Source: a bacterium
GTDB taxonomy: Bacteria > UBA8248 > JACPRG01 > G963555815
Assembly: GCA_965261595.1 (NCBI GenBank)
Contig: CBDHDG010000004.1
Location: 640,001 to 704,000, forward strand
Direction: 5' to 3'
DNA length: 64,000 nucleotides
A program made the position numbers and the translations under genes. The notes under the pieces were generated by a model. The model ran no database searches and was not told where the DNA came from. It saw only the letters and a list, made by a program, of their open reading frames with translations. The stretch's first letter is position 1; the number at the start of each line of letters is the position of its first letter. Below are positions 1 to 64,000 of the stretch, in pieces.

Positions 1-77
1 TCTTCCTCGACCGAATCGTCTCTACGCTGAACCCCGGGGACTCGGGGGGAGAGAGGGGGGAGGGGGGGGGAGAAGAC

Positions 78-407
78 GTGATCCACACCCTTCACCGGAC
101 GCTGCGCGGACGTCCCGCCGACGCGCGATTGCGTCTCGCCCTGGCCGAGGCGTACCTGAGCCAGGGCCGTCCGGCGGACGCGCTGAACGCGTTGAGCGAA
201 CCGTCCGAAAATTCGGCGCCGGCCGCCAAGGTCTTACGCGCGCGGGCGAAGCTGGAAATGGAGGATGTTGCCGGGGCGCGGTCCGAGCTAACCTCCGGAC
301 CGGAATCCGGCGGCGGGTTTCTGTGCTCGGCGTGCGGTCAGCGGACAGAAGCGTGGAGCGGCCGCTGCCCTTCCTGCGGAGGATGGGACACCTTCGGCGC
401 GGCCTGA
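78..407 (+). CDS. C-terminal part of a TPR protein with a rubredoxin-like Zn/Fe ribbon (LapB/YciM-like); 5' end probably outside the window or frameshifted in a G-run
   Basis: TPR-like helices (LALAEAYLSQG...A) followed by CSACG...W...CPSCGGW at the C-terminus. Confidence 0.6.
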   Translation: MIHTLHRTLRGRPADARLRLALAEAYLSQGRPADALNALSEPSENSAPAAKVLRARAKLEMEDVAGARSELTSGPESGGGFLCSACGQRTEAWSGRCPSCGGWDTFGAA

Positions 408-507
408 GCGGGGCCGGCGCCGCCGCCGGGCCAGAGGCGGCGGAACCGTTTTCCGCGAAGCTTCGCCTTCTACAAGGATATCCGTCCCAAAGGATCCAAG
501 GGGGTTT

Positions 508-2085
508 CTACTTTTTTGAAGACAGAGCGATCTTGTCGCCGGGCATGATCAGGGCGTCTTTGGAGAGGCGGTTCCAGGACAGGAGATTCACCACCGAGAC
601 CCCGTACCGGCGAGAGATGTCCCAAATCGACTCACCCGACAGAACCACGTGGGCGCCGGCCGGGCCCGCGGCGGGGTTTTCGCTCTTCGCCCCCGCCGAG
701 AGTTTCCCGGTGCGCGCCTTCGCCGATTTCGGATTCTTCTCCGGAAGGATCAGCCGTTGTCCGATGGCCAGCCTTCCGGGATTGCTCAGACCGTTGGCCT
801 CGGCCAGGGCTTCTATCGTCGTCCCGAGATTTCGGGCGATCTCCCCCAGCGTATCCCCTTTCCGGACTTCATGGATTTTGCCGGCGTACAGGCTGGGCTT
901 CCAATCCGCGATGGCCTTGGCCACTTTTTGGGAAACCCCGGGGGGGACCTTGATCTTGTATCCGGGGTAACCGGGAGGCGTCTTCCATCGGCGCAATTCC
1001 GGGTTCAGGGACCGGATGATGTTCATCGAGACCCCCGCGGCGGAGGCAATCCACCGCAAGTCGGTGGGCTGAGTGACGGGGACCTCTTCAAAACGCAATG
1101 GAGGCTCATACTTCAGACCGGTGAACCCGTATGCCTTCGGATTCTTGGCCAGTATGCGGGCCGCGACGAACTTCGGCACAAAGCTCCGGGTTTCCCGGGC
1201 GATCAGCCGTGTCTTGGCGAGCGTCCAGAAGTCTTTTCGCTTCAACCGATTCAACCCGCGGCGAATCTTTCCCTCTCCGGCGTTGTAGCCCGCCTGGGCC
1301 AGGTGCCAGGAGCGGAACTTCTTATGCAGGTCTTTGAAATACCGCGCGGCGGCCCGGGTGGCTTTGACCGGGTCCCGGCGCTCATCAATCCACCAATTGA
1401 TCTTGAGGCCGTATCGCCGGGCGGTCGGTCTCATGAACTGCCAGATCCCGCTGGCGCCCGCCATGGAGTAGGCCCTTGAATTGAACCCGCTCTCGATCAA
1501 AGCGATATAGACCAGATCCTCCGGCACCCCTTCCTCGCGCATGATCCGGCGCATGAAATCCACATACCGGGTGGAACGCTCCAGCCATTTGGCAAAGGTG
1601 ACCCGGCTGGGTCCCGTGTAATACCGGATGAACCAACGAACCTGAGCGTTGAGAACGATGGGGATCTGCGGACCGCCGCCCTTCTTGATCCGGGTGTCCC
1701 CTTCGGACTCGATCCGGGCGTCCTCGTCTCGGGGCGCCGCCGGCGGGACGGATTTCTTCGGCGACTCGGGGGCCGGACGGGAAGGGACGATGACCGAATC
1801 AGGGGGCGTGTAGAGGCGCCCGATAATGGCCCGCTGGCCGGGTTCCGCGCGTCCACCCGGGGAATCAAGCCCGGCAGCCGGTGAAGAGGATTTTCCGGAG
1901 GGTTTCGCAACCCGCGCGGGAGGAAGCGGCTTGCCGCGTGGCGCGTCCCACGTCTTGGGGATCAGCAGCGGCCCTGCGCTCTCCGGCACGGGGAGCGGCC
2001 CGACCACACGGTCCGGCTGCACCGGGGTCGCGGTGCAAGCGGCCAATGAGAGCAGGAACAAAACGGGAAAAACAAAGCGCGGCAT
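508..2085 (-). CDS. mltD: Membrane-bound lytic murein transglycosylase D-like lipoprotein (SLT domain plus 2 LysM domains)
   Basis: Lipobox LAAC after ATG 2085; SLT motifs IESGF, GIWQFM, AGYNAGEG; LysM repeats HEVRKGDTL and HVVLSGESIW. Confidence 0.85.
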   Translation of the reverse strand: MPRFVFPVLFLLSLAACTATPVQPDRVVGPLPVPESAGPLLIPKTWDAPRGKPLPPARVAKPSGKSSSPAAGLDSPGGRAEPGQRAIIGRLYTPPDSVIVPSRPAPESPKKSVPPAAPRDEDARIESEGDTRIKKGGGPQIPIVLNAQVRWFIRYYTGPSRVTFAKWLERSTRYVDFMRRIMREEGVPEDLVYIALIESGFNSRAYSMAGASGIWQFMRPTARRYGLKINWWIDERRDPVKATRAAARYFKDLHKKFRSWHLAQAGYNAGEGKIRRGLNRLKRKDFWTLAKTRLIARETRSFVPKFVAARILAKNPKAYGFTGLKYEPPLRFEEVPVTQPTDLRWIASAAGVSMNIIRSLNPELRRWKTPPGYPGYKIKVPPGVSQKVAKAIADWKPSLYAGKIHEVRKGDTLGEIARNLGTTIEALAEANGLSNPGRLAIGQRLILPEKNPKSAKARTGKLSAGAKSENPAAGPAGAHVVLSGESIWDISRRYGVSVVNLLSWNRLSKDALIMPGDKIALSSKK

Positions 2086-2407
2086 GGAAACCCGCCCCGG
2101 AGTCAACATTCTAAATCCATTGAAGAAGGCCGCGCCCACCGGCTCTACGAAGATTCTGATCACCTCACCTCCCCGAGTGCGAACATTGAGATCGTATTTC
2201 CCCTTCGTCCCGAAGTCAATCAAAATTTCAACGTCCCTGCGCGAAAACAAGGCGCGCGGACCGGCATTTCGCCCCCACAGCGGTTCTTCTTTTTTTCCGG
2301 CGGCTCAACCCCCGCCCCAATAAGCCCCCTCCCCGGGGTTAAGGAAATCTCCATTCTTTCCGATGATTCAAAATATGAGCCACTTTCATGGCCAGGAGGA
2401 AGAAACC

Positions 2408-2593
2408 ATGAGGCCCGCAACGCAAGTCATTGAAAAAGAAGAGGGTCATCCGGAATGCCATCCGGAAGGCCACCCCCCGCCCGAGCGGTGGTTCTGCACC
2501 CGATGCCGTCGGGAAATCGACGGTGAGTCAACGGTCTGTACGGTCCATGAGAGTTTATACATCTTTTACCACGCCGAATGCCTGGATGGATGA
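2408..2593 (+). CDS. Small Cys/His-rich putative zinc-binding protein (61 aa)
   Basis: AGGAGG RBS upstream of ATG 2408; CTRC...CTVH...HAEC pattern. Confidence 0.55.
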   Translation: MRPATQVIEKEEGHPECHPEGHPPPERWFCTRCRREIDGESTVCTVHESLYIFYHAECLDG

Positions 2594-2861
2594 CGGAACC
2601 AGCCGTTGAAGGGCCCGGGAAGTCCGGATGGAATTCGTTCCGCGCCCCTCTTCTCCCCCCTCTGCCCTCTCGCCCGCTCCTCTTCTGCTGAATATCGCGA
2701 GATCGTTCGCCCCGGCTTCCTCCGGAAAGACCCGCTTGACCGCCGCTGTCAGCCCCCCGTCCTTTCATTTTCCCGCTAGACCGTTTAAAAGATCCGCGGA
2801 GATCGCCTTTCCCTGAAAGTCCCGGTCCGCCCGGTCTCAAAATCGTCCCGGTCAAGCGTCT

Positions 2862-2907
2862 CACGCCGGGCGGTGGTCGCACCGGGCGGTGGTCACACCG
2901 GGCGGCG
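2862..2907. repeat. Short tandem repeat, about 3 x 16 bp (CACCGGGCGGTGGTCR)
   Basis: Directly visible in the intergenic sequence. Confidence 0.7.
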
Positions 2908-2970
2908 GGATTCCACCCAGTGGATGACCCGGATCAACCGGGAGAAATCCAACCCTCACGGAGATCAACG

Positions 2971-3549
2971 ATGCGGATGAAAGCGCGGAAAATCGTCACG
3001 ATGGTGGAAGAGATCAGGCGGGAAATCGGGCGGGAAGTCGCGCCCCCCATCCGGAAAGCGGCCGCAATCGCCGTCTTCGAGAACCCCTTTGCCGGCCAGT
3101 ATCAGGAAGACCTGGACGACCTCATCGGTATCGGTGAAGAGGCGGGCGAACTCCTGGGGCGCTTGGCCGTTGAGGCCCTGGGCGGAGACGCCTTTCACGG
3201 TTACGGCAAGGGGGCCGTCGTCGGGACCGCCGGCGAGCTCGAGCACGCCGCGGCCATTCTTCACCCCAAGCTGGGAAAACCCCTTCGCGAGGTTGTGGGC
3301 GGGGGGAAGGCCGTCATCCCCTCCTCGAAAAAGCGCGGCGCGGCGGGCGCGGCCATCGACGTCCCCCTGCACTACAAAGACGCCCTCTACGTCCGATCCC
3401 ACTATGACGCCATGACCGTCTGTGTCCCCGACGCGCCCTTCCCCGACGAGATCCTCTGCGCGATCGTCGTCACCAACGGCGGCCGCCCCTTCCCAAGAGT
3501 CGGCGGACTGAAGCTGGAAGAGATGACAGGGGAGGACGGGCTTCGCTGA
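2971..3549 (+). CDS. Amino acid synthesis family protein (DUF1185-like)
   Basis: NPFAG, YGKGAVVGTAGELEH, IDVPLHYKDALYVRSHYD, DAPFPDEI motifs. Confidence 0.8.
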   Translation: MRMKARKIVTMVEEIRREIGREVAPPIRKAAAIAVFENPFAGQYQEDLDDLIGIGEEAGELLGRLAVEALGGDAFHGYGKGAVVGTAGELEHAAAILHPKLGKPLREVVGGGKAVIPSSKKRGAAGAAIDVPLHYKDALYVRSHYDAMTVCVPDAPFPDEILCAIVVTNGGRPFPRVGGLKLEEMTGEDGLR

Positions 3550-3671
3550 TGGCGACTGAACCGCGAAGTTATCAGATCGGGAAAAGTCTAAATTTAGAGT
3601 CCTGACCCCTCCGGGCCAAAAGTGGGTGAGAAATCCAGGCTATTCCTCTCCCCCCTCCCCCCCTCTCCCCA

Positions 3672-4913
3672 TTAAGCGGGGCGTCTTATCCTTCGATAGG
3701 CGTCCCCGATGGGGTCCTCGATGAGGGCGGTGCATACGGCCGCCGCCGAGAGGATGACGGCCGTCGCCAGAAACGCCGCCGTGTACGTCCCCAAGGCGTC
3801 GAACAGCACGCCGGCCACAAGAGGTCCGCAGAGAGCCCCCAAGCCGTGGGCGGCGACGATGTATCCGAACACCTTCCCCAAACGCTCGGGGCCGAAGATG
3901 TCGGCCGTAGCCGTCGACGTCATCGGCGTGGTGGCGAAATAGAAGAAACCGTACACCCCGATGATGGCCCAAAGCCCCGCCGCGCCCCGCATCCACGGGA
4001 GAAAAACGAAACAAACCGCCCGGACAAGATAGATGAACGTCAGCGGACGGCGGCGCCCGATCCGGTCGGAGAGCGCCCCCAGGAGAATCACGCCGACAAT
4101 GCTGATCCCACCCATAAACCCGTTGGCCGAACCGCTCAGCCACGGGGCGATTCCAGCGTCCACGGCAAAGGGCGGCAGGTGCGCGGCGAGAACGAAATCG
4201 CTGAACCCGCAGGCGAAAAAGCTGATCGCCAAACACCAGAAGGACCGGCTGTTCAGGATCCCCGCCGCCGCGTTTCGACTTCCCTCCGGGGGTTTCGGGG
4301 CCTCCTCTCTCGATGACCGGTAGGGGCCGTTTCGCAGAAAAACGAACGCCAGGGGCAGCGGCAGAAGCAGGGTGAGCAGCCCGAGGCCCGCAAACGCGTT
4401 CCGCCAGCCGTGAAGAAGGACCCAGTACTGCGTCAAGGGGAGGAGGACCAGCTGCCCCGCGTTGAATCCAGCCAGGGCCACACCAACGGCTAGCCCCCGG
4501 CGCCGGGCGAACCACTGGGTGACGGCGACACTCGAAACATTGATCGTGGACATGGAATAGCCGAGGGCGAGGACGACCCCGTAAGTCAGGTCCATTTGCC
4601 AAATGGACTGCACAATAGAACAAAGAAGCGCCCCGACGCCCAACACGGCCGTCCCGGTCACGATCACCCCCCGCGGGCCAAACCGGTCGAGAATCCTCCC
4701 CATAACCATCATCATGAGGAAGTAGACGAATTGGGAGCTCGAAACGACCAGGGAAACGGACGTGCGCGTGGCCTGAAATTCGGCCTCGATGGGTTTGACG
4801 AAGATGCCGAACATGTGCCAGATCCCGCCGGCAAAGCCGACGGTGACAAAAATGACCGCCACCGCGGTCCATGCCCGGCGGCCGGATGCGGCATCTCCGG
4901 TTTCAAGCGTCAA
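3672..4913 (-). CDS. MFS transporter (OFA/MCT-like)
   Basis: About 12 hydrophobic segments; MFS motif A GRILDRFGPR and GALSDRIGRR; WFARRRGLA. Confidence 0.9.
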   Translation of the reverse strand: MTLETGDAASGRRAWTAVAVIFVTVGFAGGIWHMFGIFVKPIEAEFQATRTSVSLVVSSSQFVYFLMMMVMGRILDRFGPRGVIVTGTAVLGVGALLCSIVQSIWQMDLTYGVVLALGYSMSTINVSSVAVTQWFARRRGLAVGVALAGFNAGQLVLLPLTQYWVLLHGWRNAFAGLGLLTLLLPLPLAFVFLRNGPYRSSREEAPKPPEGSRNAAAGILNSRSFWCLAISFFACGFSDFVLAAHLPPFAVDAGIAPWLSGSANGFMGGISIVGVILLGALSDRIGRRRPLTFIYLVRAVCFVFLPWMRGAAGLWAIIGVYGFFYFATTPMTSTATADIFGPERLGKVFGYIVAAHGLGALCGPLVAGVLFDALGTYTAAFLATAVILSAAAVCTALIEDPIGDAYRRIRRPA

Positions 4914-5243
4914 ATCGAATCACTCCCTCGGTCGCACGGCAAACCAGCCTTGCATCGTGCGGGCGCACCTCCTCCACGTCAACCGGAATTTCCGAAATTC
5001 TCCGGCCGGAAACCGGGCCAATGCACTCCGCATACAACCCGTTGACCGGCATGCGGATTGCGACATACCCGTTACAGCGACTATCCCCCGGACGGTCCAT
5101 ACCGTTCGGGCGACGAAGGTCGATCGCGGCCGGCGCTTTGAAATCGAACCCGCGTTCAGACCCCCCCTTCGGCGGGATGGCCCGAGGCGCTCTTCCACCC
5201 ATTGGAACCGGTCCCGGAGGGACCGATGAGGAGAAAGACGGTC

Positions 5244-5690
5244 ATGGCCCTGAATGTTCAACTGCTTCGCGACACCTTCTCGGCAATCACGCCCAAGGGC
5301 GACGACCTGGCCAAGACGTTTTACGACACGCTCTTCGAGCGATATCCCGGCGTCCGGCCGCTGTTTGAGAACGTCCGCTTCGATGAGCAGCGGAAAAAAC
5401 TCATCCGCGCCCTCGCGCTCGTCGTCCGCAACCTGGAAAAGCCCGATTACCTGAAGGCCTACCTGGGCGGACTGGGGCAGATGCACGTGGCCTACGGCGC
5501 CGAGGAGGCCCATTACGCGGCCGTGGGCGAGTGCCTGCTGGCCGCGCTGGAATCCATCGCCGGGAGCGCCTGGAACGATGAAGTCCGGCAAGCCTGGTCC
5601 GACGCCTACGGCGTCGTCGCCCAGTTGATGATCGACGGCGCCCGCAAGATGGAGATCGAGGCCCCCGTGGAAGCGCAGGCTATGAGCTGA
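5244..5690 (+). CDS. Single-domain globin (flavohemoglobin-like globin domain)
   Basis: FYDTLFERYP, LGQMHVAYG (proximal His), HYAAVGECLL, AWSDAY; AGGAG RBS. Confidence 0.9.
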   Translation: MALNVQLLRDTFSAITPKGDDLAKTFYDTLFERYPGVRPLFENVRFDEQRKKLIRALALVVRNLEKPDYLKAYLGGLGQMHVAYGAEEAHYAAVGECLLAALESIAGSAWNDEVRQAWSDAYGVVAQLMIDGARKMEIEAPVEAQAMS

Positions 5691-5857
5691 CCGCTCATCG
5701 GGCAAGGCCCGAGATTCTCCGCGATTGAATCCGGGCACGGACACGCCCGGGGGAGGGAGGAGGAGAATTCTTCCCTCTCTTGACGGGCGCCATCCCAGCC
5801 GTCTCGTAAACATCCGTCGCACACCGCTTCACCGGACCGGCCGGAGCGCCGGTCTCG

Positions 5858-5886
5858 ATTCGCCCGGATTCGCCCGGATTCGCCCG
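5858..5886. repeat. Tandem repeat, about 3 x 10 bp (ATTCGCCCGG)
   Basis: Directly visible. Confidence 0.7.
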
Positions 5887-6133
5887 CCCCCCCCCGGAAG
5901 GCATGAATCAATATCGGCAAGTCCGCCGTCTTCCGATTGAATTCCGCCACGCCGCTGTGTCAAAATACCGGGCTGAATTTGGAGGGAGACGCGCCGAAGT
6001 CCGGTAACAGCGCTCCGGCCGGCCCCCTCGAACACCGGCTGGAGCCCACGCTCGGGTATTGATTTCCCCGTTCCGAGAAATAGAGGATCCGCCCGGATAA
6101 AAGCCCACCTCAGACACGGAAAGCGCAACCGGC

Positions 6134-6866
6134 GTGATCCCGCCTGAATTCTCCATCGTCATTCCCGCCTTCAACGAAGAGCGCGTGCTCGGCAAATGCC
6201 TGGAGGCGGTGGAGGGCTATGTCCGGGCGAAGCAAATCACGTACGAAATCCTCGTCGTGGATGACGGGAGCACGGACCGGACCCGCGAGATCGCCCGGGG
6301 GCGCTCCGACCAAAACGGCCGCGTCCGCCTGCTGACCAACGATCAGAACCGCGGAAAGGGGTTCGCCGTCCGGCAAGGAATGCTCGCCGCCGAGGGAAAG
6401 CGGATTCTGTTTATGGACGCCGACCTTTCCACGGCGCCGGAAGAGTTCGATCGCATGGAGGACTGGTTCGACCGGGGTTACTCGATTGTGATCGGCACCC
6501 GCAGGTCCAAGGGCGCAATCATCGAGCGGCATCAATCCTGGGTTCGGGAATCCATGGGAAAAGTCTTCACCGCGCTCTCGCGGGGCGTTCTAAGGGCTTC
6601 GATAAGCGATTTCACCTGCGGTTTCAAAGGCTTCAGCCGGGAGGTCCGCCCGGACGGTGTTTTCCCGCCAGAGACTGAACGATTGGAGCTTCGACGCGGA
6701 GATCCTGCAGATCGCACAGCGCCGCGGCATTCCCATCAAGGAAGTCCCAGTCCACTGGGCCAACGCGGGGGACTCGAAAGTCCACATCGTCAAGGACACA
6801 TTTCAATCCTTTCTCGGCCTGTTGCGGATTGTTATTCACTCACGTTCCGGCAAATACGACGGCTGA
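6134..6866 (+). CDS. GT2 polyprenol-phosphate glycosyltransferase (dolichyl-phosphate glucosyltransferase-like), with a +1 frameshift near 6648
   Basis: SIVIPAFNEE, VVDDGSTD, NRGKGFAVRQG, FMDAD, DFTCGFKGF; continues in another frame as FDAEIL...IKEVPVHW to the stop at 6866. Confidence 0.85.
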
Positions 6867-6993
6867 CCCCCTGACGCACGCCTTCGGGCGCCCTCACGGT
6901 CATTCCCGAAAGGTTTGCGCCGGGACGCCGCTCGGATCTAATATTTTCATCGTGTACGAAACGGATTGAATTTCTTGGGAGCGTCCGAAACCA

Positions 6994-8412
6994 ATGCGAA
7001 TTCTGGCTGCCCTGTGCCTCCTGGTCGCCTTTTTGGGGGCGTCCCTTCCGGCCGCGCCCTCCGCCGAGGAGGCCCCGGATTGCCGATCCGCTTCGAGATG
7101 GGAGGCCGCGGCGCGCCGGCTCAAGTCTGACGCGAAGCTCGTCTCCCTTTTCGGAAAGGCGGCCGTCGAGTGCCCCGGAAATCTTCCGATCGCGAGTGTT
7201 CTCGGCAAACTCCTCCTCGAACGAAACCACCCCGAAGCGGCCGGCGGCGCGCTCCGTGCGGGACTTGCCCGCACACCGGGTCTCATCGAAACCCTTCTCC
7301 GCGCGGCGGAAGCGGAAGCGGTCCTCAAAAACCACCGGCAGGCCTTCCTCCTCCTCTCGGTCGCGCGCGCCATCGGCCCGAATCACCCGCACGTCCGCGC
7401 GTTTTTTGAAGACCTGCGCAACTTTCTGCCGCTCTCGGTCCGAAGAGAGGAAAGCGACGATCCAATGCTGAGGGTGTTCTTCGAGGGCCGTCGCGCAAGG
7501 GAGCGCCTGCGCAAGAACCCCCGGGACCAGGAGGCTCAGAGGAGGCTCGCCGGATACCTGCTGGCCCAGGCGCGCGCCCTGGTCGAAACGGGAAAAACCG
7601 AACGGGCCGAAGCATTGATCGGCCGGGTGCTCCGCAGGACCCCCCGCTATCGCCCCGCGCGGGAAGCCATGGTCGAGCGGATCATCGAGGGGGGGAACTA
7701 CCATTTCCGTGGAGAGAATTACGTGGAAGCGCTCAAGCGGTACCGGGAAGCGGCCCGCACCCTCCCCGACAGCGTGGCCGCCCAAATCCGAATCGCCGAG
7801 GCGCTCCAGCAGATCCCCGGCAAGCGGGAGAAATCGCGACAAGTCTATCTGAAAGCGCGCGCGCTGATGCGGTCGTCCGCGCATCGGGCCTCGGAAGAGG
7901 ATAGAGCCGAATTCACCCTCGCCATCGCAGAAGGCCTGACGCACGTCGATCCCAATCATCCCATCTACCGCAAGCGCTCCGCCCTGCGCGAAGTGGCCCG
8001 GGCCGATCGGGTCACCAAACAAGGCCGTCTGAAGGAGGCCGTGCAAGCCTATCTGAAGGCGCTGGAATGGACACCCGAAGACGGGGGCATCCATTCCTCC
8101 CTGGCCGATACGCTCAGGTACGTCGAGGACGGATGGCAGTCGGCCATCCGCCACTACGGCCTGGCCGCTTACCTCCTCAAGTCGAAACCCCCGGACGGGA
8201 TGGACGCCGAAAAGCTCAAGGCGCTCATCCGCCACGCCGAGCAAGAGGGGGCCCGACTGGAGAAAAGCCATACGGGGACACTCGCCTATATTCGCGCCAA
8301 GTTCTTTCTGACCCTTCAGGAGCGCCGCCTGGAGGCCATCTTCTTCCTCATCGTGTTCGGCTCCGTCCTGGTCTTTCTGTGGCGCTCGAAGACCGATGAA
8401 GCGGAGGACTGA
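6994..8412 (+). CDS. Exported TPR-repeat protein with a C-terminal membrane anchor
   Basis: N-terminal signal peptide, several TPR-like helices, C-terminal hydrophobic segment IFFLIVFGSVLVFLW. Confidence 0.7.
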   Translation: MRILAALCLLVAFLGASLPAAPSAEEAPDCRSASRWEAAARRLKSDAKLVSLFGKAAVECPGNLPIASVLGKLLLERNHPEAAGGALRAGLARTPGLIETLLRAAEAEAVLKNHRQAFLLLSVARAIGPNHPHVRAFFEDLRNFLPLSVRREESDDPMLRVFFEGRRARERLRKNPRDQEAQRRLAGYLLAQARALVETGKTERAEALIGRVLRRTPRYRPAREAMVERIIEGGNYHFRGENYVEALKRYREAARTLPDSVAAQIRIAEALQQIPGKREKSRQVYLKARALMRSSAHRASEEDRAEFTLAIAEGLTHVDPNHPIYRKRSALREVARADRVTKQGRLKEAVQAYLKALEWTPEDGGIHSSLADTLRYVEDGWQSAIRHYGLAAYLLKSKPPDGMDAEKLKALIRHAEQEGARLEKSHTGTLAYIRAKFFLTLQERRLEAIFFLIVFGSVLVFLWRSKTDEAED

Positions 8413-8516
8413 TTCCCACGGCGAAGCCGCCCCGGCGGCGGACACGGCCGGCCTTCTCCCCATGATATAATCGGTCCCGGTTATCTTCTTTCCGGCGATG
8501 CCCGGAGGCAGGAGCG

Positions 8517-9521
8517 GTGCAGGGAATGAAAACCCGAACTCATCTCCCCCGCTTGAGCGCCCAGAAACTGTTCAAAGGGAAGCTGTCCCAGGACGATCCC
8601 CGCTCGGGCAGATATTTCTGCATGTACTCCAGCGTCTTGGGCGGAATCGTGACGGACCCGAGACTCATGACCATTCCTCTCGAGGACCACATGGTCCACC
8701 GGGGGGACGGGGTCTTCGAGGCCATGGAGATCCATCGGGGAAAGGTCTACCAGTTGGCCGCCCACATGGACCGCCTGGGCCGGTCCGCCGAAATGGCGGC
8801 GATTGAGTTTCCCATGCCGAAAAGCGAAATCCGGGACATCCTCCTCGAAACCGCCGCGGTGGGACAAGCGAGAGAGGCGATTTGCCGGGTGTTCATCTCC
8901 CGTGGAACGGGCGGTTTCTCCGTGGACCCGCGCCAATGCGACCAGAGTCACCTCTATTTGATGATCACCGCCCCGGAAGGCTCGGCGCCTTCGCACCAAC
9001 TGCGCGGCATGAGGGTCATCACCACCGAAATCCCCGCCCGCGCGGAAGGCATGGCCCAGTTGAAATGCTGCAACTACATGCCCAACGCCCTCATGGAGCG
9101 GGAGGCCCATCTGGCCGGGGTGGACAGCGCCATCGCCCTGGACGCGAACGGTTTCCTGGCCGAAGGGTCCAACAAGAACGTCGCCATCGTCACCCCGGCC
9201 GGGGAGCTCAAAACGCCCACCTTCCGACACGCCCTTCAAGGAACCACGCTCCGGCGCGTGATGCAGCTCGCCGAGGGTTTGGTCGAGGAAGGGTTGTTGA
9301 GCGGGGTGAAGCAAACCGACATCCCCCGGGCGGAAGCCTACGGGGCGTCGGAAATCATGTTTGTGGCAACCACCCTCAAGGCGCTGCCGATCATAGAATT
9401 CGACGGACATCCAATCGGCGGGGGGGCGCCCGGACCCGTCGTCCCTCGCTTGCGGGAAATACTGGAACAGGACATGCGAGAAAACGAATCCCTCCTCACG
9501 CCGATTCCTTACCAAGACTGA
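8517..9521 (+). CDS. Class IV PLP aminotransferase (D-amino acid aminotransferase / ADC lyase-like)
   Basis: DHMVHRGDGVFE, HMDRL, LKCCNY (PLP Lys), EGSNKN, LQGTT motifs. Confidence 0.9.
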   Translation: MQGMKTRTHLPRLSAQKLFKGKLSQDDPRSGRYFCMYSSVLGGIVTDPRLMTIPLEDHMVHRGDGVFEAMEIHRGKVYQLAAHMDRLGRSAEMAAIEFPMPKSEIRDILLETAAVGQAREAICRVFISRGTGGFSVDPRQCDQSHLYLMITAPEGSAPSHQLRGMRVITTEIPARAEGMAQLKCCNYMPNALMEREAHLAGVDSAIALDANGFLAEGSNKNVAIVTPAGELKTPTFRHALQGTTLRRVMQLAEGLVEEGLLSGVKQTDIPRAEAYGASEIMFVATTLKALPIIEFDGHPIGGGAPGPVVPRLREILEQDMRENESLLTPIPYQD

Positions 9522-9525
9522 GCCA

Positions 9526-10749
9526 TTGAATCCCATTCGATACGCGGTCCCCACATGGATTGAAAGGTCCCGGACCCCCTCCAAAACCGGACGTCGAATA
9601 AAGCGGTGGGGGATCGCCGCCGGCGTCCTGCTCGTGCCGCTGGCCGCCGCCTTTCCCGCGTATTTGCTCGTAACGGGAGGGGGAACCCTGAAGCGGGCCT
9701 ACCAGCATGTGACCTATGAAGTCCTGGCGCACAGGGCGTCCCCCGGCCGGGCGTCCGAGGTGAAAGTCGTGTCGGACCTGATGACCTTCCTCCACTGGCG
9801 GATGAACGTAACGGCCGACACCCCTTCGCGAGATCGGCCCTTCCTGGACGTGGCCGTGGATGGGACGGCGTACTGCAATCAGATCGCCGTCGGCCTGGCC
9901 CACCTCCTCGCGAAAAAGGGGATTCAAGGCCGTCTGGCGATGCTTCGGAACAAACAGGGCGTCTCCCCCCATTCCGTGACCGAAGTCTTTCTGGACGGCC
10001 GCTGGGTCCTGGTCGATCCCCTCAATGGCATTTTTCCCGGGGCCGACCGGGGCGGCGTCACCCTCCGCGAGCTCGGCGCGGACTTCTCACCCATCGAGAA
10101 TTTACCCGTTGTGGGGGGGAAACACCGGCTCTCCGCGGTGGCAAGCGACGGCAGCCGCCGGGACGATTTCGTGGAGTGGTATCGGTCGTTCATCGTCAGT
10201 CCGATCGGGCCCGACCGACCGGGCATCAGCTTCGTCCGGGGTCAGCGGCCGAAGCAACGCCGGGTGATTCGGCTGACAGCGTTGTATTATCAGGTGTTCG
10301 GCAGGGCCTTCTCGTCCTATGTGCAGGACTTCTACTTCGTCCGGAACCGCTCCTGGTTTCCCGAGAGAAACCTCCCCCGAAAAAACCTGGCGGCCGCCCG
10401 GCAATACGCGCTTCACGCCCGCTGGCACAAGGCGCTTCCCCTCTATCGCGAGGTCCTCGCCTCGGCTGCGGGCCCGGCCCGCGAGGACGCCCTGTTCTTC
10501 TCGGGCATGGCCCTGCTGGAAGCGGAAAGGCCCCGGCCGGCGCTGAAGGCACTCAACACCCTGGCGGGCGAGTTCCCCGGGGGGGGGGGACGCTGGAAGG
10601 GAATCGTTCACTTCTATCGCGGAGAGGCCCTCCGGGCGCTGGGCCTTCTCGGAAAAGCCGAGGAGGCTTACCGCATGGCGCCCAGGAACCTTCTGACGCC
10701 CGCCCGGCGCCGCTTGACTTCCCTCAGCGTCGCCGCGAAACCCCGCTGA
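9526..10749 (+). CDS. Membrane-anchored transglutaminase-like protein with C-terminal TPRs
   Basis: N-terminal TM helix; Cys-His-Asp triad pattern YCNQIA...PHSVTEVFLDGRWVLVDP; TPR-like C-terminus. Confidence 0.7.
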   Translation: MNPIRYAVPTWIERSRTPSKTGRRIKRWGIAAGVLLVPLAAAFPAYLLVTGGGTLKRAYQHVTYEVLAHRASPGRASEVKVVSDLMTFLHWRMNVTADTPSRDRPFLDVAVDGTAYCNQIAVGLAHLLAKKGIQGRLAMLRNKQGVSPHSVTEVFLDGRWVLVDPLNGIFPGADRGGVTLRELGADFSPIENLPVVGGKHRLSAVASDGSRRDDFVEWYRSFIVSPIGPDRPGISFVRGQRPKQRRVIRLTALYYQVFGRAFSSYVQDFYFVRNRSWFPERNLPRKNLAAARQYALHARWHKALPLYREVLASAAGPAREDALFFSGMALLEAERPRPALKALNTLAGEFPGGGGRWKGIVHFYRGEALRALGLLGKAEEAYRMAPRNLLTPARRRLTSLSVAAKPR

Positions 10750-10807
10750 CGGGGGGGGGACGCTCCTCCCCTTCGCCCAAACCCGCTGAGCTGAAAGGAA
10801 ATTTTCG

Positions 10808-11305
10808 ATGCCCGAAAAACGCAATCAGCCCCACGTCATTGTACGCACCGTCGGCCGGGGGACGCAGATGCAGATGTTCACGACAACGGGCAAGCACTCC
10901 TACATCCTCGATGAGCCTGAAATCCGAGGCGGAGACGATTTGGGGGCGTCGCCGTACGAGTTCTTCATCGCCGGATACGGCGGCTGAGGCCTCCTCACGC
11001 TACTGGGAGTAGCGAAGGCCCGCGGCATCCGGCTGGACGACGTCGAGATACACCTCAGCTTCAAGCGAAGCCTCACGCCGAAGTTTCACAAGGATTACCA
11101 CGGCGATCCCGAGCGGCGAAAAAACAAGCTCGCCCAGCTCGTGTCGGACGTGTACATCAAAGGGGATGTGACTGAAGAGCAGAAGGCGATGCTTCTGGAC
11201 GAGATGAAGAACTGTCCGCTGCACAACACGATGATGAGGCCGCCGGAGCTCATCGAGAACCTCCACATCGTCCCCCCGGACGGGGAAATGCCCCGGTACG
11301 AATGA
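10808..11305 (+). CDS. OsmC-family selenoprotein (165 aa, Sec at codon 60, UGA 10985-10987)
   Basis: MPEKRNQ...ILDEPEIRGGDDLGASPYEFFIAGYGG-U-GLLTLLGVAKARGIRLDDVEI...KNCPLHNTM; UGA at the first catalytic Cys position of OsmC/Ohr, second Cys in the CP motif; hairpin immediately downstream. Not in the ORF track. Confidence 0.88.
10988..11020 (+). promoter_or_regulatory. Bacterial SECIS-like hairpin
   Basis: GGCCT...CGCTACT-GGG-AGTAGCG...AGGCC; G-rich apical loop starting 18 nt after the UGA. Confidence 0.75.
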
Positions 11306-11399
11306 CCCGCGGCCGGGCGATGAACACCCGTCCCCCGGCGCTTGTCGAATCCGGAGGGCGCCGACCGAAAGGGGGACGCGTCCCTTCGGGGGCTTCGGC

Positions 11400-12434
11400 T
11401 CAATCCTCAACCGGATGGAGGAGGACCTTCACCTCTTCGGCCGCTTCGAGCCTCTCGAACGACGTTTCCCATTCGGTGATCGGAACCCGGCTGGAGACGA
11501 TGGCCCGCGGGTCCACCTTGCCTTGGCCAAGGAGGTCCAACGCGCGCTTCCAGTCCCGCCAGTTGTGGGAGAACATCCCCGTCACCTGAACCTCTTTGTA
11601 GGCGATTTGCTCCCAGTCGATTTCGAACGGTCTGCCCATCAGGCCGACCTGGGTGAACTTCCCCGCCTTCCGGACCAGGTCCAACAGCAGTCCGGCCGCC
11701 GCGGGCGCGCCCGCCGACTCGAAAACGACGTCCGCCCCGAATCCGCCGGTGAGATCGCGGACGAAAGAGACGGCGTCTTCTTCGTCAAGGTTCATGACCC
11801 CCGCCAACCCCAGGGTTCGCGCGACCTTCAACCGGACGGTGTCGCGGTTCGTTCCCAGCAGAATGACGCACCCCCCTTCGGCCTTCGCGACCTGCGCCAC
11901 CATCAGGCCGATGGGGCCGGGCCCCGTCACGACGACAACGTCCCCCGCCTGGACGCGGGTCAGGTGGATGACGCCGTGGACGGCGCAGGCCAGGGGCTCG
12001 GCCAGCGCGCCCGCGATGAAATCCACATTGTCGGGCAGTCGATGGAGGAGGGCTTGCCGCGCGATGACAAAATTGGTGAAGGCGCCGTCCACACCGTAGC
12101 CGAAACCGAGGCGGTCGTTGCAGAGGTTGTAATCGCCGCGCCGGCAGAACCGGCACCGGCCGCACGTCTTGGCGGCCGTTTCACACGTCACGCGGTCCCC
12201 GGGAGCGTATGCCGTCACGCCCTGCCCGACTTCAGCGACCTCGCCGCAGAACTCGTGCCCCATCACCACGGGCGGGTTGGACATGAAATGGTCGTGATAG
12301 ATGTGGAGGTCCGTCCCGCAAACTCCGGCGTTCCGGACAGCGATTTTGACCTCACCCGGCCCGGGCGATTTCTCGGCGACTTCCCGGACTTCGACGTTGC
12401 CCGCCCCCCGCGCTGTCTTCACGACTCCAAGCAT
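11400..12434 (-). CDS. Zn-dependent MDR alcohol dehydrogenase (sorbitol/threonine dehydrogenase-like)
   Basis: GVCGTDLH, GHEFCG, CGRCRFC...C, EPLAC, GPGPIG. Confidence 0.92.
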   Translation of the reverse strand: MLGVVKTARGAGNVEVREVAEKSPGPGEVKIAVRNAGVCGTDLHIYHDHFMSNPPVVMGHEFCGEVAEVGQGVTAYAPGDRVTCETAAKTCGRCRFCRRGDYNLCNDRLGFGYGVDGAFTNFVIARQALLHRLPDNVDFIAGALAEPLACAVHGVIHLTRVQAGDVVVVTGPGPIGLMVAQVAKAEGGCVILLGTNRDTVRLKVARTLGLAGVMNLDEEDAVSFVRDLTGGFGADVVFESAGAPAAAGLLLDLVRKAGKFTQVGLMGRPFEIDWEQIAYKEVQVTGMFSHNWRDWKRALDLLGQGKVDPRAIVSSRVPITEWETSFERLEAAEEVKVLLHPVED

Positions 12435-12818
12435 CGGAATCCCTCCCATCGGCATTCCCACGCCGATTTTCCATGATGAAAGGAGGCTTCCCTTGATCCT
12501 TCTTGAAAACGCCCCCCCCTCGCCTCTCTCCCGTTTTGCGCAACAAATTTTGGTTTGTATCTTCTTTTTTACTTTTAGGATTGCCTGAAAATGATTATAC
12601 TGCCTAACAATCCACGGAATGGGGAAAGCCGGAGCTCACCGGTAACATGTGACTGGACCACCCCGAATATACCGAAAGCGAGTTGGTTTCGGCAATCTCG
12701 TAAAGATGGGCCGGAGGGTGTTCACTCAATCCTCCCGCGTGCCGATATCTATAAGGTGAAGCGGCCGAAACAGCGCCGGACGGGTCATTCCGCGAACCTC
12801 AGCCGAGGAAAATCAAAA

Positions 12819-13097
12819 TTGTCCGAGAAGAGAGACACCTTCAGGTATGAGCTTCTGAACGGCGACGAGATGGTCGCGGTCGGAACCAGCCACAGCCCCC
12901 ACCGTGTCGCCCGGGATTACTCAGCGGACGGGCTGGAAGTCTCCGACGTGCGCATCATCGGACCCGCCATCAGCCGGGAAGCCGCTGAGATTTGGGTGGA
13001 ACAACGCCTCGATGAATATCGCCGCGAGAACGATGGAAAGAACCCCCGGTACAATCCGACGGAAATACAACTCGAGCTGCTGACCGAATCCGCTTAA
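12819..13097 (+). CDS. Small hypothetical protein, degenerate GIY-YIG-like
   Basis: TTG start after GAGG; RDTFRYEL..GDEMVAVG...REAAEIWVEQRLDEYRRENDGKNPRYN. Confidence 0.5.
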   Translation: MSEKRDTFRYELLNGDEMVAVGTSHSPHRVARDYSADGLEVSDVRIIGPAISREAAEIWVEQRLDEYRRENDGKNPRYNPTEIQLELLTESA

Positions 13098-13198
13098 CAC
13101 GTTATTCTCAAGATCCTTTCGATTCTGTGGCGAGGCCGATCCTTCCCTTGCTAATCTCTTCGCTTGCCGGACCTTCCGGCCGCCCTCCTCCCCCCGCC

Positions 13199-14296
13199 TT
13201 ACAATGCACCATGAACGAGATTGGCCCCTTGCGTGGGTGAGAGAGCGAGCGGCGCCGAAGACCGAGACCGCAGCTCCCGCACCGAGCCGATTCCTTCCTC
13301 ATCCATTTTCCGCAGAAGCCCCCGGGATATCCGGGCCGGCGCCGACGGACCCAGGTAGACGAAAGACGTCAGGATATCCACGATGCCGGCGCCCGCCTCC
13401 AGGAGACGGAAGGCCCCCTCTCCGTCGAAAACGCCCCCGGCCGTCTTGATGACAAGGCGTTCGTCAATCCGGCTTCGAAGGTCCCGGACAATCCGGAGGG
13501 TGTTGTCGAACACCGGGCGGCCGGTCAGGTTTCCCCTTCCCACCGCGAGACGAGGGTTATCATGCATGATTCCCCCGCCCATGCTGACGCCCTCCAGAGC
13601 GCACCTCGCCGCGATGTCCGCCATCGCCAGCGCCCTCCGCCAATTCTCCTCCGACATGCGCAGGGGCAGCTTCAGGAAAAGGGGCTTTCGGCGCTCGGCC
13701 GAAACCGCTTCCAGGAGGCGGGCGGTGTGATCCATCTCGTTCAAATCAGGCCGCTCCTTCTGGTTGGGGCAAATCCAGTCGATCTCCACCGCATCCACCC
13801 AGGGTTCCACAGCCCTGTGACTCGTCAGGATCTCCTCGACCGAGAACCCCCCTATGTTCGCGATGACCACAGGCCCGCCGGCCGGGTGGGACTCGCGGCG
13901 CCGGGAGAGGTTGGCAACGGCGTACTCCAGCCCCTTGGAGGGCAGCCCCAGGCTGTTGACCAATCCCATCTCCCGAGTCCGCCGCAGCAATCTGGGGCCG
14001 GGATTCCCGGCTCGGGGCTTCGGCATAATGGTTCCCACGGTCACAACGCCGAATCCAAGGCGGGAAACCCCCGGAAGGGTTTCCACGTCTTTGTCGAATC
14101 CGGCGCTCAAACCGATGGGGCTGCGCAGACGCAACCCCGCCACTTCGGTTTCCAGGCGTGAATCCCGGACCTGAAAACGTCCGGACATGGCCTGCCAAGG
14201 TTGTTTTCCGGCAAGGGCCCGCCTGCCCAATTTATGGGCCGGCTCCGGCGGAAGAAGAAACAGCAAAGGACGAACGAGGGACTCATAAACGGTCAT
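13199..14296 (-). CDS. pyrD: Dihydroorotate dehydrogenase (class 2-like)
   Basis: PEPAH, PIGLSAGFDKD, GNPGPRL, NSLGLPSKG, CPN active-site loop, LKLP, GNLTG, GGV. Confidence 0.75.
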   Translation of the reverse strand: MTVYESLVRPLLFLLPPEPAHKLGRRALAGKQPWQAMSGRFQVRDSRLETEVAGLRLRSPIGLSAGFDKDVETLPGVSRLGFGVVTVGTIMPKPRAGNPGPRLLRRTREMGLVNSLGLPSKGLEYAVANLSRRRESHPAGGPVVIANIGGFSVEEILTSHRAVEPWVDAVEIDWICPNQKERPDLNEMDHTARLLEAVSAERRKPLFLKLPLRMSEENWRRALAMADIAARCALEGVSMGGGIMHDNPRLAVGRGNLTGRPVFDNTLRIVRDLRSRIDERLVIKTAGGVFDGEGAFRLLEAGAGIVDILTSFVYLGPSAPARISRGLLRKMDEEGIGSVRELRSRSSAPLALSPTQGANLVHGAL

Positions 14297-14509
14297 TTTC
14301 AACCTCCCTTCGCGAAGGCAGGCACTGCCGAATCATCGTATCCCACGGGGTTCTTGGACACAACCGGAAAATAGACGACATTGACAATGTTTGAGGATAA
14401 TCGTTACGCTCTTTCAGGGTATCCAATGAGCCTGCGGGAAGCCGTATCCGATGGATTGGAATGAGGGAGGAGGGGGGGGAAGGGGGGCCGTGAGCCGGAA
14501 GGGGGTCCA

Positions 14510-15305
14510 GTGATACGAAGAGACTTGGAGGGAGAATGGTTCCTCATCACCCAACCCGAGCACGCCCGCCTCTCCGGTTTTCTGGCCGGCCATTGGGGGG
14601 GGGAACCATCCCCGTCCCGAACCCCGGGACGAGGTGGTCCTGGCCGCCGCCGCGCACGACAACGGCTGGCGCGAATGGGACGCCCGGCCGAGTCTCAACG
14701 CCGACGGCGCACCCGCGTTCATGTACGAGAACCCCATCGGCGAGGTCTTCAAGATCGGCCATCGCGGGGTCGGGCGGCTTTGCGACCAGGGGCATCCCTA
14801 CGCGGCCGCCCTGGTCAGCCAACACTACGTCAACTGGGCCGCGGACATCCTGACGGGCGTGCGCAAGATCCGGACCGTCACACCCGAGCTCAGGTCCGAG
14901 ATCGAGGCCTTCAAATCAACCCAGGAGGAAAGGCAGGCCGAGCTTTGCGAACGGCTTCGGGAACGGCCGGAATTCGAAGAAGCGGTCGCGCCCGATCGCT
15001 TTCACCGCAACGCCCGATACGTCTGGACCTTCGACATGCTGTCCCTCCTGCTGTGCTGCCGCTGGCCCCATATCGAAACACTTCGGGATATCCCGGAGGG
15101 TGACGGATTCGGCGATATACAGGTCAAATTCGTGGACGACTGGAACCTTGAGGCAGCCCCCTGGCCTTTCGACTCCGACGTCCTGGAGTTCGCCGTGCGG
15201 GGACCCCGTCTTCCCGCAAAACCCTTCGACAGCCAGTCGGACTTCTGGGCGGCCCTGGAAGACACCCCCGAGGCGGAGGTCATCTTCCGGTATTCGCCGG
15301 GCTGA
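14510..15305 (+). CDS. DUF3891-like protein, frameshifted near the G-run at about 14595-14625
   Basis: ITQPEHARLSGFLAGHWG in one frame joins AAAAHDNGWREWD...PYAAALVSQH...APWPF in the next. Confidence 0.7.
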
Positions 15306-15354
15306 GGCGTCCCCTCCCCCCCCCTCCCCCTCCCGGGTTATTGGCCGTCTTCGC

Positions 15355-16215
15355 TTAAATCCCGGCCTCGGCATAACGCTCGAAGTTGAAGTTCTTCTCC
15401 ACGCAGGTCTTGTTGCGGCATTCTCCGCATTGAGGGGACGACCTCTGAACCGGAAGCTCGTCATGCTCATTCCGGCAGACCTCGACCATCTCCAACGCGC
15501 GGTCGATTTTCTTCCGGCTTCCGCTCAAGTAAAAAGTCTCGCTGCCGTCCTTTCCCAACAGATCCCCCGAACCCACGGGAAAGGCCTCCAGGTCGAAGAG
15601 GATTCGGAAGGTTTCCACCTCGGTGACCGTCCGCCCCACGATGGGGATATAGCCGGTGGGCAGGCCGATGGACCAGTCGATTCGCCGGATGCCCATCTTC
15701 GGACAGTTCCTCATGACTGAGCCCAGGATGGCCTTCTGGAGGGAAACCGGAACGATCAGATGGGCCCCTTTGGCCAGGATGACGGGCATGGCGACCTGAA
15801 GGGTCCCGTAGTTCTCGGTGGCCAGAAACCCGCCCGCGAGACCCGTGGGGTCCACGGCGTTCCCCCCTTTGATGAAGACATCCCTCTCTGAAAATTCTCG
15901 CACCACGGATTGGAGCTTGTACTCCCGGAGCAGCTCCCCATTCTTGAAGACCCACGAGGCCCCGTACCCGTGCTTCAGCAGGAAGGCGCGCATCTCCGCG
16001 TCCGAGCAGAGCCCTTTGCGGACGATCAATCCGGCCGCCATGGCCCCTTCCGGGAGTTTCCCCGTCAGCTCGTAGAAAACCAGGACGGACGTGGTTCCCG
16101 CGTTGACAACGACGGTCTCGGATTCAAAGGCCCGCCGCACCTCGGGAAGCGAGGCCACGGCCTTGGCGATCAGCCGCTGACCGATGAGGGGCTCGACGTT
16201 GAGGAGAAGCTCCAT
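15355..16215 (-). CDS. Conserved hypothetical protein with a C-terminal CxxCxxxxC motif; paralog of 16382-17179
   Basis: GTTS, DVFIKGGNAVDPTG, LIVPVSLQK, TEVE, GSG motifs shared with its neighbour; CGECRNKTC tail. Confidence 0.65.
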   Translation of the reverse strand: MELLLNVEPLIGQRLIAKAVASLPEVRRAFESETVVVNAGTTSVLVFYELTGKLPEGAMAAGLIVRKGLCSDAEMRAFLLKHGYGASWVFKNGELLREYKLQSVVREFSERDVFIKGGNAVDPTGLAGGFLATENYGTLQVAMPVILAKGAHLIVPVSLQKAILGSVMRNCPKMGIRRIDWSIGLPTGYIPIVGRTVTEVETFRILFDLEAFPVGSGDLLGKDGSETFYLSGSRKKIDRALEMVEVCRNEHDELPVQRSSPQCGECRNKTCVEKNFNFERYAEAGI

Positions 16216-16381
16216 TGACTTTTCACCTGGACGGGACGGAAAAATCGGGCAGCCGACCCAAATGCCCGCTCAACCGTTTGGAAACCCCGGTTTTCCACCG
16301 ATCCGGTAGGCCGGGCATCCTGCCCGGCTGGGAAAGGGAGAATTCGGGTCTTGAAAAGCAGACCGATTACGGGACTCCACC

Positions 16382-17179
16382 CTAAATGCTTCCCGACGCC
16401 TCCTTGAGGACGTTGACCAGCTCCAGGGCGGCCAGGACTTCCTTTTCCGAGCCCTCGAGATGGAGGGTGATCGTCCCCTCCGCGCCAATCGCTCCGCCCG
16501 AGCCCATGTGGGTCGCCGCGACATTCGCCAGGAGCCCCAGGGCCTCGATCTCCGTGACGACTTTCCCCGGGAGTGGGAGAAATCCCACCGGCTCGCCCGT
16601 TGCGTGCCGGATCTTCCGGATTCCCAGACGGCGGCTGATCCCGACCACCGACTCGAAGACGGCCCGCTCTAGGCCCACCGGGACCAGGAAGTGAGACCCC
16701 TTGGCCAGGACCGTCCCCATGGCCACCTGGACCGCGCCCTCCGATTCCGTCCCCACAAAGGTCCCGGCGAACCCCTCCGGGTCGATGGCGTTCGCGCCCT
16801 TGATGAAAACATCACGGGCCTGGAACCCGTTGATAATCTTCAGGAGGTCGTATTCCCGCTGGATCGACCCCTCGCGGATCACCCACGAATCCCCGGCGCC
16901 CAGGGGCAGGTAGCGCCCGAGGAGGCCATCGACGTCCGACAACGGCCCGGGGTCTTCCGGCGCCTGGCCCTCGCGAAACTCCCGGACCACATGGACCGAC
17001 GTGCTGTCCGCCGCGATGACGACCGTCCCGGAGCGGACGGCCTCCTTCATTTCCGGAAGGGACCAGAGCGCTTTCGCGATCAGGGCCATAGATTCCTCAG
17101 GGGTGAGACTCGCCAGGGCCTTCACGGGGCCTCCGGGAAAGGTTTCGGGGAATACGCGCGCGAAGCCGTCTCGCTCCAT
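16382..17179 (-). CDS. Conserved hypothetical protein; paralog of 15355-16215
   Basis: LIAKA, DVFIKGANAIDPEG, LVPVGLER, VTEIEAL, GSGGAIGAEG. Confidence 0.65.
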   Translation of the reverse strand: MERDGFARVFPETFPGGPVKALASLTPEESMALIAKALWSLPEMKEAVRSGTVVIAADSTSVHVVREFREGQAPEDPGPLSDVDGLLGRYLPLGAGDSWVIREGSIQREYDLLKIINGFQARDVFIKGANAIDPEGFAGTFVGTESEGAVQVAMGTVLAKGSHFLVPVGLERAVFESVVGISRRLGIRKIRHATGEPVGFLPLPGKVVTEIEALGLLANVAATHMGSGGAIGAEGTITLHLEGSEKEVLAALELVNVLKEASGSI

Positions 17180-17299
17180 ACCGCCCGCTCCGACACCGGA
17201 CGCGGGTAGAACGATGGGTCTCTTTTAAAATACCCCCTTTCACCTTGAGCGGAAAAGGCTCTCAACCCTGAAGGGGGCCTCTTCTCTGAATCCGGCGGA

Positions 17300-18400
17300 T
17301 CATCCCAGGTCTTCCAGTTTCTGATCGATGACATCCGTCAACTCCACCACGTCCGCCACCGTCCAATCTCCCATGTGTCCAATCCGGAACGTGTTTTCGC
17401 GTAATTTCCCATAGCCGCCCGCGATGAGGACGCCTTCATTTTCGAGGCTCGAATAGAGGCCGGGCAGGTTGAAATCCGGGGGGGGGGGGACCTCGACGGC
17501 CGTCACCGTGGGTGAGGCGAATCTTTCCTCGACAAGGAGGGAGAACCGGGATCCGGCCCATCCGCGAACGTGCGCGGCCATTCGCCGGTGACGCTCGTAT
17601 CGCGCGTCCAAGGTCTCACGCTCGATGTCGCGGAGCTGACGGTCGAGGGCCAGAAGGTGGGCGCTGGAAGCGGTGAACGGGAGCTGACCCTTCTCCATGG
17701 ATTCCACGCACCGCAGGAGGTCCAGGTAGAAGCCCCGGTCGGGATTTCCGCCCGCCCTGTGGAGCGCCCCGGGCGACAGGATGCCGAGGCCGAGGCCGGG
17801 CGGCAACGCGAGACACTTCTGGGAGCCGGACAGGCAGACATCGATCCCGTTCTCTTCCACCTCGACCGGCACGCCGCCCAGACTGCTTACGGCGTCGACC
17901 AGGAGAAGAACATCGGGATGCTCATGGACCGCCCCGGCGATCTCCGCCAACGGATTCAGGACGCCCGTGCTCGTCTCGCTGTGAACGAGCGTCACGGCAT
18001 CGAACGCCTCCCCCCCCCCGCTCAGGGCGTCTCTCACGTCTTCCGGCCGGGTCGCCGCTCCCCACTCGACGCGAAGCGGAACGGCCTCCCGTCCGTGGCG
18101 CCGGGCGATTTCATGCCACCGCTCGCTGAACGCGCCGCAGATGAGATTGAGGACCCTTCCGCCCCGGGGGACCGTGGTAAGCAGAGCGGCCTCCATCATC
18201 GCGGTGGATGAGGAGGTGGTCAGGACGACTTTGTGCCCGGACGCGCTCTGGACGCCGAACAAGTCCCGGAGCCTCGGAACGATTCCTGCCAGCAGCCGCT
18301 TCATGGCCGGTCCCCGGTGGTGGATGGGGGGACGGGCCATCTCGGCCAGGATTTCCGGCCGGACCTGGGTGGGGCCCGGCATGAAGTTCTTCTGAAACAT
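17300..18400 (-). CDS. Class V PLP aminotransferase (alanine/serine-glyoxylate type)
   Basis: PGPT, HSETSTGV, VDAVSS, GSQKCLALPPG, FRIGHMG. Confidence 0.92.
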   Translation of the reverse strand: MFQKNFMPGPTQVRPEILAEMARPPIHHRGPAMKRLLAGIVPRLRDLFGVQSASGHKVVLTTSSSTAMMEAALLTTVPRGGRVLNLICGAFSERWHEIARRHGREAVPLRVEWGAATRPEDVRDALSGGGEAFDAVTLVHSETSTGVLNPLAEIAGAVHEHPDVLLLVDAVSSLGGVPVEVEENGIDVCLSGSQKCLALPPGLGLGILSPGALHRAGGNPDRGFYLDLLRCVESMEKGQLPFTASSAHLLALDRQLRDIERETLDARYERHRRMAAHVRGWAGSRFSLLVEERFASPTVTAVEVPPPPDFNLPGLYSSLENEGVLIAGGYGKLRENTFRIGHMGDWTVADVVELTDVIDQKLEDLG

Positions 18401-18424
18401 TGCCGCCTCACGTCCGGCGGGGAC

Positions 18425-19315
18425 TCAGCCGTAGAGCAGGTTCGCCGAGTTGATGTGGGCCATCCTCCGGATGTCGTCGGGGGGAATGCCTTCCTCCAAC
18501 AGGATCTCGAAGAGCAGGCGCAGGGCCTCGACGGGCGGCGGGTTGTGCAGTTGACCCACGTCGGAGGACAGGACCACGCGCTCCGGGCCGATCTTCCGGA
18601 TCGACTCGGCCAACTCGCTGACGGACAGCGTCCACCAGCGCGGCGAGATCTCCATGAAGGTGTAGTTGAGCATCGCCCCCGCCCCCGCCAGCTCCTCGTG
18701 AAGGGCGAAGGGAAGCTTCGACCAGAAGGGGTGATCGGCCACAACCTTCTGGACGCCTTTCTCTTTCGCGAGGCCGACGAGGATCCGGATCTCCTCCCCC
18801 GACAGGTGGCCGCAGCTCAGGATCACGTTCGCCTCGGCGATGAGATCCAGGATGTCGTGAACCTCGGGAAGGACTTTTCCCGCCTCGTCGAGGATCTGGA
18901 TGGGCCGGTAGTTCTCGTAAAGGCGGGAGGCCCGCTTCCCGTCCGCCGTCGCGATGCCCTTGTAGCCCCCGACCTGGCCCGTGATTTCGACATGATGGGC
19001 CGCGTCCACGGTCGGCATGAAGATCTTCTTGGCCCCGTAACGGATGGCGGTATCCACCGCCCAGGGATTCAACCCGCCCACCGGATAGTTCAGATTCAGG
19101 CTGCCGAAGACGTCGATCCCGCTGACGACCCGGGCGACGAGGGGCATCCGGTCCGCCGTGCCCTGGTGATGGCACTTCATCAAAACGGCCCGCATCCCCG
19201 CGTCACGGGCCTGCTTGGCGATGTCGATGTGGTCGTAAAGGCGTACAAACACGTCGGGCGACGAATGAATATGAATGTCGCAAGCCCCTTGAAGCAACTC
19301 GAGATCCTGCCGCAT
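18425..19315 (-). CDS. DUF6282-like amidohydrolase-superfamily protein
   Basis: DIHIHSSPD, MKCH, GGLNP, MPT, CGHL, DHP, SSDVGQ motifs. Confidence 0.75.
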   Translation of the reverse strand: MRQDLELLQGACDIHIHSSPDVFVRLYDHIDIAKQARDAGMRAVLMKCHHQGTADRMPLVARVVSGIDVFGSLNLNYPVGGLNPWAVDTAIRYGAKKIFMPTVDAAHHVEITGQVGGYKGIATADGKRASRLYENYRPIQILDEAGKVLPEVHDILDLIAEANVILSCGHLSGEEIRILVGLAKEKGVQKVVADHPFWSKLPFALHEELAGAGAMLNYTFMEISPRWWTLSVSELAESIRKIGPERVVLSSDVGQLHNPPPVEALRLLFEILLEEGIPPDDIRRMAHINSANLLYG

Positions 19316-19344
19316 GACCTCTCTCCTTTCCGATCCTTCGGCCT

Positions 19345-20973
19345 TCAGCTCAGGCCGTCCAGGTGCTCTTCCAAATCGTGCGGTCTCCACCAGGGCCGGA
19401 TGTCCAGGTCCTCGGCGATGACCTTCGCCGCGTTGTAACCCGGGCCGCCGGTGATGTTTCCTCCGGGATGGCAGCAGCCCCCGCAGAGATACAGCCCCCC
19501 GACGGGCGTCCGGTAGCCGGAAAGCTCGGGGATGGGCCGCCGGTCATAGAACTGCCCGTCCGACAGGTGGCCTTCGAGCTGGTCCCCGCGCACCATGGTG
19601 GCGATATGCGCCTCGATGTCCAGGGGGGTCTGGCAGAACCGGTTGACGATGACACCGGGCTTTCTGAGGTTCGGCGCGTACTCCGCCCACCGGTCGTGCA
19701 GGGCGTCCAGAAGCTCGTCCTGGATCTCCCGCCACCGGCGCGGCCCCCCATCCGCCAAGTCGTACGGGGCCATCTGCCACATGAAGGCCGTGTGCTTGCC
19801 GGGCGGGGCCTGGCTCGGGTCGAACACCGTGGGTGTCGTCCCGTTGAAAAAGAGCTTCCTGGGAATGCGCCCCTCCTCGTGGGCCCGGTGAAACTCGAAC
19901 ATGTCCTCGCGGGAATCCATCCCCACCAGCGTGAGGAGGATCCGGCCGGCGTCCGGCTCGCGCACCTCCGCCGTGTAGACCGGCCTCTCGTTCAACGCCA
20001 GATGGATGGAGAAGATCGGACCGACCGGCCCGTAGCGGAAGCCCCGGGTCTTTTCGGCCAGGACGGGATCGACCCGTCCCGGCTCGATGAGGTCGACAAA
20101 GGTCTGGGCGGGCCCCGTGCCGGCCGCGACGAACCGCCGGGCGAGTATCGTCCGGCCGCTCCGCAGGACCACGCCTTTCGCCCGGCCGTTCTCGACCAGG
20201 ATGCGCGAAACCTCCCGGCCCTCGACCATGTCCGCGCCGGCGGAAAGCGCGCTGGCGTCCAGGGCGTGGGCCAGGCGGTGAGATGTCCCCCGCGCCATCT
20301 GGGGATTCACGCCGGTGGCGATCATGTGGGGGATCATCCAGCCCAGGCGCTTGGAGAAGCTGTGGTAGCCGCGCAGGTCGGCGAGGAAGAGCAGGAAGCC
20401 CCGGATCGCTTCGTTTTCGAACAACTCGCAGACGACCTCATCGGGAGACTTGTCGGCGAACTGGAGGAACTCCTCCCCGGACCGCGTTCCGCGCACGCGG
20501 GATTTCAAGTTCTCCCAGCCGATGGGGGGAGCGTACGTCATCGGCTCCGTCACGTCCCGAACAACAGGCCGCCAGCGGTGATGGACCTCCTCCCAGGTCC
20601 GGGCGTCCCGGGGCGAGACCTCCCCGATGGAGCGCAGCGTCTTCTCGAGGTCCGCATACAGCAGGACGCACCGCCCGCCCGCCATCAACATCCCGCAGCC
20701 GACCTCCGCCCGGATATATTCGACGTCGAATTCGCCGACCGCCAGGTCCTTCCACCAGGGGAGGTTCATGAGGTTGCGGTGAAAGAAGGAGTGCATGTTG
20801 TGCATGAACCCCGGATGCCGCGGGTCCACGTGCGTGTCGAGGCCGCCGCCCTGCTCCAGGTAGCGCTCGAGGACGACGACATCCAATCCCGCCCGGGCCA
20901 TGTAGCCCGCCAGAATCAGCCCGTTGTGTCCCGCGCCGATGATGATCCCGTCGTATTCGGTCTGAAGGGCCAA
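19345..20973 (-). CDS. Phytoene-dehydrogenase-like FAD-dependent oxidoreductase
   Basis: IIGAGHNGL, DPSQAPPGKHT, TPLDIE, YRTPVGGLYLCGGCCHPGGNITGGPGYNAA. Confidence 0.9.
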   Translation of the reverse strand: MALQTEYDGIIIGAGHNGLILAGYMARAGLDVVVLERYLEQGGGLDTHVDPRHPGFMHNMHSFFHRNLMNLPWWKDLAVGEFDVEYIRAEVGCGMLMAGGRCVLLYADLEKTLRSIGEVSPRDARTWEEVHHRWRPVVRDVTEPMTYAPPIGWENLKSRVRGTRSGEEFLQFADKSPDEVVCELFENEAIRGFLLFLADLRGYHSFSKRLGWMIPHMIATGVNPQMARGTSHRLAHALDASALSAGADMVEGREVSRILVENGRAKGVVLRSGRTILARRFVAAGTGPAQTFVDLIEPGRVDPVLAEKTRGFRYGPVGPIFSIHLALNERPVYTAEVREPDAGRILLTLVGMDSREDMFEFHRAHEEGRIPRKLFFNGTTPTVFDPSQAPPGKHTAFMWQMAPYDLADGGPRRWREIQDELLDALHDRWAEYAPNLRKPGVIVNRFCQTPLDIEAHIATMVRGDQLEGHLSDGQFYDRRPIPELSGYRTPVGGLYLCGGCCHPGGNITGGPGYNAAKVIAEDLDIRPWWRPHDLEEHLDGLS

Positions 20974-21324
20974 CGTTTGATTTCCTCTCCACAACCGGCC
21001 GGCGAGGCTTGCGCGCGGACTGAAGCAGCGAAACCCGGCGATAAGCCGGGGCCTCGAGAAAACGAAAAAACTCCGGATTTTTCTGCCGGATCAGCGACTT
21101 CGAATCATATCAGCAATGAGCGTTCGGCGCGGCGGAGGCGAACCGAATGTTGCGGGAGGGGGCAATGGATGAATTGTTCAGCCGCCGGGAAGCGGAACCG
21201 CGCGGTGAAAGCGGGCGCGCGTATCGGGAACGGATTAGGCAGACGGATCCGCTGAAAGGTGGGCGAAGCGCTTGGCAAAGACCGCGTTGGATCTTGCCGG
21301 GATGTTGACGGCTTGCGCCGCCGT

Positions 21325-21906
21325 CTACTTCCCGAGGGCCTCCAGGACCGCGTCGGTCGAATCGACTCCATGAATCGTCCGGCCGTCGACAACGTAAGTG
21401 GGCACCCCTTCGACGCCGAGGCGCTCCCCGTTTCTTCTCAGCTCGTCCAGCTCACCGGCGTAGGTTTCGCGCTCCAGGGCGCCTGCCAGCGCCTTTCCTT
21501 CCAGACCGACCTTTTCGCCCAATTCAACCAACACACCGGGGTCCGCGATGTCCCGGTCCTCATGATAACGGGCGTGATAGACGGCGTCCCGGAAGGGTTC
21601 CATCAAGGCGTAATCGCGGGCAAAGAGGGTCGCCTGATGAGCGAGACGGGTCCGGCATTTTTTCTGGGGGAAGATGAGCGTCATCCCGTAATTCGAGGCC
21701 AACGCCTGGTGCTTCACCAGACGCTCCTCCGCCTGCTCCGGCGTCGATTCAAGGAAAGCGACCCCGACGGGCCGTCCCTCCCAGGGCGTCCAGTTCACCT
21801 TGACGCCGCCTTCTTTCTCGACCTTCGCCATTCCACCGATGGCGATATAGCAAAACGGTCACGTGTAATCGGCGAACAGCAAGATCTCCCTTCGCGCGTC
21901 GGTCAT
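21325..21906 (-). CDS. DsbA/FrnE-like thioredoxin-fold selenoprotein (193 aa, UxxC, UGA at 21859-21861)
   Basis: MTDARREILLFADYT-U-PFCYI, in frame with ORF 21325..21831, which has GVEGVPTYVV (cis-Pro loop) but lacks a CxxC; GGAGG RBS upstream of ATG 21906. Confidence 0.88.
21826..21858 (-). promoter_or_regulatory. Bacterial SECIS-like hairpin
   Basis: On the minus strand CGCCAT-CGGTGGA-ATGGCG; first loop G about 22 nt after the UGA. Confidence 0.65.
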
Positions 21907-22086
21907 TCTTAAATCCTCCCGCGGTTTGGTCCGCTCTTTCCATATCAACGGCTTCGCGCTTGATTTTACTGCGGAAAGCGGATGGTTTTCAATGGCGAGG
22001 GCGCGCTGTTCTCTTCCTAATCCCCCGCTCTAGGGTTTTGTTGGACACTCGATTGATCCATGATTCATGGAGAAAGGGGTGTCGCG

Positions 22087-22473
22087 ATGAACGAACAAAA
22101 GCAAGAGGGGGCTTTGGCGGAGGGCGCCCGTAGGGCGAACGGAGCCAAGGCCCCAGGGCATCGCAGTGAGCGGGGTCGGTTCTCCTGCCAGCGCAAGCGG
22201 GAGGCGGTCCTGCGTCTTTTGCGGTGCGAGAGCCTGGAGACGCTCTGCCGCGAGTTGGGCACGACAGCGGCTCGGCTTTCCGCCTGGCGCGAGGCGTTCC
22301 TTCGCGGGGGCGAGGCGGCGCTCAAAGCCCGCCCGGCGGATGAGCGGGACGAGGAGAACGCCCGGCTCAAGGCCAAGGTGGGCGAACTCACGATGGAGGG
22401 CGAGGTCCTGCGGGAGAAGATCGACCGCCTGGAGGCCGGCCGCCCTTTAGCCGGCAGGAGGTGGAGGCGATGA
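22087..22473 (+). CDS. IS3-family transposase OrfA (HTH)
   Basis: KREAVLRLL...LSAWR...G...LK...LKAKVGELTME; the stop overlaps the OrfB start (ATGA). Confidence 0.85.
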   Translation: MNEQKQEGALAEGARRANGAKAPGHRSERGRFSCQRKREAVLRLLRCESLETLCRELGTTAARLSAWREAFLRGGEAALKARPADERDEENARLKAKVGELTMEGEVLREKIDRLEAGRPLAGRRWRR

Positions 22474-23378
22474 GTCAGGCCCGCTTCACCTCCACGGGCA
22501 GAGCCTACGGCCTGAAGCGGGTGTGCGCCCTTTGGGGCTTGGCGCGCTCCACGGTCTACGCGCAACGGCGGCGAGAGGCGGTCCCCGTTCATGAACGCCC
22601 CACGCCCAATAAGCGCGGCCCTGTGGGCCCGTGCACCGATGCGGAACTCCTCGGTCACATCCGGCAGGTCCTGGAGGACTCTCCCTTCCATGGCGAGGGC
22701 TACCGCAAGGTGTGGGCGAGGCTGCGCTTCGCGGGCATCCGCACCAGCAAGGAGCGGGTGCGTCGCCTGATGCGGGAGGCGGGGCTTCAGGCCCCCCACC
22801 GGGTGGGCAAACCCCGAGGTCCCAAGGCCCACAACGGGACCATCCGCACCGAGCGGCCCGACCGAATGTGGGGCACGGACATGACGACGACGGTGACCAC
22901 CGAGGAGGGGATGGCCTCGGTGTTCGTGGCGGTGGATCACTGTTCGGTGGACTGCGTGGGGATCCATGCGGCCAAGAGCGGCAACCGCTTCGAGGCCCTG
23001 GAGCCGATCCGGCAGGGGGTCGCCGAGCGCTTCGCCGGCTTGGAGGCGGACGTCGCCGAGGGGCTTAAAGTTCGTCACGACCACGGCCCCGCCTATCTGT
23101 CCGATGACTTTCAGCGGGAGATCGCCTACCTGGGCATGACCAGTTCGCCCAGCTTCGTGCGGGCGCCCGAGGGAAATGGCTACTGTGAGTGGTTCATCCG
23201 CATCTTGAAGGAGAATCTCCTGTGGGTGCGCTCTTTCGCCACCGTAGAGGAACTGCGGTGGGCGCTGCTTGAGTTCAAGAACCTGTACAACCATCATTGG
23301 ATTCTCGAGGGCTACGGCTACCGAACGCCGGCCCAGGCAAGGCAGGAAAAACTCGCTCAAGTTGCGGAGGCCGCATGA
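22470..23378 (+). CDS. IS3-family transposase OrfB (DDE integrase core)
   Basis: GYRKVWARL, WGTDMT, HDHGPAY, EGNGYCEWFIRILKE. Confidence 0.9.
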   Translation: MSQARFTSTGRAYGLKRVCALWGLARSTVYAQRRREAVPVHERPTPNKRGPVGPCTDAELLGHIRQVLEDSPFHGEGYRKVWARLRFAGIRTSKERVRRLMREAGLQAPHRVGKPRGPKAHNGTIRTERPDRMWGTDMTTTVTTEEGMASVFVAVDHCSVDCVGIHAAKSGNRFEALEPIRQGVAERFAGLEADVAEGLKVRHDHGPAYLSDDFQREIAYLGMTSSPSFVRAPEGNGYCEWFIRILKENLLWVRSFATVEELRWALLEFKNLYNHHWILEGYGYRTPAQARQEKLAQVAEAA

Positions 23379-23700
23379 GGTCGAATACCCTCACCCGAGT
23401 GTCCAATAACCCAGGGGCGGTCCACTAAGGTCCACAGCGATGGGGTTTTTTGCAAATGAAAAAGGAGCGCAGGATCTCACTTTCTTGATGTATTTAAGGT
23501 TGCCACCATGAGGGATCAGTCGTTAGAACGGCGGACGATATTTCGTCAGTCAGGACGAGCCGTTGAAACCCCATTCGACCGGATGGGGCGAGGGTGAAGT
23601 TTGAGTTTGTGAATCCTCTCCGCCCTTAGGGAGAGGATTCGGTTGGGGGTGGATCGGAATTTCCGAATAGGAGGGACCAGCAATGAAGAAGGGACCAGCA

Positions 23701-24699
23701 ATGAAGAAAGGGTTGTCAATCGCGATCATGAGCGCGGGGCTGATGATTTGGGCGTGGGGTGGATCCGCCGCGGCCCAGAAAAAAGCCGTCTGGCTCCTGG
23801 ACTGGGTTTATTACAGCGAGCACGTTCCGTTCTTTGCGGCGAAAGACTTTGGTTTCCTGAAGAAAGAAGGTCTGGATTTGGAGATCAAGCGTGGCTTCGG
23901 ATCCGGTGATACGATCAAACGCATCGGGAATAAGGTGGCGCCCTTTGGCCTCGCCGACTCGGGTTCGATGATCATCGCACGTTCCCGCGGGGTGTTGGTG
24001 AAGCAAGTCGCGATGTACTACGCGAAGAGCCCGATGGTCCTGTGGTATCTGAAAGAGAAGGGATACAAGACCCCCCGGGACATCATGGGGAAGCGTATCG
24101 GAGGGCCGCAGGGCGACTCGGTCAAGAGGGTCTTCCCCGCCTTCGCAAACGCCAACGGCCTGAGCCCCAAGCAAGTGACCTGGATCACAATGGGCTATGG
24201 GGCCATCTCCCCGAGCGTTCTCACGGGAAAGATCGACTTCGCCCCCACGTACTATGACGCCTCGGTCACTTTAGACCTGAAAGCCAGGAAACTCGGCAAG
24301 GAAGGCGCGGTCTTCCGCTACAGCGAGTGGGGGGTGGACATCTACGCTAACGGCCTGATCGTCCACGACGACCTGATCAAGGAAAACCCCGGCATCGTCC
24401 GGCGGTTCGTCAAGGCGAACATCGAGGCATGGGGCCACTGTTTCATTTACGTGGAAAAGTGCATGAAGAATTTCCTGAAACGCCAGCCCACCATGAACCC
24501 GGAGTTCCTGCGTCAGCAGTACATGCGGACACGGGCGATGAACATCGACAAAGGAGTGCTCCAGCACGGCTTCGGCTACATGGACCGGGCGAAAATGGAC
24601 CGCACTATCGACATCATGACCAAGCACACGCCGCTCAAGGTCCGTGTGAAAACGGAAGACGTCTATACGAACAAATTTCTCCCGCAATTGGCGAAATGA
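23701..24699 (+). CDS. ABC transporter substrate-binding protein, NMT1/THI5/SsuA-like
   Basis: Signal peptide; LDW...H.PFFAAKDFGFLKKEGLDLEI..GFGSGD; alternative start at 23683. Confidence 0.85.
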   Translation: MKKGLSIAIMSAGLMIWAWGGSAAAQKKAVWLLDWVYYSEHVPFFAAKDFGFLKKEGLDLEIKRGFGSGDTIKRIGNKVAPFGLADSGSMIIARSRGVLVKQVAMYYAKSPMVLWYLKEKGYKTPRDIMGKRIGGPQGDSVKRVFPAFANANGLSPKQVTWITMGYGAISPSVLTGKIDFAPTYYDASVTLDLKARKLGKEGAVFRYSEWGVDIYANGLIVHDDLIKENPGIVRRFVKANIEAWGHCFIYVEKCMKNFLKRQPTMNPEFLRQQYMRTRAMNIDKGVLQHGFGYMDRAKMDRTIDIMTKHTPLKVRVKTEDVYTNKFLPQLAK

Positions 24700-25189
24700 C
24701 AAAGAATCCGGCCTCGGTCGAAGTGTTCGAGAATGGGATGAGTTGAAAGCCGAAGACACTTCGGCCGGTATCGGACCCGATCGGGATTCAGAAGGAGGCT
24801 CGGGCAGGGAGCCAATGCGACGGCACGACCTTGAAAGGCCGTCCAGCACGGTGCCACGGGGGGCGAATGGCTTGCGGCGTCGGACCCCGGAGAGTCGTCC
24901 GGGAACTTGCTTCGCCTCGGACGTCATCGTTGAGCCCCCGATCGCCGATCGGGCGGTTTGGACGGGAGAGAAAGGAGGCCAAAACCGCCGCTGGGGAGGA
25001 GGCATTTCAAAAGGTCCAAAAGGATGCCGAAAACACCTTGGGCGGCTTGGCATCCGCGCGAAATCCCGTTCGCCCGTTCATTGAGCAGAAGAATATTCAT
25101 CGGTGGAGGAATGCTGAGCTCTTGGCATTCCCGGCTGACGAGATCTTTTTTGAAGGAGGTCAACCGGGGTATCCACGAAGGAGCATGGA

Positions 25190-26587
25190 ATGGCCGAGGC
25201 AGTCGACATCCTCATTGAGAAGGGGACCATACTCACCCTGGACCCCGAAAGGCGGATCCTCACCGACGGGGCCATTGCCATCCGCGGAGACCGAATTGCC
25301 GCCATCGGCAAGACGGCTGAGATCAAGAAAGGCTTCGAGGGCAGGAAGACCATCGACGCCTCCTCCCGCCTGGTCATGCCCGGACTGGTGGACGGCCACT
25401 CCCACCTCATCGAGATCGCCCGCGGCCTGATCCCCGACACCCTGAAAACCAGCGATTGGCTCAAGTTCTGGTGCTATCCCTACCTCGCCGCCATCACGGA
25501 GGAGGACGAGTACTGGTATTCGAAGTGCCTCATCGCCGAGATGATCCGATCCGGCACCACCTGTTTCGCCGAGCCGGGCTGCAAGTTCCTTCCCACGACG
25601 CTGAAGGCGATCGAAGAAAGCGGCATCCGCGCCACGACGGGGAGCTGGGTTTGGGATCACGCCGGTCCGGATGGACACAAGTGCCCCGATTATTTCCTCA
25701 AGATGAGCCTCAAAGAGGCCCTCGACCTCACCGATCACAACCTCAAGACCTACCAGGGCGCAGCCGACGGCCGGGTGAAGGTATTCGCCACCATCGAAGG
25801 CGTGGGCACCTGCTCTGACGACCTGATGCTGGGCGCAAAGGAGCTGGCCGACCGCTACGACACGTTCACGCTGATGCACAAGGCGAGCTCGCGGGAAGAG
25901 GTCGAAAGCGAAGTCAAGGCCACCGGCGACAGGCCGGTCGAACACATGTACAAAATCGGCGTTTTGGGCCCCAACGTCTACCTCAACCACATGACGGCCG
26001 TGGAGTCGTTCGAGGTGGACATGCTGGCCGAGACGGACACCAAAGTCTGCCAGAATCCGCCCGCCGCGCTCAAGCTCGCCAAGGGAACCACCCGAATGGG
26101 GAAATTCCTGGAGATGAAGGCCAAGGGGGTGAACGTGGCGCTGGGTTGCGACGGCGTCAACTCGGCCGATCACAAAGACATGTTCCGGGCCATGTACCTG
26201 GCCGCGACGCTTCCAAAGGACGCACGGGTGGACCCGGAGGTCATCACGGCGGAGGATGTGATCGAGATGGCCACGCTGAACGGCCACCGGGCCATCGGCT
26301 GGGAAAAGGAGCTGGGCTCCTTGGAGCCGGGCAGGAAGGCCGACCTCATCCTGATCGACATCGACCGCCCCGAATGGGTGCCGACCTATAACTGGGTCTA
26401 CAGCCTGGTCTATACCGCCAGCGGAGACAGCGTGGACACGACGATTGTGGACGGCCGGATCCTCATGGAAAACCGGGAGCTCAAGACCCTCGACCTGGAT
26501 GAGGTCTGCGTCAAATGCCGGGAGCTGGCCCCGAAGCTCATCGAGCGGGCGAACGTCAAACCGAAATCGCGCTGGCCCATCGTCTGA
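25190..26587 (+). CDS. Metal-dependent amidohydrolase (MTA/SAH deaminase, SsnA-like)
   Basis: MPGLVDGHSH, SGTT, MH, NHM, LGCDG, ATLNG, GSLEPGRKADL. Confidence 0.9.
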   Translation: MAEAVDILIEKGTILTLDPERRILTDGAIAIRGDRIAAIGKTAEIKKGFEGRKTIDASSRLVMPGLVDGHSHLIEIARGLIPDTLKTSDWLKFWCYPYLAAITEEDEYWYSKCLIAEMIRSGTTCFAEPGCKFLPTTLKAIEESGIRATTGSWVWDHAGPDGHKCPDYFLKMSLKEALDLTDHNLKTYQGAADGRVKVFATIEGVGTCSDDLMLGAKELADRYDTFTLMHKASSREEVESEVKATGDRPVEHMYKIGVLGPNVYLNHMTAVESFEVDMLAETDTKVCQNPPAALKLAKGTTRMGKFLEMKAKGVNVALGCDGVNSADHKDMFRAMYLAATLPKDARVDPEVITAEDVIEMATLNGHRAIGWEKELGSLEPGRKADLILIDIDRPEWVPTYNWVYSLVYTASGDSVDTTIVDGRILMENRELKTLDLDEVCVKCRELAPKLIERANVKPKSRWPIV

Positions 26588-26691
26588 CCGGCGGGGCGAG
26601 GGTGGAAATAGGGGGGGGAGCGGACCCATGATCTCCTGTCTCCCTTCGGGAAAAGGCCCGGAAGGCTCACCGTTTTGGGAGGAGTGAATTC

Positions 26692-27448
26692 ATGCGGATG
26701 CTCGACCTCAGCATCACCTTGGAAAGCGACCCCAGCCCTCTCATGAACGTGGAAATCAAGTGCCTCGACCACAAGCACGGAACCGAGGAATACAACAAGA
26801 TGGGGATCAAGACGGAAGATCTCCCGCTCGGCCTGACGTACGCGGACGACGAAGTGGAAAGCACGACCCACGGCGGGACCCATATGGACTCCCCCTGGCA
26901 TTTTCACCCCACCTGCGCGGGAAAACCCGCCCGGACCATCGACGAGATCCCGATCGACTGGTGCTTCGGGGAGGGGATCTGCCTGGATTTCCATGACCGC
27001 CCGAACGGGATGCGCCTGGAGATCGAAGACATCCGGAACAAGCTGAACGAGGCGGGCGTGACGCTGAAGCCGGGCAACATCGTCTTGTTCTACACCGGCG
27101 CGATGCACGCCTGGGAGAGAGAGGATTTCTGGGAAACGGGTTGCGGGCCCGGCCGGGACGCCACGCTCTGGATGATCGACCAGGGAATCCACGTGATGGG
27201 CACGGACGCCTGGAGCTTTGACCGCCCGTACAAGTACTGGCATCGCCGATTACAAAGAAACGGGCGACAAGTCCCTCATCTGGGAGGCCCATCTGGCCGG
27301 GATCGAGAAGGAATATTGCCACCTGGAGAAACTGACCAATCTCGACCAGCTCCCGCCCTCGGGCTTCAAAGTGGCCTGTTTTCCCATCAAGATCAAAAAG
27401 GCAAGCGCGGGGTTTGTGCGGGTCGTGGCCATGTTCGAGGACGAATAG
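26692..27448 (+). CDS. Cyclase family protein (kynurenine formamidase-like), +1 frameshift near 27241
   Basis: HGGTHMDSPWHF, GTDAWSFD; continues in another frame as WEAH...HLEKLTNLDQLP...FPIKIKKASAGFVRVVA. Confidence 0.85.
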
Positions 27449-27494
27449 GCCGCGATCCCCGCAAGTTGCGCGCCGCGTGGAGGTCGGTTCGCAG

Positions 27495-28652
27495 TCACCC
27501 GGGGCGCGCGGACAGGACCCGCTCGGGGACGCAGACGAGCCCTTCCATCAGCCGGCGGGCCGTTCGAATCACGGTGGCCTTCAAAAGCTCGCCGTCCTTG
27601 ACCTCCGCCTCCACCTCGATGACCCCCGCCGGATGGCCGATGCGGAGGGTTCGGGGAACCTCGCCCCGGGCCTCCCGGACGATGCGGTTCACGAGGGTTC
27701 CCTCGATGTAAGCCGCCGCGGCCGTGCAGATGGCGCCGGTCAGCGCGTACGCCCGGTGGGCCCGGCCCATCGAGAGCATCCGGCCCCGGAGGTCGTGACC
27801 CTCGGCCGTGATGGTCTCCCCCGAAGAGGCCGTATAATCGGCGGGCGGAGCCACCACCGCCACTTTGGGGATGGCCGGGCTTTCCGCCCGCGCGCGGACC
27901 GGGTCCATCACGAACCCGAGCTTGAAGGCGATCTCCCCCCGGATCCGCTCGAGCCGAGCCAGGACAACCTGGGCCGCCTCCATCTCCTCGGCCGTCTCCG
28001 AGCCCGTCCAGCCCACCGCCTCCGCCTCCACGAAGAACAAAGGGTTGGCGGCGTCCACAACAGAGAGGGCGAACGTCCCGTATTCGCCGATTTCGACCTC
28101 ATCGAGGGGCTTCCCAGTGGGAAGCAGCTTCCCCGTCACCGCCCCGCTGGCCCCGATGAATCCGACACGGATGGGCGCGGCCGTTCCGGGCACGCCGGGG
28201 ATGACCGTGTCTCCCCCCTCCAGAGGCGCCCCGTCCTCCACGGGTACGTCGAACTCGATGACCTTCTTCGTATTGGTGTTGAGGACGCGGACGCGTGTGA
28301 CGGGCGCCCGGGGCTCGACCCACCCATCTTCCACGGCGAACAGGCCGACGGCGGAGGAGATGTTGCCGCAGTTGTTTCGCCAATCGACGAAGGGCTGATC
28401 CAAGGAGACCTGGGCGAAGGTGTAGTCGACGTCGATGCCCTCATCACCGGAGGGCGCGACGATGGCGCACTTGCTCGTGAGGGGGTCTGCCCCGCCGAGG
28501 CCGTCGATCTGCCGGGCGTCGGGGCTTCCGAACGCGGCGAGGAGGATGCGATCCCGGCTCTCCCGGTCCTCGGGCAGGTCCTCTTCCTTGAAAAAGAGCG
28601 CCTTGCTCGTCCCGCCCCGCATGACGACGCAGGGGATCTTCACTTGCGACAT
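27495..28652 (-). CDS. PrpF-family isomerase (2-methylaconitate / 4-oxalomesaconate tautomerase-like)
   Basis: MRGGTSK, QIDGLGG...TSK, NCGNISSAVG, MLSMGRAH, GHPAG, RTARRLMEG. Confidence 0.9.
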   Translation of the reverse strand: MSQVKIPCVVMRGGTSKALFFKEEDLPEDRESRDRILLAAFGSPDARQIDGLGGADPLTSKCAIVAPSGDEGIDVDYTFAQVSLDQPFVDWRNNCGNISSAVGLFAVEDGWVEPRAPVTRVRVLNTNTKKVIEFDVPVEDGAPLEGGDTVIPGVPGTAAPIRVGFIGASGAVTGKLLPTGKPLDEVEIGEYGTFALSVVDAANPLFFVEAEAVGWTGSETAEEMEAAQVVLARLERIRGEIAFKLGFVMDPVRARAESPAIPKVAVVAPPADYTASSGETITAEGHDLRGRMLSMGRAHRAYALTGAICTAAAAYIEGTLVNRIVREARGEVPRTLRIGHPAGVIEVEAEVKDGELLKATVIRTARRLMEGLVCVPERVLSARPG

Positions 28653-28832
28653 CGATTCCTCCCGGCTTTTTATTTTGGCTAATCTGTGCTACTAGGCACC
28701 CTTCCTCACAGGCTTGATAAACCTCTTGACCGAATCACGATCTGTCGTCTGCCCAGGTTGCAATTGCCCTGGTGAGGGCGTTCGGTTTTGGGAAACTTCA
28801 GGGACCGGTTCAGGTCCTTCTGGAGCACTTGG

Positions 28833-29357
28833 TTAGCTGTTGCACAACAAAGATTCCTCTTTTGCGCGACGCTCGTCATTTGGGTCTGGCTGTGAGTCAA
28901 ACGTGCGGAGCCACTCAACATAATCGGCTGGCAACCTGTGCTCGATGGCACCAGCAATGACGAGTTCTTTGTACCGGTGGTATGGTCGCAAAGCAGGCTC
29001 TTTCTTGGTAGCAACGTATGTAATTGCTTCGCGCTCCTCTCCGTTCGGCGTGACCACCCGAACGCGTTCTTCTCGATAGCCTTTTCCAAGCCCATCAGCG
29101 CAGTCGAGGTTGCGCTTATCAGCGCAAGATACCTTGAAAAGCACCCCATAAACCCGGTCAGTTGAATTTGCCGTGCTCTCAATATCGCACTTACCCGAGC
29201 CATCACTACTCACCTTGTCGAAAGCGAGCCTGCGGCTCGCAACGTACCCAGTTCCGATGTCAACTGCCGAAGGTGCGCGACCTTTCGCCTTGAGGCGACG
29301 AGAAAACATGTTGGAACCGTATGCGAAATAAACAAACGTGCCAGTTGCATCGGACAT
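28833..29357 (-). CDS. Gamma-glutamylcyclotransferase family protein
   Basis: YFAYGSNM motif, VYGVLF, GAIEH.LP.DYV; visibly lower GC than its flanks. Confidence 0.85.
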   Translation of the reverse strand: MSDATGTFVYFAYGSNMFSRRLKAKGRAPSAVDIGTGYVASRRLAFDKVSSDGSGKCDIESTANSTDRVYGVLFKVSCADKRNLDCADGLGKGYREERVRVVTPNGEEREAITYVATKKEPALRPYHRYKELVIAGAIEHRLPADYVEWLRTFDSQPDPNDERRAKEESLLCNS

Positions 29358-29627
29358 GGTTTCTTTGCACCTAACCCCGGATTTCGCATTTCAACCCAAA
29401 GATGTTGCCTCTTGATCCCCCGTTGTATGTAGAGCGGGATTTCCCATATCAAACTCTGGCGCTGCCCTTTCGCTTTTCATTCCCTGTGGAAGGCATTGAA
29501 TCTCCTTCCAGAATCCCTGTCAAGAGTTCGAGACCCGTAAACCAAGTGCTGAGGAGTATCTGCCACTGCAAGAAGACAGAGTTCTACCGCTAGGTGCGCG
29601 TTGCCGACTGACCTTGGCCTGCCCCCG

Positions 29628-29897
29628 CTACAGCCGAGCGATCAGATGGTCATACACTCCATGTGAACCAATCCAAAACGAGACCATCTCGTCACCCTCA
29701 CGAACGCCAAGCGCGCGGTATTTTCTGCTGATTCGGACGGAGTAGACGGGTCTTGTTGAATGAATCCGCTTGAAGCGCAAACCCGGATACTCTGGGTTCT
29801 CGGTGAAAAGTGCGTAAGCCGCTCGGGCTTGGCGCTGAACATCCTCCGGCAGTTGTTGAAATACCCTGCGGAAACGCGCCGTCGTCCGGGATCTCAC
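29628..29897 (-). CDS. RelE/ParE-superfamily toxin
   Basis: F...F..LP..VQ..A..AY.LF..NP.YPGL.FK....VYSVRI...YRALG.....FWIGSH..YD; GTG start overlaps the antitoxin stop. Confidence 0.8.
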   Translation of the reverse strand: MRSRTTARFRRVFQQLPEDVQRQARAAYALFTENPEYPGLRFKRIHSTRPVYSVRISRKYRALGVREGDEMVSFWIGSHGVYDHLIARL

Positions 29898-30112
29898 AAC
29901 TTCTCTGGGTCCAACTCTCGCGCGCCCCCTTCACGATACTCTGTGAGGGCCTCATCGGCCAACCTGCCCAGCGCTTCCTCGGACCTACCGTAGGACCCTG
30001 TCCACCGTCGCTCAGAAGCCAGCTCTTCCAGCAACCATTCGGCGAGCGCCTCCTGATCAGGCTCGGGAAGCTTTGATGCTTCGGCAAAGGCTTTTTGAAG
30101 AAGCTTTGTCAT
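29894..30112 (-). CDS. Putative antitoxin of the adjacent RelE-like toxin
   Basis: Short acidic protein MTKLLQKAFAEASKLP..QEALAEWLLEEL..E.RW...LADEAL.E, coupled by a GTGA overlap. Confidence 0.75.
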   Translation of the reverse strand: MTKLLQKAFAEASKLPEPDQEALAEWLLEELASERRWTGSYGRSEEALGRLADEALTEYREGGARELDPEKL

Positions 30113-30357
30113 TGCCAACTCCTCTTCACGACCCCTTCCACAGCGGACGTGATCCGCGAAGCATCTCAGATCGCCTCAGGTGGGCTTTCCTCAGACCTAC
30201 CTGGAAAGTGATTGTTTCTCAGCACGCCTGCTCTCTGTCTGCGATGCAGGTTGAGTCTGTATACACCGGAGCATAGAGACTTGACAGGTTCCATGTTTGC
30301 TTTCTTGCTCATAGAATCAGAATCAGCAAGCGCCCGGTTCTTGGGCGAGCGGAATGT

Positions 30358-30450
30358 CTAGAACCAACCCCGATATCCCACAGGTCGATCAACGACCTCC
30401 GCGATCCAGCGCCCGTCTCCTCCTTGTTCCATCTCAACCCTGAACGTCAT
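30358..30450 (-). pseudogene. Truncated HicB-like antitoxin fragment
   Basis: MTFRVEMEQGGDGRWIAEVVDRP resembles a HicB N-terminus, then stops after 30 aa. Confidence 0.5.
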
Positions 30451-30600
30451 CGCTCTTTGCCTCATTAACGAGAATCTATGCTTTTCTCTCCCGCTTGGGA
30501 AGACCTTTGCACGTTAAGAAAAGATTTCCGACCCGCCTCCTCCCAAGGTTCAAAAAGGCCGACCGAGCTTTATTGTCAAGATGGATATCATCACCGCCGT

Positions 30601-31896
30601 TCACTGGGGCAGGAGCGACGGAAGCCAAAGGGACAACGGAGGCAAAAATGTGATCAGAAGCAGCGCCGCGCACTCCGCCGCCACGAAAGGAAGGATCGCC
30701 CGCGCGACGCCCTTGAGCGGCTCCCCCGTCACGCCGCCCGCCACGAGCAGGTTGACCCCCACGGGCGGGGTGACCTGGCCGATGGCCAGGTTCACCGTCA
30801 AGACGATCCCGAGATGGATCGGGTCCACGCCCGCGGCTTTCGCCATCGGGAGCAGGATCGGAACGAAGATGTAGAAAATCGAAATGGCATCCAGAAGGCA
30901 CCCCGCCGCCAGGATCAACGCGTTGACGGCGAGGAGGAAGAGGACGCGGTTCCCTTTCAGGATTCCCAACCCCGCCGCGGCGTCCTCGGCGATTCCCTGG
31001 TCCGTCAGGACCCACGCGAAAACCGACGCCATGACGACGATCGTCATCACAACCGCCGAAGTCCTGGCCGACGTCCAGAGGATCTCCGGCAGGTCCCTCG
31101 GTCTGATGTCCCTGTACACCCAAAGCCCGACGACCAGGCCGTACACAACCGCCACGGCGGCGGCCTCGGTGGGCGTGAAGACGCCCCCGTAAATCCCTCC
31201 GAGGATGATGACGGGCGCGCCCAATCCCCAGATGGATTCCCGCAGGGCCTTGGCGAACGGGACGTGGGCGGGGCCCGCCGCCTCCCCTCCCCCCTTCGCC
31301 GCCGCCGGCTCTCGCCGGGCCTCTATCCAAACGACGGCCGCCAGGCTCACGGCCATCAGCAGGCCCGGAAGGACGCCCGCCATGAACAGCTTCGGGATCG
31401 AGGTCTCCGCCAGGACGCCGTAGATCACCAGGGCGATGGAAGGCGGGATGATGATTCCGATCCCTCCACCCGCCGCCAGGAGGGCCGAGGCGAAGGAACG
31501 CCGGTACCCCGCGCTCTTCAACCCCGGATAGAGAAACGCGCCGATGGCCGCGACGTCCGCCGGACCTGAACCGGACAGGCCCGCGAAAAAGACAGAGGCG
31601 GCCACCGTCACGTAACCCAGTCCGCCCCGCACGGTCCCTACGAGCGAACGGGCCAGAACGGTCAGGCGTCTCGCGATCTCCCCGCGCGCCAGAATGTTCC
31701 CCGCCAGGATGAAAAAGGGGATCGCCAGCAGGGTCCAGGAATGGGCCGTGCCGAAGATGAGCTGCGGGAGAAACACCAACGGGGCCAGGTCGAACGCCCA
31801 GACCGTGACGACCCCCGCCAAACCCAGCGCAACTGCCACCGGGGCGCCCAGGAGAAGAAGGAGAACGAACGTTCCGAAGAGTAAGGCCGATATCAA
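30601..31896 (-). CDS. dctM: TRAP transporter large permease
   Basis: LAIPFFILAG, GLSGSGPAD, IIPPSI, GGIYGGVFTPTEAA, TPPVG. Confidence 0.92.
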   Translation of the reverse strand: MISALLFGTFVLLLLLGAPVAVALGLAGVVTVWAFDLAPLVFLPQLIFGTAHSWTLLAIPFFILAGNILARGEIARRLTVLARSLVGTVRGGLGYVTVAASVFFAGLSGSGPADVAAIGAFLYPGLKSAGYRRSFASALLAAGGGIGIIIPPSIALVIYGVLAETSIPKLFMAGVLPGLLMAVSLAAVVWIEARREPAAAKGGGEAAGPAHVPFAKALRESIWGLGAPVIILGGIYGGVFTPTEAAAVAVVYGLVVGLWVYRDIRPRDLPEILWTSARTSAVVMTIVVMASVFAWVLTDQGIAEDAAAGLGILKGNRVLFLLAVNALILAAGCLLDAISIFYIFVPILLPMAKAAGVDPIHLGIVLTVNLAIGQVTPPVGVNLLVAGGVTGEPLKGVARAILPFVAAECAALLLITFLPPLSLWLPSLLPQ

Positions 31897-31907
31897 AACG
31901 TTACCGG

Positions 31908-32117
31908 GGGCGCTTGCGCGCCGGCCAAGCTGCGATTGAGGTGCTTGCGCTCATGACAACCTCTGTAGCGCACGGCGCTCAGATTTGTTCTAACGCCTAG
32001 ATGCGAGAGTGTGGCGTTTGCGCGCCGGCCAAGCCGCGGTTGAGGCACCTGCCTCATGACAACTTCTGTGGCGCCCGGCGCTCAGATTCCTTCTAACACC
32101 TAGATGCGAGAGTGTGG
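31908..32117 (+). repeat. Two tandem copies (about 103 bp) of a dispersed palindromic repeat between dctQ and dctM
   Basis: TTGCGCGCCGGCCAAG...CTCATGACAAC...GGCGCTCAGATT...TTCTAAC.CCTAGATGCGAGAGTGTGG occurs twice. Confidence 0.85.
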
Positions 32118-32148
32118 AGAGCCGCCACCACGTGTCCGGCCGGCCCGT

Positions 32149-32634
32149 TTATCGGAAGGGGGGCGCGCCCCATCCCCCCCCTCCCCCTGGCGGCCGTTCC
32201 GGATCGGCGGGGGAAAGAACACGATAAATATAGAGCGCCGCGCCGACCGGGACCGCCAGCGTCACCCAGTAGGCCGGGGCGCCCAGGGCCGTCGTCTCGC
32301 CCATCTGGATGGAGATCCCCACGGCCCGAATCCCCTGGACCGCGAGGACGCCGAAGAACAGGACCGTCAAGCCAGCCACGATCCCATCCAGCCGACGCCG
32401 CAAGCCGGGGGGCAGGTTTTCTCTCAGGACAGAGAGGCCCGGATGGGCCCCATGCCGGGCCGCGAGCGCCGCCCCCAGGAACGTCGCCCAGACGAAGAGA
32501 TCAGGCACGACCTCCTCGATGTAGGCGATGGGAACCCCAATGGCCCGGGCGGCCGCGCCCGCAAACGTCAACGCCGCCATGACGGCCAGAATCGGAACGA
32601 GGAGGACCTCCTCCACCCGGCCCAACCATTTCAC
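32149..32634 (-). CDS. dctQ: TRAP transporter small permease
   Basis: 4 TM segments, EEVVPDLFVWATFLGAALAAR.GAH; GTG start overlaps the dctP stop. Confidence 0.85.
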   Translation of the reverse strand: MKWLGRVEEVLLVPILAVMAALTFAGAAARAIGVPIAYIEEVVPDLFVWATFLGAALAARHGAHPGLSVLRENLPPGLRRRLDGIVAGLTVLFFGVLAVQGIRAVGISIQMGETTALGAPAYWVTLAVPVGAALYIYRVLSPADPERPPGGGGGWGAPPFR

Positions 32635-33698
32635 GGGCGCTTGCCCTCCTTCGACAATTCCTTCACGGCCCTTTGCACCTCGGACTCGGCGAGGTCCATC
32701 ACATCCCGGCCGACCTTGGGCGCCCATTCATCGTAAACCGGTCTCACCCGCTTCCGGAACACGGCGAGCTCGGCGTCATCGAGCCGGATGACCTTCATCC
32801 CCTTCTTTTCGAGGAACGCGGGAAGGCGCTTATCGTCCTCCGCAATCAGCCTTCGCTCATACTCCAGGGCCTCCCGCGCGGCGGTCTGGAAAATCCGCTT
32901 CAACCGGGGGGAAAGGCCGTCGAAGAGCTTGCCGTTCATGGAAAGGATGAGGGGGTCGAACGAATAGTTCCAGATCGTGACGTGTTTCTGCACCTCGTAG
33001 AGGCGCGAGGAGGTGATGACCGAGAGGGGGTTTTCCTGCCCGTCGATCACCCCCTGCTGAAGAGAGGAGAACACCTCGCCGAAGTTCATGGTCAGGGCGT
33101 TCCCCCCCAGAAGGCGGAAAATCCTCAGGTACATCTTCGTCCCGGCGACGCGGAACTTGATGCCGGACAAGTCCTCCGGCCTCCGGATGGGCCGCTTGCC
33201 GTTGGTGAGCTGGCGGAAGCCGTTGGCGCCCCACGCGAGGGCGGCGAAGCCCTTCTCCCGGAGCCACCCCGCCCCCATCTTCCCCATCTTCCCATCCAGG
33301 ACCTTCCAGACCGCCTCGTGGCTCGGGAAAAGCCAGGGGAGATCGTACACGTCGAACCGGGGGTCAAGATACAGGGCGAGGAGGATGGGCGACACCAGGT
33401 GCATTTGGATCACCCCGCTCCGGACCATCTGAAGCTCTGTCTTCTGGCTCCGGCCGGCCAGGGAGGCGCCGGGGTAGATCCGGATCCGGATTTCCCCGTT
33501 TGTTCTCTTTGAGACCCGCTCCGCAAACCGCAGCGCCCCTTTGTGCCAGGGAGATGTGGGCGACGTGATATGGCTCAGACGTAAGGTCCGGACTTCGGCG
33601 GGAGAAGACGTTGAAAAGAGGATGCACCCGGCAACCAGCAACACCGCCAGGGCGCGGGGCCCCCGGCCGGGATGAAAAAACTTCGCGATCTTCTTCAT
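32631..33698 (-). CDS. dctP: TRAP transporter substrate-binding protein
   Basis: Signal peptide, NGFRQLT, PEDLSGIKFRV, EVFSSLQQGVIDGQENP. Confidence 0.92.
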   Translation of the reverse strand: MKKIAKFFHPGRGPRALAVLLVAGCILFSTSSPAEVRTLRLSHITSPTSPWHKGALRFAERVSKRTNGEIRIRIYPGASLAGRSQKTELQMVRSGVIQMHLVSPILLALYLDPRFDVYDLPWLFPSHEAVWKVLDGKMGKMGAGWLREKGFAALAWGANGFRQLTNGKRPIRRPEDLSGIKFRVAGTKMYLRIFRLLGGNALTMNFGEVFSSLQQGVIDGQENPLSVITSSRLYEVQKHVTIWNYSFDPLILSMNGKLFDGLSPRLKRIFQTAAREALEYERRLIAEDDKRLPAFLEKKGMKVIRLDDAELAVFRKRVRPVYDEWAPKVGRDVMDLAESEVQRAVKELSKEGKRP

Positions 33699-33808
33699 TC
33701 GAACATTTCCAGGTTGATCTCAAACCGTCCGGGACGCACACTGAAGCCTGTGACGTATGGTAACAAAATGGAAGACGGATTGTTCGAGATTCGAGGGACG
33801 TGATCCTG

Positions 33809-36800
33809 ATGAGCCTGGACCTCTTCCATCCCCTCGTTGGCGCCTGGTTCACCGAGACTTTCGACGGGCCGACGCCCCCCCAGGCCGAGGGGTGGCCGGC
33901 GATCATGGCCGGCCGCGACACCCTCATCTCCGCCCCGACCGGCTCGGGCAAGACCCTCGCCGCCTTCCTCTGGTCGATCGACCGGCTGGTCCGGGCAGGC
34001 GCGGAAGGGGGCCTTGAAGACCGGACGCACGTCGTCTACGTCTCCCCCCTCAAGGCCATGGCCAACGACATCCAGAAGAACCTCCAGACCCCCCTCCAGC
34101 AGATCCGCAAGCGGGCCCAGCAGTCGGGCGTCCCGTTCCCGGAAATCAACGTCATGGTCCGCACGGGGGACACGCCCGCCAAAGAGCGCGCGCTCATGGT
34201 CCGGCGGAACCCGCACATCCTCATCACGACCCCCGAGTCCCTCTACATCCTGCTCACCGCCGAGCGAAGCCGCCGCATGCTCGAGCCGGCCGAGACGGTC
34301 ATCATCGACGAGATCCACGCCGTGGCGGGGGACAAGCGCGGGAGTCACCTGGCCCTCTCCCTCGAGCGCCTGGACGCCCTGTGCGGCCGCCGGGTCCAGC
34401 GCATCGGCCTGAGCGCGACGCAAAAACCCATCGAAGAGATCGCCCGCCTCCTGGTCGGCAACGGGCGCGTCCTCGCCGACGGCCGTCCGGACTGCGCGAT
34501 CATCGATACGGGGCGCCGCCGGGAGTTGGACCTTTCCATCGAGATCGCCGATCAGGAGCTCGGCCCCGTCGCCACGCACGAGCTTTGGACGGACGTCTAT
34601 GACCGCGTAGCGGCGCGCGTCGAGACCCACCGCGCCACCCTCGTCTTCGTCAACACCCGGCGGCTCGTCGAGCGCGTCTCCCACCACCTCGAAGACCGCC
34701 TCGGCGAAGGCCGGGTGGCCGCCCACCACGGCAGCCTCTCCAAGGCCACGCGCCTGGCGGCGGAACAGGGGCTGAAGAACGGGGAGATTCCGGCCATTGT
34801 CGCGACGGCCTCTCTCGAGCTGGGGATCGACGTGGGCCACGTGGACCTCGTCTGCCACATCGGGGCTCCCCGGGCGCTCGCCACACTCATCCAGCGCGTG
34901 GGCCGCTCGGGCCACTGGATCGGGGCCGTTCCCAAGGGGGTCCTGTTCCCCATGACGCGGGACGAGCTGATCCAGTGCGCGGCGGCGATCCGCGCGATTC
35001 GCCAAGGCGGGCTGGACCGCGTCATCATGCCCGAGAGGCCGCTCGACATCCTCGCCCAGCAGATCGTCGCCACGGCCGCGGCGGACGAGATCGGGGAAGA
35101 GGACCTCCGCCGGATGATGCGGGGCGCGTATCCGTACCGGGACCTCCCGGAGAAGGATTGGGAGGCCGTTCTCCACATCCTGTCCGAGGGCATCTCGACG
35201 AAGAGAGGGCGGCGAAGCGCCCATCTTCACCGGGACCGGGTGAACGGTCGGATCAGGGGGCGGCGCGGCGCGCGGCTGGCGGCGATCACCTCCGGCGGGG
35301 CCATCCCGGACACGGCGGATTTCGACGTAATCGAAGAGCCCGCGGAAAAGCTCGTCGGGCGGGTGAACGAAGACTTCGCCATCGAGAGCATGGCCGGGGA
35401 CATCTTCCTGCTGGGCAACCAGTCCTGGCGCATTCGAAGAATAGAGGCGGGCAAGGTCCGGGTGGAAGACGCCCGTGGCGCTCCGCCGAACATTCCGTTC
35501 TGGCTCGGCGAGGCCCCCTCCCGCACCCACGAGCTCTCGGCGGCGGTCTCGAAGCTCCGCGAGGAAATCGCCGGGCGGAGCCGGGGCTCAGCCGGTCCGG
35601 ACGCCGCCGTTGAATGGCTCACGACCGAAACCGGCCTGGATCCATCGGGCGCGGAACAGGCGGCGGCCTACATCCGGGAATCCCTCCGGACGCTGGGGGC
35701 CGTCCCCACGCAGAACCAGATCATCGCCGAGCGGTTCTTCGACGAGTCGGGGGGGATGCAGCTTGTCCTCCACACCCCCTTCGGCGGCCGGATCAACCGC
35801 GCCTGGGGGCTCGCGCTCCGAAAAGGCTTCTGCCTGAATTTCGACTTCGAGCTTCAAGCGGCCGCCACCGACGACGGCCTCGTCCTCTCCCTCATCGAGC
35901 AGCACAGCTTTCCCCTGGAGAGCGTGTTCGGGTTCGTCCGGCCGGCCACCCTCGAGAAAAACCTCATCCAGGCCACGCTCCAGTCACCCATGTTCACGAA
36001 CCGCTGGCGCTGGAACGCCACGCGGGCCCTCGCCCTGCTCCGCCACAACGGCGGCAGGAAGGTTCCGATGGCCATCCAGCGGATGCGGGCCGAAGACCTC
36101 CTGGGGGCGGTGTTTCCCGATCAACTGGCCTGCCAGGACAATCACTCCGGGCCCGTCACCCCCCCGGACCATCCTCTCGTGAACGAGACCCTCGACAACT
36201 GCCTGCGCGAGGCCATGGACATCGACGGCCTCCTCGAAATCCTCGAAAAGATGGAACGGGGGGAGATCCGCACCGTCGCCGTCGAGACCCCCGCCCCCTC
36301 CCCGATGTCCCACGAGATCCTCAACGCGAACCCCTACGCCTTCCTCGACGACGCCCCCCTGGAAGAGCGCCGCGCGCGGGCGGTCTCGCTCCGGAGATCC
36401 CTGCCGGACTTCGAGGACGGCGTCGCCGCCCTGGACCCGGAGGCCATCGCCCAGGTCCGCGCCCAGGCCTGGCCCGACGTAAGAGACGCCGACGAGCTTC
36501 ACGACGCGCTCTTGACCTTCATCGTCCTTCCCGCGGCCGATGCCGCTGAATGGGTCTCTTTCGCCGAGGCGTTGATCGCCTCCGGCCGCGCCGCCGCGGT
36601 CCGTTGGGGCGCCTCCGATGGAGAAGAGCGCGGGGACTTCGTCGCCGCGGAGCGGCTTCGCTACGCCCGGGCCGCCCTGTCCGGGTTGCGCTGCGATGAG
36701 GACATCCGCGAGCCCCCGCCCGCCCCCGGAGAAGAAGCCGATCCGGAGGAGCAGGACGCCGTCCGGTCGATGGTTCAGGGGTGGATGGCATGCGTCGGGC

Positions 36801-38122
36801 CGATTACCGAGGCCCGTCTGGCCGAGCGCCTGGGGCTTTCGGGGAGCGCCGTCCGGACGGCCATGGCGGCCTTGGAGGCCCAGGGCGGCGTTCTGCAAGG
36901 ACGCTTCTCCCGGAACTTGTCCGAGGGGGAGGGGGAAACCGAATGGTGCGACCGCCGGCTGCTCGCCCGCATCCACCGGATGACCCTCGGGCGGCTGCGC
37001 CGCGAGATTGAGCCCGTGACCCCCGCCGACTTCATGCGGTTCCTCCTCCGCTGGCAGCACGTTCAGCCGGGAACCCGGCTTCACGGGCGGGACGGCGTTC
37101 TGGAAGTCATCCGGCGGCTTCAGGGGCTCGAGCTTCCCGCGCCCGCGTGGGAACGCTGCGTCCTGCCGGCCCGGATCGAGGACTATGACCCGGATGATCT
37201 GGAATCCCTCTGCCTGGCCGGCGAGACGGCCTGGGGGCGGATCCGGCTGAACCCCGGCATGGGAGGAGGGGGGAGTGAAGACCCGCCCGCCGTCAACGGA
37301 CCCAACGCGGCCGCCTCCCGGAGGTCCCCCTCTCCTTCCCGCCAGACCCCGCTCGGTTTCATGCTCCGCAAGGACGCGCCCGACATTCTGGAGCCCGCCC
37401 CCCCCGCCGAAGAGAGTTTCGCGCGCCTCTCACCCGTCGGTCAGGACGTTCACCGGTATCTGGAAGAAAACGGCGCGTCGTTTCTGGTGGACATATCTGG
37501 AGCGACCGGCCACCTCAAGACGGCCGTCGAGGACGCCCTCTGGGAGCTGGTCGCGCGCGGCCTCGCGGCCGGCGACGGGATCGCGGGCCTTCGGACCCTG
37601 CTCATACCGGACGCCGAGCGGAAACCCCGGCGAAGGCCTTTCCGGTCCCTTCGCGGCCGGCGCGCGGCCGAGCGGTTCATCCCGGCCGGCCGGTGGTCGC
37701 TCTGGCGCCCGCCCGCCGGTCAGGGGCGGCCGAAGCCGGTGCGGATCGAGGCCCTCGCCCGACGGCTCCTTCACCGGTACGGCGTCGTTTTCCGCGAGAT
37801 CCTGGCGAGGGAGACCCACGGGGCGCCCTGGCGCGACCTCCTGGCCGTCTTACGCCGCCTGGAGGCGCGCGGAGAGATTCGCGGAGGAAGGTTCGTCAAC
37901 GGATTCGTCGGCGATCAGTACGCGCTGCCCGAAGCCGTCGAGGCCCTGCGGGCGGTGCGGCGGAATCAGGAAGATGAGAAAACGGTGGTGGTCGCGGCGG
38001 CGGACCCGCTGAACCTCGTGGGCATCGTTACGCCCGGCGCCCGGCTGTCCCCTTTCTCCCGGCAGGTCATCGCTTACCGCAACGGGATCCCGGTGGACTC
38101 GGGCGCGCTGGGAGAGGTTCGA
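33809..38122 (+). CDS. lhr: Lhr-family ATP-dependent DEAH helicase; its native last 17 codons are displaced to 41599-41652 by IS1380 insertion, and the ORF now reads into the IS to 38242
   Basis: APTGSGKT, YVSPLKA, TTPESL, DEIH, GLSAT, AHHGSLS, ATASLELGID, QRVGRSGH; C-terminal GEIRGGRFV and AADPLNL. Confidence 0.9.
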
Positions 38123-39817
38123 CCCGCATTTCTCACCACCCACTCGGCGGATGGATTATCGGGTGTGAATTGGAGTGTTTTTTCCTGTCTGTCGCTTTTG
38201 CGGTGGAACCAGGGCCGGTGGGTGGTTGGAGTTGACCCGTGAGAGGGGCTTTTTGGCCGATTTGGCTCGGCTCCGCACGCACGTTTGCCTCGACTCCCTG
38301 CGCGTTCATTTTGCAATCTGTCTTAGACGGCGGGCTCTCCCTCCGGCCCCGCGCGCAGGTTCCGCCAGGCGTGGAAGAACACATTCATGTACGGATAACC
38401 CGTCGCAAGGGCCACGTGCACTCGCCGCACGCTCACCCGAACCTGCGCCCCGATCTTCAGCAGCCGCGTCCGCACCGTTCCACACGTTGCCTTTGCAAAC
38501 GCCGTCCCCCGAAGGCCTAGCCGACGCAACGCATGCATCAGTTCATAGGCCACCGCCGACAGGTAGAGCCGCAACTGATTGGAGCGCATCCGCGTGCACG
38601 ACGTCCGGTCCGCGTACAGGTCGAGCTGCTGCTCCTTGAGCCGGTTCTCCATCGTCCCCCGGGCGCAGTAGATGCGCTCGTACAGAGGCTTCGCGTCGAT
38701 CGCCTCCTCGTCCAGCGAAGTCACGATGAAGCGCGGATTGGCGCCCTTGGCCAGGTGCTCGGCCTTGGCGACCACCCGCCGCACCCGGCTCCAGGATGTA
38801 AGCGTCCGGTGAGGAAACGACCGGAATAACCGCGCCCCCTTCCCCGTGCTCTGATGACGCGCCTTCGCTTCGGCCAGCTCGTCCTTCACCGCTTCCTGCA
38901 GCCGGGAGGTCTTGGCCAGGCCGAACACGTAATCCACCCCCTGCGCCTCGCACCAGGCCATGATCCACTCGCGCGAGAAGTCCGAATCCGCCCGAAGCAG
39001 GATCGACACCTGCGGCCAGCGTGCCCGAATCTGGGCAACGATCCGCTCCAACTCCTCCACCACCCCCGAGGAGGCGTCGATATTGGAGGGCCGAAGCCGA
39101 GCGCACAAAAGGAAATCCCCGCAGAAGATGTAAAGCGGAAGGTAGCAGTAATGACCGTGATAGCCGTGGAAGAAACGCCCCTCCTGACAGCCGTGCACCG
39201 GGTCGTCGGTGGCGTCGATGTCCAAAACGATCCGACCCGGCGCCCGCCTCTGCGACCGAAGGAAGCCCTCCACCAACAGCCGGTCGATCGCCTCGCCTCG
39301 GTAGGCGATCTTGTGGTAGCGCTCATCGCCATCGCCCGCAAGACGCTCCAAACGGTTCAGCGTGCTCTTGCCCGCAAGGGCCGGACCCCCCTTGCGCCGC
39401 GTGGCCTCCAGCTTGCCCGAGAGGATCTGGAGCATCGGGTCAAAGCGAAGCCGCTCGTGGTCATTGACGTCCTCATAGCCAAGCGCCAGCGCGTACACCC
39501 GCTGCCGCAACAACGCCCACAACTCATCTTCCACCCGCCTCGCGTCCCGACCGTCCTCAAAACAGGCCGCGAAGCCTGCGATCAGCTTCACCCGCCCCTC
39601 GGTGTCGCGTAGCAAAAGACCGCCCGCATCAGAGGTGATCGCCCCGCCGTTGGAAGTGGCGATCACACGCCGAGAACCCAACCCTTGGAATTCCATCTGT
39701 TCTGCGATACACTGTGTGCGAGTCAAGTCGGTCTCCTTTCTTCGGGCAACCCGTTGATCAAAAAGAGTTTACCCGAAAAAAACCGGCTTGGCTCTCTTTC
39801 TTTGTGAGATATCCAGG
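38123..39817 (-). mobile_element. IS1380-family element A
   Basis: Ends CCCGCATTTCTCAC and GTGAGATATCCAGG; contains an intact transposase. Confidence 0.85.
38323..39726 (-). CDS. IS1380-family DDE transposase
   Basis: TSDAG, GYEDVND, LDIDATDD..HG.QE, LRADS, YCARGTMENRLKE. Confidence 0.92.
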   Translation of the reverse strand: MTRTQCIAEQMEFQGLGSRRVIATSNGGAITSDAGGLLLRDTEGRVKLIAGFAACFEDGRDARRVEDELWALLRQRVYALALGYEDVNDHERLRFDPMLQILSGKLEATRRKGGPALAGKSTLNRLERLAGDGDERYHKIAYRGEAIDRLLVEGFLRSQRRAPGRIVLDIDATDDPVHGCQEGRFFHGYHGHYCYLPLYIFCGDFLLCARLRPSNIDASSGVVEELERIVAQIRARWPQVSILLRADSDFSREWIMAWCEAQGVDYVFGLAKTSRLQEAVKDELAEAKARHQSTGKGARLFRSFPHRTLTSWSRVRRVVAKAEHLAKGANPRFIVTSLDEEAIDAKPLYERIYCARGTMENRLKEQQLDLYADRTSCTRMRSNQLRLYLSAVAYELMHALRRLGLRGTAFAKATCGTVRTRLLKIGAQVRVSVRRVHVALATGYPYMNVFFHAWRNLRAGPEGEPAV

Positions 39818-39897
39818 CTAAACGCAGCACGGCGCAGGCGTAGTGTCCAGAGAGCAGCGTTCACGATCCTCTTCAGGGAGCCGTCGCACAACATTAT

Positions 39898-41594
39898 CCG
39901 GGATTTCCCAGATGACCACTCTTAGCCATCCTGCGGTCCTCCTGTGTCATCAAAGTACCCCATTTTACTACAGATTCAGGGTCTCTTTGCAGAACCCTCT
40001 GCTCAATCGAGGGGCAACGGCCGTCCTAAAGCCGCAATCCCTTGAAAACCCAGCTCTACCGGCACACTCAGGGGAGTTCGGCACAGACTGATCCCCCGTC
40101 TCCACCACGTCACTAAGCTTCCGGGCCATCTGCTCCGTCATCCGGTATCTGGTACGGGAGGCGGTAACCACAACCGTCGAATTCGTTCAAGGATTGCCCT
40201 GAACAGTTGACGCGGCACGGCCACCTCGGCCATCTGGAAGGTGGTGTACCGGGCGTGGGTGACCACCTTGGCCCCAATCTTAATCAGCTTCTCGCGTAAC
40301 GTCGTCAGCGACCAGTGCTTCACCGCTCTGGGCAACGCCAGCCGCCGCAGGAAGTTTGCCAGGTTGTACGCCAAGGCAAATAGTTGCAAGCGAACCTGGT
40401 TCTCTTCAAAGCCGTGGCAGGACAGGCGCGTCCAGTTCAGGGCGTACTTGCCCTCCTTGATCCACTGCTCCGCCGTCCCACGCTGGTTGTAGAACCTCAC
40501 GACGTTCTCTTCCCGCCAGTGCAGGTTGGTCACGATGAAGCTGACTCTTGGAAACAACTCGCCCTGGTGCCACTCGACCGCCACCACCACCCGGCGAGGC
40601 TTCTCCCAACTAGCCGCCTGATAGGGGAGACGCTGTGGTAGAAGATAATGGGCCTTTTGGGCGGTCGGCCAACCGGCCGGGTCAGAAGGTATTCGATGTC
40701 CCTGTACAAGATGGCGTTGGCCGGAAGCCGAATCGCATAGGAGTAGCCCTCCGCCTCAAGGTATCGGTACACCTCCGGCTTGGCAAATGCCGCGTCGCCT
40801 CGAAAAAACCGACAGACCTTCGCATCCCGGTAGCGAGCTACCACCGGCTCCAATACAGACCGCCAGTCATCAGCGCTGTGGACCTTGCCGTTGCGCAACA
40901 GCGCCCGCTCCAGATCGCCAAACTGGTTGAAGCAAAACAGTGGGTGATAGCAGGTGCAGCCGAAGTGGCCGTTGTAGGAAGAGCCTTCCTGCTCACCGTG
41001 GGTCGGGCTGACCGAACTGTCCATGTCCAGGATCAGCTTGCGAATCGGCTTGCGTTTGCGGACACGATCCACCAACACACCGGGCAGACCGCTCAGCGCC
41101 TTGAGGGGTTAAGGGGCCGGGTGAGGGTCTGCGTCTCGAATCGGCTCATCTGGCTGGTGGAGGCAGCGGTGTGATACTTCGCTCGCCCCCCAACCACCTG
41201 ACGCATGGCGGGATCGACACAGAGCCGCTCGGCATCATTGGTGTCTTTATATCCTGCCAGGCGGCTGTAGACCGACTGGCGCACCAAAGCGGTGAGGCTG
41301 TGCCGGGTGTTCCCGCCCGTCCGTGAATCGGACAGAAACCCCTCGGCCGCCTTCGTTAGCCCCAACACCTCATCCAGTTCACGATAGGCAAGCAAACCGG
41401 CGTCACTCGTAACCTTTGCTCCATGAAACTCCAGCCTGAGCCGACCGTCGAATTGGAGCCTCAACGGCCTCTTTTTCGCTTCACCCATCGGGTCCCCTCG
41501 CAAGATGATGGCAGGGAGAGGCCAACACCTTGATTTTACACGAGAAAACGGCCTTCGGGGCGTTAATAATTATCATCCATATGGGAAATGCGGG
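39898..41594 (-). mobile_element. IS1380-family element B (distinct from A)
   Basis: Ends CCGGGATTTCCCAGATG and CATATGGGAAATGCGGG; TCGA duplicated at 38119-38122 and 41595-41598 around A+B. Confidence 0.85.
40138..41488 (-). pseudogene. IS1380-family transposase, frameshifted (near 41090 and 40630)
   Basis: Three consecutive ORF pieces with TSDAG, LDMDSSVSPTHGEQE, RGDAAF and YNQRGTAEQWIKEGK. Confidence 0.85.
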
Positions 41595-41815
41595 TCGAAG
41601 CCGTCTGCGGAACCGGGACCCGGCCTTCCAGGAAGAGCGGATGGGCGCGTGACGCCGCCCTGGTGATGAAAAACCTCTCTATGCGGTGTGGGCGCTTGCG
41701 TGGATGACAGGGTGTTCAGACCTTGTGATTCCGTTCGCTTCCGGCAAGCGGTTGCTCGAAGTCGAGGGGGCGGGATGAAAGAAGGCGGGCATCTTCTCTT
41801 TTTGAGGATTGCGGG

Positions 41816-43627
41816 CTAACCGGCTTCCTGCACGGCCGGTTCGGTTTCTTCTTCCGACCCAATCTCGGCTTCGGGGTCTTCCTCCTCGGCGGCGGCGACA
41901 TCCGCGCCGTCTGACGCGTCGTCCCCCTCCGCCTCCCCCTCGGCCTCGTCCGGCGTCTCGACCACCTCCCCCCCGGAAAACGGCTCTTCTTCCGCCTCCA
42001 AGGCATCCGAGGCGTCCAGGGTTTCCGGCGGCGGAGCGGCATCGATCTCCTCGTCACTCGGAAGGTCGTCGGTCTCGGACGGGGTTTCCGATTGATCTTC
42101 TTCGTCGAGATCCCGAATTCCGATCTTGGAGCTTTCAGCCCCTTCATCGAAAAACTGACGCCGCTTTCTCCATCCCGTGAACGCCCCGGCCAGGCAGAGC
42201 AGGCCGAGGCCCATCATGCTCATCTGCGGCCACCGGGCTTTCCAGATGGACGGCCTTCGGACGACCGGTTTCGCGGGCTTCCGGGACGCGTCCGCGTCGA
42301 AAACGATCACCTTCCTCCGGCTCGGTTTCCGCTTTTTCACGCGCGGCTTCTCCGGAACGGATTTCTTCTCAGGGGGTTTCGGGGCGGGGATGTCAAAAAC
42401 GGGTTCAGGCGGCATACTGCCCTTTCGAAGGAACACCGGCACTTCCGTAATGGGGACGACCTTTCCGACGGGCCAACCCGATTTCGTCGCCACGGACTTC
42501 ACGAAAACAACCCGAACCACCGGAGGCCGGGCGCTCCCTTTCACAGGGATCGCGGGTATCTTATCGATCACCCGCTCCCCGCCGGCCGGGGCCGATTCCT
42601 CGAAAACCTGAGGGAGCGCGTCCGGAAGCCGGTAGGAGACTCCCTGTCCGGTCTTTTCTTCCGCCGCTCGCAACCCATCGGCCACAACGACCTTCTCTGT
42701 AGGAGCCCGGGGCGGATTCTTCGCCGGCGCGGGTTTCCGCGAAACGGATTTCTTTCCGAGACGCCGCCTTTTTGCCGGGGCCTTCCGCCGCCTCGGTGGC
42801 GCCGGCTTAGCCTTCCCCGCCCTCTCCTTCCCCCTCCCCCTCCGCTCCATCCGGAAGACAAGGGACAACCGGGCGTCCGGGGCGAGGCGGAGGATTCTGG
42901 ATTCTTCCCGGTAACCCTTCTTCCGAATCTTCAACTGGTGTTTTCCGGGTTTGAGGCCCAGAAGAAGAATGGGGGTCCTACCCTTCCACTTGCCGTCCAG
43001 GACCACCGCCGCCTGCCCGGGGGAGGAGACAATCCGCACGGTCCCGGTCCGGCCCGAAGCTTGCTTGCGCCGGTCCGGCGCACGGCGAGCCAGCTTCCGG
43101 GCCCGGTAGGAAGGCGGGAACAATGATTCGTTGAATGGCGGCGCGCCCAGGAGGTTCGCCTCCCTGACCCGCCCGCTCGGCCGTAGACGCGCGAGCCCAC
43201 TCTTGACCCACTTCAGCACTGGCCGTGATCTTGAATGATCGACATGGCCCCGGGGGATCGCCTCCAGGATTCGCTCGGCCTGCTCGGCGTACCGGATGGC
43301 CCGCGCCTTGTCGCCCATCCGTTCATGGGCATAAGACGCCAACGAAGCCGCCTCGACGACGTTGGCCCGGCCCGCGCTCCGCTCGCAAAATCCCGCGACC
43401 CGATCCAAGAATTTGGTAGCCATGGAGAATTTCCCTTGCTCCAGCATCCGCTGACCCACCTTGATGCTGAAGCGCGCTTCACTCACAGTCCCCCTGGATT
43501 TCGCCGGACCGTCGCATGAACCCGCCGAAAGGCCTCCGCCAACGGCCAGGAGAAATCCCGGAACGAGAATGAGGAGGCCGATCAAGAATCGATGCTTCGG
43601 TCGAATCATTGAAATTGATCCCAACAT
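41816..43627 (-). CDS. PEGA-domain membrane protein with a Lys/Pro-rich linker, TM helix and acidic tail
   Basis: Signal-like N-terminus, TPR-like helix, PEGA motif SSPGQAAVVLDGKWKGRTP...GKHQLKIRKKGY, TM segment, D/E-rich C-terminus. Confidence 0.7.
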   Translation of the reverse strand: MLGSISMIRPKHRFLIGLLILVPGFLLAVGGGLSAGSCDGPAKSRGTVSEARFSIKVGQRMLEQGKFSMATKFLDRVAGFCERSAGRANVVEAASLASYAHERMGDKARAIRYAEQAERILEAIPRGHVDHSRSRPVLKWVKSGLARLRPSGRVREANLLGAPPFNESLFPPSYRARKLARRAPDRRKQASGRTGTVRIVSSPGQAAVVLDGKWKGRTPILLLGLKPGKHQLKIRKKGYREESRILRLAPDARLSLVFRMERRGRGKERAGKAKPAPPRRRKAPAKRRRLGKKSVSRKPAPAKNPPRAPTEKVVVADGLRAAEEKTGQGVSYRLPDALPQVFEESAPAGGERVIDKIPAIPVKGSARPPVVRVVFVKSVATKSGWPVGKVVPITEVPVFLRKGSMPPEPVFDIPAPKPPEKKSVPEKPRVKKRKPSRRKVIVFDADASRKPAKPVVRRPSIWKARWPQMSMMGLGLLCLAGAFTGWRKRRQFFDEGAESSKIGIRDLDEEDQSETPSETDDLPSDEEIDAAPPPETLDASDALEAEEEPFSGGEVVETPDEAEGEAEGDDASDGADVAAAEEEDPEAEIGSEEETEPAVQEAG

Positions 43628-43917
43628 CGAATTTCCCGCAAGTCGCCGGAAGCCGTTCCAACGCCTTAACGAGGTTCAAGTCCCGTGCCTTTTTTCGAGG
43701 ATTTCCGGGAGATCTTAAATTCGCGTTATCATGGACATATAAACATTTATAAAACAACATGTTAATATATAAATATTAATTTAATTTATTAAATTAATGA
43801 GCGGCGCTTCCTGTGAATTCGATGCAGGCGTTTTTGTTCGGGGAGAGGAAAAATCTTCCACGGCATGAAGGGTTTGCCGTTCCGGAGGAAGGCCGGCGGG
43901 TGGCCACGTCGCCCTTT

Positions 43918-44985
43918 TCACCGCGAAACATCGTCCCACAGCTCGACCGCCCGCCCCTCCCGGAAAGACCGATACGCGGCGAGGACGAAGGCCAGGGCCC
44001 GCCGCCCATCGTCCCCGGACAGATCCGCCGTTTCAGCGGCCGGAACCTCCCCGGCGGACATCGCGGATTGCCGGGCCCTCACCCCCCGCAAGAACTCGGC
44101 GTGCATCGCCGTGAAACCCGTCCGGTCTCTCGGGGACAAGAGATGAATCCTCCTCTTTTTTCCCGCAAGATAGAGAAAGTAGCCGTGGTTCTCGATATAA
44201 AGCGTCCCCTCCGTCCCGGAGACCGAGGAAAACTGCACCTTGCCGGGGGCCGGGATGCCCCAGGAATGGGTCAATTCCCCGACAACCCCGCCCTCATGCT
44301 CGCTGATGATGTGCACCGTATCCTCGAGGGGGACGCCCTCGCGGGTCTTCGGACCCCGGACGGCATAGACCTTCTTCGCCGCTCCAGCCAGACAGAACAA
44401 GGTGTCCACCCAGTGGATTCCCCCGTCCAGGAGCGCGCCGCCGCCCATCCGTTCCACATCGGTCCGCCATCCGCCATGCCTTGAGAGCTCCGAAATCTTC
44501 ACCCGGGCGCACTTCACCCGGCCAACGGCCCCCGCCTCGATGAGCCGCCGGGCCTTCCGGACGCTGGGTTTGAACCGGAAGTTCTCGGCCACCATCAGAA
44601 CACACCGGCCGCCGGTCTTCGATTCCGCCGCGCGGACGGCCCGGATGATTTCGTCGGCCTCCTCCAGCGTCCGTCCGAGGGGTTTTTCCATCAAAACGTG
44701 GACGCCGCGGGACGCGGCCAAAAGGGCGTGTTCAACGTGGAGATTGTGAGGCGTGCAGATGACAGCGGCGTGGACCCGCTCATCCCCGAGGGCCTGCTCG
44801 TGGGACCCGAAGCCGGCGTCCCCTCCGAACCGCGCCCGATACGTCTCGGCTTTTTCGGCCGAGCGGCTGGCGAAGAACAGCCGGGGTCTGTCTTTCAGAC
44901 GGCGGAGAGCCGCCGCGTGTCTGGGGGCGATCCCTCCGCATCCCACAATGCAAATACCGAGGGGTGAACGTGATTGGGCGGTCAA
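43918..44985 (-). CDS. Gfo/Idh/MocA family oxidoreductase
   Basis: IVGCGGIA, ICTPHNLH, HVLMEKP, GGGALLDGGIH. Confidence 0.9.
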   Translation of the reverse strand: MTAQSRSPLGICIVGCGGIAPRHAAALRRLKDRPRLFFASRSAEKAETYRARFGGDAGFGSHEQALGDERVHAAVICTPHNLHVEHALLAASRGVHVLMEKPLGRTLEEADEIIRAVRAAESKTGGRCVLMVAENFRFKPSVRKARRLIEAGAVGRVKCARVKISELSRHGGWRTDVERMGGGALLDGGIHWVDTLFCLAGAAKKVYAVRGPKTREGVPLEDTVHIISEHEGGVVGELTHSWGIPAPGKVQFSSVSGTEGTLYIENHGYFLYLAGKKRRIHLLSPRDRTGFTAMHAEFLRGVRARQSAMSAGEVPAAETADLSGDDGRRALAFVLAAYRSFREGRAVELWDDVSR

Positions 44986-45061
44986 TTACCGCTCCCGCAT
45001 CCCGCCGTGACAGCGCGGCGTGCGCCGGCCGGGTGGTGATCCGTCCGACCCCTTCCAGCCG

Positions 45062-45172
45062 CCGCTTGGCCGGCGCGCAAGCGCCTCATTGAACCATCGA
45101 AGCGCCGTGCGCCACGGAGGTTGTCATCGGCGTATACACTTCAATCGCAACTTGGCTGGCGCGCAAGCGCCC
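45062..45172 (-). repeat. Inverted copy (45101-45172) and partial copy (45062-45085) of the repeat at 31908-32117
   Basis: Minus strand reads GGGCGCTTGCGCGCCAGCCAAGTTGCGATTGAAG...ATGACAACCTCCGTGGCGCACGGCGCT. Confidence 0.8.
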
Positions 45173-45180
45173 AAGCGCCC

Positions 45181-45513
45181 TCAGCGGCCCTGGAGGTAGT
45201 CGCCCAACCTTCCCCGGGAATGTTCATCATCGTGGCAATCAGCGCAGAGGTTTTCCCAATTGCCGCCATCCGGCGGGTTGTTCCCCGGGTCGCCGTCCTT
45301 GTGGTGGACGGTGAGGAGATGGAGGTTCTCCCGCTCGAACTCCCGCCCGCACTTTGCGCATATCCATCCATGGAGCGCAAGGGAGCGCTCCCGATATCCG
45401 GCCTTCTTCCCGGACCTTGCGTCCTGAACGAAGTCCCGTATCTGATCGGGCTTAATCTCGGTCTTGAAAGGCCCTCTACCCCGCCGGCCTTTTCGGAATC
45501 CCGGACCCGGCAT
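45181..45513 (-). CDS. yajD: YajD-family HNH endonuclease
   Basis: GYRERSL..HGWICAKCGREF...LTVHHKDGDPGNNPPDGGNWENLCADCHDDEHS. Confidence 0.8.
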   Translation of the reverse strand: MPGPGFRKGRRGRGPFKTEIKPDQIRDFVQDARSGKKAGYRERSLALHGWICAKCGREFERENLHLLTVHHKDGDPGNNPPDGGNWENLCADCHDDEHSRGRLGDYLQGR

Positions 45514-45597
45514 TCTGAATTCTCCATAAAGTTAAATCACTTTATTTCAAATATTTAAATAATATAATATAAGGAAACATATTAATAATACTGAAAC

Positions 45598-46005
45598 TTA
45601 TTTCTCTTCGGATCCGGGTTGGGGCCGGCTTATTGGGAGGCCTTCGAGAATCGCCTGGACGGAGGCGTCCGGCCCATCGGACGTCCGGCCTTCATCCGGC
45701 ATCCTGAGCCGTTCGACAACCTCGCCGCCGACGATGTGCCGCTCGACGATCTCCTTCACGTCATCGGCGCCGCCGACCCAGTACCAGACAGCCTCGGGGT
45801 AGACGACCACGCTCGGCCCGAGATCGCAGGCGTCCAGGCAACCGGCCCGGTTGGCCCGCACCACGCCCTGCAAGCCGTGACGCTCGATTTCGGCCTTGAA
45901 GAGCTTTCGCAGGTCCCCGGCGCCGCGATCCATGCAACAGCCCCTCGGGTCGCTCGGGTCCCGCTGGTTCTCACAGACGAAAATGTGATGTTTGAAGGGC
46001 GGCAT
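45598..46005 (-). CDS. Thioredoxin-like [2Fe-2S] ferredoxin
   Basis: HIFVCENQR...GCC...GCLDACDLGPSVVVYPEAVWY. Confidence 0.9.
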   Translation of the reverse strand: MPPFKHHIFVCENQRDPSDPRGCCMDRGAGDLRKLFKAEIERHGLQGVVRANRAGCLDACDLGPSVVVYPEAVWYWVGGADDVKEIVERHIVGGEVVERLRMPDEGRTSDGPDASVQAILEGLPISRPQPGSEEK

Positions 46006-46164
46006 TGTTCACATCGCTCCGGACCCCCGAAAGTATATCACAAGCGGTTGAAGGCCCTTCGAACCCCAGGATACCCAAACCCATCTCTTTGAAAGCAATC
46101 GGAGTTCCCTCCGGGCGGAACTCCGAATGGAATCCGGATTATCAAATCGTCCGGACCCGGCGCG

Positions 46165-46605
46165 TCAGGGCTTGATGAAGGAGACAACGAGGTTCTGACA
46201 GAAGTGATGACCGAGGCGCCGCTCCAGGGCGGCCCACAAGGCGCCGTACACCTTGTCCACCGGCCGAAAGGGGGGCAGACACCGGGACAATTTTCCGGCC
46301 AGGTCCCGCATGATCCAGGCCGGCTCCCCCCAGGAACGCCAGTGCCCATAACCCATCGTCCTGTCGACGCGCAGTCCGGCCCTCCGGCCCAGCCTCCGCA
46401 AACCGGCGGCGGTGAAATCCGTCTCCCAACCGTATTTCCAAGCGCCGCGCCTCATCTTCCACCGCTTCATGACGGCATAACCGGAAAACCTTTGCGGGAC
46501 ATCGACGATCAACCGGCCGCCCGGCCGCAGGACGCGGACCTGTTCGCTCATCGCCCGGCCCGGATCAGGAAAGTGTTCCAGGACCCCCTGTGAGAACACG
46601 ACGTC
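46165..46605 (-). pseudogene. Class I SAM methyltransferase, C-terminal half only
   Basis: DVVFSQGVLEHFPDP...EQVRVLRPGGRLIVDVP; in-frame TGA just upstream and no SAM-binding motif I. Confidence 0.55.
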
Positions 46606-46710
46606 CCGGCACCGTCAAGCCATCCTTCGGGCGAATGGGCAGGTTGAATCCAAACGGCGTCGATATCGGACCCTCGAATAAACGGCGAACGGAAGGGCAT
46701 TCCGTGGGCA

Positions 46711-46962
46711 TCAAACGGCAATCCCGCCCGCGATGGGCGGAAAGATTCCAACCACGTCCCCTTCGGCCAGACGCTCCTCCGCTGAAACCTGCCGGTGATT
46801 CCGCATCAAGAGATTCACCTCCTCCCGCGGGATCCCCATGCGCCGGATGATGTCGGACACCCGGGCCCCCTCGGGTAAATCCAGGGTGGAGCGCTTCCCG
46901 CGCCGGTCTTCCGGCGGAAGATACCCGATGAAGTGCGCAAAGACCCGGACCTCAATTCTCAC
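46711..46962 (-). CDS. MoaD/ThiS-family sulfur carrier with a C-terminal GG-IAV extension
   Basis: MRIEVRVFA...L.EGDVVGIFPPIAGGIAV; start overlaps the larC end. Confidence 0.8.
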   Translation of the reverse strand: MRIEVRVFAHFIGYLPPEDRRGKRSTLDLPEGARVSDIIRRMGIPREEVNLLMRNHRQVSAEERLAEGDVVGIFPPIAGGIAV

Positions 46963-48190
46963 GGCGCAGGACCTCTCTGGCCGCCGCGAGGGCCTCCTCG
47001 TGCACCCGCCGGAGGGGAACCCCTTGCTCCCGCGCCGCCCGGCGGCAATCCTCGTACTCGGGCGACACCCCCGGGTCCGGCCCCCCGCACGGGGAAGACA
47101 CCTTGACCCTCAGCGGGCCGTATCGCGTCCGCACCGTCATCTCGCGGCGCGCGACCGCCAGCCGGTCGGTCCAGGTCCAACGGACGCCGAGGCTCGATGT
47201 CTCTCGCAGGACCGCATGCACGAGGGCGCTCTTCTTCTCTGGCCGGCCCAACACGGAGAGGAGGATTCCGGGGCGGGATTTCTTCATGCCCACCGGCGTC
47301 CAATAGACATCCAACGCCCCCTCCGCGAAGAGGATCTCACCCACGTGCTCGTAGAACTCGGGGTTCATGTCGTCGATGTTGGCCTCGATGAGGACCAGGC
47401 GCTCGATGACCGCTCCCCCGCCCTCCCCATCCATCCCCTCTTCCACCGGCTCCCCCAGGACGAGCCGCAAGACGTTGGGCCGTTCCAGGTCCCGGGTTCC
47501 CGCGCCGTACCCCACGGCCTTGAGCCGCATGGGCGGCATGGGGCCGAAGGCGTCCGCCAGCGTCGTCAACAGGGCCGCGCCGGTCGGCGTCACGAGCTCG
47601 GCCTCGATCCCGGTCCCCCGAACCGGCACATCCCGGACCAGCTCCAGCGTGGCCGGGGCCGGAACGGGCTGTTGTCCGTGGGCGGAGCGGATGAACCCGG
47701 CGCCCAAAGGGAGCGGCGAAGCCTCGACGCGCCCGACGCCCAACAGGGCGAGGCCCGCGACCGCTCCCACGATGTCCGCGATGGCGTCCAGGGCCCCGAC
47801 TTCGTGGAAATGGACCTCCTCAATCCCGATGCGGTGAATCCGGGACTCCGCCTCGGCCAGACGGCGAAAGACCCGCAGGCTCTTCTCCTTCACCGCCTCC
47901 GAGAGGGCGCTCGATTCGATGATCCGCCGGACCTCGGCGTAGCGGCGGTGTTCGTGGCGCTCCTCCCCCGGGGGAGGGTGGGAGGGGGGGCGGGCCGGGG
48001 TCACGACATCCACCTTTGTGGCGCCGAACCCGTTCTTCTTGACGGACCTTGCGCGCAAGGACAGGCCCGGCAAGCGAAGCCGGTCGATCTCCCCCTGAAG
48101 GTCTTCGATGGGAAGACCCGCGTCCACCAGGGCCCCCAGCGTCATGTCTCCGCTGACGCCCGACACGCAGTCGAAGTAGGCGAGCGTCAC
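46952..48190 (-). CDS. larC: Nickel pincer cofactor nickel insertase LarC
   Basis: FDCVSGVSGDMTLGAL, VHFHEVGALD, HG..PVPAPAT, ELVTPTGAA, EANIDDMNPE, MKKSRPG, ETSSLGVR, PEYED. Confidence 0.93.
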   Translation of the reverse strand: MTLAYFDCVSGVSGDMTLGALVDAGLPIEDLQGEIDRLRLPGLSLRARSVKKNGFGATKVDVVTPARPPSHPPPGEERHEHRRYAEVRRIIESSALSEAVKEKSLRVFRRLAEAESRIHRIGIEEVHFHEVGALDAIADIVGAVAGLALLGVGRVEASPLPLGAGFIRSAHGQQPVPAPATLELVRDVPVRGTGIEAELVTPTGAALLTTLADAFGPMPPMRLKAVGYGAGTRDLERPNVLRLVLGEPVEEGMDGEGGGAVIERLVLIEANIDDMNPEFYEHVGEILFAEGALDVYWTPVGMKKSRPGILLSVLGRPEKKSALVHAVLRETSSLGVRWTWTDRLAVARREMTVRTRYGPLRVKVSSPCGGPDPGVSPEYEDCRRAAREQGVPLRRVHEEALAAAREVLRREN

Positions 48191-48951
48191 GTCCCGATCC
48201 GGTTGATTTTGTCGGCCTGAACCGCGGCGCCAAACCCGTTGTCGATGTTCACCACCGAAACCCCCGGGGCGCAGGAATTAAGCATGGCGAGCAGCGCGGC
48301 CAGCCCGCCGAAGCTCGCCCCGTAGCCGACGCTCGTCGGGACCGCGATGACCGGGCAGTCCACCAGCCCGCCGACAACGCTCGGCAGCGCCCCCTCCATC
48401 CCCGCCACGACGATGATCACCCGGGCCTTGCGGAGGATCGGCCACCTGTCGAGCAATCGCGGAAGGCCGGCCACGCCCACGTCGTAAACACGCTCCACCC
48501 GGTTGCCCCACGCCTCGAGCGTGAAGGCCGCCTCCTCGGCGACGGGATAATCCGCCGTCCCGCCGGAAGCCACCGCCACCCGGCCGAATCCGTCCCTCGG
48601 CGAAGCCGGGGGCTCACGGCGGATGAGAGCGATGCGGGCCTCGGGGTTGCACTCAAATGGAAATCCCAGGGATTCCAGGGCCCGCGCGGATTCCGGCGGG
48701 AGCCGGGTCGCCAGGACCATGTCCTCGCCGCCCCTCAGAATCTCCCGGGCGATGTCACGGGTCTGATCCGGCGTCTTCCCCTCGGCGAAGATGACTTCGC
48801 CGCGTCCGGTCCGCAGGGCCCGGTGATGATCGACCTTCGCGAAGCCGAGATCGGTGAAAGGCATCGCCCGGAGGCGATCGAGGGCCTCCTCCGGGGCGAC
48901 CCGGCCCGCCTCGACCTCGATCAGCAAGGACCTCAGGCGATCAACGTTCAT
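48187..48951 (-). CDS. larB: Nickel pincer cofactor carboxylase/hydrolase LarB
   Basis: DHHRALRTG..EVIF.EGKT, GTADYPVAEEA, DVGVAG, AGMEGALPSVVGGL, PTSVGYG, VVNIDNGFGA. Confidence 0.93.
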   Translation of the reverse strand: MNVDRLRSLLIEVEAGRVAPEEALDRLRAMPFTDLGFAKVDHHRALRTGRGEVIFAEGKTPDQTRDIAREILRGGEDMVLATRLPPESARALESLGFPFECNPEARIALIRREPPASPRDGFGRVAVASGGTADYPVAEEAAFTLEAWGNRVERVYDVGVAGLPRLLDRWPILRKARVIIVVAGMEGALPSVVGGLVDCPVIAVPTSVGYGASFGGLAALLAMLNSCAPGVSVVNIDNGFGAAVQADKINRIGT

Positions 48952-49816
48952 GCGCGAAAACGGGTGTGGAGATGACCGGCAGCGGGATCGACCCGGGACG
49001 ATCGGCGGGCGGCCCGTTCAGGCTCCCGGTGCGGTACCCCTTCAGGTCTACGGAGACCTTGGGAAACCCGATCCGCTGAAACGCGCGAGAGACCGCGTCC
49101 ATCATGCCGGGCTCGAAGAACCGGGCGATCTCCCCCGCCTCCACCTCGATCCGGGCCAACGGTCCGTGGTGGCGGACCCGGAGCTGGCGAAAGCCGAGCC
49201 CCCTCAAATGGGCCTCGGCCCGCTCCACCGTCCTGAGCTTCTCGGCGGTCACCCGCTGTCCCCGGGGAATCCGCGAGGCCAGACAGGCCATGGCCGGCTT
49301 GTCCCAGGTGGGCAGCCCCATCGCCTTGGAGAGGACGCGAATCTCCGCCTTGGTCAGGTCCGCCTCCAGCAAGGGGCTGCGAACGCCGTACGCCCGCGCG
49401 GCCGCCCGCCCGGGCCGCTCATCGGACAGGTCGTCCGGGATTGTGCCGTCCGCCACGCAGGCGATTCCCTCGCGGTCCGCAATCGAGACCAGCCGGCGGA
49501 AAAGCTCTTCCTTGCAGAAAAAGCACCGGTCGGCGGCATTGGCGGCGTATCGCGGATCGGCCAGCTCCCGGGTGTCGATCTCGAGGAGACGGATGCCGAT
49601 CCGCTCGGCCACGCGCCGGGCCTCGGCGAGATCGGACGCCGGAAGAGAGGGCGACCGCCCCGTCACCGCGAGGGCGCCGTCGCCCAGGACGCGCCTTGCG
49701 GCGTCGGCCAGAAAGGCGCTGTCCACCCCGGCGGAGAACGCCACCAGGACGCTTCCCATCCGGAGGAGGATCGTTTCCAGATTCCGGTGTTTCTGTTTCG
49801 TCGGCGGGGGGATCAA
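48941..49816 (-). CDS. larE: ATP-dependent sulfur transferase LarE (CxxC-C, Fe-S type)
   Basis: PP-loop SAGVDS, RCFFCK, DD..D.RPG, SPL, WDKPAMACLASRIP, RVRHHG, GYRTGS. Confidence 0.92.
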   Translation of the reverse strand: MIPPPTKQKHRNLETILLRMGSVLVAFSAGVDSAFLADAARRVLGDGALAVTGRSPSLPASDLAEARRVAERIGIRLLEIDTRELADPRYAANAADRCFFCKEELFRRLVSIADREGIACVADGTIPDDLSDERPGRAAARAYGVRSPLLEADLTKAEIRVLSKAMGLPTWDKPAMACLASRIPRGQRVTAEKLRTVERAEAHLRGLGFRQLRVRHHGPLARIEVEAGEIARFFEPGMMDAVSRAFQRIGFPKVSVDLKGYRTGSLNGPPADRPGSIPLPVISTPVFAHER

Positions 49817-49923
49817 AATCGGTCTCTGGGCGCGAAGTGGACGGGAGTTCAGGGAATGAGGATAATGCCCTTACATATACTTCATTATCTTCCCAAATGT
49901 CCGTTTAGGCAACGGAGGCAACG

Positions 49924-51234
49924 ATGGCGAAGGAGAAAGCCCCGGTTGCGGGCCAGGCGTCGACAGCGGAGACCCCGCTTCCGGCCAAGCGCTCGATGTT
50001 CGAGAACGCCCAGCTCTATTTCGACCGGATCGCCGAACAGATGGATCTGGACGATGGAATCCACCAGCTCCTTCGCACGCCGGTGCGCGAGCTGACGGTC
50101 AACTTTCCCGTCGTTTTGGATGACCGCACCGTCCGGATCTTTCAGGGATACCGGATTCAGCACAGCCTCCTGCGCGGACCGGCCAAAGGGGGCATCCGCT
50201 ACGCCCCCTCCGTCACGCAGGATGAGGTCCGGGCGCTGGCCATGGGGATGACCTGGAAGACAGCGGTCGTCAACGTTCCTTTCGGCGGGGCGAAAGGCGG
50301 GGTCCGCGTCAACCCCAAGGAGGTCTCCGATCGCGAGCTGGAGCGGATCACCCGGCGTTATACGTCGGACATTTCGATCATCATCGGTCCCGACAGCGAC
50401 ATTCCGGCTCCCGACATGGGAACCGACGCCCGCGTCATGGCCTGGATCATGGACACCTACAGCATGAACAAGGGTTTTTCGATTCCGGGCGTCGTCACCG
50501 GGAAGCCGATCTCGATCGGCGGATCCCTGGGGCGGGTCGAGGCCACGGGACGGGGCGTCATGTTCGCCACCGTCCTGGCCGCGAAGAAGCTCAACATCAA
50601 CCTTCACGACGCCAAGGTCGCCATCCAGGGCTTCGGCAATGTGGGATCGGTGACCGCCAAGATCCTGGATGAAATCGGCTGCCGGATCATCGGCGTCAGC
50701 GACGGGGAGGGGGGCATCCACAATCCGTCGGGGCTCGACATGGAAGCCGTCTTCGAATACAAGGACGGACCCGGCGGCCAATCGGTCAACGGGTTTCCCG
50801 AGGCGGACGCCCTGTCGAGCGACGAAGTCCTCTATCTGGACGCGGACATCGTGATCCCCGCCGCCATCGAGAACCAGATCCGGGCCGACAACGTGGACCG
50901 CATCCGGCCCCGGCTCCTCATCGAGGCGGCCAACGGACCCACCACGCCGGAAGCGGACGCGGCGCTTCTCGACCGGGGGGTCTTCATCGTGCCCGATATC
51001 TTCGCCAACGCCGGCGGCGTCATCGTCTCTTATCTGGAGTGGGTTCAGAACCTTCAGGAATTCCAGTGGACGGAGGAATCCATCAACCACCAGCTCAGGC
51101 GGACGATGGAAGAGAGCTTTCACGAGATCAACGAGATCGCCGATCAGAAGAAGGCCGACATGCGGACGGCCTCTTACCGCCTCGCCGTGAACCGGGTCGC
51201 CGAGGCGTTCAACGTCCGGGGCATTTTCCCGTAA
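49924..51234 (+). CDS. gdhA: Glu/Leu/Phe/Val dehydrogenase (glutamate dehydrogenase)
   Basis: GPAKGGIRY, MTWK, PFGGAKGG, DIPAPD, VTGKP, ATGRG, QGFGNVG, EAANGP, NAGGV. Confidence 0.93.
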   Translation: MAKEKAPVAGQASTAETPLPAKRSMFENAQLYFDRIAEQMDLDDGIHQLLRTPVRELTVNFPVVLDDRTVRIFQGYRIQHSLLRGPAKGGIRYAPSVTQDEVRALAMGMTWKTAVVNVPFGGAKGGVRVNPKEVSDRELERITRRYTSDISIIIGPDSDIPAPDMGTDARVMAWIMDTYSMNKGFSIPGVVTGKPISIGGSLGRVEATGRGVMFATVLAAKKLNINLHDAKVAIQGFGNVGSVTAKILDEIGCRIIGVSDGEGGIHNPSGLDMEAVFEYKDGPGGQSVNGFPEADALSSDEVLYLDADIVIPAAIENQIRADNVDRIRPRLLIEAANGPTTPEADAALLDRGVFIVPDIFANAGGVIVSYLEWVQNLQEFQWTEESINHQLRRTMEESFHEINEIADQKKADMRTASYRLAVNRVAEAFNVRGIFP

Positions 51235-51278
51235 TCCCCCGCGCGATTCCTTACGGGAGGGGGGAGGAGGGAGGGGCA

Positions 51279-51884
51279 ATGTCACGGAAGCGAAGCCTTT
51301 GGGCCGCGCTCATCGCGTGGGTCCTTCTCGTTCCGCCGGCCCCAGGCCCGGCGGCGGCGAAGAAAGACCGGGGAAAATATTCCTCCTCCTCCTCCCCCTT
51401 TCGGATTCTCAAGCGCCGTCCGAAGTTCGGTCTCGTCCGATTCCCGAAAGCGCGCCCCTCGCCTGAATTCAGCCTCCCGGATCTCGAAGGGAAAATCGTC
51501 CGCCTTTCGGACCTTCGCGGCAAGGTGCTGGTCTTGAATTTCTGGGCCACCTGGTGTCCCCCCTGCGTGGAAGAAATGCCCAGCCTCGAGAAGCTCCACC
51601 GGCATTTCCAGGGAAGGCCGTTCGAGGTGGTCGCTGTCTCGGTAGACGCCGAAGGTGTGGAGAAGGTCCGGGAATTCGTGAAAAAAGGAGGATTCACCTT
51701 CCGGGTCCTGCACGACCGGAAAAAGACGACGGAGCGCCCTTTCGGCGTCCGCGGCCTTCCGATCTCCTACGTGATCGACACCAAAGGGAGGATGGTGGCG
51801 GGGGCCATCGGGGCCAAGGATTGGGCCTCGAAGAAGGCTTACGCGTACTTCGAGGGGCTTTTGAAGGGTGTTTCGAGCCCATAG
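51279..51884 (+). CDS. Exported TlpA/ResA-family disulfide reductase
   Basis: Signal peptide; LNFWATWCPPCVEEMP; GLP cis-Pro loop. Confidence 0.9.
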   Translation: MSRKRSLWAALIAWVLLVPPAPGPAAAKKDRGKYSSSSSPFRILKRRPKFGLVRFPKARPSPEFSLPDLEGKIVRLSDLRGKVLVLNFWATWCPPCVEEMPSLEKLHRHFQGRPFEVVAVSVDAEGVEKVREFVKKGGFTFRVLHDRKKTTERPFGVRGLPISYVIDTKGRMVAGAIGAKDWASKKAYAYFEGLLKGVSSP

Positions 51885-52071
51885 CGGGTCAGGAAAACCG
51901 CCCGTCGCTCCCCCCTCCCCTCCCCCCCCCCCCGATTTCGCTTGCCGGAAATAAAACACCGCCCCTTGCGATTCAACCGGATGAGATTGGGCGGCGCCCT
52001 CCGCGCATCTTTCCGGCCTGGATCTCTTTGAATCCGGTCAGACGCCCGTTCGGCCGAAAAGGCGCTCTTCG

Positions 52072-52860
52072 ATGGCTCGTCATGGTCTCCGCGTAATCGT
52101 CCTCCTCCCCCTCCTCCCCTTCCTCGCCGGCTTCGCCGGGATTCTCGCCGAGACATGGGGTCAGGCGGGAATTCCCCGCGACGATGCTCCGATGGCCCGG
52201 GTCCCCGCCGGTGTATTCCTGATGGGCGATTCGCGCGGGGCGCTCACCGAGCGGCCCCAAATCCGGGTCCACCTGGACGCCTTCGAGATCGACGTTCACG
52301 AAGTCACGAACGTGCGGTACGCCCGGTTCATGCGGGCGCGGCGCAAGACGGGAAGACCCGTCAGGACACCCGATTATTGGGACTCCCCCGCATTGAATCC
52401 GCCGCGGCATCCCGTGGTCGGGCTGACTTGGCAGTAGGCCCGGGCCTACTGCGCCTGGGCCGGAAAACGCCTTCCCACCGAGGCCGAATGGGAAAAGGCC
52501 GCGCGCGGAACGGACGGTCGGAGGTATCCGTGGGGGGACGCCTTCGGCGCCGGCAGGGCCAACGCCGCGCCGGCGGGTCTGAACCGGCCGGCGCCGGTGG
52601 GGTCCTTTCCTTCCGGGCGAAGTCCGTACGGACTGGAGGACATGGCGGGAAACGTCTGGGAGTGGACGGCCACGCCTTACGGGGCTTACTACTACCGGGT
52701 CTCTCCCCCGCGGAATCCCCGGGGCCCTCGTGACGGATGGCTGAAGGTCATTCGCGGCGGTTCCTGGATGAACGGGCCGGATCAGGTCCGGACGAGCGTG
52801 CGCTTCCGGCTGGACCCCGTCGTGAAATGGAAGCGCGTGGGCATGCGCTGCGCCCGCTGA
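52072..52860 (+). CDS. Exported FGE-sulfatase-domain (SUMF1/NirV-like) protein interrupted by an in-frame TAG at 52435-52437
   Basis: [75 protein letters not shown] all in one frame. Confidence 0.8.
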
Positions 52861-53021
52861 CCCGAAGGGCGCCCGGTTCTCATCATTCCAAAGCCGGAAA
52901 CGGACAGAATAATCCAATTGAGAATTTGTTGACCCTATTAAATAATGACGGATCTCCCGTCTTCAGAGGATTTGTTCCCCTGACGACAAGAAAAGACGAG
53001 GATCCGAAGAAGGGACGTTTG

Positions 53022-53743
53022 GTGAATCGAATTCGATGGATGGCCCTGGGGATTGTGCTCCCCGCGATGTTCTGGACTTTTTCCGCGTGGGGTTACGAGG
53101 TCGTCGAGGTAAAGGACGGCGGCGCGGTGAGCGGAACAATCACATTCGAGGGACAGGCCCCGGCGCCGAAAGAATTGCGCGTCACCAAAACGAAAATGTC
53201 TGCGGGGTGAAGCCCTTATTTTCCCAGGAGTTCGTCGTCTCCAAGAAGGGGGCGCTCAAGAACGTCGTGATTTCGCTGGTCGGCGTTGAAAAGGGCAAGG
53301 CCTTCAAGAAGAAATCCGCCCGGCTGATTCAGCGGCAGTGCATGTTCGTCCCGCACGTCGCCCTGATCCCGGTCGGAAAGCGGTTCAAACTCGTCAACGA
53401 GGACAAGCTCCTCCACAACCTCCGGACCCTATCGAAAGAGAACGTCGCCCTGAACATCGCCCACCCGAAGTTCAAAAAGACCCTCCGGATCAAGAAGAAG
53501 TTCAAGAAACCCGAAATCATGCGGATCAAATGCGACATCCATTCCTGGATGGACGGGTGGATCATCGCCATCGCTCACCCCTACTACGTCGTATCCAAAA
53601 AGTCCGGCCGGTTCACCCTGAAGAACGTCCCCCCGGGCGCATACAAGCTCCGGGCCTGGCACGAGATCCTGGGCGAACAGGTCCAAACCGTCACGGTCCC
53701 CGCCGGCGGAGAGGTGAAGGCCGATTTCACTTTCAAGAAATAG
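53022..53743 (+). CDS. Exported cupredoxin-like / carboxypeptidase-regulatory-like domain protein, frameshift near 53190
   Basis: Signal plus GAVSGTITFEG, then in the next frame QRQCMFVPHV, N.D..LHN, KCDIHSWM, HPYY, G.FTLKNVPPGAYKLRAWHE. Confidence 0.75.
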
Positions 53744-53753
53744 CCTCCTCGGC

Positions 53754-54905
53754 ATGAGCCCCCTGCCGCCCTCCGGCGCCCGAGCGCGCTCCGCGAGCCG
53801 TTCGCGCCCCTCCGCCCAAGGGCGATGCCCCCGCCTTGGGCGGGCCTGTCGCGCCCTCCTCGCGGGATTCCCCGCTCCGTCTTCCGCCCACCACGTCAAG
53901 ATGCGGTCCGGCCCCTTCGGCGGAATGGTCAGCTCCATTTCCATCCACCCCTCGGACCCGCGAAGGATTTACGCGGGGGTCTTCGGCACTGGTGTCTTCG
54001 GCGCGGGGGTCTACCGCTCGGACGACGGCGGGACCCTTTGGACCGCGAAATCCAGGGGCCTGACGGACACCGGCGTCTACAGCGTCCTCGTCCTCCCGGC
54101 AGGCGGAACCGTCCTGGCGGCCACGAACACCGGGGTTTTCCGGTCCGTGGACGGGGGTGAATCGTGGAAGCCGTCGAATCGCGGACTCCCCGATACAGGG
54201 GTCCGGATGTTCGCCCCCCTGTCCGAAAGCCACATCCTGGCCGCAACCGGGTCGGGGGTGTTTCGCAGCCGCGCCGGGGGAAAGACCTGGGCGGATGCGT
54301 CCGAAGGGCTCACAAACCAGGACGTCCGATGGCTTACCGTCGAGCCCGACGCGAAGAGAACGATCTTCGCGGCCACCTTCGGGGGCCTTTTCGAGAGCCG
54401 GGACGGCGGACGGACCTGGCGGGAAAAGGGTCTCTCCCTCCCCCCACTGCGCACGGCCATTGTGGCGGCGGGGGGACGGACGGTGATCGCCGGTTCGGCG
54501 AACCGGGGCGCCTTCATCAGCCTGGACGGGGGCGCGACGTTCAAACCCGCGAATGAAGGCCTCCCCAGCCCCTACATCATGGCCCTCGGATTCTCGGCGG
54601 CGGCGGGGGAGGAAGAAGGAGCAGAGGGATCTCCACCCATCTTCCTGGCCGGGACCCTCGGCGGATTGTACGTGAGCCGCAACGGAGGAAGCCGTTGGAA
54701 TTACCTGTCGAGCGACATGACGAACCTGTCCATTACGGCCTTCGCCGTCCATCCGAAGGACCCGAAGATGATTTTCGCCGCCACCGGCGGCCTGATCTTC
54801 CGGACGGCCGATGGAGGCCGCACTTGGACGAACCAGGCGCGCTGGGTGATCCATCATGCGGGGAGATTGAATCCGGCGCGGGGAAAATCCTTCGCCGGCC
54901 GGTGA
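53754..54905 (+). CDS. BNR/Asp-box beta-propeller protein (VPS10/YCF48-like); true start uncertain
   Basis: Multiple SxDGGxTW repeats (RSDDGGTLW, RSVDGGESW, ESRDGGRTW, ISLDGGATF, VSRNGGSRW, TADGGRTW). Confidence 0.8.
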   Translation: MSPLPPSGARARSASRSRPSAQGRCPRLGRACRALLAGFPAPSSAHHVKMRSGPFGGMVSSISIHPSDPRRIYAGVFGTGVFGAGVYRSDDGGTLWTAKSRGLTDTGVYSVLVLPAGGTVLAATNTGVFRSVDGGESWKPSNRGLPDTGVRMFAPLSESHILAATGSGVFRSRAGGKTWADASEGLTNQDVRWLTVEPDAKRTIFAATFGGLFESRDGGRTWREKGLSLPPLRTAIVAAGGRTVIAGSANRGAFISLDGGATFKPANEGLPSPYIMALGFSAAAGEEEGAEGSPPIFLAGTLGGLYVSRNGGSRWNYLSSDMTNLSITAFAVHPKDPKMIFAATGGLIFRTADGGRTWTNQARWVIHHAGRLNPARGKSFAGR

Positions 54906-54999
54906 ACGGTTGCGGGACCGCCGGCCTGATCCGTGATTGCGAATGACCGTGGGCGCATGCGCCAAAGGAGAGAAGCTCCATGAAAGGGAGGGAAGTTCC

Positions 55000-55719
55000 A
55001 TGAAAGGGAGAAACCGGAAGTGGTTGGGCGTTTCCTTGCTGGCCCTGGCGTTTGCCGTCAGCGGGCCGATGGGCTGGACGCAAACGTCCGACGCCGCAAA
55101 GAAGGCCAATCCATGTAACCCATGCGCCGCGAAGAAGGGAAATCCGTGTAATCCGTGCGCGGCCAAGGGAAATCCATGCAATCCCTGCGCGGCGAAGAAG
55201 GCCAATCCGTGCAACCCATGTGCGGCCAAGAAGGCCAACCCATGCAACCCGTGCGGGGTCAAAGCCAAGGCGAATCCGTGCAACCCGTGCGCGGCCGGCG
55301 GCGGCCGGAAGGGCCCCCGGGCCAAGGCCCGGATGATCATCGGGAAGGTGCTCTACGCGAAAGGCAATTACGTGGCGGTCCAGTGGAAGGGCGCGAAAAT
55401 CAACATCGGCGTCCACGCCAAAACGCAGTACTCCCGCGGACCCGCCAAATCCTCCCTCGGCTCGATCAAGCCGGGAGAGCGGATCATCGTTTCGATGATG
55501 GATCGGGGCGGCAAACTGAGCGCCAACTACGTCTACCTGTCCAAGGCCTCGAAGGGCGGAAACCCCTGTAACCCATGCGCGGCCAAAGGGAATCCCTGCA
55601 ACCCGTGTGCGGCCAAGAAGGCCAACCCGTGCAACCCATGCGCCGCCAAAGGAAATCCCTGCAATCCATGCGCGGCGAAGAAGGCCAACCCGTGCAACCC
55701 GTGCGCGGCCAAAAAGTGA
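55000..55719 (+). CDS. Exported protein with 6 N-terminal and 5 C-terminal NPCNPC repeats flanking a small beta-rich (OB-fold/DUF5666-like) domain
   Basis: GGGAGG RBS, signal peptide, 11 NPCNPC units (22 Cys); core GKV...V...T.Y.....SLGSIKPGERIIV.......A..V. Confidence 0.85.
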   Translation: MKGRNRKWLGVSLLALAFAVSGPMGWTQTSDAAKKANPCNPCAAKKGNPCNPCAAKGNPCNPCAAKKANPCNPCAAKKANPCNPCGVKAKANPCNPCAAGGGRKGPRAKARMIIGKVLYAKGNYVAVQWKGAKINIGVHAKTQYSRGPAKSSLGSIKPGERIIVSMMDRGGKLSANYVYLSKASKGGNPCNPCAAKGNPCNPCAAKKANPCNPCAAKGNPCNPCAAKKANPCNPCAAKK

Positions 55720-55805
55720 TTGCGGCTTGTGCCGACGGATTCCGAGCGGGATTCGAAAGAGACGCGTCCAAACGCGGAACACTCGAACTCAAGGGAGGTC
55801 AATCA

Positions 55806-56435
55806 ATGCTTCGATCATGGACGAGGGTCTCGGCGGCCCTCCTCGCAGCGGTGGTGATGACGGCCGGGACGGCCGCAATCGCCTCCGCCCAGAAAAAGAA
55901 GACCATCCCCATGGGGCCCTATTTTCAAACGCTCCAGAAGGATGCGTCCATCGCCGCCGCCATCAAGCGGGGAAAGCGGCAGTTCAACCAACTGGGTTGC
56001 GCTGGCTGTCATCCGCGCGGGGGCACCATCGGCGGAACCGCCCGGGCGGTCGACGGAAGCCCGGTGCCCGTTCCCATTCCCCAGCTCGTGGGCGCGGCCC
56101 TTCACTACCCGCGCCTATCGATGACGGGGTTCGCGGCGAACATCGGCATCATGAACGACCTCTGAAACACGATCTTTCTCGGCCGTGAGCCGATGGATCC
56201 CAATTCCCAGCAGTACATGGACCTGTACGCCTACGTCGCCTCTCTTACACCGGCGGTCAAAAAGGAGATGCTCCGGTGGGAGAAAGAGCGCCAGGCCCTG
56301 ATGAAGAAAATCATGAGCAAGGGCGGGGGCGGCAAAGGCAACCCCTGCAACCCGTGCGCGGCCAAAGGGAACCCGTGCAATCCTTGCGCGGCCAAGAAGG
56401 CCAATCCGTGCAACCCATGCGCGGGGAAGAAGTAA
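55806..56435 (+). CDS. Exported c-type cytochrome selenoprotein (209 aa, Sec at codon 120, UGA 56163-56165) with a C-terminal NPCNPC tail
   Basis: GGAGG RBS, signal peptide, CAGCH heme motif, then IMNDL-U-NTIFLGREPMDPNSQQYMDLYAYVASL in frame, ending with 3 NPCNPC units and TAA. Confidence 0.8.
56166..56199 (+). promoter_or_regulatory. Bacterial SECIS-like hairpin
   Basis: GATC...TCGGC-CGTGA-GCCGA..GATC; loop G 20 nt after the UGA. Confidence 0.65.
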
Positions 56436-56460
56436 GAAACGCACGCTGTTTGATATAATT

Positions 56461-56498
56461 GAAAGGGGGACGGTTGCGAGGCCGTCCCCCTTTCGATT
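56461..56498 (+). terminator. Strong hairpin, probable terminator or mRNA stabiliser after the Sec cytochrome
   Basis: 13-bp perfect stem GAAAGGGGGACGG / CCGTCCCCCTTTC. Confidence 0.6.
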
Positions 56499-56552
56499 TG
56501 GTTCCGCGAAAAAATTCGGCGCGGATGAACACTGAAGATGGATGGAGAAACG

Positions 56553-57317
56553 ATGAACGCATTCCGGAGACTCTTCGTCGGCGGCATTTTCCTGGCCGTC
56601 GGGTGGGCGGCGTCGCCCGCGATAAGCGCCGAAATCAAGGGCGACCTGGAACAGGGCAAAGACGTCTACGAGGAGATCTGCTTCTCATGCCACGGCGCCA
56701 GAGGGGACGGGAAGGGCCCGAGCTTCCGGAACACGATGCCCTACCCCCAGGTTTTCGCGAATCCCAACTACATGAAGCGCCTGACGCCGCAATACATGTT
56801 CGACGTGGTGAAGTTCGGCAAGCTCGCCGTCATCAAAGGCGAGAAGCAGACCGGGAAGTACGACGTCCTGCCCATGCCCGGGTTCGAGGATTCCCTGGAG
56901 GACGGGGAGATCCGCGGTCTGATCGCCTATGAGAAGTTTCTCCTGACCGGAAAGTGGAACCCACCCAAAGGAAGTGAATTCACGCAAGCGGATATGAAGG
57001 AGTACTTCGACGGGGCCTGCGCCGAGTGCCACGGCCCGAAGGGCAAGGGAAACGGGGACAAGGCGGTCGGAAAGCAGGACCCCGGCAAACCGTTCGTCAG
57101 CGTCGCCCAGCCCGCGCCCGCCGACCAGACCGACCCCCTCCTCATGGCCCGGTTCAACGACGAGTTCATCTTCTGGCTGATCAAGAAAGGCCGCATCGCC
57201 GTCACCGAAGAGAAGAACTTCGACATCATGAAACCCTACGGACACGTCATGAGCGACGAGGAGATCTGGAGCGTCGTGCGGTACGTGTGGGAAACGTATA
57301 TCGAAAAGAAAAAGTGA
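56553..57317 (+). CDS. Diheme c-type cytochrome
   Basis: Signal peptide; CFSCH...MPGF and CAECH...MKPY (Met axial ligands). Confidence 0.88.
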   Translation: MNAFRRLFVGGIFLAVGWAASPAISAEIKGDLEQGKDVYEEICFSCHGARGDGKGPSFRNTMPYPQVFANPNYMKRLTPQYMFDVVKFGKLAVIKGEKQTGKYDVLPMPGFEDSLEDGEIRGLIAYEKFLLTGKWNPPKGSEFTQADMKEYFDGACAECHGPKGKGNGDKAVGKQDPGKPFVSVAQPAPADQTDPLLMARFNDEFIFWLIKKGRIAVTEEKNFDIMKPYGHVMSDEEIWSVVRYVWETYIEKKK

Positions 57318-57385
57318 GGCGGGCTTCTCGGAAAAGAGAAGCGGCCGACCCGTCCGGCGTTCGTTCTTCGAGGCGCGCGGCAATC

Positions 57386-58597
57386 CTACGGAAGCAGAAT
57401 CGTTCTATCGTACAGGACATACGGCGAAGACATCGCGTGGGCGCGGGCCTTCTCGATCAGTCCGCGCGCCCGGGCGCTCATCCGGCCCTGGAGAAGCGAA
57501 GGGAAGAACGTCGCGCCGTAGTAATCGTCGGGATGGACCTCCACGAAGACGTGGAGGCGCTTCGCCCCCCGGGGGTTGGGCGCGTTGTAGTCGAAGACGC
57601 GGGTCTTCCCGGGGGGGATGCGCGTGTCCGACCGCTCGACCCAGCCGCCTTCGTATTCAAGCCGGCGTTGGATGCGGTCCGCCCGGCGGCTCCCCTCGAT
57701 GGTCTTTCCATTCTCGTCGAGCAGCTCCACCTTGATGAAGACGGCCGGAATCATGTACGTCGGAAACATGTGACCCGCCCCGGTGTTGGTCAGGGTGATT
57801 CGCGCGACGGCCCGGCCCGGAACGGCCTCCTTCCCCCGGGGGACCACAACGCCCAGCGTCACCGCCCGGGCCGTCATCTCCTTGTCGTGAATGCCCCGCC
57901 ACAGGTGCTTGCGCCCCGGCATGTGGCAATCCTGGCACTGAACGCCCAGCTTTGAATACGGCCCTTCTTTCCACTCCACATACGTGTTCTCAATCGGCTT
58001 TCCGTTAACGGCCGCCGACATCGGATGCTGGTGGCACGTCCGGCAAAACTCCGACCGCTCGAAGGCGGTCGTCCGGGTTACGCCTCCGTGGGGCGATTTC
58101 TCCACGCTGGGTCCAAGGGATTTCCCCGCCTTCGGCGGGCCGAACCGCTCGTGCCCCCGCACGTGACAAGCGGCGCAGATCAGCCCCCCCTTCTCCAAAT
58201 CTTTCACGTAGCCCTCGTTCCTGACGACCGTCCCCGACCGCCCGACCCGATAAGGCTGCTGCTCGGCCAGGGGGGCGTGACAACCCACGCAGTCCTCCGC
58301 CCCGGCGGGATTGTCCACCCACTGGCCGACCACGCCCGGGCCCATGGCCTTGGCGTGAAGACTCGTCTTCCAGTCAGCGAGCTGGGCGGGGTGGCAAGCC
58401 CCGCAGGACTGGGGATCGAGCGCGCTTTCCAAGGGAGAGAACCCTTTGGGCGGCTTCCCGTTGGGCGCGAACGGAGATTGCCAGTGCTTGGCGACGAACG
58501 CTTCGATCGCCGGGTCCGGCGACTGGGCCGGGGCCTGGTCCGAAGAGAGCAGGAAGAAACCGGCGCAAGCGACGACGCGAAAAAATGTTTGCCGCAT
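57386..58597 (-). CDS. Pentaheme c-type cytochrome (c554/c552-like)
   Basis: Signal peptide; CGACH, CVGCH, CAACH, CRTCH, CQDCH; W..S.HA; GAGHMFPT. Confidence 0.88.
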   Translation of the reverse strand: MRQTFFRVVACAGFFLLSSDQAPAQSPDPAIEAFVAKHWQSPFAPNGKPPKGFSPLESALDPQSCGACHPAQLADWKTSLHAKAMGPGVVGQWVDNPAGAEDCVGCHAPLAEQQPYRVGRSGTVVRNEGYVKDLEKGGLICAACHVRGHERFGPPKAGKSLGPSVEKSPHGGVTRTTAFERSEFCRTCHQHPMSAAVNGKPIENTYVEWKEGPYSKLGVQCQDCHMPGRKHLWRGIHDKEMTARAVTLGVVVPRGKEAVPGRAVARITLTNTGAGHMFPTYMIPAVFIKVELLDENGKTIEGSRRADRIQRRLEYEGGWVERSDTRIPPGKTRVFDYNAPNPRGAKRLHVFVEVHPDDYYGATFFPSLLQGRMSARARGLIEKARAHAMSSPYVLYDRTILLP

Positions 58598-58627
58598 TTT
58601 CAGCGATTGATCCTCTCAGGGAAGACG

Positions 58628-58672
58628 AAAAGAAAAGACCCGGGAGGATTTTCCTTCCCGGGCCTTCTTTTT
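58628..58672 (-). terminator. Intrinsic terminator (possibly bidirectional) downstream of the repeat peptide gene
   Basis: AAAAGAAAAGACCCGGGAGG...CCTTCCCGGGCCTTCTTTTT. Confidence 0.65.
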
Positions 58673-59017
58673 ATCAGAATCCAGCCGAAATCAACAATCG
58701 ATTGCTACTTCTTGGCCGCGCAAGGATTGCAGGGGTTGGCCTTTTTCGCCGCGCACGGGTTGCAAGGATTGGCCTTCTTCGCAGCGCACGGGTTGCAAGG
58801 ATTGGCCGCCACCTTGGCCGCGCACGGGTTTGCAGGGGTTGGCCTTTTTCGCGGCGCACGGGTTGGCCTTCTTGTGCCAGGCCGCGTCACTCACCCCGGA
58901 TCCCGCGACGAACAGGACCGCGACCGCCGCCACCAGGAAACTACACAACAGTCCCCCGCTCTAGGGTTTTGTTGGACACTCGATTGATCCATGATTCATG
59001 GAGAAAGGGGTGTCGCG

Positions 59018-59404
59018 ATGAACGAACAAAAGCAAGAGGGGGCTTTGGCGGAGGGCGCCCGCAGGGCGAACGGAGCCAAGGCCCCAGGGCATCGCAGTGA
59101 GCGGGGTCGGTTCTCCTGCCAGCGCAAGCGGGAGGCGGTCCTGCGTCTTTTGCGGGGCGAGAGCCTGGAGACGCTCTGCCGCGAGTTGGGCACGACAGCG
59201 GCTCGGCTTTCCGCCTGGCGCGAGGCGTTCCTTCGCGGGGGCGAGGCGGCGCTCAAAGCCCGCCCGGCGGATGAGCGGGACGAGGAGAACGCCCGGCTCA
59301 AGGCCAAGGTGGGCGAACTCACGATGGAGGGCGAGGTCCTGCGGGAGAAGATCGACCGCCTGGAGGCCGGCCGCCCTTTAGCCGGCAGGAGGTGGAGGCG
59401 ATGA
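59018..59404 (+). CDS. IS3-family transposase OrfA
   Basis: Near-identical to 22087-22473. Confidence 0.85.
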   Translation: MNEQKQEGALAEGARRANGAKAPGHRSERGRFSCQRKREAVLRLLRGESLETLCRELGTTAARLSAWREAFLRGGEAALKARPADERDEENARLKAKVGELTMEGEVLREKIDRLEAGRPLAGRRWRR

Positions 59405-60309
59405 GTCAGGCCCGCTTCACCTCCACGGGCAGAGCCTACGGCCTGAAGCGGGTGTGCGCCCTTTGGGGCTTGGCGCGCTCCACGGTCTACGCGCAACGGC
59501 GGCGAGAGGCGGTCCCCGTTCATGAACGCCCCACGCCCAATAAGCGCGGCCCTGTGGGCCCGTGCACCGATGCGGAACTCCTCGGCCACATCCGGCAGGT
59601 CCTGGAGGACTCTCCCTTCCATGGCGAGGGCTACCGCAAGGTGTGGGCGAGGCTGCGCTTCGCGGGCATCCGCACCAGCAAGGAGCGGGTGCGTCGCCTG
59701 ATGCGGGAGGCGGGGCTTCAGGCCCCCCACCGGGTGGGCAAACCCCGAGGTCCCAAGGCCCACAACGGGACCATCCGCACCGAGCGGCCCGACCGAGTGT
59801 GGGGCACGGACATGACGACGACGGTGACCACCGAGGAGGGGATGGCCTCGGTGTTCGTGGCGGTGGATCACTGCTCGGTGGACTGCGTGGGGATCCATGC
59901 GGCCAAGAGCGGCAACCGCTTCGAGGCCCTGGAGCCGATCCGGCAGGGGGTCGCCGAGCGCTTCGCCGGCTTGGAGGCGGACGTCGCCGAGGGGCTTAAA
60001 GTTCGTCACGACCACGGCCCCGCCTATCTGTCCGATGACTTTCAGCGGGAGATCGCCTACCTGGGCATGACCAGTTCGCCCAGCTTCGTGCGGGCGCCCG
60101 AGGGAAATGGCTACTGTGAGTGGTTCATCCGCATCTTGAAGGAGAATCTCCTGTGGGTGCGCTCTTTCGCCACCGTAGAGGAACTGCGGTGGGCGCTGCT
60201 TGAGTTCAAGAACCTGTACAACCATCATTGGATTCTCGAGGGCTACGGCTACCGAACGCCGGCCCAGGCAAGGCAGGAAAAACTCGCTCAAGTTGCGGAG
60301 GCCGCATGA
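59401..60309 (+). CDS. IS3-family transposase OrfB
   Basis: Near-identical to 22470-23378; DDE motifs. Confidence 0.9.
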   Translation: MSQARFTSTGRAYGLKRVCALWGLARSTVYAQRRREAVPVHERPTPNKRGPVGPCTDAELLGHIRQVLEDSPFHGEGYRKVWARLRFAGIRTSKERVRRLMREAGLQAPHRVGKPRGPKAHNGTIRTERPDRVWGTDMTTTVTTEEGMASVFVAVDHCSVDCVGIHAAKSGNRFEALEPIRQGVAERFAGLEADVAEGLKVRHDHGPAYLSDDFQREIAYLGMTSSPSFVRAPEGNGYCEWFIRILKENLLWVRSFATVEELRWALLEFKNLYNHHWILEGYGYRTPAQARQEKLAQVAEAA

Positions 60310-60797
60310 GGTCGAATACCCTCACCCGAGTGTCCAATAACCCAGGGGCGGTCCAACAGTTTCTTCATGCTCTCTTCTCCCTCTCGTTTTGTAATGGTTC
60401 CCACTTGGAAGACAAAGATTGACCGTCCGGATCACTCGGGCGCCGGATTGAGGGCTTCCCCGGAGACTCGACTTCATCCCCTCTCCCCCTGGATTCAAGC
60501 ATCGCCACTTCTCTGATAACCAAAAAGAAGAGGAGAAATTTCATGGATCGTTGAAATCGTCTAAATTTTTCTTCCACCGGCCTTACCCCCGGCAGGCCGG
60601 ACATCCGGGCCAACCTTGCCCGGCCCGAGCGCAAAGTCATTCCTCCGCCCCTTCAGGACCGCGCGTTCTCATTCGGAGGCTGATATACTGGCAAGGGAAC
60701 CATCACCCGAACCCGACCCAAGAACCTTTGAACGCTCCACTTCGGCCGGGATCCCCCGGATTGCAGGCCCATCGTTTCATGCGGAGGAACCGAGCCC

Positions 60798-61334
60798 GTG
60801 TCGGAAAACCAACCCAAAGACCCCGGCGGCTACACCGAACACAAAGAACTCAGCGCCGACCAGGACTCGCTGCCCTTCGCGGTCATCACGGTCAGCGATA
60901 CGCGCACCGAGGAAACCGACAAGAGCGGAAAACTGATCCGGGACATGCTGACGGAAAAAGGCCACCGGATCGCCCGGCGCCGCATCGTCAAAGACGACCC
61001 CGACGCGATGAAGGAGGAGTTGGAGGCCTGCCTCTCCGATCCGGACATCCGAATTATCATCTCCAACGGGGGGACCGGCGTGGCGCGGCGGGATGGGACC
61101 TACGAGGTGGTCACCTCCTTCCTGGAAAAAACCCTCTCCGGTTTCGGGGAAATCTTCCGCATGCTGAGCTACGACGACATCGGAGCGGGGGCGATCATGA
61201 GCCGGGCCACGGCGGGGATCGCCCGGGGCAAGGTCGTGTTCGCCATCCCGGGCTCCTCGGGCGCCGTCCGCCTCGCCATGGAGAAGCTGATCCTCGAAGA
61301 GGCCGGCCACATCTATTGGGAGATCACCAAATAG
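60798..61334 (+). CDS. moaB: Molybdenum cofactor biosynthesis protein MoaB/Mog family
   Basis: VITVSDTR..ETDKSG, IVKDD, NGGTG...RD.T.E, GFGEIFRMLSY, SRA.AG, PGSSGAV. Confidence 0.88.
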   Translation: MSENQPKDPGGYTEHKELSADQDSLPFAVITVSDTRTEETDKSGKLIRDMLTEKGHRIARRRIVKDDPDAMKEELEACLSDPDIRIIISNGGTGVARRDGTYEVVTSFLEKTLSGFGEIFRMLSYDDIGAGAIMSRATAGIARGKVVFAIPGSSGAVRLAMEKLILEEAGHIYWEITK

Positions 61335-61458
61335 GAACGCGGCGCGAAATGAAATGAACGGTTCACGACATGCGGATGAGAAGACCCCGCGGGAGCCCTA
61401 GAAGCTGTGGGCGGGCAAGGGGTCTCCAACCCGGGGGGTCTCCGACCCGAGGGGTCTT

Positions 61459-62663
61459 TTACTTGCTGATCGTTATCGTGGGGGCGAAGGCACCGGAGAC
61501 GTCCGTCAGCGTCATCTGGAAAAGTTGGTAGAGAAGGATGAAGGCCCGCTTGTCCCACCGCGTATCACTCACGGAATAGTGCCGATCCCTGAACGACGCC
61601 TGGGCGATGTGGGAGGGAGGGGGACTGCCGGTCACCCGGATCGCCAGCGTCCGCTTCGGGTTGGAATCGACCTTGCCGGTGCGCGGGTCTTTTTCCACGT
61701 CAAATTCGGGAATCCGCTCGACTTCGTCTCCCAGGAATTGAGTGATGAGGTTCAGGCTGCGGAGCTTAATCGCCCCGAAGAAGGAATAATCGCCACCGGG
61801 GCGCCCCGGCCGGATATCCACGAGAATGAAACTTTCCGGCCTGGAATTCGCCAACCGGTTGAGCTCCGCCCGTTCGGCGTTGCTCAATTTGCGCGGGTCA
61901 TAGTTCGACACCAGGACCCGGCCGACCACCTTCCTGCGAAGCTCGTATGTCGTATTCTTTCCCGCCGTATTTCCTACGGGTCGAAGCCTGTATCCCATCT
62001 CCCGCGCCTTTATGAGATCCATCGCCGGCGGCGGTTTCGACAGCTTCATCCCCAGCGACTCTTCAAAGGTGATCCGGGAGACAAACAGCTTTCTTTGCCC
62101 GTTCAGCCAAGTCCAGTGCAGGACCCGCCTGCGGAATTCTTTGTATTCCTCCGTCTTGTCGGGAGAATTCAGGATGAAGCCTTGAAACGCTCCGTCACGA
62201 TTTCGGATTTCGATCCCCCGCGCCATCAGCCGCGTCACCATGTCGAATCGCGCGCCTTGAATCAGAAGAAACTCGAATTTCCTTTCGTCCATCGGGGTCA
62301 AGACACGCTTCGTGAATTCCTCGCCCTGTATGGGGACGATGCTGAGCGTCGGGTTCTCCGCCACGCTTGACCCAAGACTCAACTCCAGCGAATCGCTCCC
62401 GGGAAATGCCAGGGTTCCCGTAAGCCCGATTTGTGTGCGGAAATCGAATGTCGCCGCGATGCTCGATGGACCGTGAAGTGACTCGGCAGATCATTGTGCT
62501 TCCGGGCGATGTTGAGCAGGAGCATCTCCCGATCCAGCCGGCTGATGGTCTCGTCGTAACCCAACACCGCCTGGTGGAGCGCCACCGGCCCCAAACACCC
62601 TGCCAAAAGAGGAAACAGAAGTAAGGACGCCAAGCGGAGCAGGGTGGGACGAAAACTTTCCAT
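61459..62663 (-). CDS. Hypothetical lipoprotein, frameshifted near 62380-62470
   Basis: Lipobox LAGC, MLLLNIAR; downstream ORF AENPTLSIVPIQGEEF...APTITISK appears to continue it. Confidence 0.55.
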
Positions 62664-63026
62664 GATGAGCCTATCAGGGAGATTTACTGTTTCAAATTCG
62701 GACAGACGAGCACCGGCCCAGTCGTTGCTGTTCGGCCCGCTTTTACCCCGCTCTGACCGGACCTGTCAACTCCATCCCATGCTCCTCGGGGGTCGTCCGC
62801 CCGGCCACGGAGAAGCTTGATCCCCGAAGAGGGCGGGCAAGATGCCCGCCCTGCCCGCGTTTGAAAACACCCACCTTCCACCGTCCGGTAGGCCGGGCGT
62901 TTGGGTCGGTGGACCCCTTGCCCGGCCGGAAGGGGCAATTCGGATCTCGAACCGTAGAGCGATTTACAACACGCTACAAGATGGTGGAAATTCCCCCTTG
63001 CGGACGCGGAGGGGGAGCACAGGACG

Positions 63027-64000
63027 TTATTTCTTCAAGGCCGTCAACAGCTTCTCCGCCGTGACGGGAAGCGAGGTCATTCTCACGCCCGTGGCGTTAT
63101 AGACCGCGTTGGCGATGGCGGCGGCGGTCGGGTCGATGGGCGTCTCCGACCCCCCCTTTCCGCCGAACGGGCCGTACGGGTCGTTCGTCTCCACCAGGAT
63201 CGTCTGAATGGGCGGGGCGCCCTCGGCTCTCGGCAGGGGATAGTCGGCGAAGCTCCCGTTCACCACATCGCCCCCTTCGTAGATCATCCGCTCGTACAGG
63301 GCCAGCCCCAACCCCTGAATCACGGCCCCCTCCACCTGCCCTTCCGCCGTCAGCGGGTTCAGCGCCCGCCCGATGTCGTCGGCCGCGATGAGCCGCAGGA
63401 CTTCAATCCACCCGGTCTCGACGTCCACCTCCACCTCCGCCGTCTGGGCGGTGAAGGTGTACGCGCCTGCGATGTTTCCGTACCGGGTCTCATCAGCCAT
63501 CACCGAGGGGGGGTCATACGTCGCCCGGGCGACGATGGGCGCCCAACCGGGCCGGCAGACCGAATCCCGAATCAGCTCCCCGACCGAGAGGCCCTTCTCC
63601 CCGCTCCCCACGACCGAGATGCGCCCATCTTCGATCCGGAGGTCCTCCCGCGCCGCTTCGAGGCGGGAGGCGGCCAGACCCAGGATCTCCTCCCGGGCCT
63701 TTCCCGCCGCGCTCCGGACGGCGTTTCCCGCGATGAACATCAGGCGGCTCGCCCGCGCGCCGAACCCCAGGGGGATGATGTCCGTGTCCGCGGCGGAAAG
63801 CTCGATGTCCTCCAGACGGAACCCCAGCTCCTCGGCGGCGATCAGGGCCAGGACCGTGTTGGCCCCCTGGCCGATGTCCCCCTCGCCGATGACCAGGCCG
63901 GCCCGGCCGTCCTCGCGGATGCGGATCTCGGCCCCGGCGCCGTCCCAGTCCATGTGGACGCGGTTTCCGCTGACGTGGACGGCGCAGGCCATCCCGACCC
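63027..64000 (-). CDS. Xanthine dehydrogenase family molybdopterin-binding subunit (C-terminal part; 5' end outside the window)
   Basis: DIGQG..T...IAAEELG, DTD, ASR, GNAV, AEVEVDVETG, DIGRALNP...EGQVEG...QG.G, GPFGGKG.SE, AIANAV. Confidence 0.92.
   Translation of the reverse strand, partial: VGMACAVHVSGNRVHMDWDGAGAEIRIREDGRAGLVIGEGDIGQGANTVLALIAAEELGFRLEDIELSAADTDIIPLGFGARASRLMFIAGNAVRSAAGKAREEILGLAASRLEAAREDLRIEDGRISVVGSGEKGLSVGELIRDSVCRPGWAPIVARATYDPPSVMADETRYGNIAGAYTFTAQTAEVEVDVETGWIEVLRLIAADDIGRALNPLTAEGQVEGAVIQGLGLALYERMIYEGGDVVNGSFADYPLPRAEGAPPIQTILVETNDPYGPFGGKGGSETPIDPTAAAIANAVYNATGVRMTSLPVTAEKLLTALKK

Follow-up and report, generated by a model that had tools for sequence, protein, structure and literature searches.

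The window, by which we mean the whole 64 kb stretch of DNA analysed, contains a group of genes that share a short repeated cysteine motif, NPC. The features of the locus, with L049, a Nitrospinota MAG, as the main point of comparison, are as follows.

51399..51884, plus strand: TlpA-like thioredoxin gene with a WCPPC motif; homologs near NPC genes in L049, L040, L076, L006 and L095
52072..52860, plus strand: FGE-sulfatase-like gene whose reading frame is cut short by a TAG at 52438-52440, a codon that is GAG in L049
53754..54905, plus strand: BNR/Ycf48-like beta-propeller gene directly 5' of P0001, syntenic with L049 only
55000..55719, plus strand: P0001, exported protein with a signal peptide followed by an OB barrel between two NPC arrays (translation)
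55108..55290, plus strand: N-terminal NPC array of P0001, 6 NPCNPC units (exact matches, translation)
55324..55539, plus strand: OB-fold core of P0001, residues 109-180 (AlphaFold2, Foldseek)
55561..55704, plus strand: C-terminal NPC array of P0001, 5 NPCNPC units (exact matches, translation)
55806..56435, plus strand: P0002, SoxA-like monohaem cytochrome c in which residue 120 is selenocysteine and the C-terminal tail is an NPC array (reading TGA as U; Pfam)
56163..56165, plus strand: in-frame TGA, the selenocysteine codon of P0002 (ortholog comparison)
56171..56199, plus strand: hairpin 8 nt past the TGA, a candidate bacterial SECIS (folding energy)
56340..56420, plus strand: C-terminal NPC array of P0002, 3 units (exact matches, translation)
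56538..57317, plus strand: dihaem cytochrome c gene, a conserved neighbour in the Nitrospinota-type locus only, with an ortholog in L049
57386..58597, minus strand: five-haem cytochrome gene, a distant ExtKL relative (51.6 bits against a cut-off of 250)
58705..58951, minus strand: 3' piece of a small peptide gene, with the remaining signal peptide, an A-W-H mature start and NPC units spread over two frames (ORF frames)
58829..58831, minus strand: 1-nt frameshift in an A-run, in the fourth NPCNPC unit of the peptide gene (two ORF frames)
58952..60355, plus strand: IS3-family insertion sequence inside the peptide gene (transposase model, target duplication)
60356..60368, minus strand: 5' piece of the peptide gene, its start codon and three further codons, severed by the IS, with a GGAG-type ribosome-binding site just upstream

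Exact matches to AAYCCNTGYAAYCCNTGY, the 18-mers coding for NPCNPC, number 17 in the window and all fall within 55108-58803, where 0 are expected and 100 shuffles gave none; the repeat is real and not a product of chance. P0001 has 6 of these units at its N-terminus and 5 at its C-terminus, P0002 has 3 at its C-terminus, and another 3 lie on the minus strand at 58720-58803. The first-pass annotation had counted about 18 units on three genes, and its figures stand for P0001 and P0002; its count of four units plus one NPC in the peptide gene can only be reached by reading across the frameshift, there being three intact units and one broken. As DNA, 16 of the 17 18-mers are distinct, with a mean pairwise nucleotide identity of 0.84 and only synonymous differences, which confirms the codon variation between units that had been described. 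AAT and CCA, both rare codons, are over-used in the arrays relative to nine long genes of the window. NPCNPCAAKK had been put forward as the repeat unit, but the conserved core is NPC instead. No Pfam or NCBIfam model matches the repeat and it is undescribed in the literature searched by motif, neighbour family and topic, so none of these sources assigns it to an already characterised family, as it had been thought one might.

The small NPC peptide gene is disrupted. The gene really begins at 60368-60357 on the minus strand, with its start codon and the basic first residues of its signal peptide, and the IS is inserted after codon 4. This element scores 159.5 bits with the IS3 transposase model (cut-off 160) and has a second copy, with 5 mismatches, at 22021-23424; the 4-bp target duplications are ACAG (58952-60355 element) and CTAA. 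One extra base in the A-run at 58829-58831 also shifts the frame. Because of the insertion and the frameshift the peptide cannot be produced from the window DNA as it stands, and the stand-alone peptide described previously is not one that this DNA can make. An intact ortholog is present in L049 (13795-14196), and in both the mature part begins A-W-H. Signal peptides were called by eye and with a simple hydrophobic-stretch rule; of those earlier ascribed to all three proteins, the ones on P0001 and P0002 were recovered, and that of the peptide appears only when the IS is disregarded.

P0001 has no Pfam or NCBIfam match, Pfam CusF included, and its syntenic ortholog in L049 is 70% identical. 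In the AlphaFold2 model residues 109-180 form a barrel of high confidence (pLDDT about 96); the N-terminal NPC array is predicted to be disordered (pLDDT below 50). The four best Foldseek matches of the core in the PDB are all CusF (1zeq, 2qcp, 2vb2 and 3e6z; E 2.5e-4 to 7.4e-4), with TM scores of 0.67-0.73 on the target and 11-12% identity. The description of P0001 as OB-fold-like is therefore well founded. The metal ligands of CusF are His36, Met47, Met49 and Trp44. These positions are not kept in the P0001 family, whose barrel has no invariant Met, His or Cys, and an ATCUN-like N-terminus is absent from P0001 of the window.

In P0002 the Pfam Cytochrom_C domain spans residues 53-147, across the in-frame TGA. 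The codon is also TGA in L049 and L084, the protein sequence past it is conserved, and the column of residue 120 holds Cys in the L104 homolog and an invariant Cys in the wider family. Judged by these comparisons the TGA is read as selenocysteine, in agreement with the previous designation of P0002 as a Sec cytochrome. The candidate SECIS folds at -14.8 kcal/mol (z-score just -0.87) and has no Rfam match; its second stem pair is A-U in the window, G.U in L049 and G-C in L084. The invariant Cys of this partner cytochrome family, the place of which is taken by selenocysteine in the window, aligns with SoxA Cys114, a haem thiolate ligand. The family matches the N-terminal haem domain of SoxA (1h31_A, E 4.2e-8).

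A pattern search of databases, with fused domains and neighbours tabulated as had been proposed, found NPC on many carriers and with recurrent neighbours. The repeat is present in more than 1000 database proteins from many phyla, carried by hundreds of mostly marine bacteria, and nearly all of these proteins appear to be exported. Its fusion partners are cytochrome P460, SoxA-like haem, OB, YceI, LysM and OmpA domains; membrane-loop proteins carry it too, and elsewhere it stands alone. Relatives differ freely in where the repeats lie and in how many they have, from 2 to more than 30 units, and arrays are placed at termini, between domains and in loops. Free peptides with nothing but a signal peptide and arrays occur frequently. 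Array composition is 22% Cys, 21% Ala, 20% Pro, 19% Asn and 9% Lys (38,902 residues, 434 proteins), and of the roughly 7350 NP pairs in arrays 7313 stand directly before a Cys. This constancy, on unrelated exported domains in many phyla, strongly supports the suggestion of a portable tag under selection at the peptide level rather than recent slippage. The orthologs retain the repeats in a consistent neighbourhood, although it had been allowed that they might not. Among 381 non-redundant NPC proteins with a hydrophobic signal-like stretch, X-X-His follows an AXA-type cleavage site in 51 (about 13%), against 20.6 on average and at most 36 in 500 shuffles, and 23 have a His-His mature start (mean 4.5, maximum 10 in 500 shuffles). 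Met/His-rich linkers may stand in place of the Ala/Lys ones, for example in L059, P0240, P0261, P0286 and P0302, and such a composition is that of periplasmic Cu(I) sites.

The genes beside the repeat also recur. Thioredoxin-fold genes adjoin NPC genes in the window, L049, L006, L044, L076 and L040, and the neighbouring TlpA of the first-pass annotation is indeed there, 3.1 kb upstream. Homologs of the five-haem cytochrome adjoin NPC genes in five lineages (L040, L076, L059, L044 and L049), a cupredoxin-like gene is found in 15 of the 73 NPC loci, and the neighbouring histidine kinases are generic.

Our tentative preference, which we hold at somewhat below an even chance, is that the NPC repeat would be a disordered, high-capacity array of thiolate ligands that takes up soft metals, copper being the likeliest. 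Four functions had been listed previously with none chosen; the metal binder is favoured here because of the ATCUN-like N-termini, the Met/His-rich variants, the CusF-like core and the copper-family neighbours. The Cys-rich composition of the arrays, the FGE-like, cupredoxin-like and thioredoxin-fold genes beside NPC genes, and the published parallel of bufferin domains joined to cytochrome c and FGE-sulfatase domains (PMC12452194) speak for it as well. The wide variety of carriers is also easier to reconcile with a generic chemical property than with one specific to a partner. The repeat could thus be a portable, intrinsically disordered, lysine-rich periplasmic element borne by many carriers, with the free small peptides as its soluble form. 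Cu(II) may be caught at X-X-His or His-His N-termini where present and then held as Cu(I)-thiolate by CNPC pairs, from which it might be handed over, while TlpA-type thioredoxin-like reductases would keep the NPC thiols reduced. Arms on cytochromes could buffer or store metal beside the enzyme, and in P0001 two arms would flank the CusF-like barrel. Against the metal reading, the ATCUN-like start is found in a minority and not in P0001, and the CusF ligands are not kept. Likewise, no classical copper genes (CopA/HMA, Cus, multicopper oxidase, CopCD, Sco, CueR/CopRS-type) are among the scanned neighbours (138 + 40 + 20 proteins), and the FGE-like gene of the window has a stop codon and no active-site cysteines. 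In the oxidising periplasm the cysteines may simply form CNPC disulfides.

The YedE-like, DUF302 and glutathione reductase neighbours, together with the SoxA-like and selenocysteine chemistry of the carriers, point as much to sulfur or selenium. NPC cysteines could bear sulfane sulfur, thiosulfonate or selenium as persulfide or selenotrisulfide adducts, with the attached haem domain loading and unloading the arms as SoxAX does with the SoxY cysteine arm, and the free peptides carrying in trans. We consider this unlikely, if the strongest of the rivals. Besides the alignment with SoxA Cys114 and the selenocysteine found there, it draws on the recurring pairs of NPC-cytochrome and small NPC-peptide genes (L059, L042, L076, L016, L040 and the window), on YedE/TsuA-like transporters at 15 of 73 loci, DUF302 and glutathione reductase at 10 each and gamma-glutamyltranspeptidase at 5, on TerB genes close by in L047, L031 and L026, and on many hosts that are, by name, known sulfur oxidisers (Thioploca, Leucothrix, Sedimenticolaceae, Sulfuritalea, Granulosicoccaceae). 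However, arms are also found on proteins without sulfur chemistry (OB barrel, YceI, LysM/OmpA, membrane loops), the scanned neighbours include no gene for Sox, SQR, rhodanese, TusA or DsrE, and the SoxY arm motif, GGCGG, is absent. In the L049 ortholog of P0002 a second TGA precedes the tail, which that enzyme may therefore not need.

More doubtful is that the NPC cysteines are converted, before or after export, by an FGE-like protein and/or DUF6969, to formylglycine or some other oxidised residue, which would make the modified array the active form and possibly a metal ligand as in bufferins. FGE-like proteins are a candidate cysteine-modifying enzyme family. They are encoded at 16 of the 73 loci, within 300 bp of the NPC gene in 14 of the 15 where distance is measurable, as immediate neighbours in Alpha- and Gammaproteobacteria and Acidobacteriota, with a canonical C-x4-C pair in L015 and L002 and an invariant GCGxCR in the Alpha/Gamma subfamily. 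Every Cys except the last of a run is followed by x-Pro, matching the C-x-P of the FGE motif; the invariant His-rich motifs of DUF6969, which is present at 31 loci, hint at a metal centre; and a BufB-type MNIO closes the L076 operon. Yet the Arg of C-x-P-x-R is missing from the arrays and single-unit arrays (NPCAAK) lack even C-x-P. The FGE-like proteins fall into three different subfamilies, and the window/L049 type, encoded 2 kb upstream in the window and a pseudogene there, is without active-site Cys. Neither gene is seen at 37 of the 73 loci, of which 73 only 49 have 3 kb on both flanks, MNIO is found at 1 of 73 loci only, and DUF6969 has no signal peptide, in contrast to the Sec-type ones of NPC proteins. 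The earlier remark that the window has no MNIO or radical SAM maturase agrees with the 55 window ORFs scanned, a part of all its ORFs. Least probable is a structural role without ligands, in which disulfide-stapled, proline-rich spacers or cross-linking "stickers" tether or co-assemble envelope proteins. The predicted disorder, the variable length and placement of arrays, the bivalent P0001 with two arms on one small core, and the peptidoglycan-binding LysM and OmpA-like domains in 23 and 2 of 52 long homologs, respectively, would suit it. A lone spacer would be pointless, yet free peptides are frequent, 72 of 139 newly listed representatives being shorter than 140 aa; moreover, the near-absolute conservation of all three NPC residues exceeds what a spacer needs, and the His-rich starts and Met/His variants are left unexplained.

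Among known systems, P0002 shares with SoxAX/SoxY and TsdA a SoxA-related haem domain with a conserved Cys past CxxCH, and a flexible cysteine arm on the enzyme or encoded beside it. It differs in having one haem, in resembling the non-catalytic N-terminal SoxA domain, in an arm with many cysteines and another motif, in having no soxYZB genes nearby and, in Nitrospinota-type proteins, in selenocysteine as the ligand residue. CusF, which chaperones Cu(I)/Ag(I) in the periplasm of E. coli, is like the P0001 core a small OB barrel of the same compartment; apart from low identity, no Pfam match and unconserved ligands in P0001, CusF has no Cys arms. Metallothioneins and the Csp proteins of methanotrophs resemble NPC arrays in very high Cys content, CxxC pairs, few aromatics, variable length and the thiolate-cluster binding proposed here. 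Csp proteins are folded four-helix bundles, and NPC arrays differ from both groups in Sec-type export, a single tripeptide unit and attachment to other domains, and match no Pfam metallothionein model. Oxazolins (Buf_EGKCG / HvfA) and bufferins are exported peptides with cysteine motifs, to which copper binds once an MNIO has modified them. PMC12452194 describes exported proteins with repeated EGKCG motifs, and bufferin domains that bind copper and are joined to Cytochrom_C and FGE-sulfatase domains. These peptides have in common with NPC proteins a Sec signal peptide, short Cys/Lys motifs repeated many times, a periplasmic location and occasional fusion to, or adjacency with, cytochrome c and FGE-sulfatase domains (PMC12452194, PMC11626156, PMC11252979). 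Their motif, in contrast, is of EGKCG or DUF2282 type, NPC proteins match no NCBIfam or Pfam bufferin model, and the usual partners of NPC genes are DUF6969 and FGE-like genes rather than MNIO, while NPC arrays are mostly attached to enzymes.

A back-translated NPCNPC pattern has 17 matches in the window and none in 100 shuffles, and all 17 lie within 55108-58803, distributed over three genes as follows.

Matches to NPCNPC in the window, by gene
55000-55719, plus strand: P0001, an exported protein with an OB barrel between two arrays of Asn-Pro-Cys (NPC) units; 11 matches, 6 before and 5 after the central domain
55806-56435, plus strand: P0002, a SoxA-like monohaem cytochrome c; 3 matches at the C-terminus; a single frame requires readthrough of the TGA at 56163-56165
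58720-58803, minus strand: small peptide gene; 3 matches

The first-pass annotation had placed the repeat on P0001 and P0002 and had taken its codon variation as a mark of selection on the peptide, and both statements hold. The 18-mers are distinct in 16 of the 17 cases, with a mean pairwise nucleotide identity of 0.84, and all differences between them are synonymous. AAT and CCA are over-used in the repeats, both being uncommon in nine long window genes, and the longest exact internal repeat of the P0001 gene is 23 nt. These codon data rule out chance low complexity or slippage as the source of the repeat; as judged from the sequence, the units are not recent copies and selection has acted on the peptide. 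Just upstream of P0001 there is also a 20-bp tandem duplication (2.2 copies, 54967-55011), a repeat of the ATGAAAGG start region in which the first ATG is out of frame.

Comparison with arrays beyond the window altered our view of the unit itself, which had been described as NPCNPCAAKK. Arrays are made of NPC runs of one to four, split by AAK, AAKK, AAKKAC and similar linkers, and in some of them, including the small peptide of L049 (a Nitrospinota MAG syntenic with the window) and several P0001 relatives, there is one Cys per unit. In the arrays of 434 proteins the residue after NP is Cys in 7313 cases and another one in about 40. Five residues account for 92% of the composition and Cys, with CNPC pairs, for 22%, figures that are somewhat inflated by the delimitation of arrays by NPC itself. 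The conserved unit is NPC and not the longer form. By a simple rule, a signal-like hydrophobic stretch precedes the first NPC in 110 of 129 distinct ORFs with at least four NPC, and the rest are mostly truncated, mis-started or lipoprotein-like.

The repeat is widespread and its carriers are diverse. A word-seeded search with P0001 (E <=1e-3) returned 1057 proteins in the 131-419 aa band alone and 52 further proteins of 420-2000 aa, while HMMER, run exhaustively over 1.84 billion cluster representatives, gave 288 at E <=1e-3, 53 of them at 1e-10. When the best 120 P0001 matches are sorted by the place of CxxCH, 35 are of P460 type, with a C-terminal haem motif, 53 have the motif in mid-protein and form a SoxA-like class, as a rule with an array to either side, and 32 lack haem. 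In this last group are OB proteins of the P0001 kind, a YceI protein, fragments and three DUF6789-like membrane proteins that carry the array in a loop. LysM occurs in 23 and an OmpA-like domain in 2 of the 52 long matches; among the newly listed representatives, 72/139 (<140 aa) consist of a signal peptide and arrays alone. At the DNA level, a pattern scan with one genome for each species found at least 125 stretches, with a bias towards the NPCNPCAAK form, one unit of which was required, and flanking DNA was retrieved for 80 loci. Among the matches listed, Alphaproteobacteria are many and marine (Pelagibius, Denitrobaculum, Hwanghaeella, Sneathiella, Kiloniellaceae, Thalassospiraceae), the Gammaproteobacteria are Granulosicoccaceae, Leucothrix, Thioploca, Sedimenticolaceae and Hahella, and Sulfuritalea, Nitrospinota, Entotheonella, Acidobacteriota, Gemmatimonadota, Planctomycetota, Poribacteria, Leptospirales and others are also represented. 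Cultured carriers include Denitrobaculum tricleocarpae R148, Pelagibius strains, Hwanghaeella sp. 1Z406, Hahella ganghwensis DSM 17046 and Hyphomicrobium sp. NDB2Meth4. Five NPC proteins taken from these loci match no Pfam or NCBIfam family, and no description of the NPC motif or of DUF6969, a frequent neighbour, was found in the full-text literature, most subscription journals lying outside it. The NPC-P460 proteins (for example L035 13884-15176 and L057 3958-5250) have a short conserved element, …C-[VI]-[VI]-P-R-L…, between two NPC blocks and a conserved helix ahead of the P460 domain. This domain is much diverged, and neither a single protein nor the profile of the NPC-P460 alignment matches any PDB sequence.

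P0001 has no Pfam or NCBIfam family, in the case of Pfam at E values up to 0.01 and with the metallothionein families included. An AlphaFold2 model built with an alignment of 23 homologs predicts a confident barrel at residues 109-180 (pLDDT about 96) and disorder in both arrays (pLDDT <50). The best four PDB matches of the core are all E. coli CusF (E 2.5e-4 to 7.4e-4, TM 0.67-0.73 on the target, identity 11-12%), and generic OB folds rank after them. CusF is a periplasmic Cu(I)/Ag(I) chaperone. Across the 23 homologs, no His, Met, Trp or Cys is invariant in the barrel; the modelled core has the fold, yet neither the conserved His/Met/Met/Trp site nor a Pfam match, and its relationship to CusF is one of fold resemblance and not of family membership. 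Look-alikes in the ESM Atlas are unnamed clusters only, together with a weak DUF5666 lead at 0.79.

Synteny between the window and L049 extends from glutamate dehydrogenase through MoaB. The shared order is TlpA-like, FGE-like, carboxypeptidase-regulatory-like, BNR propeller, P0001, P0002 and dihaem cytochrome, followed on the opposite strand by a five-haem cytochrome and then the small peptide. Neighbours were counted more broadly over 73 de-duplicated loci longer than 3 kb, 49 of which have a 3-kb flank on both sides, with ORFs called crudely by length.

Neighbours of NPC genes among 73 loci
DUF6969: 31/73 loci; 19 of 29 measurable within 300 bp of the nearest NPC gene; same strand in 26
FGE-sulfatase-like protein: 16/73 loci; 14 of 15 measurable within 300 bp
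Cupredoxin-like secreted protein: 15/73 loci; median distance about 1 kb
YedE/TsuA-like transporter: 15/73 loci; median about 1.1 kb
DUF302: 10/73 loci; median 2 kb
Glutathione reductase-like: 10/73 loci; median about 1.1 kb
DUF3179: 6/73 loci; median about 1.2 kb
Five-haem cytochrome of the window type: 5/73 loci; 4 of 5 within 300 bp
MNIO (BufB): 1/73 loci (L076, a Sulfuritalea MAG); about 4.5 kb; 383 bits vs a cut-off of 310

Some of these counts reflect shared ancestry, as related Alphaproteobacteria supply many of the loci; for DUF6969, the FGE-like protein and the five-haem cytochrome, however, the association is found in different classes or phyla. DUF6969, cupredoxin-like, YedE-like and DUF302 genes have no counterpart within the window, and the earlier statement that it contains no MNIO agrees with our scan of 55 window ORFs. 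Histidine kinases beside NPC genes are generic and have no metal-sensor assignment, and the other clusters found in at least four loci are housekeeping synteny (YidC, YidD, RNase P, GTPase) or unannotated shadow ORFs. In L076 a single co-directional string (3684-10111) starts with an NPC cytochrome and an NPC peptide, continues with a five-haem cytochrome, DUF6969, cupredoxin-like, DUF302 and YedE-like genes, and ends with a bona fide BufB bufferin maturase. In the window itself larC, larB and larE, for synthesis of the nickel-pincer cofactor, lie at 46952-49816, 5-8 kb upstream of the NPC genes.

DUF6969 looks cytoplasmic and has invariant His-rich motifs (H-Y-P, Y-H-x-H and E-x-G-H-F-H in an alignment that includes L065, L035, L040 and others). 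Its AlphaFold2 model is confident (pLDDT 89, pTM 0.88), no PDB sequence matches it, and Foldseek gave no PDB match below E 0.39; the fold may be new and metal-binding. The FGE-like neighbours all carry the Pfam FGE-sulfatase domain and are of three kinds by their cysteines: those of L015 and L002 have the canonical C-x4-C pair, 13 from Alpha- and Gammaproteobacteria have an invariant GCGxCR with C-x-x-C at a shifted place, and the kind found in the window and L049 has no such Cys. The cupredoxin-like protein has no Pfam, NCBIfam or PDB match, and the name reflects a putative likeness read from the alignment.

The case for selenocysteine in P0002 comes from several directions. P0002 is a c-type cytochrome whose Pfam Cytochrom_C match, the only one it reaches alone, covers residues 53-147 and spans the TGA at residue 120. 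All three Nitrospinota-type genes seen (window; L049, 10634-10636; L084) have this TGA followed by conserved protein sequence, while the homolog in L104 has Cys there. In a 12-sequence alignment of P0002 with NPC-flanked cytochromes from six other lineages, C65, C68, H69 and position 120 are invariant, Cys being the family residue at position 120. The profile of this alignment matches the N-terminal haem domain of SoxA (1h31_A, E 4.2e-8) and places the family Cys on SoxA Cys114, a haem thiolate ligand; with its CxxCH and conserved distal Cys, the domain is consistent with a His/Cys haem domain of the SoxA/TsdA type. A candidate hairpin begins 8 nt after the TGA, and one of its stem pairs is compensatory (A-U in the window, G.U in L049, G-C in L084); its folding z-score, -0.87, is weak alone. 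The features by which bacterial selenoproteins are recognised, a conserved TGA, a Cys homolog and a putative downstream hairpin, are thus all found, and on sequence grounds we judge P0002 to be a selenoprotein, with Sec in place of the haem-facing Cys of the family. Rfam, searched over 54500-59200 with a permissive E-value, gave no SECIS or other credible RNA family, and no tRNA-Sec or sel genes were found within the 64-kb window. In L084 and L104, as in the window, the NPC tail follows in frame. The L049 ortholog has a second in-frame TGA (10790-10792) just before it, which could be a true stop removing the tail or a second Sec codon.

The first-pass annotation had described a stand-alone peptide on the opposite strand, and of this the repeat units stand, while the gene is split by an insertion sequence and a frameshift. 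The gene (60368-60356 and 58951-58705) starts at 60368 behind a good ribosome-binding site and after four codons runs into a 1404-bp element (58952-60355) flanked by a 4-bp duplication; its second part, from 58951, begins with the hydrophobic stretch of the signal peptide, and the mature part opens A-W-H-K-K before the NPC units. Further on, the fourth NPCNPC unit is put out of frame by one extra base in an A-run (58829-58831). The insertion and the frameshift together mean that the peptide cannot be made from this DNA; the syntenic gene of L049 (13795-14196) is intact. The element has a second copy at 22021-23424, with five mismatches and its own 4-bp duplication, and matches the IS3 transposase model NF033516 at 159.5 bits vs a cut-off of 160. 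By the model match, the two copies and the target duplications it is classed in the IS3 family, and the near identity of the copies, each with its duplication, indicates that it was recently active in this genome. The window also contains another transposase family, DDE_Tnp_1_4, in two copies, one intact and the other split in two ORFs (38323-39726 and 40138-41078). The FGE-like gene of the window has TAG at 52438-52440 where L049 has GAG, and a frameshift at about 53150-53200 lies in the carboxypeptidase-regulatory-like gene that follows. Three lesions and one insertion in about 8 kb, affecting the FGE-like, carboxypeptidase-like and peptide genes, represent either real decay of the locus or assembly error.

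As to function, we tentatively favour the reading that NPC arrays bind soft metals, copper in particular. Carriers and array positions differ, the number of units is free and arrays exist alone, which argues for a generic chemical property of the array and not for service to one enzyme. Copper is suggested by the putative mature N-termini, by a subset of NPC proteins with Met/His/Lys linkers in place of Ala/Lys, by the CusF-like core of P0001 and by the FGE-like and cupredoxin-like neighbours. X-X-His at a free N-terminus is an ATCUN Cu(II)/Ni(II) site, and it follows an AXA-type cleavage site in 51 of 381 non-redundant NPC proteins (500 shuffles: mean 20.6, maximum 36); His-His is found in 23 of the 381 (mean 4.5, maximum 10). 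Typical mature starts right after the AXA-type site are (E/D)-H-H-E and A-(Y/W)-H. Neighbouring thioredoxin-fold proteins could keep the array thiols reduced. Against copper, the His-rich start is confined to a minority of NPC proteins, and no canonical copper resistance or delivery gene occurs among roughly 200 neighbour proteins scanned. The sulfur or selenium flavour of several neighbours and of the SoxA-like/Sec carrier is also real and would sit well with a sulfur or selenium carrier arm, which we nevertheless consider unlikely.

The array might instead be modified, as a substrate, by the FGE-like protein or DUF6969, a proposal that would be compatible with later metal binding. The core motif of FGE substrates is C-x-P-x-R, whereas the units read C-N-P-C-A or C-A-A-K and lack the Arg; we regard this as slightly less probable than a carrier arm. 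A structural spacer or a cross-linking sticker, for which the free number of units and the predicted disorder of the P0001 arrays might also be considered, seems improbable. Two further readings fall away: Fe-S binding by CxxCxxC runs, because Fe-S proteins are exported folded and the signal peptides are of Sec type without twin arginines, and extra haem attachment, the CxxC pairs lacking the His of CxxCH.

Metal binding may be combined with the other results in a joint reading, doubtful as a whole, in which the arrays would be a new kind of genetically portable store of metal in the periplasm, an 'exported metallothionein arm' with little or no modification, on haem enzymes and as free peptides. 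Its dedicated machinery would be the fold-orphan, His-rich DUF6969, the CxxC-type FGE-like protein, the cupredoxin-like protein and the YedE-like transporter, and the SoxA-like cytochrome of the module would use Sec as haem axial ligand. We know of no natural protein described with selenocysteine in this role. Sec at the ligand position of SoxA offers a natural test case for selenolate-ligated haem, which if true would be unusual in its own right. If metal binding is true, it would mean widespread, unrecognised buffering or hoarding of trace metals in marine and low-oxygen bacteria; Nitrospinota nitrite oxidisers and denitrifying Alphaproteobacteria are among the hosts, and enzymes of the nitrogen cycle are limited by copper. 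NPC runs after a signal peptide also provide a sequence handle for the uncharacterised DUF6969, variant FGE-like and cupredoxin-like genes.

Among known systems, the closest in working principle would be the oxazolins/bufferins and the metallothioneins. The NPC repeats are exported arrays of cysteine motifs with a putative gene set of their own. FGE is described as a cuproenzyme, bufferin domains that bind copper are reported as fusions to cytochrome c and to FGE-sulfatase domains, and the EGKCG motif is reported in repeats on exported proteins (PMC12452194). The bufferin fusions and EGKCG proteins are a close parallel in a different family. P0001, P0002 and the five locus NPC proteins match none of the BufA, Buf_EGKCG and HvfA profiles (NCBIfam, Pfam), and a search of the full-text literature, with most subscription journals outside it, for periplasmic metallothionein-like proteins gave nothing related to NPC. 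Of the hallmarks of metallothioneins, NPC arrays show 22% Cys and CNPC pairs, metal-thiolate clusters being hypothetical here, and P0001 matches no metallothionein family in Pfam. With bufferins and oxazolins the NPC proteins share a Sec-type signal, by the simple rule, and a conserved Cys motif, but differ from them in that an adjacent MNIO (DUF692) maturase accompanies only one of the 73 NPC loci.

Follow-up and report, generated by a model that had tools for sequence, protein, structure and literature searches.

Histidine/cysteine-ligated c-type hemes are rare catalytic centres in sulfur metabolism. SoxA acts on a cysteine borne by the flexible arm of its partner SoxY, and its residues Cys114 and Cys222 are said to have been identified as heme ligands in a 2002 structure paper. 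The second closely related enzyme is TsdA. Its heme 1 is ligated by His53 and Cys96, and mutation of Cys96, the distal ligand, abolishes activity (PMC6879331). An S-thiosulfonate intermediate forms on the same cysteine (PMC4423706), which is a labile ligand that dissociates in catalysis (PMC6879331, PMC4423706).

Selenocysteine (Sec) has also been found close to heme iron. In MccSep/ExtKL of Geobacter sulfurreducens, C239 ligates a heme and U325 sits beside it (PMC13510729, Sci Adv 2026). In P450 enzymes of ncCYP family M, Sec is the axial heme ligand; these enzymes were found as TGA-truncated sequences with a SECIS element close downstream (10.1101/2024.12.22.630014; PMC11703216). A 2026 review table of prokaryotic selenoprotein families includes under the term "cytochrome" only ExtKL, GSU2204 and an octaheme tetrathionate-reductase cytochrome (PMC13188914). 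No natural Sec-ligated c-type cytochrome and no Sec form of SoxA or TsdA was found in a literature search whose scope lay outside subscription journals and supplementary tables.

Here we describe a bacterial gene located in a 64-kb stretch of DNA (the window). Comparison with homologous sequences suggests that its product is a periplasmic monoheme cytochrome of the SoxA/TsdA family, in which a c-type heme is probably ligated by His69 and Sec120, the UGA codon for the latter being decoded via a SECIS element.

Gene structure and neighbourhood

A sequence-only reading of this DNA had proposed a selenocysteine-containing c-type cytochrome encoded by two ORFs in the same frame, parted by a UGA alone. 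The frames are arranged as it described: under translation table 11 one ORF ends at 56165 and the other occupies 56193-56435, and the fused frame includes a signal peptide, a CAGCH motif and no further stop before the TAA at 56433-56435. The motif that it quoted, M-N-D-L-U ... GREPMDPNSQQYMDLYAYV, occurs as written in the protein. The features of the gene are as follows.

55791..55798, + strand: SD-like AAGGGAGG, read directly from the sequence; the ATG begins 7 nt on
55806..56435, + strand: predicted selenoprotein CDS, 209 residues and a TAA stop (56433-56435), with Sec as residue 120
55806..55889, + strand: signal peptide, residues 1-28, with A-S-A at its end; cleavage site judged by eye, helix 2-26 in the structural model
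55998..56012, + strand: heme c attachment motif C65-A-G-C68-H69, invariant in a 49-sequence alignment (A4)
56163..56165, + strand: UGA codon, U120, in a column homologous to TsdA Cys96 and to SoxA Cys114 and Cys222
56166..56336, + strand: remainder of the cytochrome domain after the UGA (NTIFLGREPMDPNSQQYMDLYAYVASLTP...), with a long C-terminal helix, from pN/pS and the helices of the model
56176..56197, + strand: SECIS-like hairpin of 8 pairs and one bulged U, with the apical loop CGUGA at 56184-56188, from an alignment of 25 sequences
56337..56432, + strand: Cys/Lys-rich C-terminal tail with three (G/A)NPCNPCA(A/G)K(K) repeats, from the sequence
56457..56498, + strand: terminator-like hairpin with a 19-bp stem, then UUUCGAUUU; -36 kcal/mol, z = -4.9, 0/200 shuffles as stable

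The CDS begins with the ATG at 55806 and its sole in-frame TGA is that at 56163-56165 (residue 120), which is spanned by a Pfam Cytochrom_C match to residues 53-147. Besides Sec120, the mature cytochrome domain has only the cysteine pair of CxxCH; the remaining cysteines lie in the C-terminal NPC tail, which in related loci reaches more than 30 repeats (L029). The terminator-like hairpin is absent from the output of a consensus terminator scan, and its strength is shown by separate folding.

Thirty-seven genomic loci were retrieved, 36 of which are informative at the UGA column, the other (L037) being cut before it. The surrounding genes are the following.

51279..51884, + strand: TlpA/ResA-like periplasmic thiol:disulfide oxidoreductase with WCPPC, a member of the cluster
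52072..52860, + strand: FGE-sulfatase-like gene with an in-frame TAG at 52438-52440; relatives in 17 loci
53036..53743, + strand: CarboxypepD_reg-like domain protein (Pfam), conserved in 8 loci
53754..54905, + strand: BNR/Sortilin-type beta-propeller protein (Pfam/NCBIfam), upstream in most loci
55000..55719, + strand: upstream NPC-repeat protein, whose sequence begins with a signal peptide and has NPCNPCAAKK repeats on either side of an approximately 80-residue central domain
56553..57317, + strand: diheme cytochrome c (Pfam Cytochrome_CBB3 and Cytochrom_C), candidate electron-transfer partner
57386..58597, - strand: pentaheme c-type cytochrome, a distant ExtKL/MccSep relative (NF040886, 51.6 bits vs a cutoff of 250), found in 13 loci

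In 29 of the 37 loci the next gene downstream encodes the diheme cytochrome c; of the eight that remain, five lie on contigs that stop too early and three have no match. A second, electron-transfer heme is not carried by the 55806..56435 polypeptide itself. The pentaheme cytochrome has no extra Cys or Sec. Matches by tblastn to the upstream NPC-repeat protein, low-complexity repeats included, adjoin the cytochrome gene in most loci. This protein belongs to no Pfam or NCBIfam family, and the top ESM Atlas score for its central domain, 0.85 ("putative DUF5666"), is below a meaningful level. In 8 loci, the TlpA-like gene has a TGA at its first Cys (W-U-P-H/Y-C), followed by a hairpin. Relatives of the FGE-like protein have D or E (14) or G or Y (2) at the column of the TAG, and the alignment of one further relative (L017) begins later. 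The frame 52155-53210, read with TGA as U, looks off-frame and non-coding, the real gene being the FGE-like one in another frame.

Translation through the UGA codon

The codon column of the UGA holds TGA in the window and in 26 of the 36 informative loci, which are independent and come from several phyla, and TGC or TGT in the other 10; the frame is conserved in all 36. The frame 3' of the TGA is under purifying selection: over the 40 codons that follow, pN/pS is 0.28 in frame vs 1.47 and 2.19 off frame (300 pairs). The protein library also contains separately called post-UGA fragments, which share 43-82% identity with the window protein. Among 32 representative homologues that have a residue in this column, it is Cys in 30, Gly in two (P0158, P0175) and Trp in none, so that the alignment check proposed in the sequence-only reading favours selenocysteine. 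Since two members have Gly in the Sec/Cys column, the ligand would not be universal across the wider superfamily. All 120 homologues among the matches listed stop at N-[DN]-x, one residue ahead of the UGA. This is the splitting by gene callers that had been anticipated, and it indicates that this cytochrome family is truncated systematically in public annotation.

Bacterial SECIS elements, as sought by bSECISearch, are stem-loops that follow the UGA directly and carry a G in an apical loop some 16-37 nt from it. The hairpin at 56176..56197 is such a stem-loop, with G in its apical loop. It starts 11 nt 3' of the TGA (columns 14-35) and its loop begins 18 nt after the UGA, close to the 20 nt that had been given for a hairpin with a G-containing loop. 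In the 25 aligned sequences, 95% of cells are paired, vs 14.5-47.5% with the partner slid. Pair 18-30 is UA in 13 sequences, CG in 12 and unpaired in none, a perfect covariation which, this being the sole covarying pair, may reflect few events. At the fourfold-degenerate positions of Gly+6 and Arg+7 the base is fixed (25/25 and 24/25, respectively), in contrast to free variation at the remaining fourfold sites. The proposed SECIS-like hairpin is thus conserved and covarying, and it is convincing only over the 25 aligned sequences and not in the single sequence: for the window sequence alone the fold is not significant (MFE -17.9 kcal/mol, z = -1.16, equalled by 23/200 shuffles). Rfam returned no family for the whole window (gathering thresholds) or for 56130-56280 (E up to 10), a result that was given no weight because bacterial SECIS elements are poorly covered in Rfam. 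Taken together, the distribution of TGA and Cys codons, the in-frame purifying selection and the covarying hairpin with its frozen synonymous sites lead us to conclude, on these comparative grounds, that 55806..56435 is a real selenoprotein gene and not two ORFs.

If the TGA were instead a true stop or a nonsense mutation, the cell would make a 119-residue cytochrome, and what follows would be a separate or a dead ORF. Gene callers do end there in every homologue among the matches listed, and TGA serves as a regular stop codon for other genes of the window, for instance the upstream gene (55717-55719) and the downstream diheme gene (57315-57317). Moreover, the in-frame TAG of another gene of the window implies that broken genes do occur here. 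However, the same TGA recurs in 26 independent loci of several phyla, the sequence beyond it is conserved in frame under purifying selection, and the Cys homologues run through uninterrupted. The junction has no start codon, the first ATG lying 9 codons on within a conserved block, and the post-UGA helices are needed for the Pfam cytochrome c domain as well as for the confident fold of the AF2 model; we therefore regard termination at this codon as highly improbable. Very little probability is likewise given to a UGA read as an amino acid other than Sec, through a reassigned code (Trp or Gly) or near-cognate read-through. An OsmC-like homologue (P0194) is recorded with W at the UGA, so that at least one pipeline translated TGA as Trp. 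Yet TGA is the stop codon of neighbouring genes, both in this DNA and in the loci, the column holds Cys in homologues and never Trp, the conserved hairpin stands at SECIS distance, and a classic UxxC thioredoxin-fold gene is present in the same clusters.

Sec use by these organisms is backed indirectly by the OsmC-like UGA gene of the window and by the UxxC TlpA-like genes in 8 loci. In the OsmC-like gene, the UGA is followed by a hairpin and falls at what we take to be the position of the first conserved (peroxidatic) Cys of OsmC; the NCBIfam match to "OsmC-related (seleno)protein" is sub-threshold (48 bits vs a cutoff of 95). No selA, selB, selD or tRNA-Sec gene was detected within the 64-kb window (Pfam over 73 ORFs; a tRNA scan gave 0 genes). 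Among the other single-UGA ORFs of the window, the OsmC-like one alone looked real. No Pfam domain extends across the UGA in 56538-57521, 15355-16524, 61459-62598, 43789-44985, 26515-27711, 17570-19438 and others, and 17300-19390 on the - strand most likely represents two adjacent genes, encoding a DUF6282 protein and then an aminotransferase.

The Sec column and the heme ligand

A profile of the family (A1) matched, among PDB sequences, SoxA 1h31_A (E 5e-11), TsdA 4wq7 (E 1.3e-9) and SoxA 2c1d_A (E 2.6e-6). In the profile alignment, the U column falls on TsdA Cys96 and also on SoxA Cys114 and Cys222, so that the SoxA-type pattern which the sequence-only reading had offered is borne out. The CAGCH motif aligns with the CxxCH of TsdA heme 1 (C49-H53) and with that of SoxA. 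The homology to the SoxA family domain thus includes CxxCH, and the conserved column of the distal-ligand Cys is present and occupied by Sec here. According to these alignments, Sec appears to sit where related sulfur-oxidising enzymes have their heme-binding cysteine.

The columns invariant in the 49 sequences of A4 are G56, C65, C68, H69, G72, L94, P102, C/U120 and L140. No invariant Met, Lys or second His that could act as an alternative sixth ligand is found in this alignment. In particular, the His/Met signature of class I cytochromes c is missing, no Met sixth ligand being invariant or nearly invariant in A4. The heme-free AF2 model has a mean pLDDT of 91.6, with values above 90 for helices 113-124, 135-146 and 149-169. 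The best Foldseek matches in the PDB are TsdA entries, with a probability of about 1 but a weak E of 0.03 and a query-normalised TM of 0.42-0.45. The thiosulfate-binding residues Arg109, Arg119 and Ser127 of TsdA (precursor numbering; PMC4423706) map to about T107, M116 and F124. This Arg/Arg/Ser set is not conserved, the family consensus at these positions being non-basic; a "thiosulfate enzyme" is therefore not implied and the chemistry may differ from that of TsdA.

The gene could also encode a genuine selenoprotein in which Sec120 is redox-active and lies next to a heme without binding it, the heme being five-coordinate or having another ligand (such as Met116 or His100), in the manner of MccSep. 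In that enzyme Sec and the heme-ligating Cys are 3.6 A apart and Sec is itself no ligand (PMC13510729), and in TsdA the ligand Cys comes off the iron in catalysis (PMC6879331, PMC4423706). In addition, Met at position -4 is the family consensus (MNNxC). Against this, the residue of TsdA and SoxA that aligns with Sec120 is the ligand Cys itself and no neighbouring residue. Of the 25 Sec forms, 12 have Leu in place of Met116; Cys forms have F, Q, I or V there, and His100 is replaced in distant family members. There is no other conserved Cys, Met, Lys or second His, and the mature domain is without further cysteine. A non-ligand role of Sec120 thus seems rather unlikely, and we favour ligation of the heme by His69 and Sec120. 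Because the Cys ligand of TsdA is labile, Sec may nevertheless spend part or even most of its time detached from the iron.

A possible periplasmic system and its relation to known enzymes

With His69 and Sec120 as ligands, the following course of events can be proposed. The protein would be Sec-exported to the periplasm as a monoheme c-type member of the "cysteine-ligated" SoxA/TsdA family, SelB having decoded the UGA at 56163-56165 as selenocysteine under the direction of the short SECIS hairpin (56176-56197). Sec120 would replace the Cys that serves TsdA and SoxA as distal heme ligand and catalytic nucleophile, so that the resting cofactor would most likely be a His69/selenolate heme c. On the model of TsdA and SoxAX, bonding to a chalcogen substrate as a covalent Se-S (or Se-Se) adduct would take the selenolate off the iron. 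Two electrons would pass through the heme to the adjoining diheme cytochrome c, which would stand in for SoxX or TsdB, and then reach the pentaheme cytochrome; in a reductive reaction the route would be the reverse. The (NPCAAK)n Cys-rich arms, both fused and neighbouring, are probably a thiol substrate or carrier, with the TlpA-like reductase probably as the system that resets it.

A more extended scheme, which we put forward as speculative and rather unlikely, would make the heme the first natural one of c type with a His/selenolate ligand pair and the core of an undescribed periplasmic chalcogen-transfer system. The flexible NPC arms, either part of the enzyme or borne by a partner protein, would act as SoxY-type swinging-arm carriers, loaded and unloaded via Se-S intermediates on the heme ligand and reset by the TlpA-like (often UxxC) selenoprotein, with the di- and pentaheme cytochromes leading to the respiratory chain. 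The system would occur in at least seven phyla, those given being Nitrospinota, Tectomicrobia, Methylomirabilota/Rokubacteria, Binatota, Myxococcota/"Deltaproteobacteria", Acidobacteriota and Chloroflexota. The conservation of the operon suggests a periplasmic redox process, as yet uncharacterised, among groundwater bacteria, nitrite oxidisers and methanotroph relatives.

A natural His/Sec heme, if confirmed, would provide a native selenolate-ligated c-heme for comparison with TsdA and SoxA. A Sec ligand is expected to differ from Cys in having a lower potential, in being a better nucleophile and leaving group and in resisting over-oxidation. It would also be the third distinct combination of selenium and heme, after MccSep, with Sec beside the heme, and the Sec-ligated P450 (a preprint). 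Database entries cut at the UGA number in the hundreds (120/120 among the matches listed). Since the entries are truncated and the family is missing from the review table, a family model would repair annotation in several environmentally important, mostly uncultured phyla.

Like TsdA of Allochromatium vinosum (PDB 4wq7), the protein is predicted to be periplasmic and has a class I-like cytochrome c domain with CxxCH, and the blocks "FP..., ...C, ...S.E..DL.AY.." are common to both. Unlike TsdA, it has Sec for Cys and one heme instead of two, and adds the long C-terminal helix and the (NPCxxK)n tail. The second heme domain of TsdA is missing here and is presumably supplied by the separate diheme cytochrome. 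The likeness to SoxA (Rhodovulum sulfidophilum 1h31_A; Paracoccus 2c1d_A) lies in the U column, which coincides with Cys114 and Cys222, and the Cys-rich arms could parallel the SoxY arm. In contrast to SoxA, the protein has a single domain, Sec for Cys and other operon partners, no genes for SoxX, SoxYZ or SoxB being found in the cluster (Pfam, NCBIfam).

MccSep is likewise a c-type cytochrome selenoprotein with Sec at a His/Cys-type heme centre and sulfur or selenium redox chemistry; it differs from the present protein, in which Sec would be in the ligand position itself, and in fold and heme number. Membership of 55806..56435 in the MccSep/ExtKL family is not indicated: the protein has one CxxCH vs five, no NCBIfam ExtKL match and a weak ExtS match (19 bits vs a cutoff of 100). 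The Sec-ligated P450 shares the replacement of an axial Cys heme ligand by Sec. Its fold is that of a heme b thiolate monooxygenase, in which Sec is the only ligand from the protein, whereas the protein described here would combine Sec with a covalent c-type heme and a trans His ligand in a periplasmic protein.

The gene and its in-frame UGA

The Sec cytochrome gene occupies window positions 55806-56435 on the plus strand and is split by translation table 11 into two ORFs of the same frame. Its elements are listed here.

Elements of the Sec cytochrome gene
55806 (+): ATG start codon, with AAGGGAGG 7 nt upstream of it
N-terminus of the product (+): signal peptide of 28 residues, ending A-S-A
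C65-A-G-C68-H69 (+): heme-attachment motif, present in a single copy
56163-56165 (+): in-frame TGA, codon 120, the only one in the frame
56433-56435 (+): terminal TAA, the frame being open from the TGA to this point

The two fragments are indeed parts of one frame interrupted only by a UGA, as the sequence-only reading had held, and the signal peptide and CAGCH motif that it described in the fused protein are both present. The Pfam Cytochrom_C match (residues 53-147, 89 of 90 model positions, E 3e-4) crosses the UGA. TGA also serves as an ordinary stop nearby, in the upstream gene (55717-55719) and in the downstream diheme cytochrome gene (57315-57317). A very stable hairpin (56457-56498; -36 kcal/mol, z = -4.9 on folding) follows the TAA.

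The database record of this family is largely one of truncated proteins. A word-indexed protein search gave 177 matches, and all of the 120 listed are 114-134 residues long and end N-[D/N]-x, at the residue preceding the UGA column, under labels such as 'hypothetical protein', 'c-type cytochrome' and 'cytochrome c peroxidase'. Searching 50%-identity representatives exhaustively gave 70 matches, among which are full-length homologues crossing the UGA position (P0123, with 53% identity, P0124, P0126, P0128 and others). Post-UGA fragments have been called as separate short proteins (P0130, P0142, P0151, P0162 and P0177; 43-82% identity to the window protein). The sequence-only reading had proposed looking for cysteine in homologues at this column: in the family HMM alignment it is found in 30 of 32 representatives, with glycine in the other two (P0158 and P0175), the remaining 38 of the 70 being truncated or aligned only around CxxCH. 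A single scan of a species-representative genome collection yielded 37 loci, 36 of them informative (L037 ends before the column); 26 carry TGA and 10 carry TGC or TGT (L009, L012, L013, L014, L018, L020, L021, L024, L029 and L030). The amino acids following the TGA are highly conserved (NT[IV]FLGREP[ML]DPNSQEY.DL.AYVASLTP). Over the 40 codons past it, in those 25 Sec-type sequences whose downstream DNA is long enough, mean pS is 0.61 and mean pN 0.17, a ratio of 0.28 against 1.47 and 2.19 in the off-frames. Taken together, the truncated entries, contiguous homologues, Cys/TGA loci and coding constraint show that the TGA at 56163-56165 is neither a true stop nor a recent nonsense mutation nor an error of sequencing. 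The family is almost certainly a genuine, unannotated family of selenoproteins.

The cytochrome domain and its ligand position

Compared with all PDB sequences, the family profile matches SoxA of Rhodovulum sulfidophilum (1h31_A, E 5e-11), a bacterial di-heme peroxidase (3o5c_A, E 7e-11), TsdA of Allochromatium vinosum (4wq7 and related entries, E 1.3e-9) and Paracoccus SoxA (2c1d_A, E 2.6e-6). The Sec/Cys column falls on Cys114 in the first and Cys222 in the second domain of SoxA, both of which we take to be heme ligands. Counted along the profile alignment, the family CxxCH coincides with TsdA C49-H53 and the Sec/Cys column with TsdA Cys96. Heme 1 of the A. vinosum enzyme is reported to be ligated by His53 and Cys96, mutation of the latter abolishing activity in both directions (PMC6879331). 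The pattern proposed in the sequence-only reading, a SoxA-type motif with Sec at the ligand or catalytic cysteine, is thus recovered by these alignments.

A 49-sequence protein alignment that joins Sec forms with Cys forms and distant Cys homologues is invariant only at G56, C65, C68, H69, G72, L94, P102, C/U120 and L140, and it shows no conserved Met, Lys or second His as other heme ligand. An AlphaFold2 model built from this alignment, without heme, has a mean pLDDT of 91.6 and a pTM of 0.77. Among PDB folds it comes closest to the TsdA entries and to the C-terminal domain of di-heme peroxidases (probability about 1, E about 0.03, TM 0.42-0.46 normalised to a query in which the signal helix and a long C-terminal helix are counted). 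By predicted fold and ligand position, the Sec cytochrome is a member of the SoxA family. The Sec residue very probably stands at the homologue of the ligand cysteine, and it is likely that Sec120 truly ligates iron in the resting protein. The name 'thiosulfate dehydrogenase' is unwarranted: the thiosulfate-binding residues described for TsdA (Arg109, Arg119 and Ser127, precursor numbering; PMC4423706) are replaced, their counterparts mapped from the profile alignment being about T107, M116 and F124.

The SECIS-like hairpin and other UGA genes

In the window sequence alone the hairpin following the UGA is unremarkable (z = -1.16). The evidence for it comes from the 25 Sec-type nucleotide sequences, which align without gaps downstream of the UGA and share a helix at columns 14-21/27-35 (UUCCUYGGC / CGUGA / GCCRAUGGA, with one bulged U). 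Its cells are paired in 95% of cases, versus 14.5-47.5% for 3' partners shifted by 1-3 columns. Pair 18-30, between the synonymous third positions of a Leu (CUY) and a Pro (CCR) codon, is U-A in 13 sequences, C-G in 12 and unpaired in none; it is the only covarying pair and may represent few evolutionary events. Moreover, third positions within the hairpin are frozen (the fourfold-degenerate Gly+6, C in 25/25, and Arg+7, U in 24/25; Glu+8, G in 25/25), while fourfold sites beyond it (Pro+12, Ser+14, Leu+20, Ala+22, Val+24, Ser+26 and Leu+27) each show three or four bases. The apical loop begins 18 nt past the UGA with G as its second position; both the loop distance and the loop G agree with the rules for bacterial SECIS elements. 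The hairpin with a G-containing loop some 20 nt downstream, noted in the sequence-only reading, stands in its position, its loop G and its conservation in 25 sequences, but not as a structure significant in the window by itself. No Rfam family matched it, whether the whole window or the region around the hairpin was searched. Two of the 10 Cys-type genes, L009 (6590-6650) and L012 (685-745), retain a strong hairpin at the SECIS place (-25.3 and -17.4 kcal/mol), indicating that the protein sequence imposes part of the pairing. These hairpins are either relics of a Sec ancestor or by-products of the I-G...P-M codons.

In eight of the loci the TlpA/ResA-like gene of the cytochrome cluster described below has TGA at the first Cys of CxxC (W-U-P-H/Y-C; FWATW-U-PHC), at L004 4950, L015 6555, L016 7559, L017 3269, L019 7111, L022 7528, L026 1437 and L031 7571, each time with a GGAGGGA...UCCCUCC hairpin after it. 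UxxC in a thioredoxin fold is a well-known selenoprotein motif, and these genes show independently, by their predicted sequence, that the organisms of these eight loci decode UGA as Sec.

An OsmC-like ORF in the window (10808-11305, +) is a selenoprotein candidate. Its UGA (10985-10987; ..GYGG-U-GLLTL.., with a later C-P motif) is presumably at the first conserved Cys of the OsmC family. A stem-loop directly follows this UGA, and the Pfam OsmC match crosses it; NCBIfam 'OsmC-related (seleno)protein' is matched too, below its threshold. The ORF has four homologues in the database, three of them C-terminal fragments and the fourth entered with W at the UGA position. The region 17300-19390 (-), with TGA at 18425-18427, was rejected as a selenoprotein. 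It is read as two adjacent genes of the same frame (DUF6282 and a PhnW-like class-V aminotransferase), since the TGA lies between the domains and a Met is found just downstream. Other interrupted frames occur in the window. A DUF3891 match (14510-15305, +) is divided between two ORFs that overlap in different frames (profile positions 1-37 and 45-217), which suggests a frameshift or a mis-set start. A DDE_Tnp_1_4 transposase is intact at 38323-39726 (-; 467 aa) and split in a second copy at 40138-41078 (-; 150 + 182 aa).

Gene cluster, distribution and comparison with known systems

The surrounding cluster was defined by tblastn of the window neighbour proteins against the loci, together with family scans.

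Conserved cluster around the Sec cytochrome gene
51279-51884: TlpA/ResA-like periplasmic thiol:disulfide oxidoreductase, CPPC in the window copy
52072-52860 (+): FGE-sulfatase-like protein
53036-53743: CarboxypepD_reg-like protein
53754-54905: BNR/Sortilin-type beta-propeller
55000-55719 (+): secreted NPCNPCAAKK-repeat protein with a central domain of ~80 residues between repeats
56553-57317: diheme cytochrome c, directly downstream of the Sec cytochrome in 29/37 loci
57386-58597 (-): pentaheme cytochrome, present in 13 loci

The pentaheme cytochrome is distantly related to ExtKL/MccSep, scoring 51.6 bits where the cutoff is 250, and contains no additional Cys or Sec. The FGE-sulfatase-like gene has an in-frame TAG (amber) at 52438-52440, beyond which the frame continues perfectly. 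Among 17 loci with a relative, this column is D or E in 14 (E in L001) and G or Y in two, the L017 alignment starting later; the TAG could be a nonsense mutation/pseudogene or an assembly error.

Low-complexity NPCNPCAAKK/NPCAAK repeats are found at 55000-55719 (+), 56337-56432 (+) and about 58691-58948 (-). The second of these encodes the C-terminus of the Sec cytochrome, three NPCNPCAxK repeats. The number of NPCAAK units in the tail varies across loci, from none to over 30 (the latter in L029, 5986-7023); Methylomirabilota forms have no repeat tail and a separate repeat protein is encoded close by. These repeats have no match in Pfam or NCBIfam; they may bind metal or chalcogen or act as a carrier arm. 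Two copies of an IS3-family element (22021-23424 and 58952-60355; 99.6% identical over 1404 bp), each with HTH_Tnp_1 and rve ORFs and 19-nt inverted ends, are also present. The second lies at the edge of the cytochrome cluster, adjoining the fragmentary minus-strand NPC-repeat ORF, and the element has no match in the syntenic locus L001.

This locus, on a Nitrospinota MAG contig, holds the nearest relative of the window gene (78% identity) and is syntenic from the glutamate dehydrogenase gene through the MoCoBD gene. There, a second in-frame TGA (6862-6864) lies between the cytochrome domain and the NPC-repeat tail, and the tail remains in frame until a TAA is reached. This TGA may encode a second Sec or be a site of read-through, or the protein may be truncated at it. 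The 49 sequences were placed in a quickly built maximum-likelihood tree, where the 23 rows of Sec forms are a grade over Nitrospinota, Tectomicrobia, Thermodesulfobacteriota/Myxococcota ('Deltaproteobacteria'), Binatota, Acidobacteriota, Methylomirabilota/Rokubacteria and Chloroflexota. Nine Cys forms constitute one well-supported clade (SH-aLRT 100) nested within them, and the distant Cys homologues lie on the opposite side of the midpoint root. The tree requires three Sec/Cys changes, to which no direction is assigned since this root is arbitrary.

A Sec codon stands at the heme-ligating catalytic cysteine position of a SoxA-family domain, in a cytochrome with export signals and a heme-attachment motif and within a conserved operon of periplasmic redox proteins. 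The resting cofactor would be a His69/Sec120-ligated heme c. On the model of TsdA and SoxAX, its chalcogenolate ligand may attack a sulfur or selenium substrate, or itself be attacked, and come off the iron in a covalent adduct, with two electrons passing via the heme to or from the diheme and pentaheme cytochromes. With selenium, the ligand would be a stronger nucleophile that also leaves more readily, and the heme would have a lower potential. More speculatively, the Lys-/Cys-rich arms could play a part like that of the SoxY arm, as co-substrate thiol or carrier, and could be held reduced by the TlpA-like protein.

The literature covered describes neither a naturally Sec-ligated c-type cytochrome nor a Sec-containing SoxA or TsdA; survey supplements and subscription journals were outside its scope, so an earlier, uninformatively named listing is possible. 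The passages mentioning 'cytochrome' in a prokaryotic selenoproteome review from 2026 (PMC13188914) give only ExtKL, a GSU2204-family CXXCH protein and an octaheme cytochrome of the tetrathionate-reductase family. In the pentaheme selenoenzyme MccSep, Cys239 is described as ligating the active heme, with Sec325 3.6 A from that Cys; there Sec is essential but is not a heme ligand (PMC13510729). The first native Sec-ligated P450, reported in a 2024 preprint (PMC11703216), was found in the same way as the Sec cytochrome, through TGA-truncated sequences. The observation of a UGA-interrupted c-type cytochrome gene is confirmed, and its interpretation, with Sec at the likely heme axial-ligand position, is supported. 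The Sec cytochrome combines two known kinds of protein, the SoxA-family His/Cys cytochromes and the selenoproteins in which Sec takes the place of a catalytic Cys.
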